64,000 bases of DNA from an uncultured Acidobacteriaceae bacterium. Its GTDB lineage: Bacteria; Acidobacteriota; Terriglobia; Bryobacterales; Bryobacteraceae. The translations under genes were made by a program, and so were the position numbers. Below are positions 1 through 64,000 of this stretch, piece by piece. Within the stretch, counting starts at the first letter, position 1, and each line of letters starts with the position of its first letter. Below the pieces are notes generated by a model. The model did no database searches. It was not told the DNA's origin and was given only the letters and a program-made list of their open reading frames with translations. The stretch covers positions 284,858 to 348,857 of the forward strand of contig CAVTRG010000002.1 in NCBI GenBank assembly GCA_963737045.1, written 5' to 3'.

Positions 1-14
1 CGAGCATTAGGCAA

Positions 15-449
15 ATGCAAATGGACCAGAGAGCGTGGGTAGGTCCGATACAGAGCGTCGTGCCTCCTAATGGCAGTCCCGAACACTATGGGGTAGTGAT
101 TACCAACACGGGCAAAACCCCAGCCAAAGAAGTCTTCACCAGAATTTCCACGCAATACCTCCCGAGCAGAAGCGTGTTCACGCCTACCTATTCGCGTAGT
201 ATTGGACCCCGCAGTATCTCCGTAATCCAGCCCAACATGAGACTCACAATCAACTCGTTGTTGGGTCCGCAGATGATAAGTCCGCAAGAACAAGCTGGCA
301 TCGTCAGTGGCGACTTTACGCTTTACATGTACGGCATTATTAGCTACAAAGATATCTTCCAGAACCGCAGAAAGGCGACCTTTTGCGTGATACTGAGCAG
401 GCGCATGACGGAGTTTACCGGGTGTGATACATACAATGACGCTGATTAA
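15..449 (+). CDS. hypothetical protein, possibly 5'-truncated by the window edge
   Basis: 144-aa ORF. Its frame stays open back to nt 3 with no upstream in-frame stop. No motif recognised, so coding status rests on length only. Confidence 0.35.
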   Translation: MQMDQRAWVGPIQSVVPPNGSPEHYGVVITNTGKTPAKEVFTRISTQYLPSRSVFTPTYSRSIGPRSISVIQPNMRLTINSLLGPQMISPQEQAGIVSGDFTLYMYGIISYKDIFQNRRKATFCVILSRRMTEFTGCDTYNDAD

Positions 450-846
450 ACACAGCAATCCAGCAAGCGGAAGGTGAGTCGCCAGCCTGTCACGCCAAGT
501 CGATGGTACTTTTTTCGGCATGGTTAGTCAACTGATTTATTGCCGATTTTTCATCATTGACCACTACGCCCTGAAGCCTTTCGTAGCGACAGCATCCGCA
601 CAGCACGGTAATCCAAAGAACCTGAGACGTGGAGATTTGTCTAATGTGTTCAGGAGTGAGCGCGATGGAAGATCCGAAACAGCTGATCAATAGGTATGTG
701 GAGGAGGGTTGGGCATCTTAAGTCTGGATGAACCGATTTTCGCCGCGCAGCGTCGAGTGCCGCGCTTCAAACTGTAAAGCCTTTCCGTAAGTGCTGTTCC
801 CCTTTTCAGGTTTTGAACAACCTTCGATATGCTCAAATAGCTGGGA

Positions 847-2493
847 ATGAAAAGCCGCGTGGCCAAGGGCCCTTTCAACCGCCGCGACTTCTTCCGGCTG
901 TGGACGTTCGCCGCCGCCATACCGATTTTCGATGTAAAACTCCCTCGCGGGCTGGATTTTACACTTCAGAACTCGCCGACACCGCAGAAGTTCCTCATCG
1001 AAACCATGCCCGGCGGAGTTGCGCTTTTCGATTACAATAACGACGGTCTCCTCGACATTTTCCTCGTGAACGGCGGGCGCCTCACAAGCGCTATGCCATC
1101 ACCTGAGACGTTCGACCGCCGCAATCCCCGCTATTGGAATCGCCTCTTCCGCCAAAATAAAGGCGGCAGCTTTACCGACGTCACCGAAGCCGCCGGTTTG
1201 GCCAACGCAGGCGTTGGCAACTACGGCATGGGCGTCGCAGTCGGCGATTACGATAACGACGGCTATCCCGACCTCTTCGTCACCAATTACGGAAAGAACA
1301 TTCTGTACCACAACAATGGCGATGGAACCTTCTCCGATGTGACAGCTAAGGCCGGAGTTGCTGGCGGCGGCTGGTCCGTCTCGGCTGGTTTTTTCGATTT
1401 CGACAACGACGGCCATCTCGATCTCTTTGTCGGCCGCTACATGGAATGGGACACGCGGCACAGCAAGACCTGCAACGGCTCCTGGCGTACGTACTGCCCG
1501 CCTGCGGAATTTCCCGCCACCACGAATCTGCTTTATCGCAATCGCGGGGACGGCACCTTCGAAGACGTCAGCGAAAAATCTGGAATCACCGCCAAGAAGG
1601 GCCGCGCGCTCGGAGTGGCCTTTGCTGACTACGATAATGACGGCTTCACCGATATCTTCGTATCGAATGACGGAATGCAGCAGTATCTATTCCGGAACAA
1701 GGGGAATGGAACCTTCACCGAGTGCGGTCTCGAGGTGGGTGCTGCGCTTTCCGCTGACGGCAAACCGCTTTCCGGCATGGGCACTGCCTTTCAGGACTAC
1801 GATAACGACGGACTTCCCGATATATTTGTCACCGTGCTGCCGCGCGAGATCTATGGCGCTTATCACAACGACGGACAGGGTTTCTTCACCAATCGCAGCC
1901 TCGAAACAGGCCTTGGCGCGATGACCGCTGGAAGCGCTGGCTGGGGTGTCGGCCTGGAAGATTTCGACAACGATGGCTGGAAGGACCTGCTCGTCGCCCA
2001 GAGTCACGTGCTTGATAATGTCGAAGCTATCGACCATTCATTGCATTATTTGGAGCCGCCTCTGCTTGCGTTGAATCACAATGGCCGTTTCGAGCGCGCC
2101 GCCTCCGGCGTCACGACTCCTATTGCAGGCCGCGGTTTAGCCCTTGGGGATCTAAACAACGACGGTTGGATGGATGCCGTGATGACTGTTCTCGGCGGGC
2201 CCCCTTTGGTCCTGATGAATCGCGGCGGCACTCAGCATTGGCTAACCATTACACTTCGCGGTACACGCAGCAACCGCGATGGGCTCGGCGCGCGCGTTCG
2301 CGTCAACGGGCAAACGCGATATGCCACAACCGCTGGAAGCTATCTTTCCGCGAGCGATAAGCGCCTTCATTTTGGCCTCGGCTCTCAAGAAACCGCCACC
2401 GTCGAAATTACTTGGCCGTCCGGCACACGCCAGACGCTCGCTAACATCCGCGCGAATCAGTTTCTCGAAGTACGTGAGCCCGAGCACTCCTGA
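847..2493 (+). CDS. CRTAC1-like FG-GAP/VCBS repeat protein with C-terminal ASPIC/UnbV domain and Tat-type signal
   Basis: N-terminal NRRDFFRLWTFAAA twin-arginine-like signal. Seven D-x-D/N-x-DG calcium-loop repeats (DYNNDGLLDIF, DYDNDGYPDLF, DFDNDGHLDLF, DYDNDGFTDIF, DYDNDGLPDIF, DFDNDGWKDLL, DLNNDGWMD). C-terminal RDGLGARVRV...SYLSASDKRLHFGLG block typical of ASPIC/UnbV. Confidence 0.9.
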   Translation: MKSRVAKGPFNRRDFFRLWTFAAAIPIFDVKLPRGLDFTLQNSPTPQKFLIETMPGGVALFDYNNDGLLDIFLVNGGRLTSAMPSPETFDRRNPRYWNRLFRQNKGGSFTDVTEAAGLANAGVGNYGMGVAVGDYDNDGYPDLFVTNYGKNILYHNNGDGTFSDVTAKAGVAGGGWSVSAGFFDFDNDGHLDLFVGRYMEWDTRHSKTCNGSWRTYCPPAEFPATTNLLYRNRGDGTFEDVSEKSGITAKKGRALGVAFADYDNDGFTDIFVSNDGMQQYLFRNKGNGTFTECGLEVGAALSADGKPLSGMGTAFQDYDNDGLPDIFVTVLPREIYGAYHNDGQGFFTNRSLETGLGAMTAGSAGWGVGLEDFDNDGWKDLLVAQSHVLDNVEAIDHSLHYLEPPLLALNHNGRFERAASGVTTPIAGRGLALGDLNNDGWMDAVMTVLGGPPLVLMNRGGTQHWLTITLRGTRSNRDGLGARVRVNGQTRYATTAGSYLSASDKRLHFGLGSQETATVEITWPSGTRQTLANIRANQFLEVREPEHS

Positions 2494-2499
2494 TCGCCA

Positions 2500-3573
2500 G
2501 TGTCCATGCATTCGCTCTTAATTCTGTGCCTGGCGCTCCAAAATATTTCGCCTCAAGCCGCTCAGCACATGCAAACGGGTGTCGAGGCCCACAAGCAAGG
2601 GCATGTCGACGCTGCCATCGCCGAATTCCGTCAGGCTACCGAGGCCGATCCCAATCTGGCTCAAGCGTTCCTCTTTCTGGGAGAAGAGTATTCGTTGAAA
2701 CACAACTACTCCGCGGCCCTCGCGCCTCTCAAGCGTGCTGCCGAACTCCGCCCCGATCTCGACGAAGCGCAACGCCAGCTCGGGTATACGCTCTTATCCC
2801 TCGGATACCCGGCGGAAGCCATTCCGCATCTTGAGCGCGTCCATGCAGTCGAGGCCCTCGGAATCGCGCAAATCGAAACCGGCCAATATCAGGAGGCAAT
2901 CGCCAACCTAAGCACCGCACTCGCAGCGCGCCCGAATGACCCGGATCTGCTGTATTACGTAGGGCGTGCCGGTGGCTTGCTCTCAAAGCGATCTATCGAC
3001 ACTCTGAACGAACTGTATCCCGATTCGGCGCGCTCGCATCAAGCGTTGGCTGAGAACTATTTCGTATTGCGCCAAATGCCGCAAGCGGAAAGCGAATTTC
3101 GCGAAGCCCTGCGGCAGCGGCCCGATATACCTCGACTTCACCTCGAGCTCGGCTTGGTGTACGCGGGCAGCGCGCAATGGGATAAAGCGGAAACAGAATT
3201 TCGCGCCGAAACCAAGCTGCAGCCGGGCAACGCCGAAGCGAGTTATCGCCTTGGAAACGCATTGCTCCAGCAAGGCAAAGCACGAGAAGCCCAAACGGAG
3301 CTGGAACGCGCCGATCGCTTGAAACCCGGCATGCCGGAGACGCTTTACTCACTGGGAAAAGCCGCTTCGCTCAGCGGCGATGCTGCGGGCGCCGAGAAAG
3401 CTTGGACGCAACTGCTCGAAATCGAGAAGAACACCCCTCTCGCTGCGCAAGCGCACTTCGGTCTCGCCGCACTTTACCGCAAACAGCACAAACCGGCGCA
3501 AGCGGCAGCGGAGATGCACGAATTTGAAAGGCTGCAGAAAACCGCTCCGCCGGCCGATGCCACACCGAAGTAA
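2500..3573 (+). CDS. tetratricopeptide (TPR) repeat protein, probably secreted
   Basis: Starts 6 nt after the previous stop (GTG 2500 or ATG 2506). Hydrophobic N-terminus MHSLLILCLALQ. Successive 34-residue helical repeats with the TPR pattern, e.g. AEASYRLGNALLQQGKAREAQTELERADRLKPG. Confidence 0.85.
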   Translation: MSMHSLLILCLALQNISPQAAQHMQTGVEAHKQGHVDAAIAEFRQATEADPNLAQAFLFLGEEYSLKHNYSAALAPLKRAAELRPDLDEAQRQLGYTLLSLGYPAEAIPHLERVHAVEALGIAQIETGQYQEAIANLSTALAARPNDPDLLYYVGRAGGLLSKRSIDTLNELYPDSARSHQALAENYFVLRQMPQAESEFREALRQRPDIPRLHLELGLVYAGSAQWDKAETEFRAETKLQPGNAEASYRLGNALLQQGKAREAQTELERADRLKPGMPETLYSLGKAASLSGDAAGAEKAWTQLLEIEKNTPLAAQAHFGLAALYRKQHKPAQAAAEMHEFERLQKTAPPADATPK

Positions 3574-3610
3574 TACACTTACATCTTCACCCTTAAAGGG
3601 CTAATGGCGG

Positions 3611-5395
3611 CTACTGCTCTGAATAAAGGGTCTTCATACGGAAGGCGCGGTAGCCCACGTTTTTCGGATCAGCTTCCTCAAAGACCAGCCCACCGCCCGT
3701 AGTATATTCGACGGTTTTCGAATTGGTCCCCCCAATAAATCCCAGATGGAAGTGATAGTTTCCTGTGGACAGAAGCTCGGCGCTTCCGGTCGCATAGGAA
3801 TAGGCGCCCAGATCGAGATTCAAAACGGAGGTTGCGATCTTGTTAGCTTGATCGAGTCGCCACGATTGTCCTCGGCTGTTCCCGCCGAAATCCGTCACCC
3901 GGGTGTTGCCATTATCGAAGAGCGTCAGGAGCCCATTCGACGCGAACGTCACGTCGTGCTGATGCGAGAACCACGGATGAGGGTCGCTTGATTTGACTTT
4001 GAAGTCGCCTTCGTTTCCGAGCCTCCATATAATCGACCCGTTCCCCTTGTCATTGTTGTAGTTGATCTTGACAACCCAGTCCTGATGCCGAATCGAAATG
4101 ATGAGATCGCCATCTGGAGTCGGAGCAAGCGAATTCGAGTGAGTCCAATCGTTGGCCACTGAATAGCCGTGTGCGTACAAATGAGGGCATCCAGGATTTC
4201 CCTGCACGCACGTCTCGCCCAAAATAGCCTGACGCGTAATATCGAGGTGATCAAATTCGTTCCAGAACCATTTAACCTGCAAATTCGAATCCAGGACGAT
4301 CGCCATGTCCCCCAACACATCGACAGTACCCGAGCCCTGGTTGGTGACCTTCTCGACACTGCCAATCAGGGCCGTATAGCCGTTTGGAAAACGGAAGACC
4401 TCGTGGTGAACGGACGTAATCGGATCGGTACCGAGAGCAGTGAGCTGCTGGCTTATCGCCGCCGCATTCGTTTCGCGGACCAGATTACCTGCCATGTCGT
4501 ACTCACGAAGCAGCCTGCGGTTGTTAGCAATTCCTGAGTTATCGTCGGCGACACCGAGAAAATCGCCACCCACAACCGGCCTTGTGATATACCCACCCGT
4601 GTTTTCGTACGCAGGCAGGTACCAAATCAGATTTCCCAAACTGTCGGTCGCAAACGGAACCCCCTGGGTAGGAGACGTAAGGACAACTGGATAGGTTGTG
4701 TGAAGAGCCGATTTCGGCACAGTGTATTGTTCAATATTGATACTGGAGGGAACCGCACCCGTTGTGAACGTGAGCAGCGGGCCTGCAGTATCATGACCCT
4801 GGCTATAGACGTGACCCTGTATGGTGTACTCGGTCGAGGGACGCATACCGCCAACGTAGAAGTTCATGCTCGTGGTTCCATTACAAGTCTTCGACGAGCT
4901 GGCGTACCAGTAAGTACCTGCCGTTCTCCTGAAATGAACCTGTGCAATGGATCCAGCTGGGCAGGCCGGCGCACTATAGAGAGCGACCAAAGGATGGCTC
5001 GTTCGTGAAACGACAGGAGAGGTCCCTGTCACACGCGAGTTAATTATGAACGTCTCCTCTGCGGTTGCGGGAGTGCCTTCAGAAGACTCCTGTGCAGCGA
5101 CCCGAATCACGTACGTCCCCTCGTGATCATTAGGAGTCCAAGGGAACGTGTTAACTGCTGAGAAGTCCCGGCGAACCTGCAATTCAGTCGCTGAAGGCCC
5201 CGCACTGAATTGATATTGAAAGGAAGCACCCGAATTGGCTGAGTCAGTAGCTTTCGCTGTCCAGACAACCGTGGCCCCGACCTTTGCAGTAGTCACGGAC
5301 GGCGTGAGCGTAACGGTGATGGTTGCTGAAGCCATCCCTGTAAACGAAATGGCTCCGAGACTAAGCGAGGCGATCAGTGAAATCATTCTGTGCAT
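3611..5395 (-). CDS. arylsulfotransferase (ASST)-like beta-propeller protein with N-terminal Ig-like domain, secreted
   Basis: Start moved to the ATG at 5395 (MHRMISLIASLSLGAISFTGMASA signal peptide). The longer ORF would nearly abut the lptFG stop. Blocks such as HSNSLAPTPDGDLIISIRHQDWVVKINY and WFSHQHDVTF resemble the ASST family as I recall it. The family assignment is less certain than the coding call. Confidence 0.6.
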   Translation of the reverse strand: MHRMISLIASLSLGAISFTGMASATITVTLTPSVTTAKVGATVVWTAKATDSANSGASFQYQFSAGPSATELQVRRDFSAVNTFPWTPNDHEGTYVIRVAAQESSEGTPATAEETFIINSRVTGTSPVVSRTSHPLVALYSAPACPAGSIAQVHFRRTAGTYWYASSSKTCNGTTSMNFYVGGMRPSTEYTIQGHVYSQGHDTAGPLLTFTTGAVPSSINIEQYTVPKSALHTTYPVVLTSPTQGVPFATDSLGNLIWYLPAYENTGGYITRPVVGGDFLGVADDNSGIANNRRLLREYDMAGNLVRETNAAAISQQLTALGTDPITSVHHEVFRFPNGYTALIGSVEKVTNQGSGTVDVLGDMAIVLDSNLQVKWFWNEFDHLDITRQAILGETCVQGNPGCPHLYAHGYSVANDWTHSNSLAPTPDGDLIISIRHQDWVVKINYNNDKGNGSIIWRLGNEGDFKVKSSDPHPWFSHQHDVTFASNGLLTLFDNGNTRVTDFGGNSRGQSWRLDQANKIATSVLNLDLGAYSYATGSAELLSTGNYHFHLGFIGGTNSKTVEYTTGGGLVFEEADPKNVGYRAFRMKTLYSEQ

Positions 5396-5528
5396 TGTTT
5401 TGATCCTTACTTTCGAATCGCCGCTCTCCATGGGCCGCGTCCTGCTTACACGGTTGTGCGGCATCGACCAAGATTTTTTTGGTCCCAGTAAGTATACGCT
5501 AAGGTTCCCGGACGAACCGGGCACGCGC

Positions 5529-7877
5529 CTAGGTCTTCATCCGCGCCATCAAGTACAGACCGGCAAGCGAGAACACCACATCCGGCGACCACGCCGCCAT
5601 CACCGCCGGCAATTGGTTCAGATCGCCAATCTGCTCGAACAGAGTCCCGACCGTCCAGTACGCAATCGCAATACCGAAGCTGATGCCGACCCCCGTCATC
5701 GCCCCCCGATTCCCTGCCACAAACGCGAACGGAATGCTGAGAATCGCCATGATCAGCGCGAAAAGAGGAACTGCGAATTTCTTGTAGTACTGCACCTGCA
5801 GCGGCGTCGTATCCAGACCGCTCGCCTTCAGCTCCCGAATATACTGCCCGAGTTCCTGGAAGTTCATCTCCTTGTATTCCTTCTCTTCTTTCACGAACCA
5901 CGAGGGCGGCTCGTTCAGTTCGGGAAACGAGGCTGAACTGCGATAGAACTGATGATAACTGTCCGCATTGTTCCGAACCGTTTGGCTGATGCCGTTTTGA
6001 AATACCCAGGTCTTCAAGTTCGGCTCCCAGCGCGCGCGATCGGCTGAGATCTGATGCACAATGTGAAAACTTTGCGGATTCAGCTCATACACGTTCACCT
6101 TCGACATCATGGCGGCGTGCGGATCGAGGTAGCGGTAATTGTAAATGCGCGAGCCCTTTCCGTACACCCACTGCCGGTCCGGGCGCAGATACGTCTGCAC
6201 CGGTTTCTTCTTGATCTCGCTGCGCAGCATCTCCTGACGGCGATTCGCCTCGGGAATATAGTAATGGTCGAATGCAAACAGTAGACCGCTGATCAAAAGG
6301 CTCACAACTAAGACCGGCATCGCCAGCCTGTGCACACTGATGCCGCCCGCCTTGAAAGCCGTGACCTCGTTGTATTTTGTAAGAATTCCAAAACAGATCA
6401 GCGACGCCACAAGCGTGCCAATTGGCGTTAAATCGTAGATCAACTTCGGCGCAAGATGAAACAGATAATCGAGCATCATCGGCATGCCGATATCGTTCTT
6501 GATCATGTCGCCCAGCAGTTCGAAAAATGTGAAGACCTCGATCAGCGCGACGAGCGCAGTGAGTAGTATCACCAAGTAGAACAGAAAGCCGTTCAGCACA
6601 TACCCATCGATGAGCATTGGCCAAAGCCCGAATCGACGGATGTTTCTGAAGCCGAGCCGCTCCCGCCGCAATGGCCGAACCGACTTGAAAGCATCGATGG
6701 CTCGCCCTGCCAGCCCTCGCAGCCAACTCATCACATCCCGATCGCCAGGCCTCTCGAGTCTGGCCAGCAGCGTGATTCCTACCACCGCAAATATCACGTC
6801 CGGAGTCCAGACCGCAATGGGAACCGGCAGGCTCCCCTTTCTGGCCAGCCCGATCAGGCTGATGAAACCCATGTAGTACAGGAAGGCCAGCAATACCGTA
6901 AAGACGAATGCGGCGGACTTTCCGCCTTTGCGCGACGAGACGCCCAGCGGAATTCCAACCAAGCCCAACAGAATGCAGGCAAATGGAAGCGCGAACCGTT
7001 GATGCAGTTCGATTGCGGCATCCGTGTAGTCCTGCGGCGTGAGGTCATGCGCATAACGCACGCGCTTATAGAGAGGGCCCGTATCCATCTCTTGCACCGT
7101 CTTGTTGACCTGCAGATCGGCAGGCTTTTGAGCCTGCAGCGCCTCAATCTGAATGGGAGCCGCCGTCGTGATCACCTTGCCTTCTTTGTCGCGCTCACTT
7201 GTTCGCACACCGCGCATATCGAGAATGATGCGGTTGTGGGCGGCGTCCGGATGCGGAATAGCTTCTTGGGCCACGATGATTCGCGGACCTTCGCCGCGGT
7301 TCTTGCCCTGCTGCTGCAGTTCGTCAGGGGGCGTAACGTCCGCCATGAAAACCTGATGCCAGACCACCTGCTTACCCGCCGCGACCACCTCACCCACATA
7401 CAGCACCGTGTTTGGAAATTGCTCATCGAAAATCCGCGACTCAATGTCCCCGGTTAGCTGCGATGCTGCTAAATTACGTGCGATGTTCGATTCCAGATGC
7501 AGCGACAACGGCGTAAGCCAGAGTGATGCCATTGCGGTTACGGTAAGAGCGAGAAAAGCAAAGAGCAGAACCGGCCGGGCCACCGTAACGCTTGAAATGC
7601 CGGAAGCGCGCATGGCGGTAATTTCGCTGTCCGACGACATCCGGCTCAGACCGATCAGGATGCCGACAAGCACGCCCAATGGCAGCGCAAACGGAATCGT
7701 CGAAGGCAGAGCATAGAGAAAAAGCTTAGCGATCACCCCAGGCGAGGCCGACGTGCGCACCAGCAGTACAGAAAGGCGTTCGATCGTTCTCAGAAAGAGA
7801 ACAAAGACAAACAGCAGCGTTCCGAGGCTTGCGCTCGTGACAACTTCTAGGAAAATGGCCCTGCTCAGAATCCGCAT
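5529..7877 (-). CDS. LPS export ABC permease, LptF-like and LptG-like halves fused in one polypeptide (YjgP/YjgQ family)
   Basis: Uninterrupted 782-aa ORF. The first half starts MRILSRAIFLEVVTSASLGTLLFVFVLF... The second half restarts at about residue 395 with ...LIDGYVLNGFLFYLVILLTALVALIEVFTFFELLGD. Each half has an N-terminal TM bundle, a long periplasmic insert and C-terminal TM helices. Confidence 0.85.
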   Translation of the reverse strand: MRILSRAIFLEVVTSASLGTLLFVFVLFLRTIERLSVLLVRTSASPGVIAKLFLYALPSTIPFALPLGVLVGILIGLSRMSSDSEITAMRASGISSVTVARPVLLFAFLALTVTAMASLWLTPLSLHLESNIARNLAASQLTGDIESRIFDEQFPNTVLYVGEVVAAGKQVVWHQVFMADVTPPDELQQQGKNRGEGPRIIVAQEAIPHPDAAHNRIILDMRGVRTSERDKEGKVITTAAPIQIEALQAQKPADLQVNKTVQEMDTGPLYKRVRYAHDLTPQDYTDAAIELHQRFALPFACILLGLVGIPLGVSSRKGGKSAAFVFTVLLAFLYYMGFISLIGLARKGSLPVPIAVWTPDVIFAVVGITLLARLERPGDRDVMSWLRGLAGRAIDAFKSVRPLRRERLGFRNIRRFGLWPMLIDGYVLNGFLFYLVILLTALVALIEVFTFFELLGDMIKNDIGMPMMLDYLFHLAPKLIYDLTPIGTLVASLICFGILTKYNEVTAFKAGGISVHRLAMPVLVVSLLISGLLFAFDHYYIPEANRRQEMLRSEIKKKPVQTYLRPDRQWVYGKGSRIYNYRYLDPHAAMMSKVNVYELNPQSFHIVHQISADRARWEPNLKTWVFQNGISQTVRNNADSYHQFYRSSASFPELNEPPSWFVKEEKEYKEMNFQELGQYIRELKASGLDTTPLQVQYYKKFAVPLFALIMAILSIPFAFVAGNRGAMTGVGISFGIAIAYWTVGTLFEQIGDLNQLPAVMAAWSPDVVFSLAGLYLMARMKT

Positions 7878-8222
7878 CTACTACTCACCAGTATCTAGCC
7901 AGGCTATTTTCTAGCGCACAAATGAGCGTGCCAACCACCTCCTCACGGGCGCGGTTCGGTAGTGTCTGTAAATACACTCCGATTCCGATCCGCGCGTTAT
8001 GGAGTGTGAAAAAGCCGGCATCGAGGCATTGCCCTCGAAACCGAGCCTGTAGCGTAAGCGACAGGTTAAGCCGATTTTTTCTCAATCCCGCCAGACGGCA
8101 TTCGCACTTGCAACCGGCAGGACGAGCGCGCTTACAGTTTACGCCTACGATACACAACGATGTCATCGCCGTGAACGCCATTCGCGCAGCGCGGCGGCCG
8201 GCGCGGGCACGACGCCTGGCGC

Positions 8223-8702
8223 TTACTCTACTCTGTAACCGACGCCGCTGATTGCATTCCCGTCGACCACTTCGAGGATTTCCTTCCCATGGTTGACGAC
8301 TATAAAGTGAAAATCGATCGGTGGATTACCGGGAATTAAGATCATAGCGGATCCAGTGCAATCCGGATTCACGGTGTAGGTCCCGCTGGATGGTCTCCAC
8401 TCCTCCCCCGGAGGCACGCCGTTCAGAACGACATGGTCCACCTCGGTTATCCCACCTTCGCCGTCAAAGTGAGCCAGGATTAGGGTACGTAAGAGGAAAT
8501 TCGGGCCAAGGATCGTACCTTCCAGCTTGGTTCCGTAATCGCCAAGGAGCGTTCGATTCGAGCACGCACACGCCTTATGCGCTTGCGAAGTCTCTGAAGA
8601 GTTCGACTGCCCAAATGCAAGCGTGCCTGATGCCAGGGCGAAGCAGGCAGTGAGGATTCGGGTAAAAATAATCGAAGTGATGGAGGTTGAATTAGCTTTC
8701 AT
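8223..8702 (-). CDS. hypothetical small secreted protein
   Basis: Start moved to the ATG at 8702, which gives a signal peptide (MKANSTSITSIIFTRILTACFALASGTLAFG). No family recognised. Divergent from the regulator at 8888. Confidence 0.5.
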   Translation of the reverse strand: MKANSTSITSIIFTRILTACFALASGTLAFGQSNSSETSQAHKACACSNRTLLGDYGTKLEGTILGPNFLLRTLILAHFDGEGGITEVDHVVLNGVPPGEEWRPSSGTYTVNPDCTGSAMILIPGNPPIDFHFIVVNHGKEILEVVDGNAISGVGYRVE

Positions 8703-8887
8703 AGGTGCCCGATCTTCGCACCGGCCCGGGCAAGCGATCAATACACGGGAGGTGAACTGAAGGTGAACTAATGGGGAGCCATCTAAAGATCGCCGGATGC
8801 ACATGTTAGCGCGGCAGGTAAACCGTGCTTTCCGCGTACAGACGGGAATTGGGTTATACTCCATAGCCGGGGTGATGAGGGTTTCAG

Positions 8888-11140
8888 TTGGCTACGCACA
8901 GTTTATCTGCGGCTAGAGCAAGATTTAACCGGTTCAACGTCGATCTGATCAGCGGCAAACTTCAAAGGTCCGGCGTCGGCGTTCCTATCCAGGGAAAACC
9001 CTTCCAGGTGCTGCGTTTACTCCTAATGGCGAAGGGAGAAGTTGTAAGCCGGGAACAGCTCCGTGCTGCGCTGTGGCCGGAAGACACCTTTGTTGACTTC
9101 GAGCATGGCGTCAATACGGCGGTCAAGAAGCTCCGGCAGGCGCTCGAAGACTCTGCAGAAAGCCCCAAGTTTATCGAGACCGTGCCCAAGATCGGCTATC
9201 GCTTCATTGCTTCAGTGGAGTGGGTCGCCGATGGATCCAGTGCTCATGAATCCCAAAGTCTCGAGACAAATGCTGCCGCAGAGCCGACCCCCCTTGCAGA
9301 GTCTAATCTGCTGACCCGCCGAAAGATACTGATAGCTTCGATAGCGCTCACAGCTTTTCTCGTTCTTGCTGCAACGGTCTACCTTTCCGTCCAGCATAGA
9401 TTTTTGCTGCGTGAGATCGGGGTTGGGCATCGTTCCCCGAATCAGCCTACCATCAACGAGTGGCGGTTGACGGCCAATCCTGACGATACGCCTGTAACGA
9501 GTGGCGTGATCTCGCCTGACGGGAAGCTTCTCGCATACACCGACTCGACTGGCCTCTATCTCAGGCAGGTGGACAACGGCGAGACGCATGCCGTGCCTCT
9601 GCCGAAGGGCATCGACCCGCTTGCGGAGAGCTGGTTCCCCGATGGTGTCCACCTCGTAATCTCATGGGCCGACAGTCCCCTAAGTCCGCCAGGCTTATGG
9701 CAAATATCGGTGATGGGTGGGGCTCCACGGAAACTCACGGATGAAGGCTCTTCCGCCTCACTGTCCCCGGATGGCTCTCAAATGATCTTCGTGAAACAAG
9801 CCGCCTCGGTCGAAGAACTCTGGCTGGTTCAGGCGAATGGGGGTAGAGCGAAAAGGCTAATCCGCAGCGAGGAGGATAACTTTAGTCGAGCAACTTGGGC
9901 TCCTGACGGAAAACGGTTCGCTTATGCCAGAACCAAGACGAGATACTACGCGAGCCGCCGGGTACCTGATACGCAGATTGAGCTTTTCGATCTGAATAGC
10001 GGGCAACCCGCAGTTCTTCAAGATGTGGGGGACAGAGGTTTGCCTCGTGGTGGGGCTGCTCTCGGGTGGACGCCCGATGACCGGTTGATCTTCCCTCTCC
10101 GGGAGCCTCGTCCCAATCAGCAGGATACAAACCTGTGGTCGGTGCGACTTGACCCCAGAACAGCACACCCGCTGGGCCCTTCCACGCGGATTACGAGTGG
10201 CCGAGGCATTGCCGTACAGCTCAGTCGCAGTGATAATGGCAAGCGCATTGCTTTGAGAAGACACGTTCCACAGTCCGACGTGTACGTCGCAGATGTGCTT
10301 GGCGCGGAGAAAAAACTCAGCCCGCCTCGCCGCCTGACACTGGACGAGAGGCTTGATTATGCGAGCACTTGGACACCGGATAGCAAGGCCGTCGTGTTCT
10401 ATTCCAACCGTGACGGCCCCTTCCACATTTTCAAGCAATCCATCGACGCGACGCAGCCGGAGCTACTGGTCGGCGGAGGGGATGATCTGTACCTACCCCG
10501 CTTGACCCCGGACCGATCGAGTGTGGTCTACGTAGTCCGTGCGAAGCCGGGAGGACCCTCTGACAATGCCCAGGTGATGCGAGTTCCACTGGCAGGAGGT
10601 CCACCGCAGCTTGTGCTCCAAGCGCCTGGAATCTTCGACGTTGAGTGTGCGCGATTCCCCTTCACCTTGTGTATCTATGGACAGATTCAAGCGGGACATG
10701 CGCGATTATTCACCTTTGATTCTGTGAAGGGGAAAGGTGTGGAATTGTCTCGATTGGAGAGCAATGTCGATAATTACAACTGGAGCCTTTCCCCTGACGG
10801 GAAATACTTCGCGTGGCCCAGCAATCGCACTACCTTTAAGGAATTTGGAGTGCGGATCTTCTCAGTCGGCGGCGAATGGAAGCGGGACATCGCAGTACCG
10901 CGTTGGGTAGAGATGTACGGATTGGATTGGGCTCCGGACTCAATGAGTTTGTGGGCATGCGCGCGTGACACAAAGGGTAAATGGGCTCTCCTGAACCTTC
11001 CCCTGAACGGAAAAATAAGGACGATGCTGTCTTACCCGAATTTGAATCTGGAATGGGCGATACCATCTCCTGATTCCCGTCATCTCGCCGTCGTCGAAGA
11101 TAGCAATACTTCTAATGTGTGGCTCCTGGAAAACTTTTGA
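8888..11140 (+). CDS. CadC/OmpR-type winged-helix transcriptional regulator with one TM helix and a periplasmic TolB-like beta-propeller
   Basis: TTG start. N-terminal trans_reg_C-like block (FQVLRLLLMAKGEVVSREQLRAALWPEDTFVDFEHGVNTAVKKLRQAL...IETVPKIGYRF). TM helix ILIASIALTAFLVLAATVYL. Repeated SPDG/TPDS WD40-like beta-propeller motifs (ISPDGKLLAY, LSPDGSQMIF, WAPDGKRFAY, WTPDSKAVVF, LSPDGKYFAW, PSPDSRHLAV). Confidence 0.85.
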   Translation: MATHSLSAARARFNRFNVDLISGKLQRSGVGVPIQGKPFQVLRLLLMAKGEVVSREQLRAALWPEDTFVDFEHGVNTAVKKLRQALEDSAESPKFIETVPKIGYRFIASVEWVADGSSAHESQSLETNAAAEPTPLAESNLLTRRKILIASIALTAFLVLAATVYLSVQHRFLLREIGVGHRSPNQPTINEWRLTANPDDTPVTSGVISPDGKLLAYTDSTGLYLRQVDNGETHAVPLPKGIDPLAESWFPDGVHLVISWADSPLSPPGLWQISVMGGAPRKLTDEGSSASLSPDGSQMIFVKQAASVEELWLVQANGGRAKRLIRSEEDNFSRATWAPDGKRFAYARTKTRYYASRRVPDTQIELFDLNSGQPAVLQDVGDRGLPRGGAALGWTPDDRLIFPLREPRPNQQDTNLWSVRLDPRTAHPLGPSTRITSGRGIAVQLSRSDNGKRIALRRHVPQSDVYVADVLGAEKKLSPPRRLTLDERLDYASTWTPDSKAVVFYSNRDGPFHIFKQSIDATQPELLVGGGDDLYLPRLTPDRSSVVYVVRAKPGGPSDNAQVMRVPLAGGPPQLVLQAPGIFDVECARFPFTLCIYGQIQAGHARLFTFDSVKGKGVELSRLESNVDNYNWSLSPDGKYFAWPSNRTTFKEFGVRIFSVGGEWKRDIAVPRWVEMYGLDWAPDSMSLWACARDTKGKWALLNLPLNGKIRTMLSYPNLNLEWAIPSPDSRHLAVVEDSNTSNVWLLENF

Positions 11141-11247
11141 TTGTTGCCGAATTCGAGACTCGACCACTTTGCAGGCCCGGACCAATTTTTCCCAGACCCG
11201 CTATCAAGCGGTTTCTTGGTTCCTTATATTTGCACCGGGAAATTGCG

Positions 11248-12558
11248 CTATTTCGCCGGCACGCTTCTGCACGGAAGCGATCGATCGAACAAACAAAGGT
11301 TCTCCGCCTTCCATCTCATCGCCGCATAGATGCGAGTGCGCCCGCTAGGATGATCGAAGAAAATAGCTTCTTCAACAGGCGACGGGTCCAGCTTGCGGTA
11401 TTCACCGAGAAGAAGATCCGCTTCCGCCTCGCCGTCCGGCTGCCGCGACGCGTTCAGGCCAAAGATGTCCGCCTCGTATTCTTGATTCCTCGTATACGTG
11501 TTGCTAATTGGAGTAAACACAAAGCTCATGACCGAAAGAATCAATACCACGAATGGCAGCGCGGCGACATCTTCGATTCCGCGAATCTCCCATCGCGTGC
11601 CCCGGCGAGCCAGTCCCCAGCCCAGTGTCGCGCGCAAGATTGCAAACATCACCGCGACCACTACGCACGCAAAAATGACTCCGTTGTAAAGGTGATTGAG
11701 TACATAGTGTCCCATTTCATGACCCATAACGGCCATGATGGCCTGCGGAGAGCATCGATTGAGCAGGTTATCGTTCAGAGTGATGCGCTCGGTTCCCAGA
11801 ATCCCGCTCACGTTCGCGCTCACACGCTTGCTCTGACGCGATGCGTTCACCTCGTACACATTCGTAGCAGGAATGCCGTTCGCGTGTGCCAGGCTGAGGA
11901 TCTCATTCTTAATCGCCGTATTCGTGAGCGGCTCGTAGGTGTTGAACAAAGGCGCTATATAGAGCGGGCCGATCAGCATTCCGAAAATCAGGAACATGAT
12001 CGCGACACCCGTTCCCCACAGGTGCCATGTCAGCGGAAGGCGTCGTACCATGCCGGCCAGAATGACGAACGCGATTCCTCCTAAGACGATTACCAAGACC
12101 AGCCCCACGAGCTGATCCCGGAACCACGAAGTAAAATTCTGGTTCGATAAGCCGTACTGATGCTCGCGAAAAAAATCCTCATACAGCGTCATGGGAAACG
12201 TGAGCGCAGCGGTAACAATCACAAACTCAACCCAGTAGAGGAACCACTGCAGCCAACGCAAGCGGGTGAGCCTTTCAGCGAAATTCCGCATCCGCGCCGA
12301 GAACTTCGTTTCGAGCAGCAGAATCATGATCGCTGCACCGTACAGAAAATCCCAGAGTAACAGCCAATAGCCGCCCTCGAAGTATGCGTCCGACCGTACA
12401 CGAGCCGCCGCCGGCACAGCGGCCAACCAGGCATCCGTCGCTGCCTCTGCATGGAAGTGCTTTGACGGCTGAGCCTCGACAGGAACCACCGGCGCCTTAG
12501 GAGGAGCCGCAAACGTAGTCAGCGTGAATGTCAAAAATACTGCATATACAATGCGCAT
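11248..12558 (-). CDS. M48 family zinc metallopeptidase (Ste24/CAAX-protease-like architecture)
   Basis: HEXXH zinc motif in VMGHEMGHYVLNH. Several TM helices precede the catalytic domain. N-terminal signal-like segment. Confidence 0.9.
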   Translation of the reverse strand: MRIVYAVFLTFTLTTFAAPPKAPVVPVEAQPSKHFHAEAATDAWLAAVPAAARVRSDAYFEGGYWLLLWDFLYGAAIMILLLETKFSARMRNFAERLTRLRWLQWFLYWVEFVIVTAALTFPMTLYEDFFREHQYGLSNQNFTSWFRDQLVGLVLVIVLGGIAFVILAGMVRRLPLTWHLWGTGVAIMFLIFGMLIGPLYIAPLFNTYEPLTNTAIKNEILSLAHANGIPATNVYEVNASRQSKRVSANVSGILGTERITLNDNLLNRCSPQAIMAVMGHEMGHYVLNHLYNGVIFACVVVAVMFAILRATLGWGLARRGTRWEIRGIEDVAALPFVVLILSVMSFVFTPISNTYTRNQEYEADIFGLNASRQPDGEAEADLLLGEYRKLDPSPVEEAIFFDHPSGRTRIYAAMRWKAENLCLFDRSLPCRSVPAK

Positions 12559-12624
12559 CTATTTACAAGCGAGTCCCGTTCACCGGGGTATCATAAGGTA
12601 TCACTCAGTCTAGGCATTAGCGCT

Positions 12625-13098
12625 ATGGGACCACTTGGCGTACAAGAGATGTTGGCGATTTTTGTCCTCGCCTTGCTCTTATTCGGCCCCAAAAAACTGC
12701 CCGAACTCGGACGAATGCTGGGAAAAGCGCTCAGCGAATTTCGAAGAGCCAAGAACGAGCTTAAGTCCACCTTCGAATCTCACCTCAGTGAATTGGAGCG
12801 CGAGGTCCAGGTCGATAACTACTCTGCATCGAATAGCGCCAGTTCGTCGCCTCGCTTTCCGTATCCCTACGATGAATCTGGGCGGCAGGAATCCGATACT
12901 CCCTATAGCACGACCCCTTACACCTCGGATGAATCTCACGATATCGGCGCCGCGCAATCATCCATCGAAACGCAGGATGCCAGCCTCTCCGAAGATACTT
13001 CGGCTCATGATCTGCCAGTTCCGGGAACCGTTCCACGCTCCAATGGCCATCGGCCAGCCCCTGCCTCCATCACGTCTGAAGAGAAGCAATCTGCGTAA
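12625..13098 (+). CDS. tatA: twin-arginine translocase TatA/TatB-family protein with a long acidic/Ser-rich tail
   Basis: N-terminal TM plus hinge plus amphipathic helix signature EMLAIFVLALLLFGPKKLPELGRMLGKALSEFRRAKNE. At 157 aa it is longer than a typical TatA. Confidence 0.85.
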   Translation: MGPLGVQEMLAIFVLALLLFGPKKLPELGRMLGKALSEFRRAKNELKSTFESHLSELEREVQVDNYSASNSASSSPRFPYPYDESGRQESDTPYSTTPYTSDESHDIGAAQSSIETQDASLSEDTSAHDLPVPGTVPRSNGHRPAPASITSEEKQSA

Positions 13099-13114
13099 AG
13101 TCTGCTGAGGATTG

Positions 13115-14293
13115 ATGGCCGATTATTTTGAGGAGCATCGGTCTCCAGACGGCGAAACTCTGCCCCCGGGCGACGTATCGGTACAGTCGGCGGAAGAACC
13201 CGAACGCCAGCCCACTACGCCGGCTTATCAGAGCTCCTCCGACCCTTACGGCTCCGGCTCCGATTCCACAACAACCTTGCCCAGCGCTACGGAACCTACG
13301 CAGCCTGCTTCCAATGGGGATGCCCCGCCTTCCCTGGACATTCCTGCCCGGAGAACTCCACCTCCAGCGCCGCCTCCTCCTCCCGACGACGATGACGGCG
13401 AGGCAGACGACGAAGAAAGAGGCATGCTCCGCATGTCCTTCATGGAGCACCTGGAAGAGCTCAGGACGCGCATCTTGCGTGCTCTCTTGGGTGTCGTTGT
13501 CGCGTTTCTCCTCAGCATTACTTTCTGCAAATATCTCTGGGATGTCGTGAAGGCGCCCGCGGTTACGGCATTGCAGCACTTGGGCATTCACCCACCCAAC
13601 CTCGTCGCGATTTCGCCCATGGATCAGTTCAACATCATCTATTTGAAGCTGCCGTTGCTGGTCTCCGTTTTTCTGGGCTCGCCGTGGATCTTATATCAGG
13701 TTTGGGCGTTCATCTCACCCGGCTTGTACAAGCGCGAAAAAAAATGGGCGGTTCCGTTCATCCTTTGCACTGCGGGATTGTTCATTACTGGCGGCCTCTT
13801 CGCCTATTTCGTCGCCTTCCGCTACGGTCTCGAATTTCTGCTTGGCATCGGCCGCGACGTAAACATCTCGCCAATGGTTTCGATGGTCGAATATTTCGAT
13901 CTGTTCGTCAACGTGACGCTCGGCGTGGGGCTCGTCTTCGAGATGCCGGTCATCATTTTCTTCCTGACCCTGCTGCGTCTCGCTTCGCCCAGATTCCTCC
14001 TTCGCCACAGCCGCTACGCAATTTTGGCCATCACCATAATCGCCGCCATCGTCACGCCCACCCCCGACGTTTTCAACATGATGATCTTTGCCGTTCCCAT
14101 GGTCATGTTGTTCTTCGTTGGCGTGTTCGCCAGCCATCTGCTCGTTCTGAAGAGAGAAGGGAAGAAGTTTCCGTGGGGTACAGTAGCTCTGGTCATTCTA
14201 GGCATCGTTCTGGTTATCGCGGGCACGCTCGCTCTGCTAATCCTGCGGTATCACTATCACGTGATACATAAGTGGCCGTATCTGGTTAAGTAG
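13115..14293 (+). CDS. tatC: twin-arginine translocase subunit TatC with a Pro/Asp-rich N-terminal extension of about 105 aa
   Basis: Conserved TatC blocks (MSFMEHLEELRTRIL, ISPMDQF, FEMPVIIFFL, RYAILAITIIAAIVTPTPDVFN) and six TM helices. ATG at 13115 (TTG at 13112 also possible). Confidence 0.9.
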   Translation: MADYFEEHRSPDGETLPPGDVSVQSAEEPERQPTTPAYQSSSDPYGSGSDSTTTLPSATEPTQPASNGDAPPSLDIPARRTPPPAPPPPPDDDDGEADDEERGMLRMSFMEHLEELRTRILRALLGVVVAFLLSITFCKYLWDVVKAPAVTALQHLGIHPPNLVAISPMDQFNIIYLKLPLLVSVFLGSPWILYQVWAFISPGLYKREKKWAVPFILCTAGLFITGGLFAYFVAFRYGLEFLLGIGRDVNISPMVSMVEYFDLFVNVTLGVGLVFEMPVIIFFLTLLRLASPRFLLRHSRYAILAITIIAAIVTPTPDVFNMMIFAVPMVMLFFVGVFASHLLVLKREGKKFPWGTVALVILGIVLVIAGTLALLILRYHYHVIHKWPYLVK

Positions 14294-14311
14294 CACGGAG
14301 TACAACCCCGT

Positions 14312-15019
14312 TCACTCCCTCCACAGTGCTGCGCCGCCAAGCAGTCCATCGTCATTCGGGACTCGCGTTACGTGCTTTGGCAAAGCGAAATCGATCCGGT
14401 GAGCGTTGCCGCCTCCTATATAAAGGTGATCGAAGTTGAAGAGCGCTTCCAGTTGCTGAATGGCTTTCTCAACCAATTTATTCCAGCGCTTGCGACGGTA
14501 CTTTTGAAACCCGCGCCTACCGAGAAATTCCTCGTACGTTTTGTTCTTGGTCCAAGGGTGATGCGCCAGCTCGAGACCTGGCACCAGCGTGCCATTGACA
14601 AACAGAGATGATCCGAATCCGGTGCCCAGCGTGATCACCAGTTCGACCCCTCTTCCCCGAATCGCGCCAAATCCTTGAACGGCTGCGTCGTTCGCAACTC
14701 GAACGGGCTTTTTCCACCGTCTTGCGAGAACTTTCTGCAGATCGTATCCGATCCACTTCTGACTGAGATTGTGCGCCGTCAGAGTAGCCCCACGCTTCAC
14801 TACGCCGGGAAAACCCACCGATACCCGATCGAACTCTCCCAGCCGGTGCGCGACATCATCCATGACTGCCAGCATCGCTTCGGGCGTCGCAGGATTCGGA
14901 GTCGCAAGCCGTTCTCTATCCGACAGCGGCTTTCCTGCGCCGTCGAGCAACATGCCTTTTATCCCAGTGCCTCCTATGTCGAGCGCCAGAGTGGTTGGGG
15001 TCTTTTGTTGCTGAGCCAT
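14312..15019 (-). CDS. ppgK: ROK family polyphosphate glucokinase
   Basis: LALDIGGTGIKG ATP-binding loop, VANDAAVQG and TLGTGFGS blocks. The 235-aa length is typical of PpgK-type ROK kinases. Confidence 0.85.
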   Translation of the reverse strand: MAQQQKTPTTLALDIGGTGIKGMLLDGAGKPLSDRERLATPNPATPEAMLAVMDDVAHRLGEFDRVSVGFPGVVKRGATLTAHNLSQKWIGYDLQKVLARRWKKPVRVANDAAVQGFGAIRGRGVELVITLGTGFGSSLFVNGTLVPGLELAHHPWTKNKTYEEFLGRRGFQKYRRKRWNKLVEKAIQQLEALFNFDHLYIGGGNAHRIDFALPKHVTRVPNDDGLLGGAALWRE

Positions 15020-15306
15020 ACCGCCAATGTAACCTGAAGACCTCCGCTCGGTTCAGTCCATTATCCACGCGGTTAGCGAGTATTTCGCCTCTTCTTTGCG
15101 TATTGTGTGTACCTCGGTCGATTTTCAAGCCTAAGACGGTAGTTTTTGCAGATGGTGGCTATTTGAAACCCCGGTAACGCCTTGGTCCGTCACAGTGATA
15201 GAGGATGGCACTCAAGCTGCTACTACTTGAACGATAGAGATCGCGCGATATCGACGCAACACATGAAAACAATGACATCTTTTATCCTTTGGAGGAGTAA
15301 TTAACA

Positions 15307-16017
15307 ATGACCCGTAAACTGCGCTCTTTCTACATTGGCGCCCTGGCCGTCAGTGGCGTTGGCTTATTGGGAAGTGCATTCGTTCCCAAGGCGCACGCAG
15401 ATGCTTGGGACAAAATGACGATCGTGAGCGTGAATGAACCCATCATCGCGGGAAACAAAGTACTGGACCCGGGTACGTACGTATGGAAACTACTCGATTC
15501 CCCATCGAATCGCCACGTTGTCCAGATCTTCGACAAAGATCAGCGCCACCTGGAAACAACTGTTCTGGCAATTCCGAATTACCGGTTGCAACCCGACGGC
15601 AAGACGCAGTTCAGCTTCTGGGAGACTCCGGCAGGAGTTCCGAAAGCCGTTCGCGCGTGGTTTTATCCCGGTGACAATTTCGGGCAAGAGTTCCCGTACC
15701 CAAAGAAGCTGGTAGCGCAGCTTGCATCTGCCGCGCCGGTTCCGGTGCCGACAAACTATAGCGAACCCGCGCCAGCTCCTGCCCCGGTGCCTGCTCCTGC
15801 TCCAGAACCTGAAGCTCAGCCGCAGCCTGCTCCGGCCCCGCCGCCAGCCCCCGAACCTCCCGCTCCCGCGCAGGACAACTCAACGGTTGCTCCGGCACCA
15901 GCGCCTCAACAAAATGCGTTACCGAAAACCGCCAGCTTCAATCCTCTGATTGGATTGCTCGGTCTCGGATCATTGACTCTGGCCGGATTGCTGACCGTCG
16001 CAACCAAGCGGGCGTAA
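15307..16017 (+). CDS. secreted stalked protein with a C-terminal LPKTAS sortase-type sorting signal
   Basis: GGAGG ribosome-binding site upstream. Signal peptide ending AHA. Globular domain of about 120 aa (..WFYPGDNFGQEFPYPKK). Pro/Ala spacer of about 70 aa. LPKTAS at nt 15919-15936 is followed by 22 hydrophobic residues and TKRA at the C-terminus. Confidence 0.7.
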   Translation: MTRKLRSFYIGALAVSGVGLLGSAFVPKAHADAWDKMTIVSVNEPIIAGNKVLDPGTYVWKLLDSPSNRHVVQIFDKDQRHLETTVLAIPNYRLQPDGKTQFSFWETPAGVPKAVRAWFYPGDNFGQEFPYPKKLVAQLASAAPVPVPTNYSEPAPAPAPVPAPAPEPEAQPQPAPAPPPAPEPPAPAQDNSTVAPAPAPQQNALPKTASFNPLIGLLGLGSLTLAGLLTVATKRA

Positions 16018-16121
16018 CGGTTCCAATAGAACGTAAGCAGACAGGACCCGTCGCTCCGTTCCGCGCGTCAGCCGGAATGAGTCGGCGGGTTCTTTTCACG
16101 TGAGAGTATGCCGAGGGTGCA

Positions 16122-17075
16122 TTGAGGTACGGGCTCATCGGAATCCTCGCATTCGCCTTGCCTCCGTTGTTGCTTTTAAGCGCTCCGAACCAAGACCAGA
16201 CCGCTTTTACGATTTCGGACAATGTAAATCTCGTTCTTCTTGATGTAAGTGTGAAAGATTCACAGGGAGGTTACGCCAGCGGACTCACGCAAGCCGACTT
16301 CCATGTCTTCGAGGAAGGTCGTCCTCAAAAGATCACTGCATTTGCGAATGTGGATACGCCCGTTACGGTCGGCCTGGTAGTGGATAACAGCGGAAGCATG
16401 CGATTCAAGCGCCCACAAGTCGTTCTCGCCGGTTTGGCATTCGCGAAAGAAAGCAACCCGAAGGATGAGTTCTTTGTCATAAATTTCAACAATCACATCG
16501 TTCGCGGGCTTCCTGAGAAGATTCCGTTTACAGATAATCTCCAAAAGCTGAGGTCCGCACTCTACTATGGCGAGCCAGCCGGGCAAACGGCGCTCTATGA
16601 TGCGATTGCGTATTCGCTCAAACATCTCGAACTCAGCCGCCAGGACAAGAGAACCCTCATCGTGGTCAGCGATGGCGGCGATAACGTTAGCCGCACTTCC
16701 CTGCCCGAGTTGATGACCTTGATTGAGGCTTCGCGAGCGACAATCTACACGATCGGTCTGTTCGATCCGAATGATAGGGATTCCAATCCGCGCGTTCTTC
16801 GGAAACTCGCGAGAGTCAGCGGCGGTGAATTCTTCGAGCCGAATGCACTCAACGAAATATTGCCGGTATTCCACAAAATATCGGTCGATATCAGGAGCCG
16901 CTACTCCATCGGCTATATTCCTGAGGACATCGGATCCAAGCGTGTCCTCCGGTCGATTCGAGTTACGGCAACGGCCAAGGATTATCGGAAGTTAATCGTG
17001 CGTACCCGGAGCGCCTACAGCACCACCCCGTTCTCAGAATTGACTTCCCGGAACGCGGTACATAAAAAGAAGTAA
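16122..17075 (+). CDS. VWA (von Willebrand factor A) domain protein, acidobacterial VWFA-related type
   Basis: TTG start. N-terminal hydrophobic anchor/signal. Beta-sandwich-like leader (VNLVLLDVSVKDSQGGYASGLTQADFHVFEEGRPQKI). MIDAS DxSxS in VVDNSGSM, with downstream T (GQTALYD) and D (VVSDGGDN) positions. Confidence 0.85.
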   Translation: MRYGLIGILAFALPPLLLLSAPNQDQTAFTISDNVNLVLLDVSVKDSQGGYASGLTQADFHVFEEGRPQKITAFANVDTPVTVGLVVDNSGSMRFKRPQVVLAGLAFAKESNPKDEFFVINFNNHIVRGLPEKIPFTDNLQKLRSALYYGEPAGQTALYDAIAYSLKHLELSRQDKRTLIVVSDGGDNVSRTSLPELMTLIEASRATIYTIGLFDPNDRDSNPRVLRKLARVSGGEFFEPNALNEILPVFHKISVDIRSRYSIGYIPEDIGSKRVLRSIRVTATAKDYRKLIVRTRSAYSTTPFSELTSRNAVHKKK

Positions 17076-17087
17076 GTTTCGCGTAAC

Positions 17088-17873
17088 ATGAACGGCTCAG
17101 CAACGCTCAGGCCCCGCGAAGAACCGCGCTTCATCCAGCCTGGCCTTCATAGTCACAATCGTAATCGGCGGCTTGACCCCCATCCGGCAAGGCATCGCAT
17201 CGTGCGATACGTCCGCGCCATGCTGTTCATTCTCGGCTTGTGCGGAATCGGCTATTACGCATACGCCCTCTCGGATCAGTACGTCTACCAAGCGTACGAG
17301 AACTGGGCCTTTGATAAGAAAATTGCAGGCCACGACGTCACTTTTTCAGACTATGTAAGACAACGCACTCCCTTCGGATTCCTTGCTGGAGCAGGAACAC
17401 CCACCACTAAGGTGTCCCTTGCCCCCGCGAGTTCGGCACCAGCACAGGTGCGGCCTCAGGAGGGCGCAGTGCTAGGCCGTGTTCAAATTCGCCGACTGAA
17501 CCTTTCGGCCATCGTGCGTGAAGGAGTGGACGAGAAAACATTGAGCCGCGCTGTCGGGCACCTCCCCTATACCGCTATGCCCGGCCAGCCAGGTAACTTC
17601 GCGATTGCCGCACACAGGGACACCCTTTTCAGAGCGCTCAAGGACATTCAAACGGGTGATCGGGTCACTTTTCAATCCGACAGCGGAACATTCACCTATG
17701 AAGTAGTTTCGACCAGCATTGTCAGACCCTCCGATCTCAGCGTTGTTCAACCACAAGGAACCGACAAGCTGCTCACCATGATTACCTGTTATCCGTTCTA
17801 TTACGTCGGTTCTGCTCCGAAGCGGTTCATAGTGCGAGCGACGTTAATTGACATTGTTTCGCATCCCTCCTGA
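17088..17873 (+). CDS. sortase family transpeptidase, membrane anchored
   Basis: Starts 12 nt after the VWA stop. TM helix MLFILGLCGIGYYAYAL. Catalytic His in NFAIAAHRD, Cys in LTMITCYPF (TLxTC-like), Arg in RFIVRATL. Confidence 0.85.
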   Translation: MNGSATLRPREEPRFIQPGLHSHNRNRRLDPHPARHRIVRYVRAMLFILGLCGIGYYAYALSDQYVYQAYENWAFDKKIAGHDVTFSDYVRQRTPFGFLAGAGTPTTKVSLAPASSAPAQVRPQEGAVLGRVQIRRLNLSAIVREGVDEKTLSRAVGHLPYTAMPGQPGNFAIAAHRDTLFRALKDIQTGDRVTFQSDSGTFTYEVVSTSIVRPSDLSVVQPQGTDKLLTMITCYPFYYVGSAPKRFIVRATLIDIVSHPS

Positions 17874-17933
17874 TTTAATTGCAAATTGCGCAGATGACAG
17901 ACCCGTAACTTTGCATTAGCATGGTTAACCAGA

Positions 17934-18665
17934 ATGAAACCGAGTTACCGCCAATGGCTGGAGCAGCAGAAGTATGATGCTGGAACGATCAATACGCAAA
18001 TTGCTCGATGCAAACGCGTCCAAGAGTACTACGGGGATCTTGACGAGGGCTACGCAGATGATCATCTCGCAAGCCTTATCGAAACTCTACGATACACAAA
18101 GGCGGACCAGCGAAACAATCGACTGAATCCGAGCAAAATTCCCATTGACGGCGATATCCATAACAATTTGGCATCATATCGTGCTTCAGTGCAGCTATAT
18201 CGGAGGTTTCGTGAGGCGATTCGCGATCTGCCGGATGCAGGTGTTCCCATAGACGAAGGCGGGATCAGACTACCCGAGGAACCATTGAATCAATGGATCA
18301 GTCTGGAGCGCGATATGCAAGCGGGACTCAGACTCGATATCAGCCAGCTGGAACAGGGCTTGACTATCATCGATGATGGTTCCGAACGGTCTGTAGATTC
18401 TGGGCTGATCGATATAACAGCGCGCGATGCTGCTGGTGCCACGGTCGTGATTGAACTTAAGGCAGGACCGGTTGGCCAGCGCGCAGTTGCACAAATTCTT
18501 ACCTATATGGGCGATCTAATCAGCGAGGAAGAATACGCAAGAGTGCGTGGAATCCTCGTCGCCTCAAGTTTCGATGCAAAGGCGAAAGCGGCCGCGAAGG
18601 CGGTACCGACCCTGGCGTTGCGCAAATACAGCGTGCGGTTTCTGTTCTCAGACGGGAACGCTTAG
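17934..18665 (+). CDS. NucS/DUF91-like PD-(D/E)XK nuclease-domain protein with an uncharacterised N-terminal domain
   Basis: The C-terminal block GLIDITARDAAGATVVIELKAGPVGQRAVAQILTYMGDL carries the D...E-x-K nuclease core as in NucS/EndoMS C-terminal domains. N-terminal 140 aa not recognised. Confidence 0.7.
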   Translation: MKPSYRQWLEQQKYDAGTINTQIARCKRVQEYYGDLDEGYADDHLASLIETLRYTKADQRNNRLNPSKIPIDGDIHNNLASYRASVQLYRRFREAIRDLPDAGVPIDEGGIRLPEEPLNQWISLERDMQAGLRLDISQLEQGLTIIDDGSERSVDSGLIDITARDAAGATVVIELKAGPVGQRAVAQILTYMGDLISEEEYARVRGILVASSFDAKAKAAAKAVPTLALRKYSVRFLFSDGNA

Positions 18666-18826
18666 GAGCGTTTCTTTGGAGTCCGCTGCTTCGCTTTGGT
18701 CGGTTGTGCTCCCGGCCTGAGCACATCTTCGTCGGCTTGACTTGCAGCGCTTCGTCCGTCCTCAGCAGAATGTGGACCTCGTCACCGGGATGTTGCACTT
18801 TCTTCCTTATCAGCTCAGACGCTACG

Positions 18827-19252
18827 TTACTGGGGAGCCTCGTCTGGTTCACGCGGAAACTCCGTTGCTGCGATTGCTTCGCTTAGTTCTTGTGCCATAT
18901 TGGTCACGTTCGCCTCCGTAAGATCACGTAGCTTATGGCGGTAATCGGCATATCTATCTAGAGTCCGCAGATTCTGTGGCAGGAGGGCTAAATCATTTGC
19001 GTGAAGCCAGCCTACATAGAAGTCCCATAACTCTTGCAACCGGTGGGCGCTGCGAACATCAGCCATCGCTCCAGCTTGATTGTTTCCGTCGCGCTTAAAT
19101 TTAGCGATTGTCTGCCGTTGCCGAAGAAATTCCTGCTTTGCCGATTGTTCGGTTGTGATCCGCATTTTCTGCCGCTCCTTGTCGGCTTCATGGCGGAGAT
19201 CTAGAGATAACTTTAGGAAGTACCCGAGCCCAGCAATCATGGCGAGAATCAC
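18827..19252 (-). CDS. hypothetical protein (weak call)
   Basis: 141-aa ORF with a GTG start that cuts into a hydrophobic segment (WSSAIANAISG|VILAMIAGLGYFL), so it may itself be a remnant. No family recognised. Confidence 0.3.
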   Translation of the reverse strand: MILAMIAGLGYFLKLSLDLRHEADKERQKMRITTEQSAKQEFLRQRQTIAKFKRDGNNQAGAMADVRSAHRLQELWDFYVGWLHANDLALLPQNLRTLDRYADYRHKLRDLTEANVTNMAQELSEAIAATEFPREPDEAPQ

Positions 19253-19798
19253 TCCACTGATCGCGTTCGCAATTGCGCTGGACCATATGTCTACCTTTTA
19301 TCCCAGAACTTATGGATAAATGAGGATTCGACGAGCATTCTACTTTCAAAGCCGACCGTAGTGCGCCTGAAGCCAGAACTACGACAACAGATTTTCTGAT
19401 CGAAGTATCAAATACCGGGGGCGGGGTTCGACCCCGCATTGGTGCGACCAACCCGATCCCAAATCGGGTGTAGCCTTGATCGCCCTCGGGAGCTGGTTTC
19501 GGGCTTCGATTCGAGCTTGTAGATGTTCTCAATTACGCCGCAATGCGAGCGAACCGGACCCTTCCACCAGAACGGTCTTCCCAGGTGCTCGCGCGCTGCA
19601 TCTTCGTCCTGCTATTACTTCTGAAGTAGTCCGCCCGTGCATTAAGTGTACGCTTTTTACTTGGGTCAATCACGGGCACAACTCACCTTAATCCCCAAGT
19701 CACTCAATAGCTTATCCTCAAATCCCCGCCCTCTCGCCCAAGCCCCGCGGTTACCGTGCTCGCGGAGGTTCCGTTCCATATCTTCAGATAGCAAATCC

Positions 19799-20504
19799 AT
19801 GCCAATCGCGTCAACGCACAAGCTTCGACCGGTCCCAAAACTCCCGAGGGCAAGTCCAAATCTTCCCTGAATGCCGTCAAGACCGGTCTCACCGGCCGCA
19901 CCATCCTGCTGCCGGACGATGACGCCGCCGCCTACCAGCAACACGTTCAGCGCTTCTTCGACCAATACCAACCTGTCGGCGATTCCGAGCACTCACTCAC
20001 GCAATCACTCGCCGCGATTGGATGAGGCCGCGGTCTCTCAGCGAGCCGAAGACTCAAATTAGGTGGCGTCTGCTGCGCATCCCCTCTCTGGAAATGGGCA
20101 TCTATGCGCTGGGGCGCCTTGAATTCGCTTCCCAATTCGAGCAGGAAGAACCCGCCGTCCGGGCCGCGCTCATCGAAGCGCAAGTCTTTCTCGCCTACCA
20201 GAAACAGCTCAATAATTTCAGTATTCAGGAAGGGCGTCTGCGTAAGCAGTGTGAGAAAGACCGCGCCGAGCTGGAGCAACTCCAAAAGGAGCGCAAAGCG
20301 CTCCAAGTGCAGCGCATGAAGCAGGCGGGCGAGCTCTATGAAGACGCCCGGCGCGCCCGCGCGCGCTTCGATCCGGCCGAATTTGGCTTCGAATTTTCAA
20401 CTCGCGAAATCGAGCAGCACTTAGCCGATCTCGACAAGCGTTTCGCCATCCGAAACCGCACCTTCTTTTCTCAAAAAGCAGTCGAACCCCAGCCTCGAGC
20501 GTGA
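19799..20504 (+). pseudogene. frameshifted conserved hypothetical gene (NRxNAQxSTGPKTPEGK...N..KTGLTG family)
   Basis: Frame 1 reads HANRVNAQASTGPKTPEGKSKSSLNAVKTGLTGRTILLPDDDAAAYQQHVQRFFDQYQPVGDSEHSLTQSLAAIG and stops at 20023-20025. The continuation (..WRLLRIPSLEMGIYALGRLEFASQFEQEEP... to 20504) is in frame 0. The only nearby ATG (19799) is in frame 2. Confidence 0.5.
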
Positions 20505-20512
20505 CGGCGGGG

Positions 20513-23035
20513 TTACTCGTGCCTCAGCGCCACTATCGGATCCACCTTCGTCGCGCGCCGTGCAGGTATATAGCAAGCCAGCAGTGCGATTATTGTCAAA
20601 ACCGCCGCGACGGCTCCGAACGTGACTGGATCTTCCGGACTAACTCCAAACAAAAATCGAGCAATCACCCGGGTTAACGCAAACGCCAACGCGCCGCCAA
20701 CCACCACTCCGGCCAGCGTTAGCTTGAGCCCCAATTTCGTAACTAGGCCCAGCACGCTCGCCCGCTCGGCACCCAACGCGATGCGAATGCCGATCTCGCG
20801 CGTCCGCTCGCTCACGAAGTAAGACATCACTCCGTATATTCCTACCGCCGCCAGCAGCAGCGCCATCGCCGCAAAGATCTCGAGCAAACGCATCACAAAC
20901 TTTGAATCGTCAATCGAAACGGCGAGGAAACGCTGCATCGTTGTGATATCGGTAACCGGTTCGTCCGGATCTATCTTCGAGACCACCTTCCTGATATTCG
21001 AGGCGAAATCGTGATCCCAACTCGACCCAGGCGACACCCGTACAAAGATGTTCTGCGAAGTGTGAGAGATGGTGCTGCCTCCGGGAAAGATCGCCGGCTG
21101 CTGGAGGTACGAGGCGTACACCATCGGCGGAGGAGTCTTTTCTGCTAGCCCGAAATACTTCACGTCGCCGACCACTCCGACGATTTCGCGCGGCCGCTCT
21201 TCGTCTATCTTGTACGGTTCGTATTGCAACAGCAGTCGCTTGCCGATCGCATCTTCGTTCGGAAAGTAGTGCCGCGCAAAGGTCTCGGTGACAACAACGG
21301 CCCAAGGCATGCTTCCCCGGTCAGACTCGCTCAAATAGCGGCCCTTCTTCAACGGAATCCGCAAGGTATGAAACAAGGACGGGCTCGCTTCGGCGTATGC
21401 AGCTTCCGGCCTTCTCTCGGGCGCGGGAGCCGGACGTCCAAGGATGGAAAACGTTATGCCTCTGATCATCTGGCTCATCGTCCCCACCGCTTCGATGCTC
21501 GGCTGGCCGGTTATGCTTTCGAGCAGATGCTGGTAGAAAAGCGTCACCAGCGGAGACGTTTTTTCCATGTCCCCACCGGGCACCCTTTCGACGTACTTCC
21601 CTCCTTCCGGCAAAGACGTTCCGCCGACCATGACGTTCTTCGTATCAACGCCCGGGTCGACCTGCTTCAAACGAAGCACCGTATTGATCATGAGACCGGC
21701 GCCCACAAGCAGTAACATTGCAAGCGCCACTTCAGACACAGCGAGCAAGTGACGACTCCACCCGCGTGATCCAGCCACTCTCGTGCGGTCGCCCTGTCGA
21801 ATGACCGCATTCAGATCAGCCTTGGACGCACGCAGAGCGGGTCCGGCCCCGAACAATATCGGCGTCAGCAGACAGAGACCCAGCGTGAACAGCAACACCC
21901 GGCCATCGACACCCATGCTGTCGGCATTAGGAAAACCGAGGCCTCCCGGAGCAACCCATTGGCCTTGGGCAAGCTTCAGGAAAAATTGAATACCCAAAAA
22001 CGTGAGCCCGATTCCAAGCGCGCCGCCCAGAAAAGCCAGCAGTCCGCTCTCAACCAGTAATTGCTGCATAATACGCCGTCGTCCCGCTCCCAGTGAGGCT
22101 CGTACGGCCTGCTCTTTCCGGCGTGTCTCGGTCCGGGCCTGCGATAGATTCGCTACGTTCAGGCAAGCAATCAACAGCACAAAACCCACGGCTCCCAGGA
22201 ATGGGTAAAGCGTTCGTGCCCAGCCGAAAATCGCTTCGTGCAAGGGCACAAGTTTCGCCCGAATTCCCTTATTGCTCTTCGGATACGCTCGCTCGAGTCG
22301 CTGCTCGATAACGTTCATTTCGGCTTGCGCTTGGGCAAGTGTCACCCCTGGCTTGAGCCGTCCCACCGGCATCAACCAGCCCCTATCTTTGCGTTCTGAA
22401 TATCTCGCGCTCTCCGGATTAATGGGCACCCAGCCATCGACTCTTTCCCCTTGAAACGGAGCAAAGTGGGGCGGCATGATGCCCACGACTGTAGACATAA
22501 CGCCTCCAATCTCGAACGTTTTTCCGATCACCTTCGGATCGCTGCCGAATCGCCGTTTCCAGAAAGCATCGCTGATGAGAACCGTTTGATTCAGATCGTG
22601 AATTTCGCCTTTGGTGAACACTCGTCCTAAAGCCGGGTTCACGCGCAGTACGCTGAAGAAGTTCGGCGTAACGGCTTGGGCGCGAATCGGCTCTGGCTGA
22701 CCGCCTCGCGCCATGCGCAACCCCTCGGGGCCGCTCGCTAATGCGATGTCCTCGAAAACATGGTTCTGCTTATTCCAATCGACTAGTTCCGCAATCGGCG
22801 GCCCTTCTTCGGAACCCGGTTCTGCCTGCTCGGTTTCCCAAATCACCATCAGCCGGTCAGGGTCGTCATACGGCAAAGGACGGTAGAGCTCCGCATTGAT
22901 CACGCTGAACATCGTGCTGTTCGCCGCGATTCCAAGAGCAAGTGAGGCAATCACTACCACGGCAAATCCCGGCGATCTTCCCAGGCTGCGAACGGCGTAG
23001 CGGACGTCTTGGTACAGACTCTCGAATGTACGCAC
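20513..23035 (-). CDS. ADOP-type duplicated ABC transporter permease (MacB/FtsX-like), no adjacent PadR
   Basis: 840 aa. N-terminus ..YQDVRYAVRSLGRSPGFAVVVIASLALGIAANSTMFSV. Two MacB-like periplasmic domains, each followed by an FtsX 4-TM module. C-terminus ARRATKVDPIVALRHE. Confidence 0.9.
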   Translation of the reverse strand: MRTFESLYQDVRYAVRSLGRSPGFAVVVIASLALGIAANSTMFSVINAELYRPLPYDDPDRLMVIWETEQAEPGSEEGPPIAELVDWNKQNHVFEDIALASGPEGLRMARGGQPEPIRAQAVTPNFFSVLRVNPALGRVFTKGEIHDLNQTVLISDAFWKRRFGSDPKVIGKTFEIGGVMSTVVGIMPPHFAPFQGERVDGWVPINPESARYSERKDRGWLMPVGRLKPGVTLAQAQAEMNVIEQRLERAYPKSNKGIRAKLVPLHEAIFGWARTLYPFLGAVGFVLLIACLNVANLSQARTETRRKEQAVRASLGAGRRRIMQQLLVESGLLAFLGGALGIGLTFLGIQFFLKLAQGQWVAPGGLGFPNADSMGVDGRVLLFTLGLCLLTPILFGAGPALRASKADLNAVIRQGDRTRVAGSRGWSRHLLAVSEVALAMLLLVGAGLMINTVLRLKQVDPGVDTKNVMVGGTSLPEGGKYVERVPGGDMEKTSPLVTLFYQHLLESITGQPSIEAVGTMSQMIRGITFSILGRPAPAPERRPEAAYAEASPSLFHTLRIPLKKGRYLSESDRGSMPWAVVVTETFARHYFPNEDAIGKRLLLQYEPYKIDEERPREIVGVVGDVKYFGLAEKTPPPMVYASYLQQPAIFPGGSTISHTSQNIFVRVSPGSSWDHDFASNIRKVVSKIDPDEPVTDITTMQRFLAVSIDDSKFVMRLLEIFAAMALLLAAVGIYGVMSYFVSERTREIGIRIALGAERASVLGLVTKLGLKLTLAGVVVGGALAFALTRVIARFLFGVSPEDPVTFGAVAAVLTIIALLACYIPARRATKVDPIVALRHE

Positions 23036-23281
23036 GCTAGAACGTCCCGATATTACTTAAGAATCGAAACACGCGACGGCGGAATCTTACAAGCAGAGCA
23101 ACGGCCATAGGGATTGACAGAAAAAGCGCTTCTGCCACACCGCTGCCGTTGTCTGGTGAAATATGAAACCAACGTTCGATGAAGTCCATGAGTCCAGGCT
23201 AAGGTGAAGATAGGTCTATCATTATAAACTCGTTATTTTCACGAGTAGAAATCCCATTTCATTCACGTCTCTCTAACAGGC

Positions 23282-24145
23282 ATGACGAAATCTCGAATCG
23301 ACGCAATCGCGCTGTTCGCCGCAATGATTGCGGCCGGTTTGGCTGCATTAGAGGCGGCGCAGCCCCTCGCTTGGATCAGCAGCATCGCAGGAGTCGTTCT
23401 GCTGTTGACAATTTTCGCGTACGACCAGGACGGCTACCGCTCCGTTTTCGAGAGCCTCGCTTTCTCGGCCGTATGTGGATTCTGCGCTGCGGTTGCAGCT
23501 GCAACGGGCTTTCGCGCTTGGATCTTGCGCGGCCAGCTGCTTGGACCCAACGTTCGGCTCGCGGTTGACCCTTTGGCCGGTGACTGGTTGCTATTGACCT
23601 GGGCCTGTTTGACCCTGTTCTTTCTGCTGATCGATCGGATCCGGATGAATAGCCGGCAGGCGGTCCAGGAAGAGGCTGCTCGGCCGATTAAATATTCCGC
23701 CCGCACGTTCAACATCGCCGGCGAGCCGACTGCACCGCATCTTGTTGCCACCCCACCTAGACCGGTCCCGCCGACCCCGCAACAGCCGGTCTCAGCAGCC
23801 CCGCCCGAGCCTGCCCCAACCCCGGAGCCGGTTGCACCCGCAGCCATTCCGATCACACCTGTCGCTGCCCCGGAGCCTGCTGCTCAAACTGCTCCTGTTA
23901 CGGCAGTCCCAGTCCGGCCTCTCAAAGAGACCATGGTTTACGTGAATCTCATGGGCGAAGGCTTGAACGTTATGCGCTCCGTGCGAGCCGAACACTTGGG
24001 CCGCAACTTCTACAAGATTGTCGAACCGATGCCCGAAGGAGAGACCTGGGAGTATGCGCCCGGGCAGGTCGTGCGCTGCGAAAAGAAGAAGCTTTCGACC
24101 GGTAAGGCGTTGGTAGCAGTCGAGGAAGCACCCCGGCGCGCATAA
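23282..24145 (+). CDS. hypothetical membrane protein with a Pro-rich linker and a small C-terminal soluble domain
   Basis: About four N-terminal TM helices, a Pro/Ala-rich segment (PPRPVPPTPQQPVSAAPPEPAPTPEPVAPAAIP...), then a C-terminal domain of about 70 aa. No family recognised. Confidence 0.55.
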   Translation: MTKSRIDAIALFAAMIAAGLAALEAAQPLAWISSIAGVVLLLTIFAYDQDGYRSVFESLAFSAVCGFCAAVAAATGFRAWILRGQLLGPNVRLAVDPLAGDWLLLTWACLTLFFLLIDRIRMNSRQAVQEEAARPIKYSARTFNIAGEPTAPHLVATPPRPVPPTPQQPVSAAPPEPAPTPEPVAPAAIPITPVAAPEPAAQTAPVTAVPVRPLKETMVYVNLMGEGLNVMRSVRAEHLGRNFYKIVEPMPEGETWEYAPGQVVRCEKKKLSTGKALVAVEEAPRRA

Positions 24146-24203
24146 GCGATCGATACGCAACCGCCGAGATAAGTTGCAACCTGATAAGATCAGCGAAACG
24201 AAT

Positions 24204-24779
24204 ATGGCATCCCTATTGGCGATGAACTGGTGGGCGCTGGCTGCTCGCGGCGTAATTGCAATTCTATTCGCGATTTTGACCTTCTCGGTGCCGGGCCTTA
24301 CGCTGGCCGCCCTGGTTCTAATCTTCGGGGCGTATGCGCTGCTTGACGGAATTCTGGCGATCATTTCAGCAGTTCGCGCCGCGCGCGGTCACAAACGCTG
24401 GGGAGCGTTTCTGCTCGAAGGAATCGTTGGCATAGCCGCCGGTTTGTTCACCTTCTTCATTCCGGGACTCACTCTGATGTTTTTGATTTACCTCGTTGCT
24501 GCGTGGGCCGTCATCACAGGAATACTCGAGATCTCGGCGGCTATTCGGTTGAGGCGCCACATTGCAGGAGAATGGCTTCTCGCGCTCACGGGCGCAGTCT
24601 CAATCGCCTTCGGCATTCTGATTTATATCGCGCCGATCGCGGGAGCCGTGGTGATTGTATGGTGGCTCGCCGCTTATGCCCTGATCTTCGGAGTCCTGCT
24701 CTTGATTCTGGCGTTCCGGCTGCGCTCGCTTCGCCCCAGGTTAAGCGCGCAGAGTCCGACGGCACCCGCACAGACCTGA
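24204..24779 (+). CDS. HdeD/DUF308 family membrane protein
   Basis: ATG at 24204 preferred over the upstream TTG. Repeated paired-TM pattern WWALAARGVIAILFAILTFSVPGLTLAALVLIFGAYALLDGILAI... typical of HdeD-like proteins. Confidence 0.8.
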   Translation: MASLLAMNWWALAARGVIAILFAILTFSVPGLTLAALVLIFGAYALLDGILAIISAVRAARGHKRWGAFLLEGIVGIAAGLFTFFIPGLTLMFLIYLVAAWAVITGILEISAAIRLRRHIAGEWLLALTGAVSIAFGILIYIAPIAGAVVIVWWLAAYALIFGVLLLILAFRLRSLRPRLSAQSPTAPAQT

Positions 24780-24796
24780 GGCTTGAGGCTCGGCTG

Positions 24797-26821
24797 CTAT
24801 TCGCCGTTGACCTCGGCTTGCGTAATCGTCACGGTAAAGGAGCACGAAGAGATTCCAGCTGCGCTGACGAAGAGCTCGTATTTACCGGCTTTCATCGCCG
24901 GGTGCAATGTGAAGTTAACGGTCTCCAACTTCGAGCGGCCGCCGTCAACCGCTGTCGAGCTCCAATTTGCTGTGCGTGCGTAATAAACATTTTCGCTCGA
25001 GTTCACTAGCCGCACGATGGGGTAATTCTCGTCGCTTTGAACGTCATCCCCGTATGCCGATGTGTCCGATGGCCCATTCAGTTGTGTGCCTGTCAGCGTG
25101 AAAACACCTTTCCCGTCGTACACAACCTTTTTAGTCTGCGGCCGCAGTGCTTCGGGCGCAGCGCCATCCGGTCTATAAACCCAGAGCTGGTTAGTTGAAT
25201 CCGAGAACAGCATCTGCCCTGTAGGGAGGACGAGCATTCGCGCCACAAAAGCTGGCGCCCCACTAAGCACGCTGTCCGGTATGGCGGGCGAAACCGGCGA
25301 TATCGTATTCGCCTTCGGATTGAAGTCGAAGAGCTCCGCGGGCGTGCTGAAAACTCCGCCAAACACTAGCCCCAGACCGTTGGTTGTCGCCGTTGCTGCC
25401 GCTGAGATCTCGACTTGCGTAGCCGAGTCGATGCTGGTGATGCGTGCGCCTGGGGGAATCGCCGAGTTGTTCCCGTTTTGCTGCGCGACGGCCCACCCCA
25501 CTTGCAAACCAGCCGTGGAAGGGATATGCGTGATCACCACCGACCCGCATCGTGTGTCCCCGCTTGAGGTGATGGGATTCGGACCCGCATCGGCCGCCAG
25601 CAGCACGTGCCCGTTTGGCATCAGCGCAGCTGGAGCATCGTCCGCGCCGAAACGCGCGTGATCGATGCTCCCGAAAGCGTTGCTCAATTTTCCGAAGATC
25701 TCTGGTCCCGCCTTCCAAGTGTTCGTTGACGGCGTGTATAGCGCTGTCAGATTATTGGCCCCGATTACCATTACGCGGCCGTCCTGAAGGCGCAACACCG
25801 GACCCAATTCGTACCCCAGGGCCGGGCTGCTCAGCACGGGAAGAGTGCCTTTGGCAGTGCCATCCGCCGGGCTGATGCTGGTCCACGCGTCAGTGCTCGG
25901 GTGATACACCTCCGCATAGCCCGTGTTCTCAGCGATGCTCTGGAAAAGGTCGTATGTCACGACACTGCCGTCCGGCTGCTTAGTCCAGCCCTCCTCGTCG
26001 CTCGGGTCGTTATACACTTTGTTGGCTGCAAACTCCCACGTGTTCGTCGCCGTCGAGAAGATATAAGTCGAATTGTCTAGAAGGTTCCCCACCAAAATTT
26101 TGTCCCGTGAGACCAGGATGGAGGGCTCGTCGCCCACGCATGCCACCGGCACACCCACGAACTGCAGCACCACATTGCCTGTGGTGGTCGCGTTCTTCGA
26201 TATGTGTACCTCCGTCGAGGAGTTCACGCTCACAACTGTCGCGCCCGACGGGATTCCCGTGCCCGCGACCGTCCAGCCCGGCAGCAAACGGTCGGTAGAA
26301 TAGATTCCCGTAATCACGTTCGAACCGGCTGTGATGTTCGCGTTCGATGTAACGGGCACCTGAAAGCAGCCACCGACTTCTGCCGGATAGGACGGAATAT
26401 TTGACCACGAGTTTGCTACCGGGTCCCATATTTGCCCCGATGGCGCCAAGTTTGAATCAAGGTATGGTCCTGAATACTCCCCACCTAATATCCAGACCCT
26501 GCCGTCTGGTAGCACCTGGGATTCGAAGTACAGCCGCGAGAAGTCCATCGGCGCAATCGGATTTTCTGTCCAACTTCCGTTGATGTAGCTGCCCCGTGAG
26601 TCAGGGGTAAGCCGAAGCCAGTCTGGCCCGTAGCCGTTCAGGATCATCACCGTACCGTCGGTCAGCAGGAGCATGCTGCCAACTCCGGATGTGGTCGGTG
26701 CGGGACGTGTAATTTTGGTCCAGCTCGCGGCGACACTGGGCAAAGGCGATGCGGCCAACAGCCCCCCAAAGATTGCGAACCCAATACTCGAAACTGCTCT
26801 ACGGCTCTTGCGCAAAGTCAT
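24797..26821 (-). CDS. secreted kelch/galactose-oxidase-like beta-propeller protein with a C-terminal Ig-like domain
   Basis: Start moved to the ATG at 26821 (MTLRKSRRAVSSIGFAIFGGLLAASPLPSVAA signal). The longer ORF would overlap the upstream gene. Propeller blades with LPDGRVWILGG, LQDGRVMVIG and MPNGHVLLA motifs. Terminal beta-sandwich-like segment. Confidence 0.65.
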   Translation of the reverse strand: MTLRKSRRAVSSIGFAIFGGLLAASPLPSVAASWTKITRPAPTTSGVGSMLLLTDGTVMILNGYGPDWLRLTPDSRGSYINGSWTENPIAPMDFSRLYFESQVLPDGRVWILGGEYSGPYLDSNLAPSGQIWDPVANSWSNIPSYPAEVGGCFQVPVTSNANITAGSNVITGIYSTDRLLPGWTVAGTGIPSGATVVSVNSSTEVHISKNATTTGNVVLQFVGVPVACVGDEPSILVSRDKILVGNLLDNSTYIFSTATNTWEFAANKVYNDPSDEEGWTKQPDGSVVTYDLFQSIAENTGYAEVYHPSTDAWTSISPADGTAKGTLPVLSSPALGYELGPVLRLQDGRVMVIGANNLTALYTPSTNTWKAGPEIFGKLSNAFGSIDHARFGADDAPAALMPNGHVLLAADAGPNPITSSGDTRCGSVVITHIPSTAGLQVGWAVAQQNGNNSAIPPGARITSIDSATQVEISAAATATTNGLGLVFGGVFSTPAELFDFNPKANTISPVSPAIPDSVLSGAPAFVARMLVLPTGQMLFSDSTNQLWVYRPDGAAPEALRPQTKKVVYDGKGVFTLTGTQLNGPSDTSAYGDDVQSDENYPIVRLVNSSENVYYARTANWSSTAVDGGRSKLETVNFTLHPAMKAGKYELFVSAAGISSCSFTVTITQAEVNGE

Positions 26822-26952
26822 AAACCCCTCCCGTTCGCGTAGCCTAGACCCGCGTACCCAATTTCCAAGTCGCTCGGCAAGTATACAGGGCTGCCCTCGT
26901 AACCGGCAAGAGAAAGCGTGAGTCCTAGTACTCTGTCGCGATTCCAGGTTCA

Positions 26953-27957
26953 CTAAACCTGTTCCCAAGCTCCTGTTTGTCCGGAACGGAATACGGCGTC
27001 AATCACTCGCATATTTCCGAGTGCGTTTTCGAGGGGAACAGGCACCTCGCTCCCCTCCTGAATGGCTAGCGAGAAAAGATCGCCTTGGACAGTGTACTGA
27101 TCGCACGTTGCGAATTCCTCGATACGCGCGTTTTTCCCAGCAAGCTCTGATCCGTCGTCAATAAAGATGCGAGTCGGGCGGTCCGGCGGTATATTGTATG
27201 GAATCTCGATGTCGATTCGCCCGCGCGTCCCCATGATCTGCATGCGCTGATATGGCACCAGCTGCGTGCTGCATGTGAAGACTGCTTGCCCGGGAGCGAA
27301 GTCCAGAATGGCTGAAGTCAGGCGGTCGATCTTCATCTCGGGATCGCGCTCGATCAGGCTCGCGACGCGCGCCGGCTCACGCTCGAAGAGAAACCGCGAC
27401 ATGGTAACCGGATAGCAGCCTACGTCCATAAGGCCGCCGCCGCCAATTTCTGCGATATTTCTGATGTTGTTGGGATCGGAATTGAAGTAGCTGAACACGC
27501 TCATGATGGCGCGCAGCTCCCCGATCTCCCCGCTTCGGACGATTTCACGGGCGCGCAGCGACAGGGGATGCGTGCGCACCATGAACGCCTCGCCAATCTT
27601 GACGCCTGTCCTGTTCCGCGCCTGAATCAGGTTCTCTGCTTCTTTAGCCGAGAGCGCGATTGGCTTCTCACACAGGACGTGCTTGCCTGCTTCGGCCGCC
27701 TTTATGGACCACGGCACGTGCAAGTGATTCGGTAGCGGATTATAGATCGCTTCGATATCGCGGTCCGCCAGCAACTCCTCGTAGGAGCCGTACGCTTTGC
27801 GAATGTTCAGTTGTTCTGCCGCGCTGCGCGCTCGACCCAGATCTCGCGAGGAGATCGCAGCAATTTCCGAGTGCTCACTTCTCTGCATTGCCGGAATCAC
27901 CTTTTTCGTCGCGATCCCAGCGACTCCAAGCACTCCCCAGCGAACCTTGCTTGCCAT
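26953..27957 (-). CDS. Gfo/Idh/MocA family NAD(P)-dependent oxidoreductase
   Basis: N-terminal Rossmann motif VRWGVLGVAGIATKKVIPAM, and the EKP motif (VLCEKPIALS) characteristic of the family. Confidence 0.9.
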   Translation of the reverse strand: MASKVRWGVLGVAGIATKKVIPAMQRSEHSEIAAISSRDLGRARSAAEQLNIRKAYGSYEELLADRDIEAIYNPLPNHLHVPWSIKAAEAGKHVLCEKPIALSAKEAENLIQARNRTGVKIGEAFMVRTHPLSLRAREIVRSGEIGELRAIMSVFSYFNSDPNNIRNIAEIGGGGLMDVGCYPVTMSRFLFEREPARVASLIERDPEMKIDRLTSAILDFAPGQAVFTCSTQLVPYQRMQIMGTRGRIDIEIPYNIPPDRPTRIFIDDGSELAGKNARIEEFATCDQYTVQGDLFSLAIQEGSEVPVPLENALGNMRVIDAVFRSGQTGAWEQV

Positions 27958-28189
27958 GCACCCGAGTTTCGCATCTTTGTTCTTCCGCCGCTCCGGGGGT
28001 GTGCTTTTGACTGCCCTGATCCGTCTTCACAAAAGCTTTACATGACTACAACCATTTCAGAGTCGTAGGCCGAGCATCATGGGGGAGAAACGCCTAAAAT
28101 CGGGCAACTGAAAGCGCGTCTATTGCCTATGCGTACTGAGGTAAGAAGCCGCCGTGAACAAAGGATGCTAGTCCGTTAACTCTTACAAT

Positions 28190-28265
28190 GGCGCGGTAGC
28201 CAAGTCGGTAAGGCGGTGACATGCAGAGTCACATTCGGATGGTTCGACTCCACCCCGCGCCTCCA
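28190..28265 (+). tRNA. tRNA-Cys(GCA): tRNA-Cys (anticodon GCA), CCA encoded
   Basis: Folded by hand. Acceptor GGCGCGG/CCGCGCC (7 perfect pairs). Anticodon stem GTGAC/GTCAC with loop ATGCAGA (GCA at 34-36, T33, G37). T-arm GATGG-TTCGACT-CCACC (one A-C mismatch). Discriminator T73, the Cys identity base, then CCA. 76 nt with canonical numbering. Confidence 0.93.
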
Positions 28266-28375
28266 TCTTTCTCGCGGGGTGATTGCGGCGTTGATATCGG
28301 GCGTGGCAGCTATCGGAGGACCTTTTATTCGATGGGACTAGAAATCGCACTCCAAAGTACGAAAAAGGGAGCGGG

Positions 28376-29101
28376 TTGAAAAAGACTAAGAAAAGGGCAC
28401 TGTACGACGCTGTCTCACCGTTCACATTCCCTTTGCTGTCGAGAGCCTATAAGATGCGTGCATCTTGGCCCGCGCTCATCATCGAAGGCGTTGGGATCGC
28501 GGACCCCGCAATTCATAGACACTTTGCCACACTCTCACGCATCATTAACTCTGTCGAAGAATTTCGGGGGGCCGTTGCGGAGTGCGGAGTGTATCGCGGG
28601 AACAGCCTGTTTGGCATAGCGCACCGGCTCCGAATTATGGAGAAAGAAGCAGTTCCGGTATTCGGATTCGATTCCTTTGAGGGCTTTCCTCAACCCACTG
28701 ATGAAGATAGAATAAACGGCAAATATCCGCTCCACGCTCTGAAAGAGACGTTCGGCGATACCGATTACGAAACGATCAGCCTAAGAGCGCGATCATTAGG
28801 CTACAGCAATATTAGGCTCGTCAAAGGCTATTTCGAAAACACGCTGCACCGATTCTCGGATTTCCGCTTCCAAATTGTCCATCTCGATGTAGGACTTTAT
28901 CAGAGTTACAAGACTTGCTTGGAATTTTTCTATCCCCGTTTGGTGACGGGCGGATACATCATTTTTGATGAATACGACTGTGATGAAAAGTATCCGGGTG
29001 CTCGAAAGGCAATAGATTTGTTTCTAGCCGATAAACCGGAGAAACTCGAGTGCTTTCCAGACCTGAAGCCGGACAAAAGGTATTTCATCCAAAAAAACTG
29101 A
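28376..29101 (+). CDS. class I SAM-dependent methyltransferase, TylF/MycF (macrocin O-methyltransferase)-like
   Basis: TTG start behind GGGAG. The block GAVAECGVYRGNSLFGIA...VFGFDSFEGFP...HLDVGLYQSY...GGYIIFDEYD resembles the TylF family. Looks more AT-rich than its neighbours by eye. Confidence 0.7.
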   Translation: MKKTKKRALYDAVSPFTFPLLSRAYKMRASWPALIIEGVGIADPAIHRHFATLSRIINSVEEFRGAVAECGVYRGNSLFGIAHRLRIMEKEAVPVFGFDSFEGFPQPTDEDRINGKYPLHALKETFGDTDYETISLRARSLGYSNIRLVKGYFENTLHRFSDFRFQIVHLDVGLYQSYKTCLEFFYPRLVTGGYIIFDEYDCDEKYPGARKAIDLFLADKPEKLECFPDLKPDKRYFIQKN

Positions 29102-29238
29102 AATAGACGAACGCGTCATAGCGCGGTTCGCCGAGCGCACTCCAGCGAGATTTCTCCAGGATCTTCCAGGGCCTCACTCACTGCTTCTTGGGTGTCCTCA
29201 GTGTGATTGACAAGAGTTCCCTCTTGCAGTACCGTGTT

Positions 29239-29258
29239 GTATACGACGCGTCGTATAC
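29239..29258 (+). promoter_or_regulatory. perfect 20-bp palindrome, candidate MarR operator upstream of the ICMT-MarR pair
   Basis: GTATACGACG|CGTCGTATAC is self-complementary. GTATACGACG also recurs as a direct repeat at 29253-29262. The palindrome ends 37 nt upstream of the ATG at 29295. Confidence 0.4.
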
Positions 29259-29294
29259 GACGTAATTGACCAAATTCGGTAAGGGGAATTCGAC

Positions 29295-29867
29295 ATGCAT
29301 TTCGATTGTTCCAAACTAACGAACTCGGTTTGGATTCTGGTTGGGATCTACTGGATTTACACCTCGATAGGTGTCAAGCCCGTCGTGCGTCGGGAGCACT
29401 CCACTTCAAGGGCCTGGCATCTGCTGATTATGCTGATCGCGTGTTTCTTGCTGTTCAGCTCTCAGACCTCATTCGGTCCGTTAGCGATTCGCCTAGTATC
29501 TGAGGCTTCTTGGATTTGCTGGACAGGGCTCGTCTTAACAGCGGCTGGGTGCAGTTTTGCTGTCTGGGCGCGTGCACTTCTGGGGCGTAACTGGAGTGCA
29601 GCCGTGACTCTGAAGGAAGACCACGAGCTGGTCCGTGGCGGTCCTTACGCAATTGTGCGCCATCCTATTTATACAGGTCTTCTAACAGCCGTTCTCGGCA
29701 CTGCGCTCGAAGTCGGAGAAATGCGGGCTTTAATCGCTCTAATAGTCGCTTTCTTTGGCTTCCTGCAGAAGGCCCGGCGCGAGGAAAAGTTTTTACTTGA
29801 CCGATTTAATGGCGCCTATGTTCAATACAGCCGTTCGGTCAAGCGTTTGATACCTTTCCTTTTATGA
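29295..29867 (+). CDS. isoprenylcysteine carboxyl methyltransferase (ICMT)/PEMT family membrane methyltransferase
   Basis: Multi-TM protein with the family block LVRGGPYAIVRHPIYTGLL and C-terminal REEKFL. Confidence 0.8.
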   Translation: MHFDCSKLTNSVWILVGIYWIYTSIGVKPVVRREHSTSRAWHLLIMLIACFLLFSSQTSFGPLAIRLVSEASWICWTGLVLTAAGCSFAVWARALLGRNWSAAVTLKEDHELVRGGPYAIVRHPIYTGLLTAVLGTALEVGEMRALIALIVAFFGFLQKARREEKFLLDRFNGAYVQYSRSVKRLIPFLL

Positions 29868-29872
29868 AGTAA

Positions 29873-30322
29873 ATGCCGAAACAGAAGCTTACTGATCTCG
29901 CGCAGGACATCGACCGTCATTTACAGGCAATTCGCGGGATCACTCGCCGCGCGCTGCAGGCTGAAATCGCCCGTGGAAATCTCACCGGTCCGCAGCAAAG
30001 CGCGATGTCCGCCCTCGTCAGCGCCGGTCCCATGAGCCTTAAGGAATTAAGCAGGCAGCTCGGATTAGCCCACAGCACGACGTCCGGCATCGTCGACCGC
30101 CTCGAGAAACGCGGTATGGTCGAGCGAGAGAGCGATGAGGCCGACCGCCGCCTCACGCGTATAGCTGTCACTCGAGAGGTCCAGGAGTTTGTTAGGGATA
30201 CAATGCCGAAGCTCGGTATTCATCCTTTATTGACGGCCTTGCACCGAGCCAAACCAGCGCAACGCGACGCCATTCTTGAGGGTCTGAAGACTCTTAAGAA
30301 ACTGTTGGAGGAGACTGCCTAA
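29873..30322 (+). CDS. MarR family transcriptional regulator
   Basis: Starts 5 nt after the ICMT stop. Winged-helix block LTGPQQSAMSALVSAGPMSLKELSRQLGLAHSTTSGIVDRLEKRGMVERESDEADRRLTRI. Confidence 0.9.
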   Translation: MPKQKLTDLAQDIDRHLQAIRGITRRALQAEIARGNLTGPQQSAMSALVSAGPMSLKELSRQLGLAHSTTSGIVDRLEKRGMVERESDEADRRLTRIAVTREVQEFVRDTMPKLGIHPLLTALHRAKPAQRDAILEGLKTLKKLLEETA

Positions 30323-30360
30323 AGCTGAGTTTTTAAGGCTTAAGTAAGGTTCCAGGTAAA

Positions 30361-30921
30361 GTGAAATGCGTGAAACTCTACGACATCGATCCGGGCTCCG
30401 AATGCCCGGAGGTTGTTCGTGCAATCATCGAGATTCCAAAGAACTCAGTCAACAAATACGAATACGACGGCAAGCTAGGCGTCTTTCGGCTCGATCGCGC
30501 CCTCTATTCGCCGATGCACTACCCGGGCGATTACGGTTTCATTCCCGGCACGCTGTCCGAGGATGGTGATCCGCTGGATGTGATCGTGGTGGTCGATGAG
30601 CCGAGCTTTACAGGATGCTTAATGGACGTGCGCCCCGTGGGTATTCTGCACATGATCGATGAGAAGGAAAAAGATCAGAAGATCTTGGCGGTGCCGAACC
30701 GCAATCCGCGATTCGACAGCATTCACACAATTGATCAGGTATTCCCGCATTCCCTCAAGGAGATCGAATACTTCTTCTCGATCTACAAAGAGCTACAAGG
30801 CGTCAAGACTCAAATGAAAGGCTGGGGCAACCCGCGCGAGGCCCGAAAAATGATTACCGAGAGCCGCGAGCGATATCTGGAGCGATTAAAGAAAAGTAAC
30901 TTGGAACCAAGTTCGCACTAA
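30361..30921 (+). CDS. ppa: inorganic pyrophosphatase (family I)
   Basis: Blocks IIEIPKNSVNKYEYD, YPGDYGFIPGTLSEDGDPLDVIVV and DEKEKDQKILAV. GTG start, exact start uncertain. Confidence 0.9.
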   Translation: MKCVKLYDIDPGSECPEVVRAIIEIPKNSVNKYEYDGKLGVFRLDRALYSPMHYPGDYGFIPGTLSEDGDPLDVIVVVDEPSFTGCLMDVRPVGILHMIDEKEKDQKILAVPNRNPRFDSIHTIDQVFPHSLKEIEYFFSIYKELQGVKTQMKGWGNPREARKMITESRERYLERLKKSNLEPSSH

Positions 30922-30970
30922 GCATTGCCTTTGCTGAAACGGAAGACGTTACTTCACCCGTCGAAATGGC

Positions 30971-31582
30971 ATGAGGAAATTTATAGTTCTTGCTTTCTTT
31001 GCGCCGCTTTGTTTTGCGCAAAGCCCTTTTATCATTGGCGTTCGCGGTGGGGTCCCGCTGGGAGACGTCATTCAAACCGTTCAAAGCGGCTCGAGCATTT
31101 CTTCGTCTACCGATAACTATGTTGTAGGGCCGACGTTTGGTGTCAGGCTTCCTGCTGGATTCTCAGTTACAGGCGACGCCTTATTTACTCGCCTGAATCT
31201 CTCTACAACCTCAACAACTTCCACGGGTACGATCTCAGCATCCGCAAGTTCCTGGGAATTTCCCGTTTTGCTGCGCTTTACCGTTCCACGAGAAAAGATC
31301 TCCCCATTTGTAGGGGCTGGTGTTTCTGTTCGCCATATCAGCGACTTCGGCAACATCGGACCTTTCCTGACAAATTCATCGACCAGTACTGGAAGCGTTG
31401 CATCATCCGCAGTTGCGGGATTCGTGATGGGTGGCGGACTTCAATTCCATGCAGGCTTTCTGCACATTAGCCCCGAAATCAGATACACACATTGGGGCGA
31501 TACCAACATCTCGGCAGCTTTCCAGAACGTGATCAAGACAAACGACAATGAAGGTCAGATTCTAGTCGGTCTTACGTTCTGA
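30971..31582 (+). CDS. small outer-membrane beta-barrel protein (OmpW/OmpA-N-like)
   Basis: Signal peptide MRKFIVLAFFAPLCFAQ. Alternating hydrophobic beta-strand pattern. C-terminal ...ILVGLTF ends in an aromatic residue, as in OM barrels. Confidence 0.7.
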   Translation: MRKFIVLAFFAPLCFAQSPFIIGVRGGVPLGDVIQTVQSGSSISSSTDNYVVGPTFGVRLPAGFSVTGDALFTRLNLSTTSTTSTGTISASASSWEFPVLLRFTVPREKISPFVGAGVSVRHISDFGNIGPFLTNSSTSTGSVASSAVAGFVMGGGLQFHAGFLHISPEIRYTHWGDTNISAAFQNVIKTNDNEGQILVGLTF

Positions 31583-31846
31583 TCGATCCGTGGACAATCG
31601 TGAACAGGCTTATTCGAGATTCTCAATGAGCATGTGAAGTCGTTGAGTTCGGGGGAGAGCCCCTGCCTCGTGCTAACAATTGCGCAACATGCCCCATCTT
31701 CCGCATATGCTGGCGCACTTGCAACATGGCATTCCTGCCTGAGCAGGCCGAGCAAATGCGCCAGGAGCTGTCCCGGTGCGGGATCCAAGAAGAGCGGTGT
31801 CCAGGCAAACACGAACAAAATCCGGGGATCCTGCGTCTCTCGTTCA

Positions 31847-34276
31847 ATGGGCTCGATGTTCACGGAATTGAGGTACGCAGTTCGCCTTCTAAGGCAAAGT
31901 CCCGTTTTTAGCACATTCGCTGTGTTGTCGCGGGCGTTAGGCTTGGCGGCGAACATCGCCATATTCTCTGTCGTAAACGGTATTTTGCTGAAGCCTCTGC
32001 CGTTTGCCAGCCAGGAACGGCTCTTCGGAATTGTCGAGATTGTGCCTAAGATCGCGAATCTCTATCCGATGCTGCCGGTCAATCCGCGCCATGAGGATGA
32101 ATGGAAGAAGAGGGTGCCGGGCATCGAAAAGGTCGGCTTGGCCCAGGGAAAGCACGTGATTTTGGGCGGGGGTTCGCAGCCGCTCCGGCTTGCTTCCGAA
32201 GCCGTTACGCCGGATCTGCTCGCAACGCTCCAGGTTCAGCCCTTGATGGGCCGGCTGATTCAGCCTTTCGACGCCGAGGAGGGCCATGAACACGTCGCGC
32301 TGCTGACGTATTCGTTGTGGCAGGGCCAGCTCGGAGGCGATCCAAAGATTATAGGTTGCGATGTTCGTCTGGACGGAACTCCGTACCGGGTCATCGGTGT
32401 TTTACCGCGGTGGTTTCGTTTTCCGTTAACCGGTTCGCTGTTTGACAATGACTCGCAGCCGGAGCTTCTTACTCCTCTGCCACTTCGTCTTTCACAGCAT
32501 AGCTGGGAGGGGGATTTCAACTATTCCGCAATCGCTCGCCTGAAGCCCGGTGTCCGGCGCGAGCAGGCGTTGGCCATGCTCAACACTGCCCAAGCGGCGA
32601 TTTCTAAAACGTTCCCCGACAAAATGGAGATCCGCGCAGATTTGTTCCCGCTGAACGATCTTGCCGTCCATAGCTCGCGAACGTCGCTGCTTTTGGTACT
32701 GGGGGCTGTCGGTGCGGTCTTGCTGATTGTGTGCTTGAACCTGGCCACGCTGATGCTGGCTCGCGGAGCGCTTAGGAATCGCGAGATTGCCGTCAGGACC
32801 GCTCTCGGAGCCGGCAGGTGGAGACTGATCCGCGAGTCCTTCATGGAGGCAGTCGTGCTTTCAGCGATCGGAGGGACTGTCGGCGTCTTACTCGCGAAGG
32901 CTGGCTTGAAGCTGATTCTTGCTGCGGCTCCGGTGATACTTCCGAGAAGAGACCAGGTGGGAATTGATCTCAATGTTCTGCTCTTTGCGTTGGGATTGAC
33001 CCTCGTTACTGCTCTGGTGTTCGGCTTGTATCCTGCCTGGCGGCAATCGCGGCGGGACCCACAGGAGGCACTCGCAGCATGGAGCCGCTCGAGCACTGGA
33101 TCTAAAACCAGCACGCGAAGCCGAAGCATTCTGGTTGCCGTGGAAGTAGGGTTAAGCACGGTGCTGCTGATGGTCGGCGGCCTGCTGATCGCAAGTTTTG
33201 AACGGGTGTTGAACACAGACCTCGGTTTTGAGATTTCAAATCACGTGTCGGCGCAGCTAAGCCTCCCGGATGCAAGCTACAGTAAACACGAAAACGCGGT
33301 TGCGTTCTATGACAAGCTGCTCGATAAACTATCGAGTCAGCCAGGGATTCGTAAAGCAGCGCTCGTTTCGCATTTGCCGCTTAGCGGCGAGACATGGATT
33401 GATGTGATGGCCCGGCAGGGAGACACACGTCCGATGTTTCAGAGGCCCACGACCAATGTGCGCTTCATCAGTGGATCCTATTTCGAAGCCATGGGAATTC
33501 CGTTACGGGGCGGGAGAACATTCACGCGGGCGGACAAGAAAAATAGCGTTGCGATTATCAGCAACACGGTCGCAAAGGGCCTATGGCGAGCGGAGGACCC
33601 GGTCGGGCGAACACTGCTGCTTCAGGACACGCCTTTACACGTGATCGGGGTAGCCGGAGACACACACGCCGACATCGATAAGAGTGCTCCATCGGTCGTG
33701 TATGTTCCGTATTGGCAAAAGGAACCAGCGGACACGCGGGACTTGAACGTCGTTTTGCGCTCGTCCGTTCCTGCAGCCGATCTGGTCAGGATTCTTCGGC
33801 AGAGCGTAGCAAAGGTCGATAGAGGCGTTGCGATTTCCCATGTAGAGACCTTCCGTAAAGTGCTTTCCGATGCCGTTTCGCAGCGCCGTTTCCAAATGCT
33901 GATGGTAGGTGCATTTGCAATCTCGGCGCTGCTGGTCGCGGCACTTGGAATTTTCGCCGTTATCGCAGAAATGGTTTCGGCTAGAAGAAACGAGATCGGC
34001 ATCCGCATGGCTTTGGGCGCAAGTACGGCGGGTGTGGTCGGAATGGTAATACGCCAAGGAATGCTGCCGGTACTCGTGGGCTTATGTTCCGGCGTTCTGG
34101 TTACGCTTGGGTTTGGATCGGCTATCGGAAAGCTGCTCTATCAAGTACGTCCTGCCGATCCCTTCACCTTCGCCGCGGTCACGCTGTTACTCAGTGGTGT
34201 CGCGGTGTTCGCTTGTTGGATTCCTGCACGGCGGGCGGCGCGCATCGATCCTATGGCGGCCCTGCGATATGAATAG
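31847..34276 (+). CDS. ADOP-type duplicated ABC transporter permease (MacB/FtsX-like), no adjacent PadR
   Basis: Start moved to the ATG at 31847 (MGSMFTELRYAVRLLRQSPVFSTFAVLSRALGLAANIAIFSV), matching the family N-terminus. Two FtsX modules. C-terminus ARRAARIDPMAALRYE. Confidence 0.9.
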   Translation: MGSMFTELRYAVRLLRQSPVFSTFAVLSRALGLAANIAIFSVVNGILLKPLPFASQERLFGIVEIVPKIANLYPMLPVNPRHEDEWKKRVPGIEKVGLAQGKHVILGGGSQPLRLASEAVTPDLLATLQVQPLMGRLIQPFDAEEGHEHVALLTYSLWQGQLGGDPKIIGCDVRLDGTPYRVIGVLPRWFRFPLTGSLFDNDSQPELLTPLPLRLSQHSWEGDFNYSAIARLKPGVRREQALAMLNTAQAAISKTFPDKMEIRADLFPLNDLAVHSSRTSLLLVLGAVGAVLLIVCLNLATLMLARGALRNREIAVRTALGAGRWRLIRESFMEAVVLSAIGGTVGVLLAKAGLKLILAAAPVILPRRDQVGIDLNVLLFALGLTLVTALVFGLYPAWRQSRRDPQEALAAWSRSSTGSKTSTRSRSILVAVEVGLSTVLLMVGGLLIASFERVLNTDLGFEISNHVSAQLSLPDASYSKHENAVAFYDKLLDKLSSQPGIRKAALVSHLPLSGETWIDVMARQGDTRPMFQRPTTNVRFISGSYFEAMGIPLRGGRTFTRADKKNSVAIISNTVAKGLWRAEDPVGRTLLLQDTPLHVIGVAGDTHADIDKSAPSVVYVPYWQKEPADTRDLNVVLRSSVPAADLVRILRQSVAKVDRGVAISHVETFRKVLSDAVSQRRFQMLMVGAFAISALLVAALGIFAVIAEMVSARRNEIGIRMALGASTAGVVGMVIRQGMLPVLVGLCSGVLVTLGFGSAIGKLLYQVRPADPFTFAAVTLLLSGVAVFACWIPARRAARIDPMAALRYE

Positions 34277-34381
34277 CGGGCGTAGGCCGCGGGCCCTGCG
34301 AGCTGGATACCTGAGGCTTACCCTCGCCGATTTAGGCACCCAGTTGGGCACTCAGAAAATGCATCAACGTTGCGAGCCCGA

Positions 34382-35164
34382 TTAGACGAAGCTGTCGCCC
34401 CCGCCTCCATCGCCGAAGCCGCCACCATCATCCAATCCGCCCCCGGAATCACCGTAATCACCCACGTCCTGGTACTGGCCCGGATCGTCCAACTGGGATG
34501 AATCGTCGACCCCGCTCACGTCCTGAACATTGCTTTGATCATCGAAATTCGATCGGTCATCAGGAGCGTATACGTCATCTCGCCCCAGTTGATCGTTCCC
34601 GCCGGGCGTGTCGTAGTAGTTGTTGATAATCTCTTCGCGCGGAGTATCGCCCATAAATCCTGCGCCCCCGAAACCTCCGAAGCCCGCGCCTCCATAGCCA
34701 GGATGCGAGAACAGTGCCTGAATGCCTTCGAACGCGAGAGCACCGGCGGCTACTCCCGCGGCTGTTTGAGCAGCTCCACGCAAGAAGCTGGGAGCGCCGC
34801 TTGGACTCGGCCCTGCCGGACTAGGCGGGGCATATTGCGGCGGTGGCGCGGCGTACTGCTGCCCACCTGAAGGCGCAGAGTACCCGGTGCTAGGGCGTCC
34901 ACCGCTCTGCTGTCCCAGGAAACTGGAACCGGACGAGGCTATGGCGGGCTGCGCTGAACGCTGTAACTGCTGGATTTGCGCCTGGGCTTGCTGTAGCGCC
35001 AGGTTCTGTATCAGCACCGTTTGGGTCATCAGATACAGAGCATCTGGGCGCGATCCGATTCGCTTGCGGATGAAGTCCTCTGCTTCCGCATCTTTAGGCG
35101 GCGGTGGCGTCTTCGCGATCCGATCCGCCAGGTCTTCCAACATCTTGCGTTCGTCGGGTGTCAT
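34382..35164 (-). CDS. DUF2076-like protein with a Gly/Asp-rich tail
   Basis: The N-terminus MTPDERKMLEDLADRIAKTPPPPKDAEAEDFIRKRIGSRPDALYLMTQTVLIQNLALQQAQAQIQQLQ matches my recollection of DUF2076. A low-complexity Gly/Pro/Asp region follows. Confidence 0.7.
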   Translation of the reverse strand: MTPDERKMLEDLADRIAKTPPPPKDAEAEDFIRKRIGSRPDALYLMTQTVLIQNLALQQAQAQIQQLQRSAQPAIASSGSSFLGQQSGGRPSTGYSAPSGGQQYAAPPPQYAPPSPAGPSPSGAPSFLRGAAQTAAGVAAGALAFEGIQALFSHPGYGGAGFGGFGGAGFMGDTPREEIINNYYDTPGGNDQLGRDDVYAPDDRSNFDDQSNVQDVSGVDDSSQLDDPGQYQDVGDYGDSGGGLDDGGGFGDGGGGDSFV

Positions 35165-35328
35165 AGTTATGTCGATCCTTCAACTGGAGACGTCTAAAGA
35201 GACGCGATAGTTTGCCGGTTTGTTCATTAAAGGAATGTTGCAACGGACTCTACCTTCATGACAGTGTAAGAGTGAAGGTCCGGTAAGCTGCCGATCCGGC
35301 ACACCGAAACCTTACGAGGAGGCTTTCC

Positions 35329-36603
35329 ATGCTGTTGGAAGCGACCCTGTCCGTCGACCAGGAAATCAACCCGTGGCAATCTGCCGCCCATCGCTTTGAC
35401 GAAGCCGCGGAGCTCTTAAAGCTCGATGACGGCATGCGTAAAGTGCTGCGCACACCCGCCATGGAGCTGACGGTTAACTTTCCTGTGATGCTCGATGACG
35501 GTCGCGTTGAGGTTTTCACCGGATATCGCGTGCAGCATTCAATCGCCAGAGGACCCGCCAAAGGGGGAATCCGCTACGCGCCCGATGTTTCAGCGGATGA
35601 GGTCCGGGCATTGGCCGCGTGGATGACTTGGAAGTGCGCTGTTGTGAACATTCCGTTCGGGGGCGGCAAAGGCGGGATTATTTGCGAGCCGCATCTGCTG
35701 AGCGAAGCGGAGCTCGAGCGGATCACGCGCCGCTATACCGCTGAAATATTCGAGTTCATTGGACCTGAGCGCGACGTGCCCGCGCCAGACGTGAATACAA
35801 ACGAGCAGACGATGGCCTGGATCATGGACACCTACTCCATGCATAAGCGACACACGGTCACCGCAGTAGTCACGGGCAAGCCGTTGGAATTGGGCGGCTC
35901 ACAAGGCCGGCCCGAGGCGACCGGCCGGGGTTGCATGTTCGTCACCATGGAGGCTTTGAAACTCTTCCGCATTTCGCCGCAGGACACCCGCGTCATCATT
36001 CAGGGCTTTGGCAATGTAGGGGGCATGGCAGCGCGGCTGATGAGCCGCCGGGGTTTCAAAATCGTCACGATTATCGAGTACGATGCCGCTGTTTACAACC
36101 CACACGGGCTGGACATTGACGCGCTTATGGAGCACCGCCGCGAAACCGGATCCATCAGAGGGTTTCCCGAATCGGAAGAAGTCGACCGCTACGACGCGCT
36201 CTTGATGGATTGCGATGTTCTCATTCCGGCCGCGCGCGAAAACGTGATTACGTCCGCCAACGCCGACCGTATTAAAGCTAAGATTCTCTGCGAAGGAGCT
36301 AATGGCCCAACCACTTTTGTGGCTGACTCAGTGCTTCGTGAAAAGAAAGTTTTTGTCATACCCGACATCCTGGCCAACGCCGGCGGCGTGACCGTCTCCT
36401 ACTTCGAATGGGTGCAGGATCGGCAAGGCTATTTTTGGAATGAACTTCAAGTAAATAAGCGGCTTGAAGAGATCATGATGACCAGCTTCCACGACGTGAT
36501 CGCATATGCTTCGAAACACGAAGTGAATAATCGCACTGCCGCATACATGCTGGCGCTCGATCGCGTTGCGAACGCGATCCGGCTGCGTGGGCTGTACGCG
36601 TAG
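35329..36603 (+). CDS. gdhA: NAD(P)-dependent glutamate dehydrogenase (Glu/Leu/Phe/Val dehydrogenase family)
   Basis: Catalytic Lys block [17 protein letters not shown], and dinucleotide fold [18 protein letters not shown] ribosome-binding site upstream. Confidence 0.93.
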
Positions 36604-36644
36604 GTCTCAATTGGCGATTCCTGGCTCTGCTCGGGGCTTTTGAG

Positions 36645-39215
36645 ATGACGCCCGAGCCAACTACTCCACTGATGCGGCAGTATCAGGCCGCCAAACAGCA
36701 GGTCCCCGGCACCCTTCTGTTGTTCCGGCTGGGCGATTTTTATGAGCTTTTCTTCGAAGATGCCGTGACAGCGGCTCGCGAACTCGAAATCACGCTGACA
36801 TCGCGCAACAAAGAGCGCGGAGAGCCCGTACCCATGTGCGGCGTCCCCTATCACGCGGCTGACAGCTACATTTCTAGGCTGATCCAGCGCGGTTATCGCG
36901 TTGCAATCTGCGAGCAGATGGAAGAAGCGGGACCCGGGAAAAAACTCGTGCGTCGGGAAGTCACCCGCATCGTTACTCCCGGAACAGCGACCGAATCCAG
37001 TCTTCTCCGTTCTCACGAGAATAACTATCTTGCCGCCGTCTTCAGCAAAGCAGGCCGGGCCGGTCTCGCTTACGTTGATCTTTCCACTGGCGAATTCCGA
37101 ACCACGGAAACCGACACAGCCGAGGTGGTGCCCGCTCTCGAGACGTTGAACGTGCGCGAGGTGCTACACCCCGACGGACACCCGGTTGCAGCCTCATGTC
37201 TCGAGACCGCCCTTGACGCCTGGATTTTTGGAGCGGATTACGCTGGCCGCCTAATCCTTGAGACTTTCGGGCTGCTTTCTCTCGATGGCTGTGGACTGGG
37301 CGACAAGCCGTTCGCGGTCGCCGCCGCGGGCGCCGTACTGCATTATCTTCGAGAAACCCAACGGGCCGCGCTCGGACATTTGAATCGCCCATCTTTCTAC
37401 GAGCGCCAGGATCACATGGTGCTCGATGCAGCGACTGTGCGAAATCTGGAGCTCTTGGAGCCTCTTTTTGCCGGTGAAAGTCGCGAGATCACGCTGATCT
37501 ATGTGCTGGATAAGACCTCGACCGGCATGGGCGGGCGTCTCTTGCGCAGGAGAATGCTTCAACCATCACGCGATCAAGTGCAAATCGAGGTACGTCTGGA
37601 TGCTGTCGCGGAGCTTAGCAGTAAATTCATCGCGCGCGGCGAGCTGCGCAAAGCGCTCGGCTTGATTCAGGATCTGGAACGGCTCCTAGCTAAAGTGACA
37701 CTCGGCACAGCTACGCCGCGGGATGTGCTTGCGCTCGGCAATTCGCTGGCACAGTTACCGCGTATCGCAACGCTTGTAGCACCGCTTGAGAGCCCTGGCT
37801 TGCGCTCGGAGATCGATCCCGTTTCAGAGGTTCGGGATAGAATTCTCAACGCTCTCTCGGATCAACCGCCCGTGAACTTGATTGACGGCGGGGCAATTCG
37901 TGACGGTTTTGACCGGCAACTCGACGAGCTGCGCGATATCAGACGCAATAGCCGGCAATATATCGCGGCCATTGAAGCGCGAGAGCGGAGCGCGACTGGT
38001 ATTCAGTCGTTGAAAGTTCGTTTCAACAATGTATTCGGCTATTACCTGGAAATCTCGAAGGCGAACTTGGCACTGGCCCCAGCAAGCTATGAACGAAAAC
38101 AGACGCTTGCCAATGCGGAGCGCTTCACGACACCGGAATTGAAGGAACTCGAAGCTAAGGTGCTCGCTGCCGAAGATCAAATCCTCACGCTCGAGCGGGA
38201 AATTTTTCAACAGGTCCGCGCCTTCGCTGCCGAGCACGCTTCTCGAATCAAAGCTGCAGCTTCAGCCATCGGAGAATTAGATGTTTTCGCGACTCTGGCT
38301 GAAGTTGCGATAGAGAACCGATACACTCGGCCGCGGTTCTCGGATTCCGGTGAGATGCGAATCGACGCCGGACGTCACCCGGTAATTGAAAAATTGACGG
38401 AACGGGATGCAATCCGGTTCATACCAAACGATCTGTACTTGCACTCGTCAAAAGAGTATATAGGCGTAATCACCGGACCCAATATGGGCGGCAAGTCGAC
38501 CTATCTTCGCCAAGCGGCTTTGATTTTGATTTTGGCGCAGATGGGCTCGTTCGTACCGGCGGAAGCCGCGCTGGTGCCCATCGTCGATCGGGTTTTTACT
38601 CGTATCGGGGCGGCTGACAATTTGGCTCGTGGACGCTCTACCTTTATGGTCGAAATGACAGAAGCTGCCGCCATTCTCAATACGGCAACTCCCCACAGCT
38701 TTATCGTTTTAGATGAAATCGGACGGGGCACGTCAACCTATGACGGACTGGCCCTCGCCTGGGCCATGGTGGAGCACATTCACGATCACACTAAGGCAAA
38801 AACACTATTTGCCACCCATTATCACGAGCTTGTCGACCTAGCAGAACAACTAGTCGGAGTAAGAAATTTACATGTCTCAGTAAAGGAGCTGGGCGACCGT
38901 ATCCTGTTCATAAGAAAGGTGGAACCAGGTCCGGCAGACCGCAGCTATGGCATCGAAGTGGCCCGTTTGGCGGGTTTGCCCGTGCAAGTAATCGAGCGGG
39001 CGAGGTCTGTTTTATTGCATCATGAAAGAAGGGAAAACTCTCTTACCGAGGAGTTAACCCCGGGCGATGCTAACGCGCCCCTACAAATTAAACTTTTTGA
39101 GCCTGTAAATCAGGGGCTCGCCGATCGGGTGCGGGCGTTGAATATCAACGAGCTGCGGCCGGTTGAAGCATTGCAGATTCTGCAAGATTTGCAGCAAGAG
39201 TTGCTAAAGAGATGA
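36645..39215 (+). CDS. mutS: DNA mismatch repair protein MutS
   Basis: N-terminal TPLMRQYQAAK...LLFRLGDFYELFFEDA mismatch-binding motif. Walker A GPNMGGKSTYLRQ. Walker B/signature region LDEIGRGTSTYDG. Confidence 0.96.
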   Translation: MTPEPTTPLMRQYQAAKQQVPGTLLLFRLGDFYELFFEDAVTAARELEITLTSRNKERGEPVPMCGVPYHAADSYISRLIQRGYRVAICEQMEEAGPGKKLVRREVTRIVTPGTATESSLLRSHENNYLAAVFSKAGRAGLAYVDLSTGEFRTTETDTAEVVPALETLNVREVLHPDGHPVAASCLETALDAWIFGADYAGRLILETFGLLSLDGCGLGDKPFAVAAAGAVLHYLRETQRAALGHLNRPSFYERQDHMVLDAATVRNLELLEPLFAGESREITLIYVLDKTSTGMGGRLLRRRMLQPSRDQVQIEVRLDAVAELSSKFIARGELRKALGLIQDLERLLAKVTLGTATPRDVLALGNSLAQLPRIATLVAPLESPGLRSEIDPVSEVRDRILNALSDQPPVNLIDGGAIRDGFDRQLDELRDIRRNSRQYIAAIEARERSATGIQSLKVRFNNVFGYYLEISKANLALAPASYERKQTLANAERFTTPELKELEAKVLAAEDQILTLEREIFQQVRAFAAEHASRIKAAASAIGELDVFATLAEVAIENRYTRPRFSDSGEMRIDAGRHPVIEKLTERDAIRFIPNDLYLHSSKEYIGVITGPNMGGKSTYLRQAALILILAQMGSFVPAEAALVPIVDRVFTRIGAADNLARGRSTFMVEMTEAAAILNTATPHSFIVLDEIGRGTSTYDGLALAWAMVEHIHDHTKAKTLFATHYHELVDLAEQLVGVRNLHVSVKELGDRILFIRKVEPGPADRSYGIEVARLAGLPVQVIERARSVLLHHERRENSLTEELTPGDANAPLQIKLFEPVNQGLADRVRALNINELRPVEALQILQDLQQELLKR

Positions 39216-40498
39216 GAATAGCAGGAATAATGAGCGGGACTTCGCTCGACGGAATCGATGTAGCGATCATCGACATTACCGGATCGGGCTTCAAATCCAA
39301 AGTGAATGTTCTAACGAGTCACTCGGTCCCTTACCCCAAGAGTATTCGTGAGGCGCTGATGGCAGTTTCAAACGCGAGCGCCCAAACAGGAGATATTTCG
39401 CGCCTGAACTTCGTGCTCGGCGAGTTATACGTCGAGGCGCTCGAGGAGACGGCTGAGCGCGGCGGCGTTCCGCTTGACTCGATCAAGCTGATCGGCTGCC
39501 ACGGCCAGACTATTTTTCACGAGGGACAAGGATCGCAATACCTTGGGAAAAGGGTCGCAAGCACATTTCAGATTGGCGAATCGAGCGTCATCACAGAGCG
39601 CACGGGCATTGATGTGATCTCGAATTTCCGCGAGCGCGACGTGGCCGCTGGCGGAAAGGGAGCGCCTCTCGTTCCTTACCTCGACTACATGTTGATCCGG
39701 CACCGCGGGCGCGGGCGCGTTGCGGTGAACATCGGCGGGATCGCCAATTTGACTGCGATTCCCCCGAATACCAATACCGATCGTGTGATTGCGTTCGATA
39801 CCGGTCCGGGCAATATGGTCATTGATCAGCTCGTTTCCCGTATCACGCTCGGACAGCAGACCTTCGATCGTGACGGTGTGATCGCGGCAACCGGCGAAAT
39901 CGATCAGAAGCTGTTGGCCAAATTGCTGCGCGACAAGTATTTCCGCCAGAAGCCCCCGAAGACCGCGGGCCGCGAGCAGTATGGGTCTGAATTCGTCAGC
40001 AAACTGCTCGATACGGAGCTCAGCAGTGAGGATCTAATCGCGACGGCGACTGCCTTAACCGCCGAGAGTATCGCGCTTGGCGTTCGAAACTTCGTTTTGC
40101 CGGTGATGCGCGTAGATGAAATTTTCGTTTCGGGCGGCGGCACTCATAACCCGACGCTGATGCGTATGCTCCGCAAGGCGATGGATACGGTTCCCGTCAT
40201 GGAAACCACGGAAGTGGGACTGGACGTGGACGCGAAGGAAGCCATCGCGTTCGCGGTGATGGCCTACGAAACGGCGCATTCACGGCCTTCGAATGTACCG
40301 ATGGCGACCGGAGCAAAGCGGTCGGTCGTGCTTGGAAAGCTCACTCCTAACGGTCCTGCTCGCAACGGGACGAACGGGACGGCGAACGGAACAACGCGCA
40401 GCGCATCCGGCAACGCGACTCACAAAGCGAAAGCGACACATACTACAAAAGTGACGCGGCCCGCTGTGGCGCAGAAGGCGAAAGCCGCAGCGCGGTAA
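39212..40498 (+). CDS. anmK: anhydro-N-acetylmuramic acid kinase with a basic C-terminal tail of about 60 aa
   Basis: 4-nt ATGA overlap with the mutS stop. Blocks GIMSGTSLDGIDVA, GCHGQTIFH, NIGGIANLT and DTGPGNMVID. Tail NGTNGTANGTTRSASGNATHKAKATHTTKVTRPAVAQKAKAAAR. Confidence 0.9.
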   Translation: MRIAGIMSGTSLDGIDVAIIDITGSGFKSKVNVLTSHSVPYPKSIREALMAVSNASAQTGDISRLNFVLGELYVEALEETAERGGVPLDSIKLIGCHGQTIFHEGQGSQYLGKRVASTFQIGESSVITERTGIDVISNFRERDVAAGGKGAPLVPYLDYMLIRHRGRGRVAVNIGGIANLTAIPPNTNTDRVIAFDTGPGNMVIDQLVSRITLGQQTFDRDGVIAATGEIDQKLLAKLLRDKYFRQKPPKTAGREQYGSEFVSKLLDTELSSEDLIATATALTAESIALGVRNFVLPVMRVDEIFVSGGGTHNPTLMRMLRKAMDTVPVMETTEVGLDVDAKEAIAFAVMAYETAHSRPSNVPMATGAKRSVVLGKLTPNGPARNGTNGTANGTTRSASGNATHKAKATHTTKVTRPAVAQKAKAAAR

Positions 40499-40517
40499 AC
40501 AAAAAATATATCCGAAC

Positions 40518-40550
40518 AAAGCGGGATACCCTTAAAGGCATCCCGCTTTT
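40518..40550 (+). terminator. rho-independent terminator after anmK
   Basis: AAAGCGGGAT - 12-nt loop - ATCCCGCTTT, followed by a T, 20 nt after the anmK stop. Confidence 0.6.
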
Positions 40551-40573
40551 CCGTTTCTGGGCCGATGTTGTTG

Positions 40574-40607
40574 TTGACATCCTACACTAGGGTACTTTAT
40601 AGTGTAG
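40574..40607 (+). promoter_or_regulatory. sigma70-like promoter overlapped by an 8-bp inverted repeat, candidate PadR operator
   Basis: TTGACA (40574-40579), 18-nt spacer, TATAGT (40598-40603). CTACACTA (40582-40589) and TAGTGTAG (40600-40607) are exact reverse complements separated by 10 nt. The padR ATG is at 40620. Confidence 0.45.
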
Positions 40608-40619
40608 CCAGTCGACATC

Positions 40620-40955
40620 ATGACAGAGGAATCGCGGCTTGATCTTCTGCAAGGTACGCTTGACCTGTTGATTCTACGTACGTTGCAAACCGGTCCAATG
40701 CATGGTTGGGCCATTTCGGAACGTATTCAACAGATCTCGCAGGAGGTCTTGCAAGTAAACCAGGGTTCACTTTACCCGGCGCTTCACAGGCTAGAGCACC
40801 AAGGCTGGGTCAAGGCGGAATGGGGCGTCTCGGAATTGGGCCGACGCGCGCGATTTTACAAGCTGACCACTTCAGGGCGCAAACAACTGGAACTGGAAAC
40901 CAGCAACTGGGTGCGCCTGACAGCCGCGATCGGTCGCGTACTCGAGGAGGCCTGA
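40620..40955 (+). CDS. PadR family transcriptional regulator (acidobacterial type that precedes ADOP permeases)
   Basis: Block [82 protein letters not shown]. Confidence 0.9.
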
Positions 40956-40956
40956 A

Positions 40957-43627
40957 ATGAATCTTCGCGATCTCCTCTTGCGTTCAAGAGCTATTCTCGG
41001 ACGCCGCCAAATGGAGCACGAACTCGACGAAGAACTGCGGACGCACCTGGAACTGCAGATGCGGAAGCACCTCTTCTCTGGATCCAGTATTGGGGAAGCG
41101 CAGGCTAAGGCTCGGCGTGACTTTGGATCTGTCGAGCTAATGAAAGAGAACTGCCGCGATGCACGGCGCGTGAACCTAATCGACAATCTGCTCCAAGATC
41201 TTCGGTATGCGTTTCGCAGTATCCGAAGAGAGCCAGTGCTCATACTCGTAGCCTTGTTCACGCTTGCGATTTGCATAGCGGCAAACACGACGGTTTTCAG
41301 TATCGTGGATTCGGTAATGTTGCGTCCCCTTCCTTACCCTGCACCCGAGCGGCTTTATTGGCTGAGCGAGCGAATGGGCATGAACCAAGCCGAAGCGGCG
41401 CTCGCGGCTGATTATTACAGCCTTCGCGAAGAAAATCGCGTATTTGAAGACGTGGCCGCTTACGAACCCGGAACATCCAATTTAACCGGCATGGAGAGCC
41501 GGAGCAGCTGGACGCCGCCCGAGTATCACCATCATTCTTCAAAGTTCTGGCCACTCAGCCGCTCTTAGGGCGATATCTGGCCGAGAGCGAACAAGGAGTA
41601 ACCGCTCCCGATGTAATTGTCGTGAGCTATGGGTTCTGGCGTAGCCACCTGGGAAGCGATCCGCATGCGTTAGGGAAGACAATTTCCCTCGACGGTCTCG
41701 CGCATACGGTAATCGGAGTCATGCCGCAGGGTTTCGATTTTCCGACTGGCGCGCAATTTTGGAAGCCACTATCCATAGATGAAGCAAGCCAAAAGCCCAG
41801 ACGTGTCGACCGCCCCATGCGGATCGTAAACATCCTGGCGAGACTGAAGCAAGGGATTAAAGAGCAGCAGCTCAATACAGAGCTAGTTAGGCTGACTCAT
41901 TCCATCTATCGGGAATACCCTAAAGAGTTTGCGAGTTCAGGCTTTCTCAGAGGAATGCAAATTGGGGCGGTTCCGCTGCAAAGGGAGATGACCGGAGATC
42001 TGCGGCCGTCGCTGTTAGTGCTGAGCGGAGCGGTCGCGTTGGTGCTTCTGATTGCGTGTGCAAACCTGGCCAACCTTCTTCTCGCGCGCGCGGCGGTTCG
42101 TCAAAGAGAGCTAGCCGTGCGAATGGCCCTTGGTTCGGGAAGAGCGAGGATCGTCAAGCAGGTGCTGACAGAAAGTTTGGCGCTAGCGATCCCGGGCGGC
42201 ATCGTCGGCGTGAGTATCGCGTGTATCGCCGTCACAGTCTTGAATGCGTGGAAGCCGCTCGTAATCCAAAGCTACCCGCCGCTTACCCTCGATGTAAATA
42301 CGCTTGCGTTCAGCTTCGGTCTGACGTTTCTCACGGCCTTATTTTTTGGCATGGCTCCGGCCATGACGGCAGCACGGATCAGTATTCAAGACGCTCTTAA
42401 ATCCGCCGGTCTCACCCAGACGCGTAGCCGAACAGCGGCCCAGACGCGGCGCATGTTGGTCGTAACCGAGCTCGGAATATCGCTGATGCTGCTTATCAGT
42501 TCGGGATTGCTTGGCAGGAGCTTCTTTAAACTTGCAACCACACAACTCGGATTTACTGCCAATAATTTACTGACGCTCCGCTTCAATCTCACTGGTTCCC
42601 GCTACGCGACCGCACAGAACCAAACGCGGTTCTACGAGGAAGTACTGGGGCGGTTAAGCAGCTGCCCCAGGTAAAGCAGGCGGCCGCCTCGACCGACTTG
42701 CCTTTAAGCGGAGATGCTCGTTTCTATTTAGGCGCCCAATTTGAAGTGGCAGGCCGGCCACTGCCCATGGCACAACGCCCGTTGGCCCAGATCAGCGTGG
42801 TGAGTCGCGATTTCTTCAAAACGCTAGGTGTTCCCCTGCGCAGCGGTCGTATCTTCGACTCACAGGACACGAACCGCTCTCCCGACAATATCGTCGTCAA
42901 TGAGGCTTTTGCGAAGAGAATTTTCCCTAGCGAAAATCCGCTCAATCACCGAATTATTATAGGGCCGAACGTTCCCGTAAACTGGAGAATTGTCGGGGTC
43001 GTGGGCAGCATCCGGGCAGGACAACTTGGAGCGGAGGCGTCGCCCCTGATTTACCGGTGTCTTTGCCAGGGCGGCAGTTCCGAATTCTCACACACAGCCT
43101 TGCTTGTGCGCACGACTGGAGATCCACACCGCGTGGTCCGCGCGATTGAACGCCAGATCTATAGCGTCGATCGTAATGAGCCAGTATTTGATATTAAGAC
43201 GATGGAAGAAAAGGTTGACTGATTCGCTTGCCCCAGAGCGCTTCCGGTTATTGCTAATTGGAACGTTCACGGTTCTCGCCGTTCTACTCTCCGCGGTAGG
43301 TGTATACGGAGTTATGTCTTATCTGGTAACGCAACGTCGTCGCGAGATCGGCATCCGCATCGCAATGGGAGCCCGATCAGAACATGTGTTCCGCCTTGTG
43401 CTGGGAGAGAGCCTCTCCATGGCAATGCTCGCGGTCGTGGTCGGTCTGGTCGGCGCACTGGCGTCAATGCGCTTCCTGCGTTCGATGCTGTACGGTGTAA
43501 CTAGTGTGGACGCCGTAACATTCACCATCATGCCCTTCGTGCTTGTCGCCATTGCAGTCGGGCTTCACTAGTGCCCACGCTGAAAGCTTTGCAAACAGAT
43601 CCGACCGTGGCACTTCGGGAAGAATAG
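40957..43627 (+). pseudogene. ADOP-type duplicated permease disrupted by four frameshifts
   Basis: Family-typical sequence continues across five reading-frame segments (frames 1, 0, 2, 0, 2). ..NLTG | EPEQLDAARVSPSFFKVLATQPLLGRYL.. switches near 41488-41497. ..FYEEVL | AVKQLPQVKQAAASTDLPLSG.. switches near 42645-42653 (G run). ..FDIKTMEE | RLTDSLAPERFRLLLIGTF.. switches near 43207-43214 (A run). ..VAIAVG | ASLVPTLKALQTDPTVALREE* switches near 43555-43565, with the stop at 43625-43627. Confidence 0.8.
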
Positions 43628-43641
43628 CTTCCCTCACCGTG

Positions 43642-46600
43642 TTACATTCGCCGCTCGGCTTCGGCGTCGAGCAGATGCAGGATCAAGCGGAACGGCATGC
43701 CTGCGAGATCGCGCTTGTTGCTGATATCGTCGCGGATATCGAGGAGAGCGCGTTCGAGTAAATTAACAGCGAGCAATAACTGCTGTTGTGCTTCCGAAAC
43801 CGGCAAATAGGGAGCACCTTTGGCTGCGTTCCAGTAACCGCGGAGAAAAGCAGCACTCACGTGTGAGTACCAGAAGCGCCCCCACACTCTAAGCTTCTGT
43901 AGAGCCGCTGTCTCGTTACGCTCACCCGTAGCTAACTGGCGTGCTGAGGATTGCGCCGCATAACCGAACGAAACGAGCATGCTCGCGACATCTCGAAGCG
44001 GGCAACGCTTAATCCGCCGCTCGCTAATAGGCAGATCCGGATCGCCAGCGAAATCAAACATCGACACATCACCGTCAGTCACGAGAAAGTGGCCGAGATG
44101 AAGACGGCCATTGTAGCGAGTCCGCATAGACGCGATACGCTGATCGAAAATAGCCCGAAAACGCGAGATGATCGCGTCTTCCTGCTCGAGGACTTTGGCC
44201 GCAAGCACTCGAAGAAACTCGGTCATGTCCGAATAGCGCTGACGCAGAAACTCGAACCGACGGCTCGTCAGTGCGACATAACTGTGGTATAGACTCTGGC
44301 GGTAGAAGTCGTTGAAGGGTTCGGGCGCAAAAGCTGGGTCGGAAGAATCGTGCGCCAATATCAGATGGAATTCGGCGGTGCGTTTCCCCATGATCTGTGC
44401 GAGCGAGAGATATGCCCCGATCAGGTCTTTCGCGAGCGCGGGTGGCTCGGCGAGAGCAAAATTTAGCGCATAAAAGTTCGTGGGAGCTGAAGTCTCGACC
44501 TCGAGCCTCGAGTGCTTCGACTGCTGGACGGTGTCGAAAAAGGCCGTCAAGTCATCCCTAGTGTGCCTCCAGGCGTCGCCTCTGTTCCGGACAAAGCCGT
44601 GGAGGACAGCGAACGCGCTGCGTTCGCCCGCTTCGAGCGTGTATTCAAGAGAGCCAGCGAACGGAACAGCATAGGGAAACGGATGCTGCTCGGTTAAAAG
44701 CTGGCCCATCTCGACTTCGGGATGAGGGCCGAGCTGAACGCTACGCAGAAGCTTAAGCACGAAGCGATCCCCAAAGCGGATGGAAGTATTGACCTCAGAG
44801 GCGGCCTCATGCGTGGGTTCCAGGTTCGGATGAGTCGATCCCCAGAGACGGCGAAACTCACGGTTGCGCTCGGCAACTAGGACACCAGATTCACCTACAA
44901 AACGCTTGCGCCGTGCAAAAGCTTCAAGCAGCAAGCTCGAAAACTCATCGCTCGCTGTCGCATCATACAGAAACGTGCGTGTGCCATCAGAAGCGCGTAT
45001 CTCGGCGATTAAAGCTTCCGGATGCTCATCCTGAAGTAGTTGCGCTTCATCGCCACGCGCGGATCCGACCGGTAGCAGATACGTCTCCGGATCGCCCACC
45101 GTATATTCGACCCGGACCAGCAACACAACGTATCTGTTGTGTGAAATGGGCACGACTTCCCTGATTTCGATCGAGCGAAATCGGCGATCTTTACTGCGAA
45201 ACCAACGCCGCGACGTCAGGAATCTCGGCAGAATCGCTGCAATATTAACCCGAACCGCCGCGTCCCAAATGCTCGCTAATTCCTGGACGGCGACGATCGG
45301 TACTCCCAAATGCCCGGTGTGCACTCGTTGAGCAGAAATCGGAAGGGCAGCCGCCCGTGGCTCCAGTGAAAACCAATAAAACGAGTTTGGCCCTAGCGTT
45401 AAGGGATAAGCACGGTCACCGATAACCGGGAAATCCGTCCGCCCGAACATCTCCACAGGTGTGCAGCCGGTATATCTGTGTAGATCGAGTTCGACAGGTT
45501 GGGCAAATCGCGACAGGTTTGCAATGACCAGAATGGACTCTTGCTCATACCGCCTGATAAAGACGATTACGCGCTGGTTCGGCGGCTGCAGAAATTCAAG
45601 AGTCCCGCGGCCGAATGCCTTGTACTGCTTGCGCAGGGCAATCAAACGCTTCATCCAGCTCAGCAATGAATGCGGATTGTCTTGCTGCGCCTCGACATTG
45701 ATGGATTCGTAATGATAGGCGGGATCGATATTGACGGGCAGGTACAACTTCTGCGGATTGGCGGACGAAAACCCGGCATTGCGATCTGGGCTCCACTGCA
45801 TGGGTGTACGAACGCCGTTTCGATCTCCGAGATACACGTTGTCACCCATTCCGATCTCATCGCCGTAATAGATCACGGGGGTGCCGGGGAGCGAAAACAA
45901 GAGTGCATTCATGACCTCGATGCGGGGGCGATCATTGCCGAGCAGCGGAGCGAGGCGGCGGCGAATACCGAGGTTGATGCGGGCGCGTTGATCGGCCGCG
46001 TACACGCGGTACATGTAGTCGCGTTCCTCATCGGTGACCATTTCAAGCGTGAGCTCATCGTGGTTGCGGAGGAACATGGCCCATTGGCATGTCTCCGGAA
46101 TTGTCGGCGTGCGACGAAGGATCTCAACTATTGGAAGGCGATCTTCAAGGCGCAGAGCCATGAATAAGCGCGGCATCAGAGGAAATTGGAAGGACACGTG
46201 GCACTCGTCTCCGCTCCCGAAATAAGCGACCGCATCTTCCGGCCACATGTTCGCCTCAGCTAAAAGCATGCGATTCGGATACTTTTCGTCGAGATGGCGG
46301 CGGAGCTCCTTCAAAAATGCGTGCGTCTCCGGAAGATTCTCACAATTCGTGCCTTCCCGCTCATAGAGGTATGGAATCGCATCGAGCCGGAATCCATCGA
46401 CACCCATCTCGGCCCAGAAATCGAGAGTGTGCATGACCGCACGCCGGACGACGGGATTATCGAAATTCAAATCAGGCTGGTGTGAGTAAAAGCGGTGCCA
46501 ATAATAAGCTTTTGCTACTGGATCCCAGCTCCAATTCGACGGCTCAAAATCCTTGAAAATAATACGAGTGCCTGCATACTTGTCGGGAGTATTGCTCCAA

Positions 46601-47013
46601 ACGTAGAAATCGCGCCAACGGGATCCGGGTTCAGCTTTTCTCGATCGCTGAAACCATTCGTGCTGATCGGAGGTGTGATTGATGACCAGCTCGGTGATGA
46701 CTCGCAGTCCACGGCGATGAGCTTCTCGCAAGAAGTTTTGGAAATCTCGCAAAGTGCCATATGCCGGATGCACGTTGCGAAAATCCGAGATGTCATAGCC
46801 GTCGTCCTTCCATGGCGAAGGACAAAACGGCAACAGCCAAATGGCGGTAACGCCTAAATCTTCGAGGTAATCTAGTTTCTCGGCGAGGCCGCGGAAATCT
46901 CCCATTCCGTCGGCATTTTTGTCAGAGAAGGCACGGACGTGGAGTTCATAAATGATTGCGTCTTTGTACCAGAGAGGATCATCTTCCAGCCCGCTGAGAA
47001 TTTGCGAGTGCAT
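43642..47013 (-). CDS. treS: bifunctional trehalose synthase (maltose alpha-D-glucosyltransferase) / maltokinase (TreS-Pep2 fusion)
   Basis: 1123 aa. The N-terminal GH13 TreS region has blocks WYKDAIIYELHVRAFSD, GVTAIWLLPF, VINHTSDQHEWF, GFRLDAIPYL and FLRNHDELTLEMV. The C-terminal half of about 520 aa resembles Pep2/Mak maltokinase. Confidence 0.93.
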   Translation of the reverse strand: MHSQILSGLEDDPLWYKDAIIYELHVRAFSDKNADGMGDFRGLAEKLDYLEDLGVTAIWLLPFCPSPWKDDGYDISDFRNVHPAYGTLRDFQNFLREAHRRGLRVITELVINHTSDQHEWFQRSRKAEPGSRWRDFYVWSNTPDKYAGTRIIFKDFEPSNWSWDPVAKAYYWHRFYSHQPDLNFDNPVVRRAVMHTLDFWAEMGVDGFRLDAIPYLYEREGTNCENLPETHAFLKELRRHLDEKYPNRMLLAEANMWPEDAVAYFGSGDECHVSFQFPLMPRLFMALRLEDRLPIVEILRRTPTIPETCQWAMFLRNHDELTLEMVTDEERDYMYRVYAADQRARINLGIRRRLAPLLGNDRPRIEVMNALLFSLPGTPVIYYGDEIGMGDNVYLGDRNGVRTPMQWSPDRNAGFSSANPQKLYLPVNIDPAYHYESINVEAQQDNPHSLLSWMKRLIALRKQYKAFGRGTLEFLQPPNQRVIVFIRRYEQESILVIANLSRFAQPVELDLHRYTGCTPVEMFGRTDFPVIGDRAYPLTLGPNSFYWFSLEPRAAALPISAQRVHTGHLGVPIVAVQELASIWDAAVRVNIAAILPRFLTSRRWFRSKDRRFRSIEIREVVPISHNRYVVLLVRVEYTVGDPETYLLPVGSARGDEAQLLQDEHPEALIAEIRASDGTRTFLYDATASDEFSSLLLEAFARRKRFVGESGVLVAERNREFRRLWGSTHPNLEPTHEAASEVNTSIRFGDRFVLKLLRSVQLGPHPEVEMGQLLTEQHPFPYAVPFAGSLEYTLEAGERSAFAVLHGFVRNRGDAWRHTRDDLTAFFDTVQQSKHSRLEVETSAPTNFYALNFALAEPPALAKDLIGAYLSLAQIMGKRTAEFHLILAHDSSDPAFAPEPFNDFYRQSLYHSYVALTSRRFEFLRQRYSDMTEFLRVLAAKVLEQEDAIISRFRAIFDQRIASMRTRYNGRLHLGHFLVTDGDVSMFDFAGDPDLPISERRIKRCPLRDVASMLVSFGYAAQSSARQLATGERNETAALQKLRVWGRFWYSHVSAAFLRGYWNAAKGAPYLPVSEAQQQLLLAVNLLERALLDIRDDISNKRDLAGMPFRLILHLLDAEAERRM

Positions 47014-47815
47014 TCCGTTTCGCGTGATTCAACCAAGTGAGAAACTGCCCCACCGCAGCAACATCGGGCAAAAAGTATTGCGCTGTTGTTTCGCCGGGTT
47101 CCCCGACTTTGATGGTAATCCCTTCGGGAATCGCAGCAAACCCGTCCTCATCGGTAACGTCATCGCCGATATAAATCGGGACCGATCCCGCGGGGAGCAC
47201 TTCTCGCGCGATCCACTTCACGGCGTGACCCTTATTCCAGGTGATTTGAGGGCGAACTTCGAGAACCATTTTGCCTTCGCGGCAACTGAAGGAACGTGAA
47301 CGGCTGACCGTGCTATGCGTTACGCTTCGCACCCACTCGTGTAAATGCTCCGTCACGCGCCGGAAATGGATGCTTAACGTAAGCCCCTTGTCTTCAATCT
47401 CCAGCCCATCGGTATCGCTCAGAGCGAGCTTAAGCTGCAACAAAACCGAGCGCAGCTCCCGACGCAATGCTTCGGCACGCGGCTCGCGGAAGCGCACCGT
47501 ATCAGATTCGATCTCGAGTCCATGATTGCCTGCATAGATGACGTTCGTCAGTACCACGCGATCTCGCATGTCCGACAAAGCGCGCCCACTGACAATTGCG
47601 ATGTCGAAGTCCCAGCGGCTGCCCAGCGTCCCTAAAATTGAGCAGATTCCAGCATCGAGTTTCGCTTCGGCGGGATTGGTGACGATAGGCGAGAGAGTCC
47701 CGTCAAAATCCAAGAAAAGCGAAATTCTGTGAGCAGAGACTATGCGCTCTTCGATTGCATCCAAATTCGCGAGCATCGGTATTGGAGACCGATGTACCTG
47801 CTGAAGGGAGCTCAT
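46979..47815 (-). CDS. otsB: trehalose-6-phosphate phosphatase (HAD superfamily)
   Basis: Start set at the ATG at 47815, which forms an ATGA overlap with the otsA stop. HAD motif I in LFLDFDGTLSPIV, motif IV in IYIGDDVTDEDGF. The 3' end overlaps the treS start by 35 nt. Confidence 0.85.
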   Translation of the reverse strand: MSSLQQVHRSPIPMLANLDAIEERIVSAHRISLFLDFDGTLSPIVTNPAEAKLDAGICSILGTLGSRWDFDIAIVSGRALSDMRDRVVLTNVIYAGNHGLEIESDTVRFREPRAEALRRELRSVLLQLKLALSDTDGLEIEDKGLTLSIHFRRVTEHLHEWVRSVTHSTVSRSRSFSCREGKMVLEVRPQITWNKGHAVKWIAREVLPAGSVPIYIGDDVTDEDGFAAIPEGITIKVGEPGETTAQYFLPDVAAVGQFLTWLNHAKRNALANSQRAGR

Positions 47816-49383
47816 ACGGCAACTCCTAGAGCAACGATTGAGGGCTGCTGCTCGTATTCCTGATCGGCGTGATCGGGGAACTCGATTTTGGCTAAATCCG
47901 AAAGGAATTTTCCCGCCCACCGGTATACGTTATTATGTTCTACAATCTCGCGCATCTTCCGCATTCGCCGCCGCCGGTCATCGGGCTGCATCTGCAATGC
48001 CTCACGATAAGCGCTGGCGCATTCTTCAATCGAGAACGGGTTGACTTGTAACGCGTCCTTCAGCTCATATGCGGCGCCGGCAAACTTGCTCAGAACCAAA
48101 ACGCCATCTTCATCCACTCGGCTGGCTGCAAATTCCTTGGAGACAAGGTTCATACCGTCGTGAAGCGAGCTAACGACACAGAAGTGCGCAAGGCGATGCA
48201 AGGCGATCATTTCAGAAGAAGTGTAATGGCGTTTCAGAAGTGTGATTGGGCGCCACGAAGAAGTTGCCCACCGGTGATTGATCTGTGCGGTGAGATATTC
48301 GACCTCTCGTTCGATTTGACGATACGCGGGCAGGCTGGAACGGCTGGGAACCGCTATCTGAACAAAGACAAGCTTACCCCTGTATTGAGGATCTTCTTCG
48401 AGCAGCTTGTCTAACGAGCGCAGACGTTCCGGAATCCCTTTCGTATAGTCCAGGCGATCGATCCCGATGCCTAGTAGCTTTCCACTGAGCGACAACTCTT
48501 TGCGCCAACGACGCATCTGATTCGCAACCACATCTGAATTTGCCGAATCAGCATGCTCATCGAAATCGATTCCGATCGGGAATGGACGCACGAGCGTCGA
48601 ATGCCCGCTACGGGAAATTTCCGAACCCGATTCATCTATACGGGCTTCCAAAGAGCAGTCAACGGTCTTAAGAAAGTTTTGGCAGTGGTGTGGAAGATGG
48701 AAGCCCAGGAGGTCATTCCCGAGCAGTCCATCGAGTATCTCCTCCCGCCAAGGGAATGAGCTGAAGACCTCGCGATTCGGCCAAGGGATGTGCCAGAACT
48801 GCGCTATCACGAGATTTGACCTGGCGTTTCGGAGCATTCTCGGAAGCAGCGCGAAATGATAGTCCTGGATAAAAACGAACGTTGGGCTGTCACCCGCTTC
48901 TTCGAGCACGGCTTCCGCGAAACGCTCATTTACACGGCGGTACATCTGCCAATGATCGGGATCAAATATCGGACGCGTAAACGCGACATGGCACAGCGGC
49001 CAGAGTCCCTGATTGGAAAGACCGCTATAGTGCCCCTCTTCCTCTGCGCTCGAAAGCCACACGCGCCGCAACGTGTATCGAGGGTGGTCGGGCGGCACCT
49101 CAACGTGATCCAACGCGTCAACAGTCTCCTTGTCGGCGTCAGCGTTGCCGTGGGCGATCCAGAGCCCGCCGCTTGCCTGCATTACAGGATCGAGGGCGCT
49201 CGCCATGCCGCTTGCGGGCTGAATGCACTCGATCTGACCGTTTACATGCCGGTGCTGAAAAGGCTCTCGATTCGAGACCACAATGAACCGATACCCATCG
49301 AGCTTGGTTCGGACAAACTCGCTGAGAAACTCGCGTGTCCAGACCTTCATTAAGCTCCTTTCATCCCGAATTAGATGCTCCAT
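47812..49383 (-). CDS. otsA: alpha,alpha-trehalose-phosphate synthase (GT20)
   Basis: Blocks [48 protein letters not shown], and C-terminal [13 protein letters not shown]. Confidence 0.93.
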
Positions 49384-49534
49384 TGTCAGGATTGTTTCGA
49401 TGCCTCGCGCAGGCGAACTTAAGTAGATAGTCTCCCGACTCAGCTAATCATAACATACTAGGAGCTCGCCTGGATCGCATCTTTTCACGTCGATTATGAT
49501 CGTGTAACTTCGGAATCGCGTCTCTCACGTATAG

Positions 49535-50140
49535 ATGGGTATGAACCTGGGAACGCTCGGTTTCGCGATGGGCTCGGCGTGGCTGTCCGGAATAAACCTA
49601 TATGCCACCGTACTAACTCTCGGACTGCTCGAACGGTTCGGGATGGTACGGTTGCCCGGCGATCTGGCGTATTTGAGTCACACCTGGATCATTGCCGTTG
49701 CAGCGGCTCTGTATGCGATTCAGTTCATCGCGGACAAGATACCCGCCGTTGACTCTGTCTGGGACGTGATTCACACGTTTATTCGCGTGCCCGCGGGCGC
49801 TATTCTTGCAGCCGCAGCTGTCGCACACTTTGATCCGAAAATCCGGCTGATTGCGTTTCTAGTGGGAGGCGGGATTGCGCTAAGCTCACACAGCGCAAAG
49901 ACTGCCACGCGAGTGGCGGCAAACGCTTCCCCTGAGCCCTTTTCAAATATCACGCTCAGCCTATTAGGTGATGCACTCACGATAGGCGGCACTCTGTTGA
50001 TGGCAGTGCATCCAGCTGTTCTCTGCGTAATAGTGCTGATTGCAGTCGTCATGTCGGCGCTGTTACTTCGCTGGATACTACGCTCCGCCAAAAGAGTGCT
50101 CGGCAATCGTGGAAGGCGGGTCAGCATCGGGCCGTCTTAA
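49535..50140 (+). CDS. DUF4126-like membrane protein
   Basis: The multi-TM protein with LYAIQFIADKIPAVDSVWDVIHTFIRVPAGAILAAA matches my recollection of the DUF4126 core. Confidence 0.65.
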   Translation: MGMNLGTLGFAMGSAWLSGINLYATVLTLGLLERFGMVRLPGDLAYLSHTWIIAVAAALYAIQFIADKIPAVDSVWDVIHTFIRVPAGAILAAAAVAHFDPKIRLIAFLVGGGIALSSHSAKTATRVAANASPEPFSNITLSLLGDALTIGGTLLMAVHPAVLCVIVLIAVVMSALLLRWILRSAKRVLGNRGRRVSIGPS

Positions 50141-50215
50141 GGCACCTCCAGCGCTAGCAAAATTCCCATCTTCCACTTCGGCAAGCGGCGGCGTCTTTAC
50201 GGTGAAAGGAACCTA

Positions 50216-51019
50216 ATGACGACATCTTCCGCAAAGCAGTTTGCCGTAGTAACCGGCGCTTCGGCCGGAATCGGCTTTGAGCTGGCCAAACAATTTGCCG
50301 AGAATGGCTTCGATCTCCTGATCGTTTCTGCCGGCGAGCGAATCAACACTGCGGCTCGCGAAATCCAGATGCTTGGCGCAAAGGTAGAACCCGTGGAAGC
50401 AGATCTTGCAACTCACGAAGGCGTCCATAAGCTCTTGTCAGCAATCCATTCGGCTGGCCGTCCACTTGACGCGGCGGCAATTAACGCGGGCGTGGGCGTG
50501 AGTGGACGCTTTATCGAAACGGACCTCGCCCAAGAGCTGAATATGGTGGCCTTGAATGTGACGGGCACGCTCCATTTGGCCAAGTACATCGTCAAAGACA
50601 TGGTGGCTCGCGGTAGCGGTCGCATTTTATTCACCGCATCGATTGCCGGCACGATGCCGACGCCCTATGAAGCGGTTTACGGCGCGACCAAAGCCTTTGT
50701 GCGCTCTCTTTCGCAAAGCCTCCGGGAGGAGTTGAAGGAGACCGGCGTGTCTGTGACGGCATTGATGCCCGGAGCAACGGAAACCGAATTCTTCCACCGT
50801 GCCGGCGCTGACGACACGAAATTGGGCGCAAGCAAAAAAGACGATCCGGCAGAAGTCGCCAAGGAAGGCTTTGAGGCCCTCATGGCAGGTAAGGATCACG
50901 TAGTCGCCGGCGCGCTAAAGAACAAACTGCAAGCCGCCGCAGGATATGCCTTACCCGATCCGCTTGTCGCAAAGGCACACGCCGCAATGTCAGAGCCGGG
51001 CTCGGCGAATAAGAAGTAA
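50216..51019 (+). CDS. short-chain dehydrogenase/reductase (SDR) family oxidoreductase
   Basis: TGASAGIG cofactor motif, NAG, and catalytic YGATKAF (YxxxK). Confidence 0.9.
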   Translation: MTTSSAKQFAVVTGASAGIGFELAKQFAENGFDLLIVSAGERINTAAREIQMLGAKVEPVEADLATHEGVHKLLSAIHSAGRPLDAAAINAGVGVSGRFIETDLAQELNMVALNVTGTLHLAKYIVKDMVARGSGRILFTASIAGTMPTPYEAVYGATKAFVRSLSQSLREELKETGVSVTALMPGATETEFFHRAGADDTKLGASKKDDPAEVAKEGFEALMAGKDHVVAGALKNKLQAAAGYALPDPLVAKAHAAMSEPGSANKK

Positions 51020-51139
51020 CTCTGCGGCTCTGCTCACCGTCCCTGCTGCTGGGCGGCAACCTAATTTACAGTTGCCGCTCGGAACCATCGGACACTAGTA
51101 CGCAATCGGACGCGCTCTAATTGCCTAGCTTCTCAGGCT

Positions 51140-52309
51140 ATGAATCGCCGGATAACAGTTTCCGTAGTGATGCCGTGCCTCAACGAAGCCGAGACGTTGG
51201 GTGTCTGTGTAAAGAAGGCGCACGCCGCAATTCGAGCTACCGGGCTTGCGGGTGAGGTCGTTGTCGCCGACAACGGCAGCACAGACGGTTCACAGGCGAT
51301 TGCTGCCCGGGAAGGAGCTCGCATCGTAGATGTCCCGATTCGCGGGTATGGCGCCGCACTCATGTCAGGCATCGAGTCCGCCAAAGGTGAATACATTCTT
51401 ATGGCGGATGCGGATGATAGCTACGATTTTGCTCACCTGCCGAGGTTCGTTGATGCCCTGAATCAGGGCGCTGATCTGGTAATGGGCAACCGGTTTAAGG
51501 GTGGAATCCGGCCGGGTGCAATGCCGTTCCTTCACAGATACCTCGGCAATCCTGTGTTGAGTTTTCTAGGGCGTTTATTTTTTCGTGCTCCGGTAAATGA
51601 TTTTCATTGCGGGCTGCGTGCTTTCAAAAAGTGCGCCATCGAGCGGCTGAATTTGCAGACAACCGGGATGGAGTATGCGAGCGAGATGGTTGTGAAGGCA
51701 AGTCTATTGGGGTTGAATATCGCGGAAGTACCTACGACGCTTTCTCCCGATGGCCGCTCGCGACCTCCGCACTTACGCACATGGCGCGACGGATGGCGTC
51801 ACCTACGATTCTTGCTCCTTTACAGTCCACGCTGGCTGTTTCTGTATCCAGGTATGTTCCTTGTGGTGACTGGATCAGTTATCACTGCGTGGTTGCTTCC
51901 CGGCCCTCGGACTATCGGGAACGTGACATTGGATGTGGACACTCTCGTGTATGCCATTGGGGCGCTGCTGGTGGGCTTTCACTTTTGTGTTTTTGCACTG
52001 GGCGCGAAAATTTTTGGAACTCAGGCGGGACTTCTCCCCAGAGATCCGGAATTTGAAAAATGGTTCCGGTACTTTAATTTGGAAACCGGTGTATCAGTGG
52101 GAATCGTGCTGCTCGTTGCCGGATTGAGCACTGCACTCTATGCGGTCTCAATTTGGCACCGATCAGGATTCGGGCAACTATTGCCGACTCAGGCGCTACG
52201 CATCACCCTTCCTTCTGTTACCGCGCTCATGCTGGGTGTCGAGGCCATCTTTGCGAGCTTTTTCTTGAGCTTGCTTGGATTGACGCGAAAGGGAAAAGAC
52301 GTCGCGTGA
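51140..52309 (+). CDS. GT2 family glycosyltransferase with C-terminal TM helices (polyprenyl-phosphate sugar synthase type, Ppm1/GtrB/ArnC-like)
   Basis: Blocks VSVVMPCLNEAETL, VVVADNGSTDGS and the DxD-type MADADDSYD, followed by four hydrophobic helices. Confidence 0.88.
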   Translation: MNRRITVSVVMPCLNEAETLGVCVKKAHAAIRATGLAGEVVVADNGSTDGSQAIAAREGARIVDVPIRGYGAALMSGIESAKGEYILMADADDSYDFAHLPRFVDALNQGADLVMGNRFKGGIRPGAMPFLHRYLGNPVLSFLGRLFFRAPVNDFHCGLRAFKKCAIERLNLQTTGMEYASEMVVKASLLGLNIAEVPTTLSPDGRSRPPHLRTWRDGWRHLRFLLLYSPRWLFLYPGMFLVVTGSVITAWLLPGPRTIGNVTLDVDTLVYAIGALLVGFHFCVFALGAKIFGTQAGLLPRDPEFEKWFRYFNLETGVSVGIVLLVAGLSTALYAVSIWHRSGFGQLLPTQALRITLPSVTALMLGVEAIFASFFLSLLGLTRKGKDVA

Positions 52310-54282
52310 GCTTCCTGCTGCTGCTCGCGTGGGGTACATGCATTTTTTGCGCCTTTCTAGGTTACGGGAGTGCGATCTTCCGTTTGTTCGGGATTAGAAG
52401 TGCACCGTGGGCGCTCACCGGCTGCACGGGCCTTGCGTTCGTAACCGCGATTGGCGGTCTGTTGAACTTGGCAGCCTGCATTACGCCCTCAGTCCTCACG
52501 AGTTTGATCGTCGCCGGAGATTTCTTCCTCTGCTGGTCTGTCTGGAGGCACACGAAGGCGTTTCCCGAGCGCGTAAGGAGAATGTTCGACGAGTTAGCAC
52601 GTAAACCGTACGCTCCCGTGCTGATGATAATGCTAATTGTTTTGGTGGCAATTCCGGTCTTTGGCAATGTTCGGGCTCGTGCCAGTTCCTTTCAGTTGGA
52701 TGATCTGGCGGCTTACCTTACTTTTCCCCCGGAGACCTTACAACTCGGCGGCCTACCGTTCGATCCCTTCAATGAGCGACGGATAACGTCCTGCTTAGGC
52801 GCACCCTATTTCCTGCAGGCTTTCATGCTCGTGCTGGGAGATGTGCGCAGCATTCCCTTTATAGACGTCTCAATCGGCTACATTCTCTATGCGGGTGTCG
52901 TTTTTAGTATCTGCCGCACGCTCGCGCTTTCATTGGCGCAATCTTTGTGCATAACGATGTTGATTTTTGTAACGCCTGTGTTTCGACTCAATTTGACGAT
53001 GGTGGTGCTCCCAGCCGCACTCTTTGCAGCACTGTTCTGGACCGAAATTTATCCGGCGTTGGGAGATCGCTTAGGATGGCGGCGTTCCGTTCTACTCGGG
53101 TCAATAGCCGCCCTCCTTTGCTCTCTGAAGTCTAACTACTTACCACCGGCTGTGCTCATCTGTCTGTTTTATTATCTGGGCATCTTTTTGATTAGACCGC
53201 GTTGGGCGCCTGTGCGACAGGTTGCAATCTTTGTTTTTACATTTCTGATCTGTATCGTGCCATGGATGCTCGATATGAAAAGAAAGGAAGGAACTTATCT
53301 CTTCCCCATACTGGGGAGAGGTTATGATGCAAGCGCCTACGGGGTAATTCCAATGCCCAGTGGCTCTCATACATTCATGGCCTCCACTTCTCTTTCAGTC
53401 TGGGTACCTGTATTGGCACTCGCTGCTCCGCTCTTCTTAGCAGCGGGAGCGGCGCTGCTTGCAGGCCGAGAACGAATCGAGCCAGAGTGGCTGCCGCTTT
53501 CGACGTTTCTCCTCTCGATGGGAATCGCCGCCCTGGCAGTTGCAGCTTCAACTGGAGGAGAGGCGATGGGCAGGTATACCGGTCCGTTCCAGATTCCCGC
53601 GCTGCTGATCTTTGCTGCATTCATCCTAAGATGGTGGCGAAATGTATCAGGCAGGCGTTCCCTCTGGCTGAAGGTTGCTGCTGCTATGCCTGCACTGGGC
53701 GTGGCATTTTTCGTTGTCGCATTTGGAGTCCGTGCCCACCAATATGTCAGGTATGCGCGTGATCTCGGCCTTCTGGCCCCGCCAACCCCGTTCGACATGG
53801 CAACTGAACACAGGAGAATCGCTGCGCTTCAGGCGGCTATACCAGATCGAGAACGTATGTTGGTGAATTTGCTCGTAAGCTTTCCATTCGACTTCAAACG
53901 TAATCGAATTTTCGTCGCAGATTTCGTCGGAATGGCAGGCCTGCCGCCTGGCATGCCCGTCGGCAAGGGCCCAGATGCGTTGAGAGCATACCTACTCGAA
54001 CACTCAATTCGCTACATTGCGTACGATTTCACCCGTATCGGCTTTAATGGCATTAGCGCCGCACGGTTACCGAACCACTTCCCTAACGCAACCCTTCAAA
54101 CTGTTTTGGCCAATCCCGCTGCATTTGGGCGCAGCAGTTGGTCAACTCTCCAAGCCAAGGTTTATGAAGACGAGCAAGATAATTTCAGGGCATTAGCGAA
54201 GAGCTATAAGCACGTTTACCAGGATCCTTACACGTACGTTTTAGATCTCGAATCGGCGCGCGGCTCTGCCTTTAAGCAGTAG
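52306..54282 (+). CDS. large polytopic membrane protein, possible GT-C-fold glycosyltransferase
   Basis: Start set at the GTG at 52306, a GTGA overlap with the GT2 stop. The upstream part of the listed ORF lies inside the GT2 gene. At least 12 predicted TM helices, an early loop with QLDDLAAY, and a soluble C-terminal domain of about 170 aa. Confidence 0.6.
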   Translation: MSFLLLLAWGTCIFCAFLGYGSAIFRLFGIRSAPWALTGCTGLAFVTAIGGLLNLAACITPSVLTSLIVAGDFFLCWSVWRHTKAFPERVRRMFDELARKPYAPVLMIMLIVLVAIPVFGNVRARASSFQLDDLAAYLTFPPETLQLGGLPFDPFNERRITSCLGAPYFLQAFMLVLGDVRSIPFIDVSIGYILYAGVVFSICRTLALSLAQSLCITMLIFVTPVFRLNLTMVVLPAALFAALFWTEIYPALGDRLGWRRSVLLGSIAALLCSLKSNYLPPAVLICLFYYLGIFLIRPRWAPVRQVAIFVFTFLICIVPWMLDMKRKEGTYLFPILGRGYDASAYGVIPMPSGSHTFMASTSLSVWVPVLALAAPLFLAAGAALLAGRERIEPEWLPLSTFLLSMGIAALAVAASTGGEAMGRYTGPFQIPALLIFAAFILRWWRNVSGRRSLWLKVAAAMPALGVAFFVVAFGVRAHQYVRYARDLGLLAPPTPFDMATEHRRIAALQAAIPDRERMLVNLLVSFPFDFKRNRIFVADFVGMAGLPPGMPVGKGPDALRAYLLEHSIRYIAYDFTRIGFNGISAARLPNHFPNATLQTVLANPAAFGRSSWSTLQAKVYEDEQDNFRALAKSYKHVYQDPYTYVLDLESARGSAFKQ

Positions 54283-54363
54283 TTTTGCGGTGTACCGACA
54301 CTCTTTAGATCGTCGTCAAAAACGCGTACCTGATTTAGGCCTGAGCCGTTCGTAGTTCCAGTT

Positions 54364-55938
54364 GTGCACGTCCCAGCGGGCGATTCGCCCACCGCGATTC
54401 CGAAACTTTTGAGAGCTTCACGCTCATCGGCGAGGAACACTCTAGCGGTTGCCGGAATCGCGGCATTTTTCTTTCTCTTTCGCTTGGGTCAACGCCCACT
54501 TCCGGATTGGGATGAGGCTTTGTATGGCGAAACGGCGAAAGAGTTTTTGCATGGCGCGCACTGGCTAATCCCATATTTCAATTACCATCCTTGGCTCGAC
54601 AAACCGCCGCTGTACGAATGGACAACCTCGCTCTTTTTTGCACTGTTCGGAGTTTCAGAGTTCTGGGAACGCGCTGCTTCGGCGCTCTGCGGGATAGCCG
54701 TTATCGTTCTGACTTACCGGTTAGCCAGCGAGATGGGCGGCCGGCGAATGGGTTGGCTTTCCGCGTCCGTGCTTCTGACCACATACGGCTTCGTTGCGCA
54801 AGCCAGAATGGGCACCACCGACGTCATGTTGACGCTGTGGCTCGTGCTAGGCGTGTACGGGATTTACCGCTTAACGGTGGATGGTGCCCGAGGCTGGTAC
54901 ATGTTTTTCATCGGACTGGCGCTCGCGGTAATGACGAAGAGCGCAGCCGCATCTCCTCTGGTCCTAACGCTTATCGTCATGACGGCCAAAAATCACTGGC
55001 GTGTATTGACGATCAACAAAAGCTGCGTGCGAGGAGCGCTGATATTTCTGGCCATCGTCATTCCCTGGCACCTGTACATGATTTTTCATCTCGGAAGGCC
55101 ATTCATCGCCGACTACTTCGTTCGGCAAATGATTTCCCGAACCGCAACTGCTCTCGAGAAGCACAGCGGCGGAATCACCTACTACGTTCGGCTTCTCAGT
55201 CTTAAAGCGTTTCCCTGGGTGATTCTGGTTGTTCTTGCTGGGGTTCGCGCAATCAAGAGTCGTCGCTTCAGAGTGATCGATTGCTTTTTCCTGGCCGTGT
55301 TTCTCGAATGTACAGTCGTTCGAACGAAGCTGGCGTGGTATATCGTTCCGATTTATCCCGCTCTGGCAATCATCGCGGCTGGGGAGATCGAACCCATCCT
55401 CATTCGGTTCCGTGCTGAAAAGCTGTTGTGGGCAGGCGTACCGGCGCTGCTTGCATGCTGGGGCTACCTGCTCTTCAATTTCGTGCCCAAAACGGTTTAT
55501 GATCGCCCACTCGTAGATCTGCTGAAACGGAATCAGGGGAAATTGGCGCCCGGCAAACTTCTGCTTTGTTCAGATAACAAGGTGATCGACCTCCCCGACG
55601 CGGATTTTTATTCGTCACGCCCTGCCCTGCAGGTCTATGTCTTTCACAAGCCGAATCGGACCCTATACGGCGCAATCGATCCCGCTAGCAATGATCCTGG
55701 ATTTCGAAATCCCATCCCTATTTCCGCAGTATCGGGCCTCGAGCAGGAACCAATTCTCATTGAGACGGATCTTGCCGCAAAGTTGCCCCAGCGTTTCGAA
55801 ATCGAACCGATTGCAAAGAACTCCCAGTATGAATTAGGGACGATCGAACCAAATTCGGAAAGCGGAAAAGGTGTATCTCCGGATCAACGCCTCGACGAGC
55901 CGAACAAGCCGCCTCCGCAGGATGACGATCCCGATTGA
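54364..55938 (+). CDS. GT39/GT83-like (PMT_2/ArnT-type) membrane glycosyltransferase
   Basis: First periplasmic loop PLPDWDEALYGETAKEF (the DE..Y motif of ArnT/PMT-type GT-C enzymes). Multi-TM core. Soluble C-terminal domain. GTG start uncertain. Confidence 0.8.
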   Translation: MHVPAGDSPTAIPKLLRASRSSARNTLAVAGIAAFFFLFRLGQRPLPDWDEALYGETAKEFLHGAHWLIPYFNYHPWLDKPPLYEWTTSLFFALFGVSEFWERAASALCGIAVIVLTYRLASEMGGRRMGWLSASVLLTTYGFVAQARMGTTDVMLTLWLVLGVYGIYRLTVDGARGWYMFFIGLALAVMTKSAAASPLVLTLIVMTAKNHWRVLTINKSCVRGALIFLAIVIPWHLYMIFHLGRPFIADYFVRQMISRTATALEKHSGGITYYVRLLSLKAFPWVILVVLAGVRAIKSRRFRVIDCFFLAVFLECTVVRTKLAWYIVPIYPALAIIAAGEIEPILIRFRAEKLLWAGVPALLACWGYLLFNFVPKTVYDRPLVDLLKRNQGKLAPGKLLLCSDNKVIDLPDADFYSSRPALQVYVFHKPNRTLYGAIDPASNDPGFRNPIPISAVSGLEQEPILIETDLAAKLPQRFEIEPIAKNSQYELGTIEPNSESGKGVSPDQRLDEPNKPPPQDDDPD

Positions 55939-57045
55939 TTACTGAGCTGGCAGCTTTGTCAACTGTTTCAGAAGCAGTAATCGCCTGTTTCGTGAAGTGC
56001 CATTCTGTGTTGCCGCACAAACGATATCTCCTCGAGCATTAATATCGTATGCTTCGCTGAGTCGCCATTCAGGCTTCGATCCAATGAGTCGATTTAGGTC
56101 GGCCATTCTGCCGTCGCGCCAAAGGAAAGCGTGGCGCACGCGGTCGTTCACGCCCGATAGGCCGACGACCTCGCCGCGATCATTCACGGCATTGGGGCGG
56201 ATCGGGTCATCGCCGAGCGAGCCGAGATCGCGCATGCGGCGGTTTTGATAGATGAAGCCGTGAATTTTTGCACCCGTTACTTCCGAGAAGCCAACGACAT
56301 CACCCGCATCGTTCACGGCTAATGCACGGCTGCGTGTTCCGCCCGGCAGCGTTCCCAAGTCTTCGAGCGCATGGCCGTTGTGAGTCCAAAGCACAGCGTG
56401 AATATTGTGCTCAGGGGTTTCGGACGCCCCCGCAATCGCACCCCGATTATTGATCGCGTTCGCTTCACTATATGTTCCGCCGTGCAGAGTTCCCAGATCG
56501 TTAAAACTGCCATGCGCGAAAAGGAACGCATGCTTGTTGTTGTCCGGGAGACTGGAAACTCCGACAACCACACCCGCATCATTGATGTCCTTCGCCTGAC
56601 TGTCCCGCCCGCCAAGGGTGCCGAGATCGGCCATTTGACCCTGGCCATAGAGAAATGCATGCGTAGTAGCGAGGCTGTCAACAAGATTCTTCCCGCTCAC
56701 TGACCAGCCGACGATTTGTCCCCGATCGTTAATCGCCCGGCTGATGCTGCTCAGATGGCCGATCAGTGTGCCTAGGTCATGCACCTGGCCGTTCTTAGAC
56801 GTACACGCATGAATCGTATCGGCGGCAGTCAGCCGCCAAAACGATATCTCATCTGAATTACTGATTCCGGCTGCGACGTCGTCCGCGACCCAGGGCAGCG
56901 GTCCGATATCGATGACCTGATACAGCGGTTGCGTTTGGGATTGCGCGGACATTGCCAGCGTCACGGCCAAGAAGGTTAGCCAAGCTAGAGGAGAATTGCT
57001 GCCGCAGCGATGTCGCCGATGCATCTGCGTCATCGTTATCAACAC
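55939..57045 (-). CDS. secreted HAF-family extracellular repeat protein
   Basis: Signal-like N-terminus. About seven repeats of the HAF pattern (HAFLY..GQMADLGTLGG..S.A.DIND.G.VVG, HAFLFAHGSFNDLGTLHGG, HAVLWTHNG..EDLGTLPGG, HGFIYQNRRMRDLGSLG, HAFLWRDGRMADL). The start could be one of the internal Met codons at residues 5 or 8. Confidence 0.8.
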   Translation of the reverse strand: MLITMTQMHRRHRCGSNSPLAWLTFLAVTLAMSAQSQTQPLYQVIDIGPLPWVADDVAAGISNSDEISFWRLTAADTIHACTSKNGQVHDLGTLIGHLSSISRAINDRGQIVGWSVSGKNLVDSLATTHAFLYGQGQMADLGTLGGRDSQAKDINDAGVVVGVSSLPDNNKHAFLFAHGSFNDLGTLHGGTYSEANAINNRGAIAGASETPEHNIHAVLWTHNGHALEDLGTLPGGTRSRALAVNDAGDVVGFSEVTGAKIHGFIYQNRRMRDLGSLGDDPIRPNAVNDRGEVVGLSGVNDRVRHAFLWRDGRMADLNRLIGSKPEWRLSEAYDINARGDIVCAATQNGTSRNRRLLLLKQLTKLPAQ

Positions 57046-57069
57046 TGGCTCGAAGTGTGTGACTCGATT

Positions 57070-60000
57070 TTACTGGGGAGGGCTGCTTACCGGAACATCG
57101 CCGGGCAGTCCCCACTGAATTATCTGATTGCCGACAGCCGTGGTAGGGACGATTTGCCAAGTGCCATCTGAAGGACGCCAAACTGCAAAATCGTTTTTCC
57201 CATCCCCGTCGTAATCGCCATTCATTGGAATGTCACCCGAAAGTCCCCATTGCTGGATGATCGGAGTACCTGGGCTGCTGGTCGGAAGGACATACCACAC
57301 TCCGCTTGATGGGCGCCAGACGGCGAAATCCGCCTTGTCGTCGCCGTCAAAGTCACCGCCGATGGGCACATCACCGGGCAATCCCCACTGTTGAATGATT
57401 GGATGCCCGAAATTGCCGCTGGGCAGAACGTACCAATTGCCTTCGGAGGGGCGCCAAACTGCGAAATCCACCCTGCCATCGCCGTCATAATCGCCGGGTA
57501 CCGGCACGTCACCGGCCAGACCCCATTGCTGAACGACCGCAGTTCCAGGTCTGCTGCTCGGCAAAATATACCAATTGCCTTCGGAGGGGCGCCAAACTGC
57601 GAAATCCACCCTGCCATCGCCGTCATAATCGCCGGGCACCGGCACATCGCCGGGCAATCCCCACTGCTGAACAGTGGGAGCCTGCAAATTGCCACTTGGC
57701 AAGACATACCAACTCCCATTTGATGGCCGCCAGACTGCAAAATCCGAATCACCATCGCCGTCATAATCGCCCGTGACTGGGATATCACCGGGTAAGCCCC
57801 AGCTCTGCATTAGCGCGGCGCCGTTGTTCGTTTGGATGTACCAGGTGCCGTCTGAGGCTCGAAACACTGCTGGACTTGACACCGCAGCCGCGGAGTGAAT
57901 CGACCAGACTTGAGTCGATTGGCCAGAGGCGGTCGCCTGTTCGATGTACGCGCCTTGCGTATTCGCGGTCGCATCGACGAGAAGGCCACTAAACTGGTTC
58001 GTAATCGTATAGCCGCTTCCGGATGGAGTTACCAGCCAATGCTGGTTGTTACCTCCATCTGATGGCCACTGAATCAGCTGTGTGCCCGACGCGGTGCTGA
58101 GGTTCGGATCGTCCAGCACCAACCCGCTGTTCTGATTGGTGATTGTGTAATATCCGTTGCCAATCGAAGTGAACTTCCACTTCTGATTTGTACCGCCATT
58201 CGCTTTCCATAGCTCCACGTTCGTTCCATTCGTTTTGGAAAGGTTGGGGTCGTCCCACACGAACGTCCCGGCAGAATTGGTGACTATATACGTGCCGTTT
58301 GTCAGCCCACTAGCGGAAGTTGGTGTAGCGGCTGTTTCAGTGGACTGCGGTGATGTTCCGGCAGAATTGACTGCGGCCACAGTGTAGTAGTACGTGGCGC
58401 CATTCGTCAGACCGCTATCGGTGTAGTTTGTGGCAGTGATGCTGGCGGCTATCGGCGTCGTCCCCTCGCCCCCAGAGACGGTGGCGCGATAGACGTTGTA
58501 GGAGGATGCTCCGCTACTTGCCCCCCACGAAAGCGATACTTGCCCGTTTCCTGCCGTCGCTGTCAGGCCCGTGGGCGCCGGTGGGATGGAGCTTACACCA
58601 TTGATAATGTCGACTCGGTCAGGCACCACAAAAGTATTTGTCGAGCTCGGGTTGTTTGTGCCGGTCACGCGCAGTCGAAAGATGTGACTTCCCGCTGAGA
58701 GTACTGGACTCGTCCACAGCAGAACGTTTCCCGTTCGCAGAGGCGCATAGAAATCGATATTGCTCTCGGCTCCGCCATCAATTGAAACCGCACCGATACC
58801 GTGCGCCGTATCCTGTACTCCATAGAACTTAATCTGTGTGCCGGTAAATGCGACGGTTACGAAGTCATTGGCAGTATTGTCCCAGCTATTGCTCTGATCG
58901 TAGAGAGTCACCCCGCAGTTCGTGCAATGGCTCCAATTGCCGACATAATCAAATTCATTCTGGCCTGAGCCCATAACGCTGTCGTCGATGGTTGCAGTTT
59001 GTGGATTCCCGGATGAACCCAACAACCCATATACAACCAGCTCGCCCGAATCAGTGGCCATGAACACTTTGCCGTCGGCGATGGTAGGTGGGACAAATTT
59101 CGCCCACGTTCCCAAATCATCGCGCGCATCATTTTGGCGAGTATCCCAGAGCTCCTTGCCGACGTTTGTTGCGTCGAAAGCAAAGAGCTGCCCTTCGACG
59201 AGCGAGTGATCAGAGTCCTGCAGCGGAATCGAGGCCCAAAGAATATTGGTGCCGGGTGAGTTGGCGTTTGAAGATAAAGCAAGGGCACCGCCTACCGCTC
59301 CGGACGGCAGAGCGACGGAGCTTTGGGCCGACGGTGTCGTTTTGAAAACTCCATTCGAAAGCTGATAAGCCTTGAGCTTGTCTGCTTCGTTCCATACGTA
59401 AAGCGTGGGAGCCCCGGGGTTGTTCCAGAAGATCGGGGAACCCCACAGCCCAGGGCCGGCTGTGAATTGTTGGTGCACCGGATTGATGGAAGCGTTGTAG
59501 TGGCCCATGTTGGTGGTATCAACCACGTACATAAGGCCCTGTTTACCCTCACCCGCTATATAGGTGGTCCCAGCGATGGGAACCGGTCCGCCGGATCCAA
59601 CATCTGTATCACGCGAATTAAGGGCATCAAAGTTGTTAGGAATGAAATAATCCAAGGGAACCAGACTGCTGCTGAGCTTGACGAAGCCTTCCCCGTAATC
59701 GCTTCCGCCGTTTTGTGCGTCGGCTGTACCATTTCCCGCCATGAAATAGAGATTTCCGCTCGCATCGACAACCAAACCCTGACCGGATTGCCAAATCCCT
59801 CCATCGCTGCCATTGGCTGTGTCGTTGAAAACGTACAACTGGTTCAGTGTCGAAGCGCTGTAGCCAAGCACCCAGCCGTGGAAAGGCGCGTAATCTTCGT
59901 GAGAGGCGAACGCCAGGTAAACGACGCCGTTCGCCAATGTTACTGCGGGCCGCTGGTTCTCCTTTGAGGCTTGAAAGGGAACGTGCCCGTTCCCATCATT

Positions 60001-60588
60001 ACCGCTCCCTACACCGTTCACGGTCGCGGAGATCTCGACGGGGCCGCCGAACTTCTCACTTCCGGTTGTGATGTCGAGCGCATGCAAACGAAAAATCTGT
60101 GTCTTGTTCTCGTACGTCTTCGTGACGACATACATCGTCTCAGTCGAAGGATCAACTGCAGGAGTGCTGATGATTCCCACTTGAACCAAGATGTTTTGAG
60201 TATCGATTACCGAACTGGGGACTGGGGTCCCGTAGTTGTGGTTCCATAGAAGCGCGCCATTATCTGCGTCAAAGGCGAAAACTGAATCCGCAGCCGTGGC
60301 CACGTAAACGACATTGTGCGTCCCGCCGGCAATGGCCAGGTCCGGTACGTAAAGAGGTTGCGCAAAGATGTATCCATCCACTCTGGCGGTGAATAGCTTC
60401 CCGAATGTGTTCACGTTGACGTTTGAAGTCGTCAACGCAGCTTCACTCAAATTGAGGCCGGATCGGGAGTTATCGTTGTGCTGTGTGAGAACACTTACCT
60501 GGGCGCAAGCGGGTAAGCACAAAAATGGGATCCATAGATATGGGAAAGGGAAGCGGCGGGAAGCACTCCCGGGGAAAAGCCAACGCAA
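57070..60588 (-). CDS. 1172-aa secreted multidomain protein: PQQ-like beta-propeller, jelly-roll CBM-like module, FN3, ricin-B lectin, six FG-GAP-like repeats
   Basis: Signal peptide ending ..CLPACAQ. Propeller region (HNDNSRSGLN..., VYVATAADSVFAFDADNGALLW). FN3 (PPAPTGLTATAGNGQVSLSW...YYYTVAAVNSAG). Ricin QxW triplet (NQKWKF, NQHWLV, TQVWSI). C-terminal repeats GDYDGDGxxDFAVWRPSxGxWY. Ends 24 nt before the HAF gene start. Confidence 0.88.
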   Translation of the reverse strand: MRWLFPGSASRRFPFPYLWIPFLCLPACAQVSVLTQHNDNSRSGLNLSEAALTTSNVNVNTFGKLFTARVDGYIFAQPLYVPDLAIAGGTHNVVYVATAADSVFAFDADNGALLWNHNYGTPVPSSVIDTQNILVQVGIISTPAVDPSTETMYVVTKTYENKTQIFRLHALDITTGSEKFGGPVEISATVNGVGSGNDGNGHVPFQASKENQRPAVTLANGVVYLAFASHEDYAPFHGWVLGYSASTLNQLYVFNDTANGSDGGIWQSGQGLVVDASGNLYFMAGNGTADAQNGGSDYGEGFVKLSSSLVPLDYFIPNNFDALNSRDTDVGSGGPVPIAGTTYIAGEGKQGLMYVVDTTNMGHYNASINPVHQQFTAGPGLWGSPIFWNNPGAPTLYVWNEADKLKAYQLSNGVFKTTPSAQSSVALPSGAVGGALALSSNANSPGTNILWASIPLQDSDHSLVEGQLFAFDATNVGKELWDTRQNDARDDLGTWAKFVPPTIADGKVFMATDSGELVVYGLLGSSGNPQTATIDDSVMGSGQNEFDYVGNWSHCTNCGVTLYDQSNSWDNTANDFVTVAFTGTQIKFYGVQDTAHGIGAVSIDGGAESNIDFYAPLRTGNVLLWTSPVLSAGSHIFRLRVTGTNNPSSTNTFVVPDRVDIINGVSSIPPAPTGLTATAGNGQVSLSWGASSGASSYNVYRATVSGGEGTTPIAASITATNYTDSGLTNGATYYYTVAAVNSAGTSPQSTETAATPTSASGLTNGTYIVTNSAGTFVWDDPNLSKTNGTNVELWKANGGTNQKWKFTSIGNGYYTITNQNSGLVLDDPNLSTASGTQLIQWPSDGGNNQHWLVTPSGSGYTITNQFSGLLVDATANTQGAYIEQATASGQSTQVWSIHSAAAVSSPAVFRASDGTWYIQTNNGAALMQSWGLPGDIPVTGDYDGDGDSDFAVWRPSNGSWYVLPSGNLQAPTVQQWGLPGDVPVPGDYDGDGRVDFAVWRPSEGNWYILPSSRPGTAVVQQWGLAGDVPVPGDYDGDGRVDFAVWRPSEGNWYVLPSGNFGHPIIQQWGLPGDVPIGGDFDGDDKADFAVWRPSSGVWYVLPTSSPGTPIIQQWGLSGDIPMNGDYDGDGKNDFAVWRPSDGTWQIVPTTAVGNQIIQWGLPGDVPVSSPPQ
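57073..57870 (-). repeat. in-frame tandem repeat array, 138-bp period (six 46-aa FG-GAP-like units, first and last shorter)
   Basis: Unit boundaries are 57186, 57324, 57462, 57600 and 57738. Segments 57431-57508 and 57569-57646 differ at only one position by eye (gggTaccgg versus gggCaccgg). Confidence 0.85.
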
Positions 60589-60761
60589 AAACTCCTCCTA
60601 ATTGAAACAAGGTACAGCTCTCGCGGTTAGGTTATAACGCCTAGGATCGAAGCGGCAACGACATTCCGTACCAGTACCCGGTATGGCCGCTCGAGAGGAA
60701 CTCTCGACAGAATCTGATTCTTGCTGGCGTCCCGCGATCAGTCTTCCGACGAGAGAGACGG

Positions 60762-60917
60762 TTAGCGGAAGAATCCCATCAAATAGAGAACAATAATGAT
60801 GATCAGTACCAACCCGAGGCCACCGGATGGGTAGTAGCCCCAACCGCGCGAATACGGCCAAGCCGGAATGGCGCCGATCAGCAGTATGAGCAGAATTACT
60901 AGAAGAATCAGACCCAT
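60762..60917 (-). CDS. DUF3309-like small membrane protein (51 aa), absent from the ORF track
   Basis: Hand translation of the minus strand gives MGLILLVILLILLIGAIPAWPYSRGWGYYPSGGLGLVLIIIIVLYLMGFFR*. The WPYSRGWGY.PSGGLG core between two hydrophobic helices matches my recollection of DUF3309. Confidence 0.7.
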   Translation of the reverse strand: MGLILLVILLILLIGAIPAWPYSRGWGYYPSGGLGLVLIIIIVLYLMGFFR

Positions 60918-60964
60918 GACGGTCAGATGCGTTTAAGGCCGAAATATAACAGAGATTGTGACAT

Positions 60965-62356
60965 TTAGCGCTTTTTCCGGACCAGGCGGCGTGCTTTGCG
61001 CACGATACCTGGCGTCGCCGCGAAGGCCTCCTCGACCAGCGCTTCTTGTTGATCGTGATGCACTTTGTGAGCGCCCGCGGCGGGACTGGCCGCTGTGGGA
61101 CGGCCTACGTAGCGTAATTGCCGGCGCAATGGGCCAGCGGTTCCACCCGACCAGATGATGGACTGCATCTGCTCCTCCACGAAATACCAGGCGCCCATGT
61201 TCTCGGGCTCTTCCTGCACCCAGAACAACTCCGTCGCGTCCGAGTAGCGGCGCAGAATATCCATCAACCGCTGTAGCGGGAACGGATACAGCTGTTCGAG
61301 CCGAATGATCGCGACATCGTTGCGGCCCAGTTCTTCACGCTTGTTCACAAGGTCGTAGTAGACCTTTCCCGAGCACAACAGCAAGCGATGGATCTGGCTC
61401 CCGACAAACTGGGAATCGCCAATCACCTCCTGGAAGGTACCGGACGTGAGCTCATCGAGACGCGAAGACGCTTTGGGATAGCGCAGCAGAAACTTCGGCG
61501 TGAATATGACCAATGGTTTCCGAATGCCGCGGCGATCGTTCCCACCGTACATCTGGCGCCGCAATAAATGGAAGTACTGCGCCGGAGTCGTGCAGTTCGC
61601 AACCTGCATGTTGTTCTCGGCGCACAATTGCAGGAAGCGCTCGATGCGGGCGCTCGAGTGCTCCGGACCTTGCCCCTCAAGTCCGTGTGGAAGGAGGAGG
61701 ACCAGGCCGCTCGGCTGATTCCACTTGGCTTCGGCGGAAATTACGAACTGGTCGATAATGATCTGCGCTCCGTTCACAAAATCGCCGAACTGCGCCTCCC
61801 AGATGACGAGCGTGAGCGGATCGGCCACGCTATAGCCGAAGTCATAGCCCATAACCGCAAATTCGCTGAGCAGGCTATCGACGACCTCAAAGTTGGCTTG
61901 GTTGGGATCGAGATGCTGCAGCGGTGTATAACTTTCGCCAGTATCGTAGTCGCTGAACTTCAGGTGGCGTTGCGTAAAGGTGCCACGCGAGACGTCTTCT
62001 CCATCAAGGCGGACCGGAGTGCCTTCGAGCACAAGACTGCCGAAGGCCAGCGTCTCAGCGAAGCCCCAGTCAATGGGAGCTCCCTTCAATACGTCGCGCC
62101 GCTTATCGAGCAGAGATTTTAATTTCGGATGCAGATGGAAGTCATCAGGCAGAGTCGTGCACTTCTCAACGACTTTTACGAGAGTTTTGTAATCAGCGGC
62201 GGTCGATGGAATCGGCTGGTGCACCTGCTCAAACGGCGCTTCCGCGAACTCTTCGATGACGAAGTCTTCACGATGCTTTTTCGCTTCATCGTACGTATCG
62301 TTCAGGTGCTCACGCGCCTGTTGCCGCAGGTTGTCGACGTATTCCTGGGTCAACAT
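60965..62356 (-). CDS. sucA: 2-oxoglutarate dehydrogenase E1, C-terminal fragment (separated from the N-terminal part by a frameshift)
   Basis: Blocks [50 protein letters not shown] and EEPENMGAW are typical of SucA/Kgd C-terminal halves. The frame stays open upstream of the listed Met, reading [24 protein letters not shown]. Confidence 0.85.
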
Positions 62357-64000
62357 TTTCTCTTGTACGAGGCGGTCTGAGTATTGCTTCGCAACGCGTA
62401 GGCGTGGCCTTGATCTTCCGATACATCACGGGTTGTGTATAGCTTGGGTCGTCGGCTTCGTTGTGACCCTGGCGGCGGTAGCCGATGAGGTCGATCACGA
62501 CATCGCGTTTGAAGCGCTGGCGAAAATCATATGCGAGCTGGGCCACGCGCAGGCACGCTTCAGGATCGTCAGCGTTCACATGGAAGATCGGCGCCTGCAC
62601 GGAAAGCGCTACATCAGTGCAATAGACACTACTACGGCCTTCGAGCGGATTTGTTGTAAAACCAATCTGGTTATTTGTAATGACGTGAATTGTGCCGCCG
62701 GTCGTGTATCCGTCGAGCTGCGAAAGCTGTAAAACTTCCGCCACGACGCCCTGCCCGATGAAGGCAGCATCTCCGTGAATCAGAATCGGTATTACGCGCT
62801 CCCGCTTGGTGTCGCCAAGCCGGTCTTGTTTGGGCCGGACGAGGCCTTGGACAACCGGGTCCACAGCTTCAAGGTGACTCGGATTGAAGGCGACGGAGAC
62901 GAGGATCTCCTTGCCGCGGGTTGAAGTGTGGATTCCGCTTGCGCCGAGATGATATTTGACGTCCCCGGAACCTTGCACGCTCTCGGGATCCGGCTCGCCT
63001 TCAAACTCGGAGAAGACCTGTGCCATCGATTTGCCCACGATGTTCGCGAGTATGTTCAAACGACCGCGATGGGCCATCCCGATCACCGATTCGTGGACAT
63101 CTTCGTTAGCCGCACGCTCTAAAATCTCATCCAGCGCCACGATAGTGCTTTCAAGACCTTCCAGCCCGAAACGTTTTTGGCCGACGAACCGGGTCTGCAA
63201 GAAGTGCTCGAACTCTTCGGCTTGAATCAATCGGCTGAGAATGCGATGGCGCACGGGCTCGTCAAACTTCCAGAGATTCATCGTGCCTTCCATGCGGTCC
63301 TGGAGCCACTGGCGCTGCTCAGGATTCTGGATGTGCATGTACTCGATGCCTACTGATCCGCAATACGTTGAGCGAAGGCGCTCGAGAATCTCGCGCAGCG
63401 TCTCGTAGGGCTGCATGTAAGATGCGATGGCGCCGCTGGGCGCCTTCACTGCCCCGGAAAGGAAAGGCCGGTCGAGATCCCAGATGGATAGCCCATAGGA
63501 AGCCGGATCGAGTGCGGCATGATACACAGGCTCGCTGCCAAGCGGATTCGTGTTCGCGAGCAGATGGCCGCGGATGCGATAAGAGCTGATCAGCCGAATG
63601 ACGGCTGCCTCCTTGGCGGCATCGGTGTTGACTTGGGCATAGCGGCTGGGTGTGATTTGCTGATCCGTTTGCCAGCGCAGCGGCATGTAGGGGATCTTCA
63701 AATCGCGAAAAACAGCTTCATAGAAACCGTCTTCGCCCTGTAACAGCTGCTGCAGCTTGGCCAGGAATGCCCCGGATTCCGCGCCCTGAATGATCCGGTG
63801 ATCGTAGGTGCAGGTGATCATCAGCACTTTGCTCAGGCCAAGGTCGGCGCGTGTTTCCGGACTGGCACCCGCGAACTCGGCAGGATAATCGATCGCGCCA
63901 GTGGCGATAATTGCACCCTGTCCCGGCATAAGACGGGGGACGGAGCCGAGCGTTCCGACGGTGCCGGGATTAGTGAGAGAGATGGTAGTGCCCTCGAAAT
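62310..64000 (-). CDS. sucA: 2-oxoglutarate dehydrogenase E1, N-terminal part, with the end of a fused E2-like acyltransferase domain (Kgd/OdhA type); continues beyond the window
   Basis: The ORF stays open to nt 64000 ([36 protein letters not shown]...[18 protein letters not shown] is the C-terminus of a 2-oxoacid acyltransferase catalytic domain). E1 blocks follow ([42 protein letters not shown]). It ends in out-of-frame sequence after ..[10 protein letters not shown]. Confidence 0.85.

Follow-up and report, generated by a model that had tools for sequence, protein, structure and literature searches.

Sortase genes have turned up in the genomes of Gram-negative bacteria from the early 2000s onward; a review of 2021 still rated them as poorly characterized (PMC8225981). 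Class D sortases show specificity for LPxTA motifs, and the characterized class D enzyme of Bacillus anthracis (SrtC) uses the amine of diaminopimelic acid (DAP) in the wall as acceptor (PMC8225981). For Gram-negative bacteria, a class GN sortase (TIGR03784) with a single LPXTG target (TIGR03788) was predicted in Shewanella, Colwellia, and others, from genomes only (PMC3237569, PMC8225981). Since dedicated sortase cassettes of diderm bacteria were predicted in this way before (class GN, proteobacteria; PMC3237569), the acidobacterial cassette described here is not the first. The PEP-CTERM/exosortase and GlyGly-CTERM/rhombosortase systems resemble it in the succession of motif, transmembrane helix, and basic tail and in an enzyme encoded next to its target (PMC3237569). 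A further likeness is the reported RpoN dependence of an abundant PEP-CTERM target (PMC9850573). Exosortase and rhombosortase are, however, polytopic membrane proteins unrelated to sortases, and they have other motifs.

Acidobacteriota are a phylum abundant in soils, and six sortase genes were assigned to Solibacter usitatus by COG count (PMC3174227). A literature search for sortases together with Acidobacteria or Acidobacteriota returned no description of a cassette, only the COG count and evolutionary essays. The three-gene arrangement analyzed here is, as predicted from its sequence, an operon of a diderm soil acidobacterium which encodes a stalked protein (gene 1), a metal-binding VWA protein, and a class D-like sortase. 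With one enzyme, one obvious substrate, a partner protein, and a clear regulatory signature, the cassette is a clean entry point into such systems. Its value is increased by its spread across many Acidobacteriota: public data contain 2780 clusters of gene 1 at 50% identity, and at least 571 matching stretches were found in a collection with one genome per species. Learning the attachment target of the sortase would show whether diderms decorate their thin wall by sortase.

Organization of the locus

The locus is part of a window of 64 kb, this being the whole stretch of DNA that was analyzed; all features given below are located on the plus strand. Three open reading frames had been reported by an earlier sequence-only reading, and their coordinates were reproduced exactly. 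Gene 1, the sortase substrate (15307-16017, 236 aa), the VWA gene (16122-17075, 317 aa, TTG start), and the sortase gene (17088-17873, 261 aa) are co-directional and separated by intergenic gaps of 104 and 12 nt. Called genes matching the 317-aa and the 261-aa products are present in a public NCBI record. An Rfam scan of positions 14900-18100 gave no match. The window also encodes a fused LptF/LptG (480 bits), which confirms the outer membrane previously proposed for the host as an LPS outer membrane, and AnmK, a peptidoglycan-recycling enzyme.

Gene 1 codes for a signal peptide (residues 1-31, 15307-15399) with a predicted cut between AHA and DAW, a head of approximately 110 aa (residues 32-145, 15400-15741), a Pro/Ala/Glu/Gln linker of approximately 60 aa (residues 146-204, 15742-15918), the LPKTAS motif (15919-15936), and a transmembrane helix followed by KRA (15937-16014). 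All parts named earlier, from the signal peptide through head and Pro/Ala spacer to the basic tail, were recovered from the sequence. The C-terminus (LPKTASFNP, 20 hydrophobic residues, KRA) represents a complete sorting signal of motif, helix, and basic tail. With the models PF00746 and TIGR01167, gene 1 of the window scored 14.7 (cut-off 20) and 8.0 (cut-off 15.9), and an orthologue with an LPKTGS motif (P0004) exceeded both cut-offs (20.1 and 16.9). Among 120 close homologues, the residue after the Thr of the motif was A in 100, G in 17, and S in 3.

Gene 1 is the sole real open reading frame with a sorting-type tail in the 64-kb window; the single other match of a loose tail pattern was a 61-aa frame without LPxT motif. 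In approximately 1 Mb of related loci, 78 of the 79 sorting-type tails belonged to the gene 1 family. Owing to this rarity, the tail on gene 1 cannot be ascribed to chance.

The head is approximately 90% identical among close relatives. Searches against Pfam, NCBIfam, and PDB sequences assigned it to no family and returned only low-complexity noise from the linker. The AF2 model of full-length gene 1 reached a pLDDT of 80 and that of the head alone a pTM of 0.77; a Foldseek search against the PDB gave nothing with E < 0.001. The best Foldseek matches, PH, PTB, or Rpn13-like sandwiches, had probabilities of 0.2 or lower at a TM score of about 0.3, and no fold was assigned to the head. Gene 1 would define a new envelope protein family without Pfam or NCBIfam model.

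Conservation and substrate-enzyme pairing

The order gene 1, VWA gene, sortase gene was found for 67 of 80 gene-1 copies in Acidobacteriota genomes, and in two more gene 1 was followed by the sortase gene. The flanking genes differed between lineages while the order of the trio held, and the same trio was recovered when the search was started in reverse from sortase homologues. The sorting signal was kept in all 120 close homologues and in 108 of the 151 sequences of a diverged set, in which many of the signal-lacking sequences resembled fragments or frameshifted calls. Distant members with MPxTAS tails still had an adjacent sortase gene. No sortase gene was present within 5 kb of the three signal-less head variants examined; one of the signal-less paralogues carries BON domains, and two have another C-terminal region. 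The conserved order despite varied flanks, the retention of the signal, the signal-less variants without sortase, and the lack of any other protein with a sorting signal in the window and in approximately 1 Mb of related loci make it very probable, at the level of sequence comparison, that gene 1 is the cognate substrate of the adjoining sortase. Conservation and linkage thereby support the original view, namely that a diderm acidobacterium has a sortase module dedicated to a stalked protein with an LPKTAS tail, a VWA protein being the partner.

The sortase

The Pfam family Sortase (PF04203) was matched by residues 132-253 with 114.9 bits (gathering threshold 26.6). A transmembrane helix (residues 44-61, 17217-17270) serves as N-terminal membrane anchor. 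His176 (17613-17615), Cys234 (17787-17789), and Arg246 (17823-17825, in KRF) follow each other in this order, are each conserved in at least 95% of 72 orthologues, and align to 2LN7. The His and the Cys assigned earlier were confirmed, both being conserved and aligned to solved class D sortases. The Arg assigned earlier, R250 of FIVRAT, had to be replaced: it is conserved in less than 50%, and it is R246 that aligns with the Arg of the B. anthracis class D structure 2LN7. With this correction, the complete His-Cys-Arg triad aligns to solved class D sortases.

Classification was done with family models. The model NF058671 (class D sortase, LPxTATN-specific) was matched end to end with 145.3 bits, narrowly above its cut-off of 140, and the generic class D model NF033746 gave 132.9 bits, which is under its cut-off of 165. 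Lower scores were obtained for class E (108), class GN (TIGR03784; 86.9, cut-off 158.25), and class C (76.9, cut-off 160). The sortase orthologues are already named class D sortase by NCBI. The enzyme is classified as a membrane-anchored, class D-like sortase, and its catalytic activity is predicted.

The best HMM and PDB matches lead to the class D of B. anthracis SrtC (2LN7), B. subtilis YhcS, and C. perfringens SrtD (4D70), the two structures being the best PDB matches. With the class D systems of Bacillus and Clostridium the acidobacterial system shares the N-terminal membrane anchor, the His-Cys-Arg residues within common HRDT, TCYPF, and AP-x-R motifs, an LPxTA-type motif, and very few substrates encoded nearby; the Ala after Thr in the gene 1 family fits the LPxTA specificity of class D. 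In contrast to Bacillus and Clostridium, the reaction has to be periplasmic because the host possesses an outer membrane, the substrate head is unrelated and unannotated, and a VWA gene is interposed. Furthermore, control is predicted to be of the sigma-54 type and not linked to sporulation, and the generic class D score is under its cut-off.

The class GN system is similar in that a dedicated sortase adjoins one target in a Gram-negative bacterium and in that it includes a VWA domain. The sortase stays, however, under the TIGR03784 cut-off, and the phylum differs. The VWA protein scored 24.6 against TIGR03788 (cut-off 551.65). In the marine class GN target, VWA domain and LPXTG motif are located on one protein, whereas the acidobacterial locus has two proteins, with a different head on the one bearing the signal.

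The VWA protein

The VWA protein matched TIGR03436, an acidobacterial VWFA family, with 170.7 bits (cut-off 81.25). Its MIDAS is intact, as had been read: D88-x-S90-x-S92 (DNSGS, 16383-16397), T156, and D184 are present and conserved in 73 orthologues. The lack of a sorting signal was likewise verified, the C-terminus being unconserved and without LPxT-TM tail. The N-terminal anchor proposed before did not hold; most orthologues have a cleavable-type Sec signal peptide instead, and the protein looks like a secreted one.

Promoter, ribosome-binding site, and hairpin

A sigma-54-type promoter, TGGCACTCAAGCTGCT, is located at 15206-15221, with TGGCAC as -24 and CTGC as -12 element (TGGCAC-N5-CTGC). 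The pattern TGG-N9-TGC was present in the same 140-nt upstream interval in 62 of 68 gene-1 copies, compared to 0.059 expected per interval, and the logo derived across copies reads TTGGCA..AA..TGC. No Sigma54_activat gene was detected among the scanned open reading frames of the window. When the window was aligned with six related upstream regions, the columns G-T-A-x-TTTTT-x-C were invariant in a conserved box, GTAGTTTTTGCA (15139-15150), approximately 65 nt upstream of the -24 element; judged by the sequence of this box, an activator or IHF might bind there. A strong ribosome-binding site (GGAGGAG, 15291-15297) is located 9 nt before the ATG of gene 1, and TGGAGGA is conserved among relatives.

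Between gene 1 and the VWA gene, a terminator- or attenuator-like hairpin (16046-16098, dG -28.8 kcal/mol) is followed by TCTTTTCA. A terminator-like element was found after gene 1 in 28 of 77 loci versus 19 of 246 control windows. A simple promoter and terminator scan gave no enrichment over shuffles; the sigma-54 and terminator signals emerged only through comparison across loci.

Proposed mechanism

Gene 1 would be transcribed from the sigma-54-type promoter, with a strong ribosome-binding site ahead of its start codon, and the hairpin after it would probably limit read-through into the VWA and sortase genes, two genes whose translation is often coupled in relatives. Such an arrangement would keep substrate abundant and enzyme scarce. 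The gene 1 protein would be exported by Sec, cut between AHA and DAW, and retained in the inner membrane by the helix and the KRA tail at its C-terminus. The sortase, anchored by its N-terminal helix with the catalytic domain in the periplasm, would cleave the motif as LPKT-AS and leave Thr208 as a thioester on Cys234.

What the thioester is transferred to, what the head does, and what the VWA protein contributes are inferred as follows. By analogy with the characterized class D enzyme of B. anthracis, the thioester would most likely be resolved by the side-chain amine of meso-DAP on lipid II or peptidoglycan. In the product, an extended Pro/Ala stalk would hold the head at a distance of approximately 60-100 residues from the wall, and the secreted VWA/MIDAS protein would probably be a non-covalent partner of this head. 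A sortase operon which anchors gene 1 to peptidoglycan in the periplasm is the best explanation of the whole locus; it assumes a meso-DAP wall in the host and is given tentatively, at somewhat less than an even chance. The locus is, as predicted from sequence, a clear example of a Gram-negative envelope in which a protein would be anchored in the Gram-positive manner.

Attachment to meso-DAP in a thin periplasmic wall would resemble the links made by L,D-transpeptidases to Braun's lipoprotein and to peptidoglycan-attached outer-membrane proteins. Covalent protein-peptidoglycan links of this kind stabilize the envelope in diderms (PMC8263019). The sortase differs from L,D-transpeptidases in enzyme family and chemistry, and the join would be made via the C-terminal Thr carboxyl produced by cleavage. 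Unlike in the peptidoglycan-attached outer-membrane proteins, gene 1 shows no evident outer-membrane anchor.

Alternative explanations

Instead of being anchored to peptidoglycan, gene 1 might be linked covalently to its VWA partner or to another envelope protein. The VWA gene is located between substrate and enzyme in approximately 90% of the cassettes, there is a 4-nt overlap between its stop codon and the start of the sortase gene in 32 of 70 loci, and the two genes are often translationally coupled. Head and VWA protein are also paired where no sortase is nearby (L056; P0213/L090). The VWA protein has a lysine, K96, which is 97% conserved across orthologues, but a lysine at this position follows the MIDAS in VWA domains generally (Pfam VWA_2 consensus) and is therefore not diagnostic. 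Moreover, the VWA gene is missing from some otherwise intact cassettes (L040, L074, L086), so the VWA protein is not essential to the sortase step, and literature precedent for a class D sortase joining two proteins was not found. Ligation of protein to protein is regarded as improbable.

A low probability is also given to mere processing, in which the sortase would act as a protease with water as nucleophile and free head and stalk as a soluble periplasmic or secreted protein. Sortases hydrolyze their substrates when the nucleophile is absent, and head-only paralogues without membrane tail exist (P0205, P0213). A cleavable N-terminal signal peptide alone, however, would give a soluble protein, compared to which a conserved tripartite signal and a dedicated enzyme would be a costly route; the long conserved stalk also suggests a tethered product.

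Polymerization, by which Thr208 would be joined to an amine of the next gene 1 subunit (a lysine or the new N-terminus), would yield a pilus-like or periplasmic fiber with the VWA protein as adhesive or terminal component. As in the loci of Gram-positive pili (class C; RrgA/SpaC tip adhesins), an LPxT-bearing structural protein is encoded together with a MIDAS VWA protein and a sortase, and the gene order is similar. A sigma-54 promoter and a terminator after the structural gene are the layout of many major pilin genes, and this feature fits a polymer equally well. At its end, the head has a YPK motif whose lysine, K133, is 99% conserved among close orthologues. As a dedicated pilin nucleophile K133 was nevertheless rejected, since E, R, T, or N takes its place in 24 of 108 signal-bearing representatives and since it is also kept in some signal-less variants. 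No lysine is invariant among these representatives, K133 being present in 84 and K36 in 94 of the 108. In addition, the sortase is far under the class C cut-off, the VWA protein has no sorting signal by which it could be incorporated at a tip in the known way, no match of the head to an Ig-like pilin fold was obtained, and the operon contains no outer-membrane export component. A polymer is quite improbable on these grounds.

We know of no lipid or glycan acceptor for class D sortases. Highly improbable is transfer to a non-protein, non-peptidoglycan amine (phosphatidylethanolamine, an aminolipid, or a polysaccharide), which would give a lipid- or glycan-anchored protein able to reach the outer membrane: the diderm rhombosortase and exosortase systems share the tripartite signal layout (PMC3237569) and the reported RpoN dependence of an abundant PEP-CTERM protein (PMC9850573) parallels the sigma-54 control, but the enzyme here belongs to the true sortases and is nearest to class D, whose enzymes use DAP.

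A more far-reaching interpretation than anchoring to peptidoglycan is that the sortase builds a covalent envelope structure from gene 1, either a head-to-tail or Lys-linked fiber or a tether between wall and outer membrane; this is considered unlikely. As a tether, the peptidoglycan-linked stalk, the head, and the MIDAS VWA protein would set or stabilize the periplasmic architecture under sigma-54 control. A role of the head as tether or scaffold is a guess, since nothing of known function is recognizably related to the head. If true, the building of a covalent envelope structure would be the first function to be recognized for Gram-negative sortases, and diderms would have a third enzymatic way of linking proteins to peptidoglycan.

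Variant loci

The best 80 of at least 571 genome matches were all acidobacterial except for one contig binned as Solirubrobacteraceae. Some metagenome-assembled genomes contain extra gene-1 copies without a sortase of their own (L056, L057). Paralogues carry OsmY/DolP-like BON domains in place of the sorting signal, or BON proteins are encoded in their neighborhood; this domain type is annotated as lipid- or membrane-binding, an observation in favor of the tether idea. An apparent VWA-sortase fusion of 643 aa in L017 was rejected as a genuine protein, as it keeps the sortase's own Met and transmembrane helix and would have a wrong topology. It is most likely the result of a lost stop codon or an assembly error.

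Organization of the cassette

The three open reading frames described in the sequence-only reading were recovered at exactly the same positions, all on the forward strand. Gene 1 (15307-16017, +) encodes a protein of 236 aa with a Sec-type signal peptide ending AHA/DAW, a globular head of about 110 residues, a Pro/Ala/Glu/Gln-rich linker of about 60 residues, and a sorting signal composed of LPKTASFNP (motif at 15919-15936), 20 hydrophobic residues and KRA. Gene 2 (16122-17075, +; TTG start) encodes a VWA protein of 317 aa, and gene 3 (17088-17873, +) a sortase of 261 aa; both products were identical to genes called on a 381-kb contig in a public NCBI record. A loose pattern scan of the 64-kb window identified gene 1 as the sole real ORF carrying a sorting-signal-like tail. 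The only other match was a 61-aa ORF without LPxT motif. The gene directly 3' of the sortase (17934-18665, +; 243 aa) has a C-terminal domain of the NucS endonuclease type; it was placed outside the operon because it is not kept beside the cassette in relatives.

The postulated outer membrane of the host was corroborated within the window. LptF and LptG are encoded as one 781-aa fusion (5529-7877, -; Pfam LptF_LptG in two stretches, 480 bits), and together with an anhydro-MurNAc kinase gene this confirms that the envelope has a peptidoglycan wall and an outer membrane with LPS. The LptF-LptG fusion is also present in a related genome locus (L001).

Sortase

The gene 3 product matched Pfam Sortase with 114.9 bits. 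The top NCBIfam model was NF058671 ('class D sortase, LPxTATN-specific'), aligned end-to-end with 145.3 bits at a cut-off of 140; the generic class D model gave 132.9 bits, under its cut-off of 165, and lower scores were obtained for classes E (108), GN (87), C (77) and F (19.5). The closest solved structures, 2LN7 from Bacillus anthracis (E 2e-19) and 4D70 from Clostridium perfringens, are both class D enzymes and have the motifs HRDT, TCYPF and AP-x-R in common with the cassette sortase. Judged by these comparisons, the enzyme is a class D-like sortase. Orthologues in MAGs of Bryobacteraceae and Acidobacteriaceae already bear the NCBI label 'class D sortase', and the adjoining gene 1 is labelled 'hypothetical protein'.

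The membrane anchor comprises residues 44-61. H176, C234 and R246 were conserved at ≥95% in 72 sortase orthologues. The His and Cys of the proposed catalytic triad were thus upheld, as was a conserved Arg, but not the one in 'FIVRAT': R250 is conserved in less than 50% and lies opposite a Glu in 2LN7. By alignment, the catalytic Arg is R246.

Gene 1 homologues and linkage to the sortase

More than 4700 relatives of gene 1 were found (clusters built at 90% identity). A search with the head only hit 2780 clusters (50% identity); for 1615 of these, E was below 1e-10. The sorting signal read from gene 1 is retained by its homologues: LP[KH]T[AGS]-x-x-P, helix and basic tail were kept in 120/120 of the closest, and [LM]PxT[AGS] plus tail in 108/151 of a diverged set (150 representatives and the window protein), many exceptions resembling fragments or frameshifted calls.

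With each species represented by a single genome, at least 571 stretches encoded a gene 1 relative. The best 80 of these were all from Acidobacteriota MAGs (Bryobacterales, Terriglobia, 'Acidobacteriaceae') except one contig binned as Solirubrobacteraceae. The supposed linkage to a sortase was borne out in this subset: 67 of the 80 gene-1 copies showed the order gene 1-VWA-sortase on a single strand, 2 further copies were followed by a sortase without VWA gene, and the rest were mostly contig ends, frameshifts or extra copies. A reverse search from sortase homologues recovered the same trio. The flanking genes tatA, tatC and ROK were shared by the closest relatives only, so the three genes travel as one block.

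Where the tail reads MPQTAS or MPRTAS, as in distant members, a sortase gene still follows, with the VWA gene present or absent. Three signal-less head-domain paralogues have no sortase within 5 kb; one (P0202) carries a pair of OsmY/DolP-like BON domains at its C-terminus, and the others (P0400, P0192) have another C-terminal region. This co-variation of signal and sortase is the strongest evidence for gene 1 as the predicted cognate substrate. Of the 79 ORFs with a sorting-type tail in approximately 1 Mb of related loci, 78 belonged to the gene-1 family, and gene 1 is probably the main or only sortase substrate in this lineage. The idea of a single-substrate module holds to that extent, but not strictly as one substrate per genome, since some Bryobacterales MAGs contain 2 or 3 gene-1 copies. 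These occur as a convergent pair with one sortase in common (L060, 5992-11595), or at separate loci with VWA only or neither partner (L047/L056; L052/L057).

Head, linker and VWA protein

The head is about 90% identical among close relatives and contains the conspicuous motif WFYPGDNFGQEF-x-YPK. No family match was found in Pfam and NCBIfam. The AlphaFold2 prediction was confident (head-only pTM 0.77) and showed a small beta structure in which a helix caps about ten strands; a Foldseek search against the PDB gave no hit with E below 0.001, the best being PH-like sandwiches with a probability of ≤0.2. Linkers of orthologues range from 62 to 100 residues (median 70) and those of diverged members from 56 to 226; they are rich in Ala, Pro, Thr, Glu and Gln. 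Fully extended, the linker would span the order of the periplasm width.

The signal-less P0202 (L082, 3687-4796) has genes for Omp85, a POTRA protein and a BON protein as neighbours; P0400 and P0192 lie at L083 5001-6050 and L088 5001-6200, respectively. At one of these two, the neighbours encode a sigma-54 activator and a BON protein. These paralogues hint that the head is a general envelope module that could be tethered in different ways.

The gene 2 product matched TIGR03436, an acidobacterial VWFA family, with 170.7 bits (cut-off 81.25), as well as Pfam VWA_2 and VWA. The MIDAS had been read as intact, and its residues D88, S90, S92, T156 and D184 were conserved across 73 orthologues; the reported lack of a sorting signal was also confirmed. 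The N-terminal anchor was not: orthologue N-termini resemble ordinary cleavable signal peptides (e.g. ...LFAQ/NAS, ...VLAQ/TAQ), so the protein is probably soluble in the periplasm.

VWA stop and sortase start overlap by 4 nt in 32/70 loci, and in 62/70 a gap of no more than 10 nt was measured. At L017 (6644-8575) both form a single 643-aa ORF; a true fusion is disfavoured, and a lost stop codon or assembly error is probable because the sortase keeps its own Met and TM helix. Head and VWA genes are paired without a nearby sortase at L056 and L090, and cassettes without any VWA gene occur at L040, L074 and L086. At L090 (55-1986, short contig), the head-only member P0213 (204 aa), which has a Lys-rich tail but lacks a TM helix, directly precedes a VWA protein of 416 aa. 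The pairing may therefore be independent of the sorting signal. The VWA protein is read as a putative non-covalent partner of the head, outside the catalytic step.

Regulatory signals

Alignment of upstream regions revealed a sigma-54-type promoter, TGGCAC-N5-CTGC (15206-15221, +), and a conserved box, GTA-x-TTTTT-x-CA (15139-15150, +). Within a common window of 140 nt upstream, 62 of 68 copies carry TGG-N9-TGC, compared with an expectation of 0.059 per window; the logo obtained was TTGGCA..AA..TGC. The sequence further contains a strong ribosome-binding site, GGAGGAG (15291-15297, +), and, 3' of gene 1, a stable hairpin (16046-16090, +; dG -28.8 kcal/mol) followed by TCTTTTCA. Terminator-like elements were detected 3' of gene 1 in 28/77 loci versus 19/246 control windows. 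An Rfam scan of the cassette region gave no match. With this layout of promoter, ribosome-binding site and hairpin, the structural protein is predicted to be inducible and abundant, and to outnumber VWA protein and sortase.

Acceptor of the sortase reaction

From the anatomy of the cassette and the known sortase mechanism, the gene 1 product is predicted to be exported and then to form an acyl-enzyme with the sortase. Peptidoglycan meso-DAP or lipid II would be the preferred acceptor, because the enzyme is closest to class D, the characterised B. anthracis SrtC joins LPNTA substrates to the DAP amine (PMC8225981), and BON domains replace the sorting signal in paralogues. The same replacement suggests that the C-terminal module of gene 1 is an envelope tether. 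Also possible are transfer of the gene 1 product to a lipid or glycan, its ligation with the VWA protein, and its simple proteolytic release. A pilus-like polymer of the gene 1 product is opposed by the absence of an invariant lysine in signal-bearing members (K133 in 84/108, K36 in 94/108), a sortase that is not class C, a VWA protein without sorting signal, and a head without pilin fold.

Comparison with known sortase systems

Dedicated Gram-negative sortase cassettes were predicted long ago, with examples in Shewanella, Colwellia and Bradyrhizobium and in the class GN sortase (TIGR03784), which adjoins its single VWA/ITI-type LPXTG target (TIGR03788) (PMC3237569, PMC8225981); a 2021 review called them not well characterised (PMC8225981). 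The acidobacterial cassette scored below the cut-offs of both class GN models. It differs in its class D-like enzyme, in the distribution of VWA domain and sorting signal over two proteins, and in a head domain without family model. A literature search for an acidobacterial sortase cassette found no description, only a COG count of Solibacter usitatus sortases (PMC3174227). The acidobacterial cassette is well supported as a genomic prediction; dedicated diderm cassettes had already been predicted, and its class D-like, split-VWA form appears to be new.

Other features of the window

A 750-aa protein (8888-11140, +) has a winged-helix DNA-binding domain of the OmpR/PhoB type (Trans_reg_C) together with beta-propeller repeats resembling PD40/TolB, an unusual architecture for a regulator. 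Two large MacB/FtsX-type permeases (MacB_PCD and FtsX; 840 and 880 aa) are encoded at 20513-23035 (-) and 31634-34276 (+). A trehalose metabolism cluster (43642-49383, -) includes a 1122-aa fusion of alpha-amylase/TreS-like and maltokinase-cap domains and, nearby, a trehalose-phosphate synthase of family GT20 (OtsA-like). At 60965-63929 (-), a gene resembling 2-oxoglutarate dehydrogenase E1 is apparently split into two overlapping ORFs, one with E1_dh and an acyltransferase fragment, the other with Transket_pyr and OxoGdeHyase_C; the split could reflect a frameshift or a sequencing error, or be programmed.
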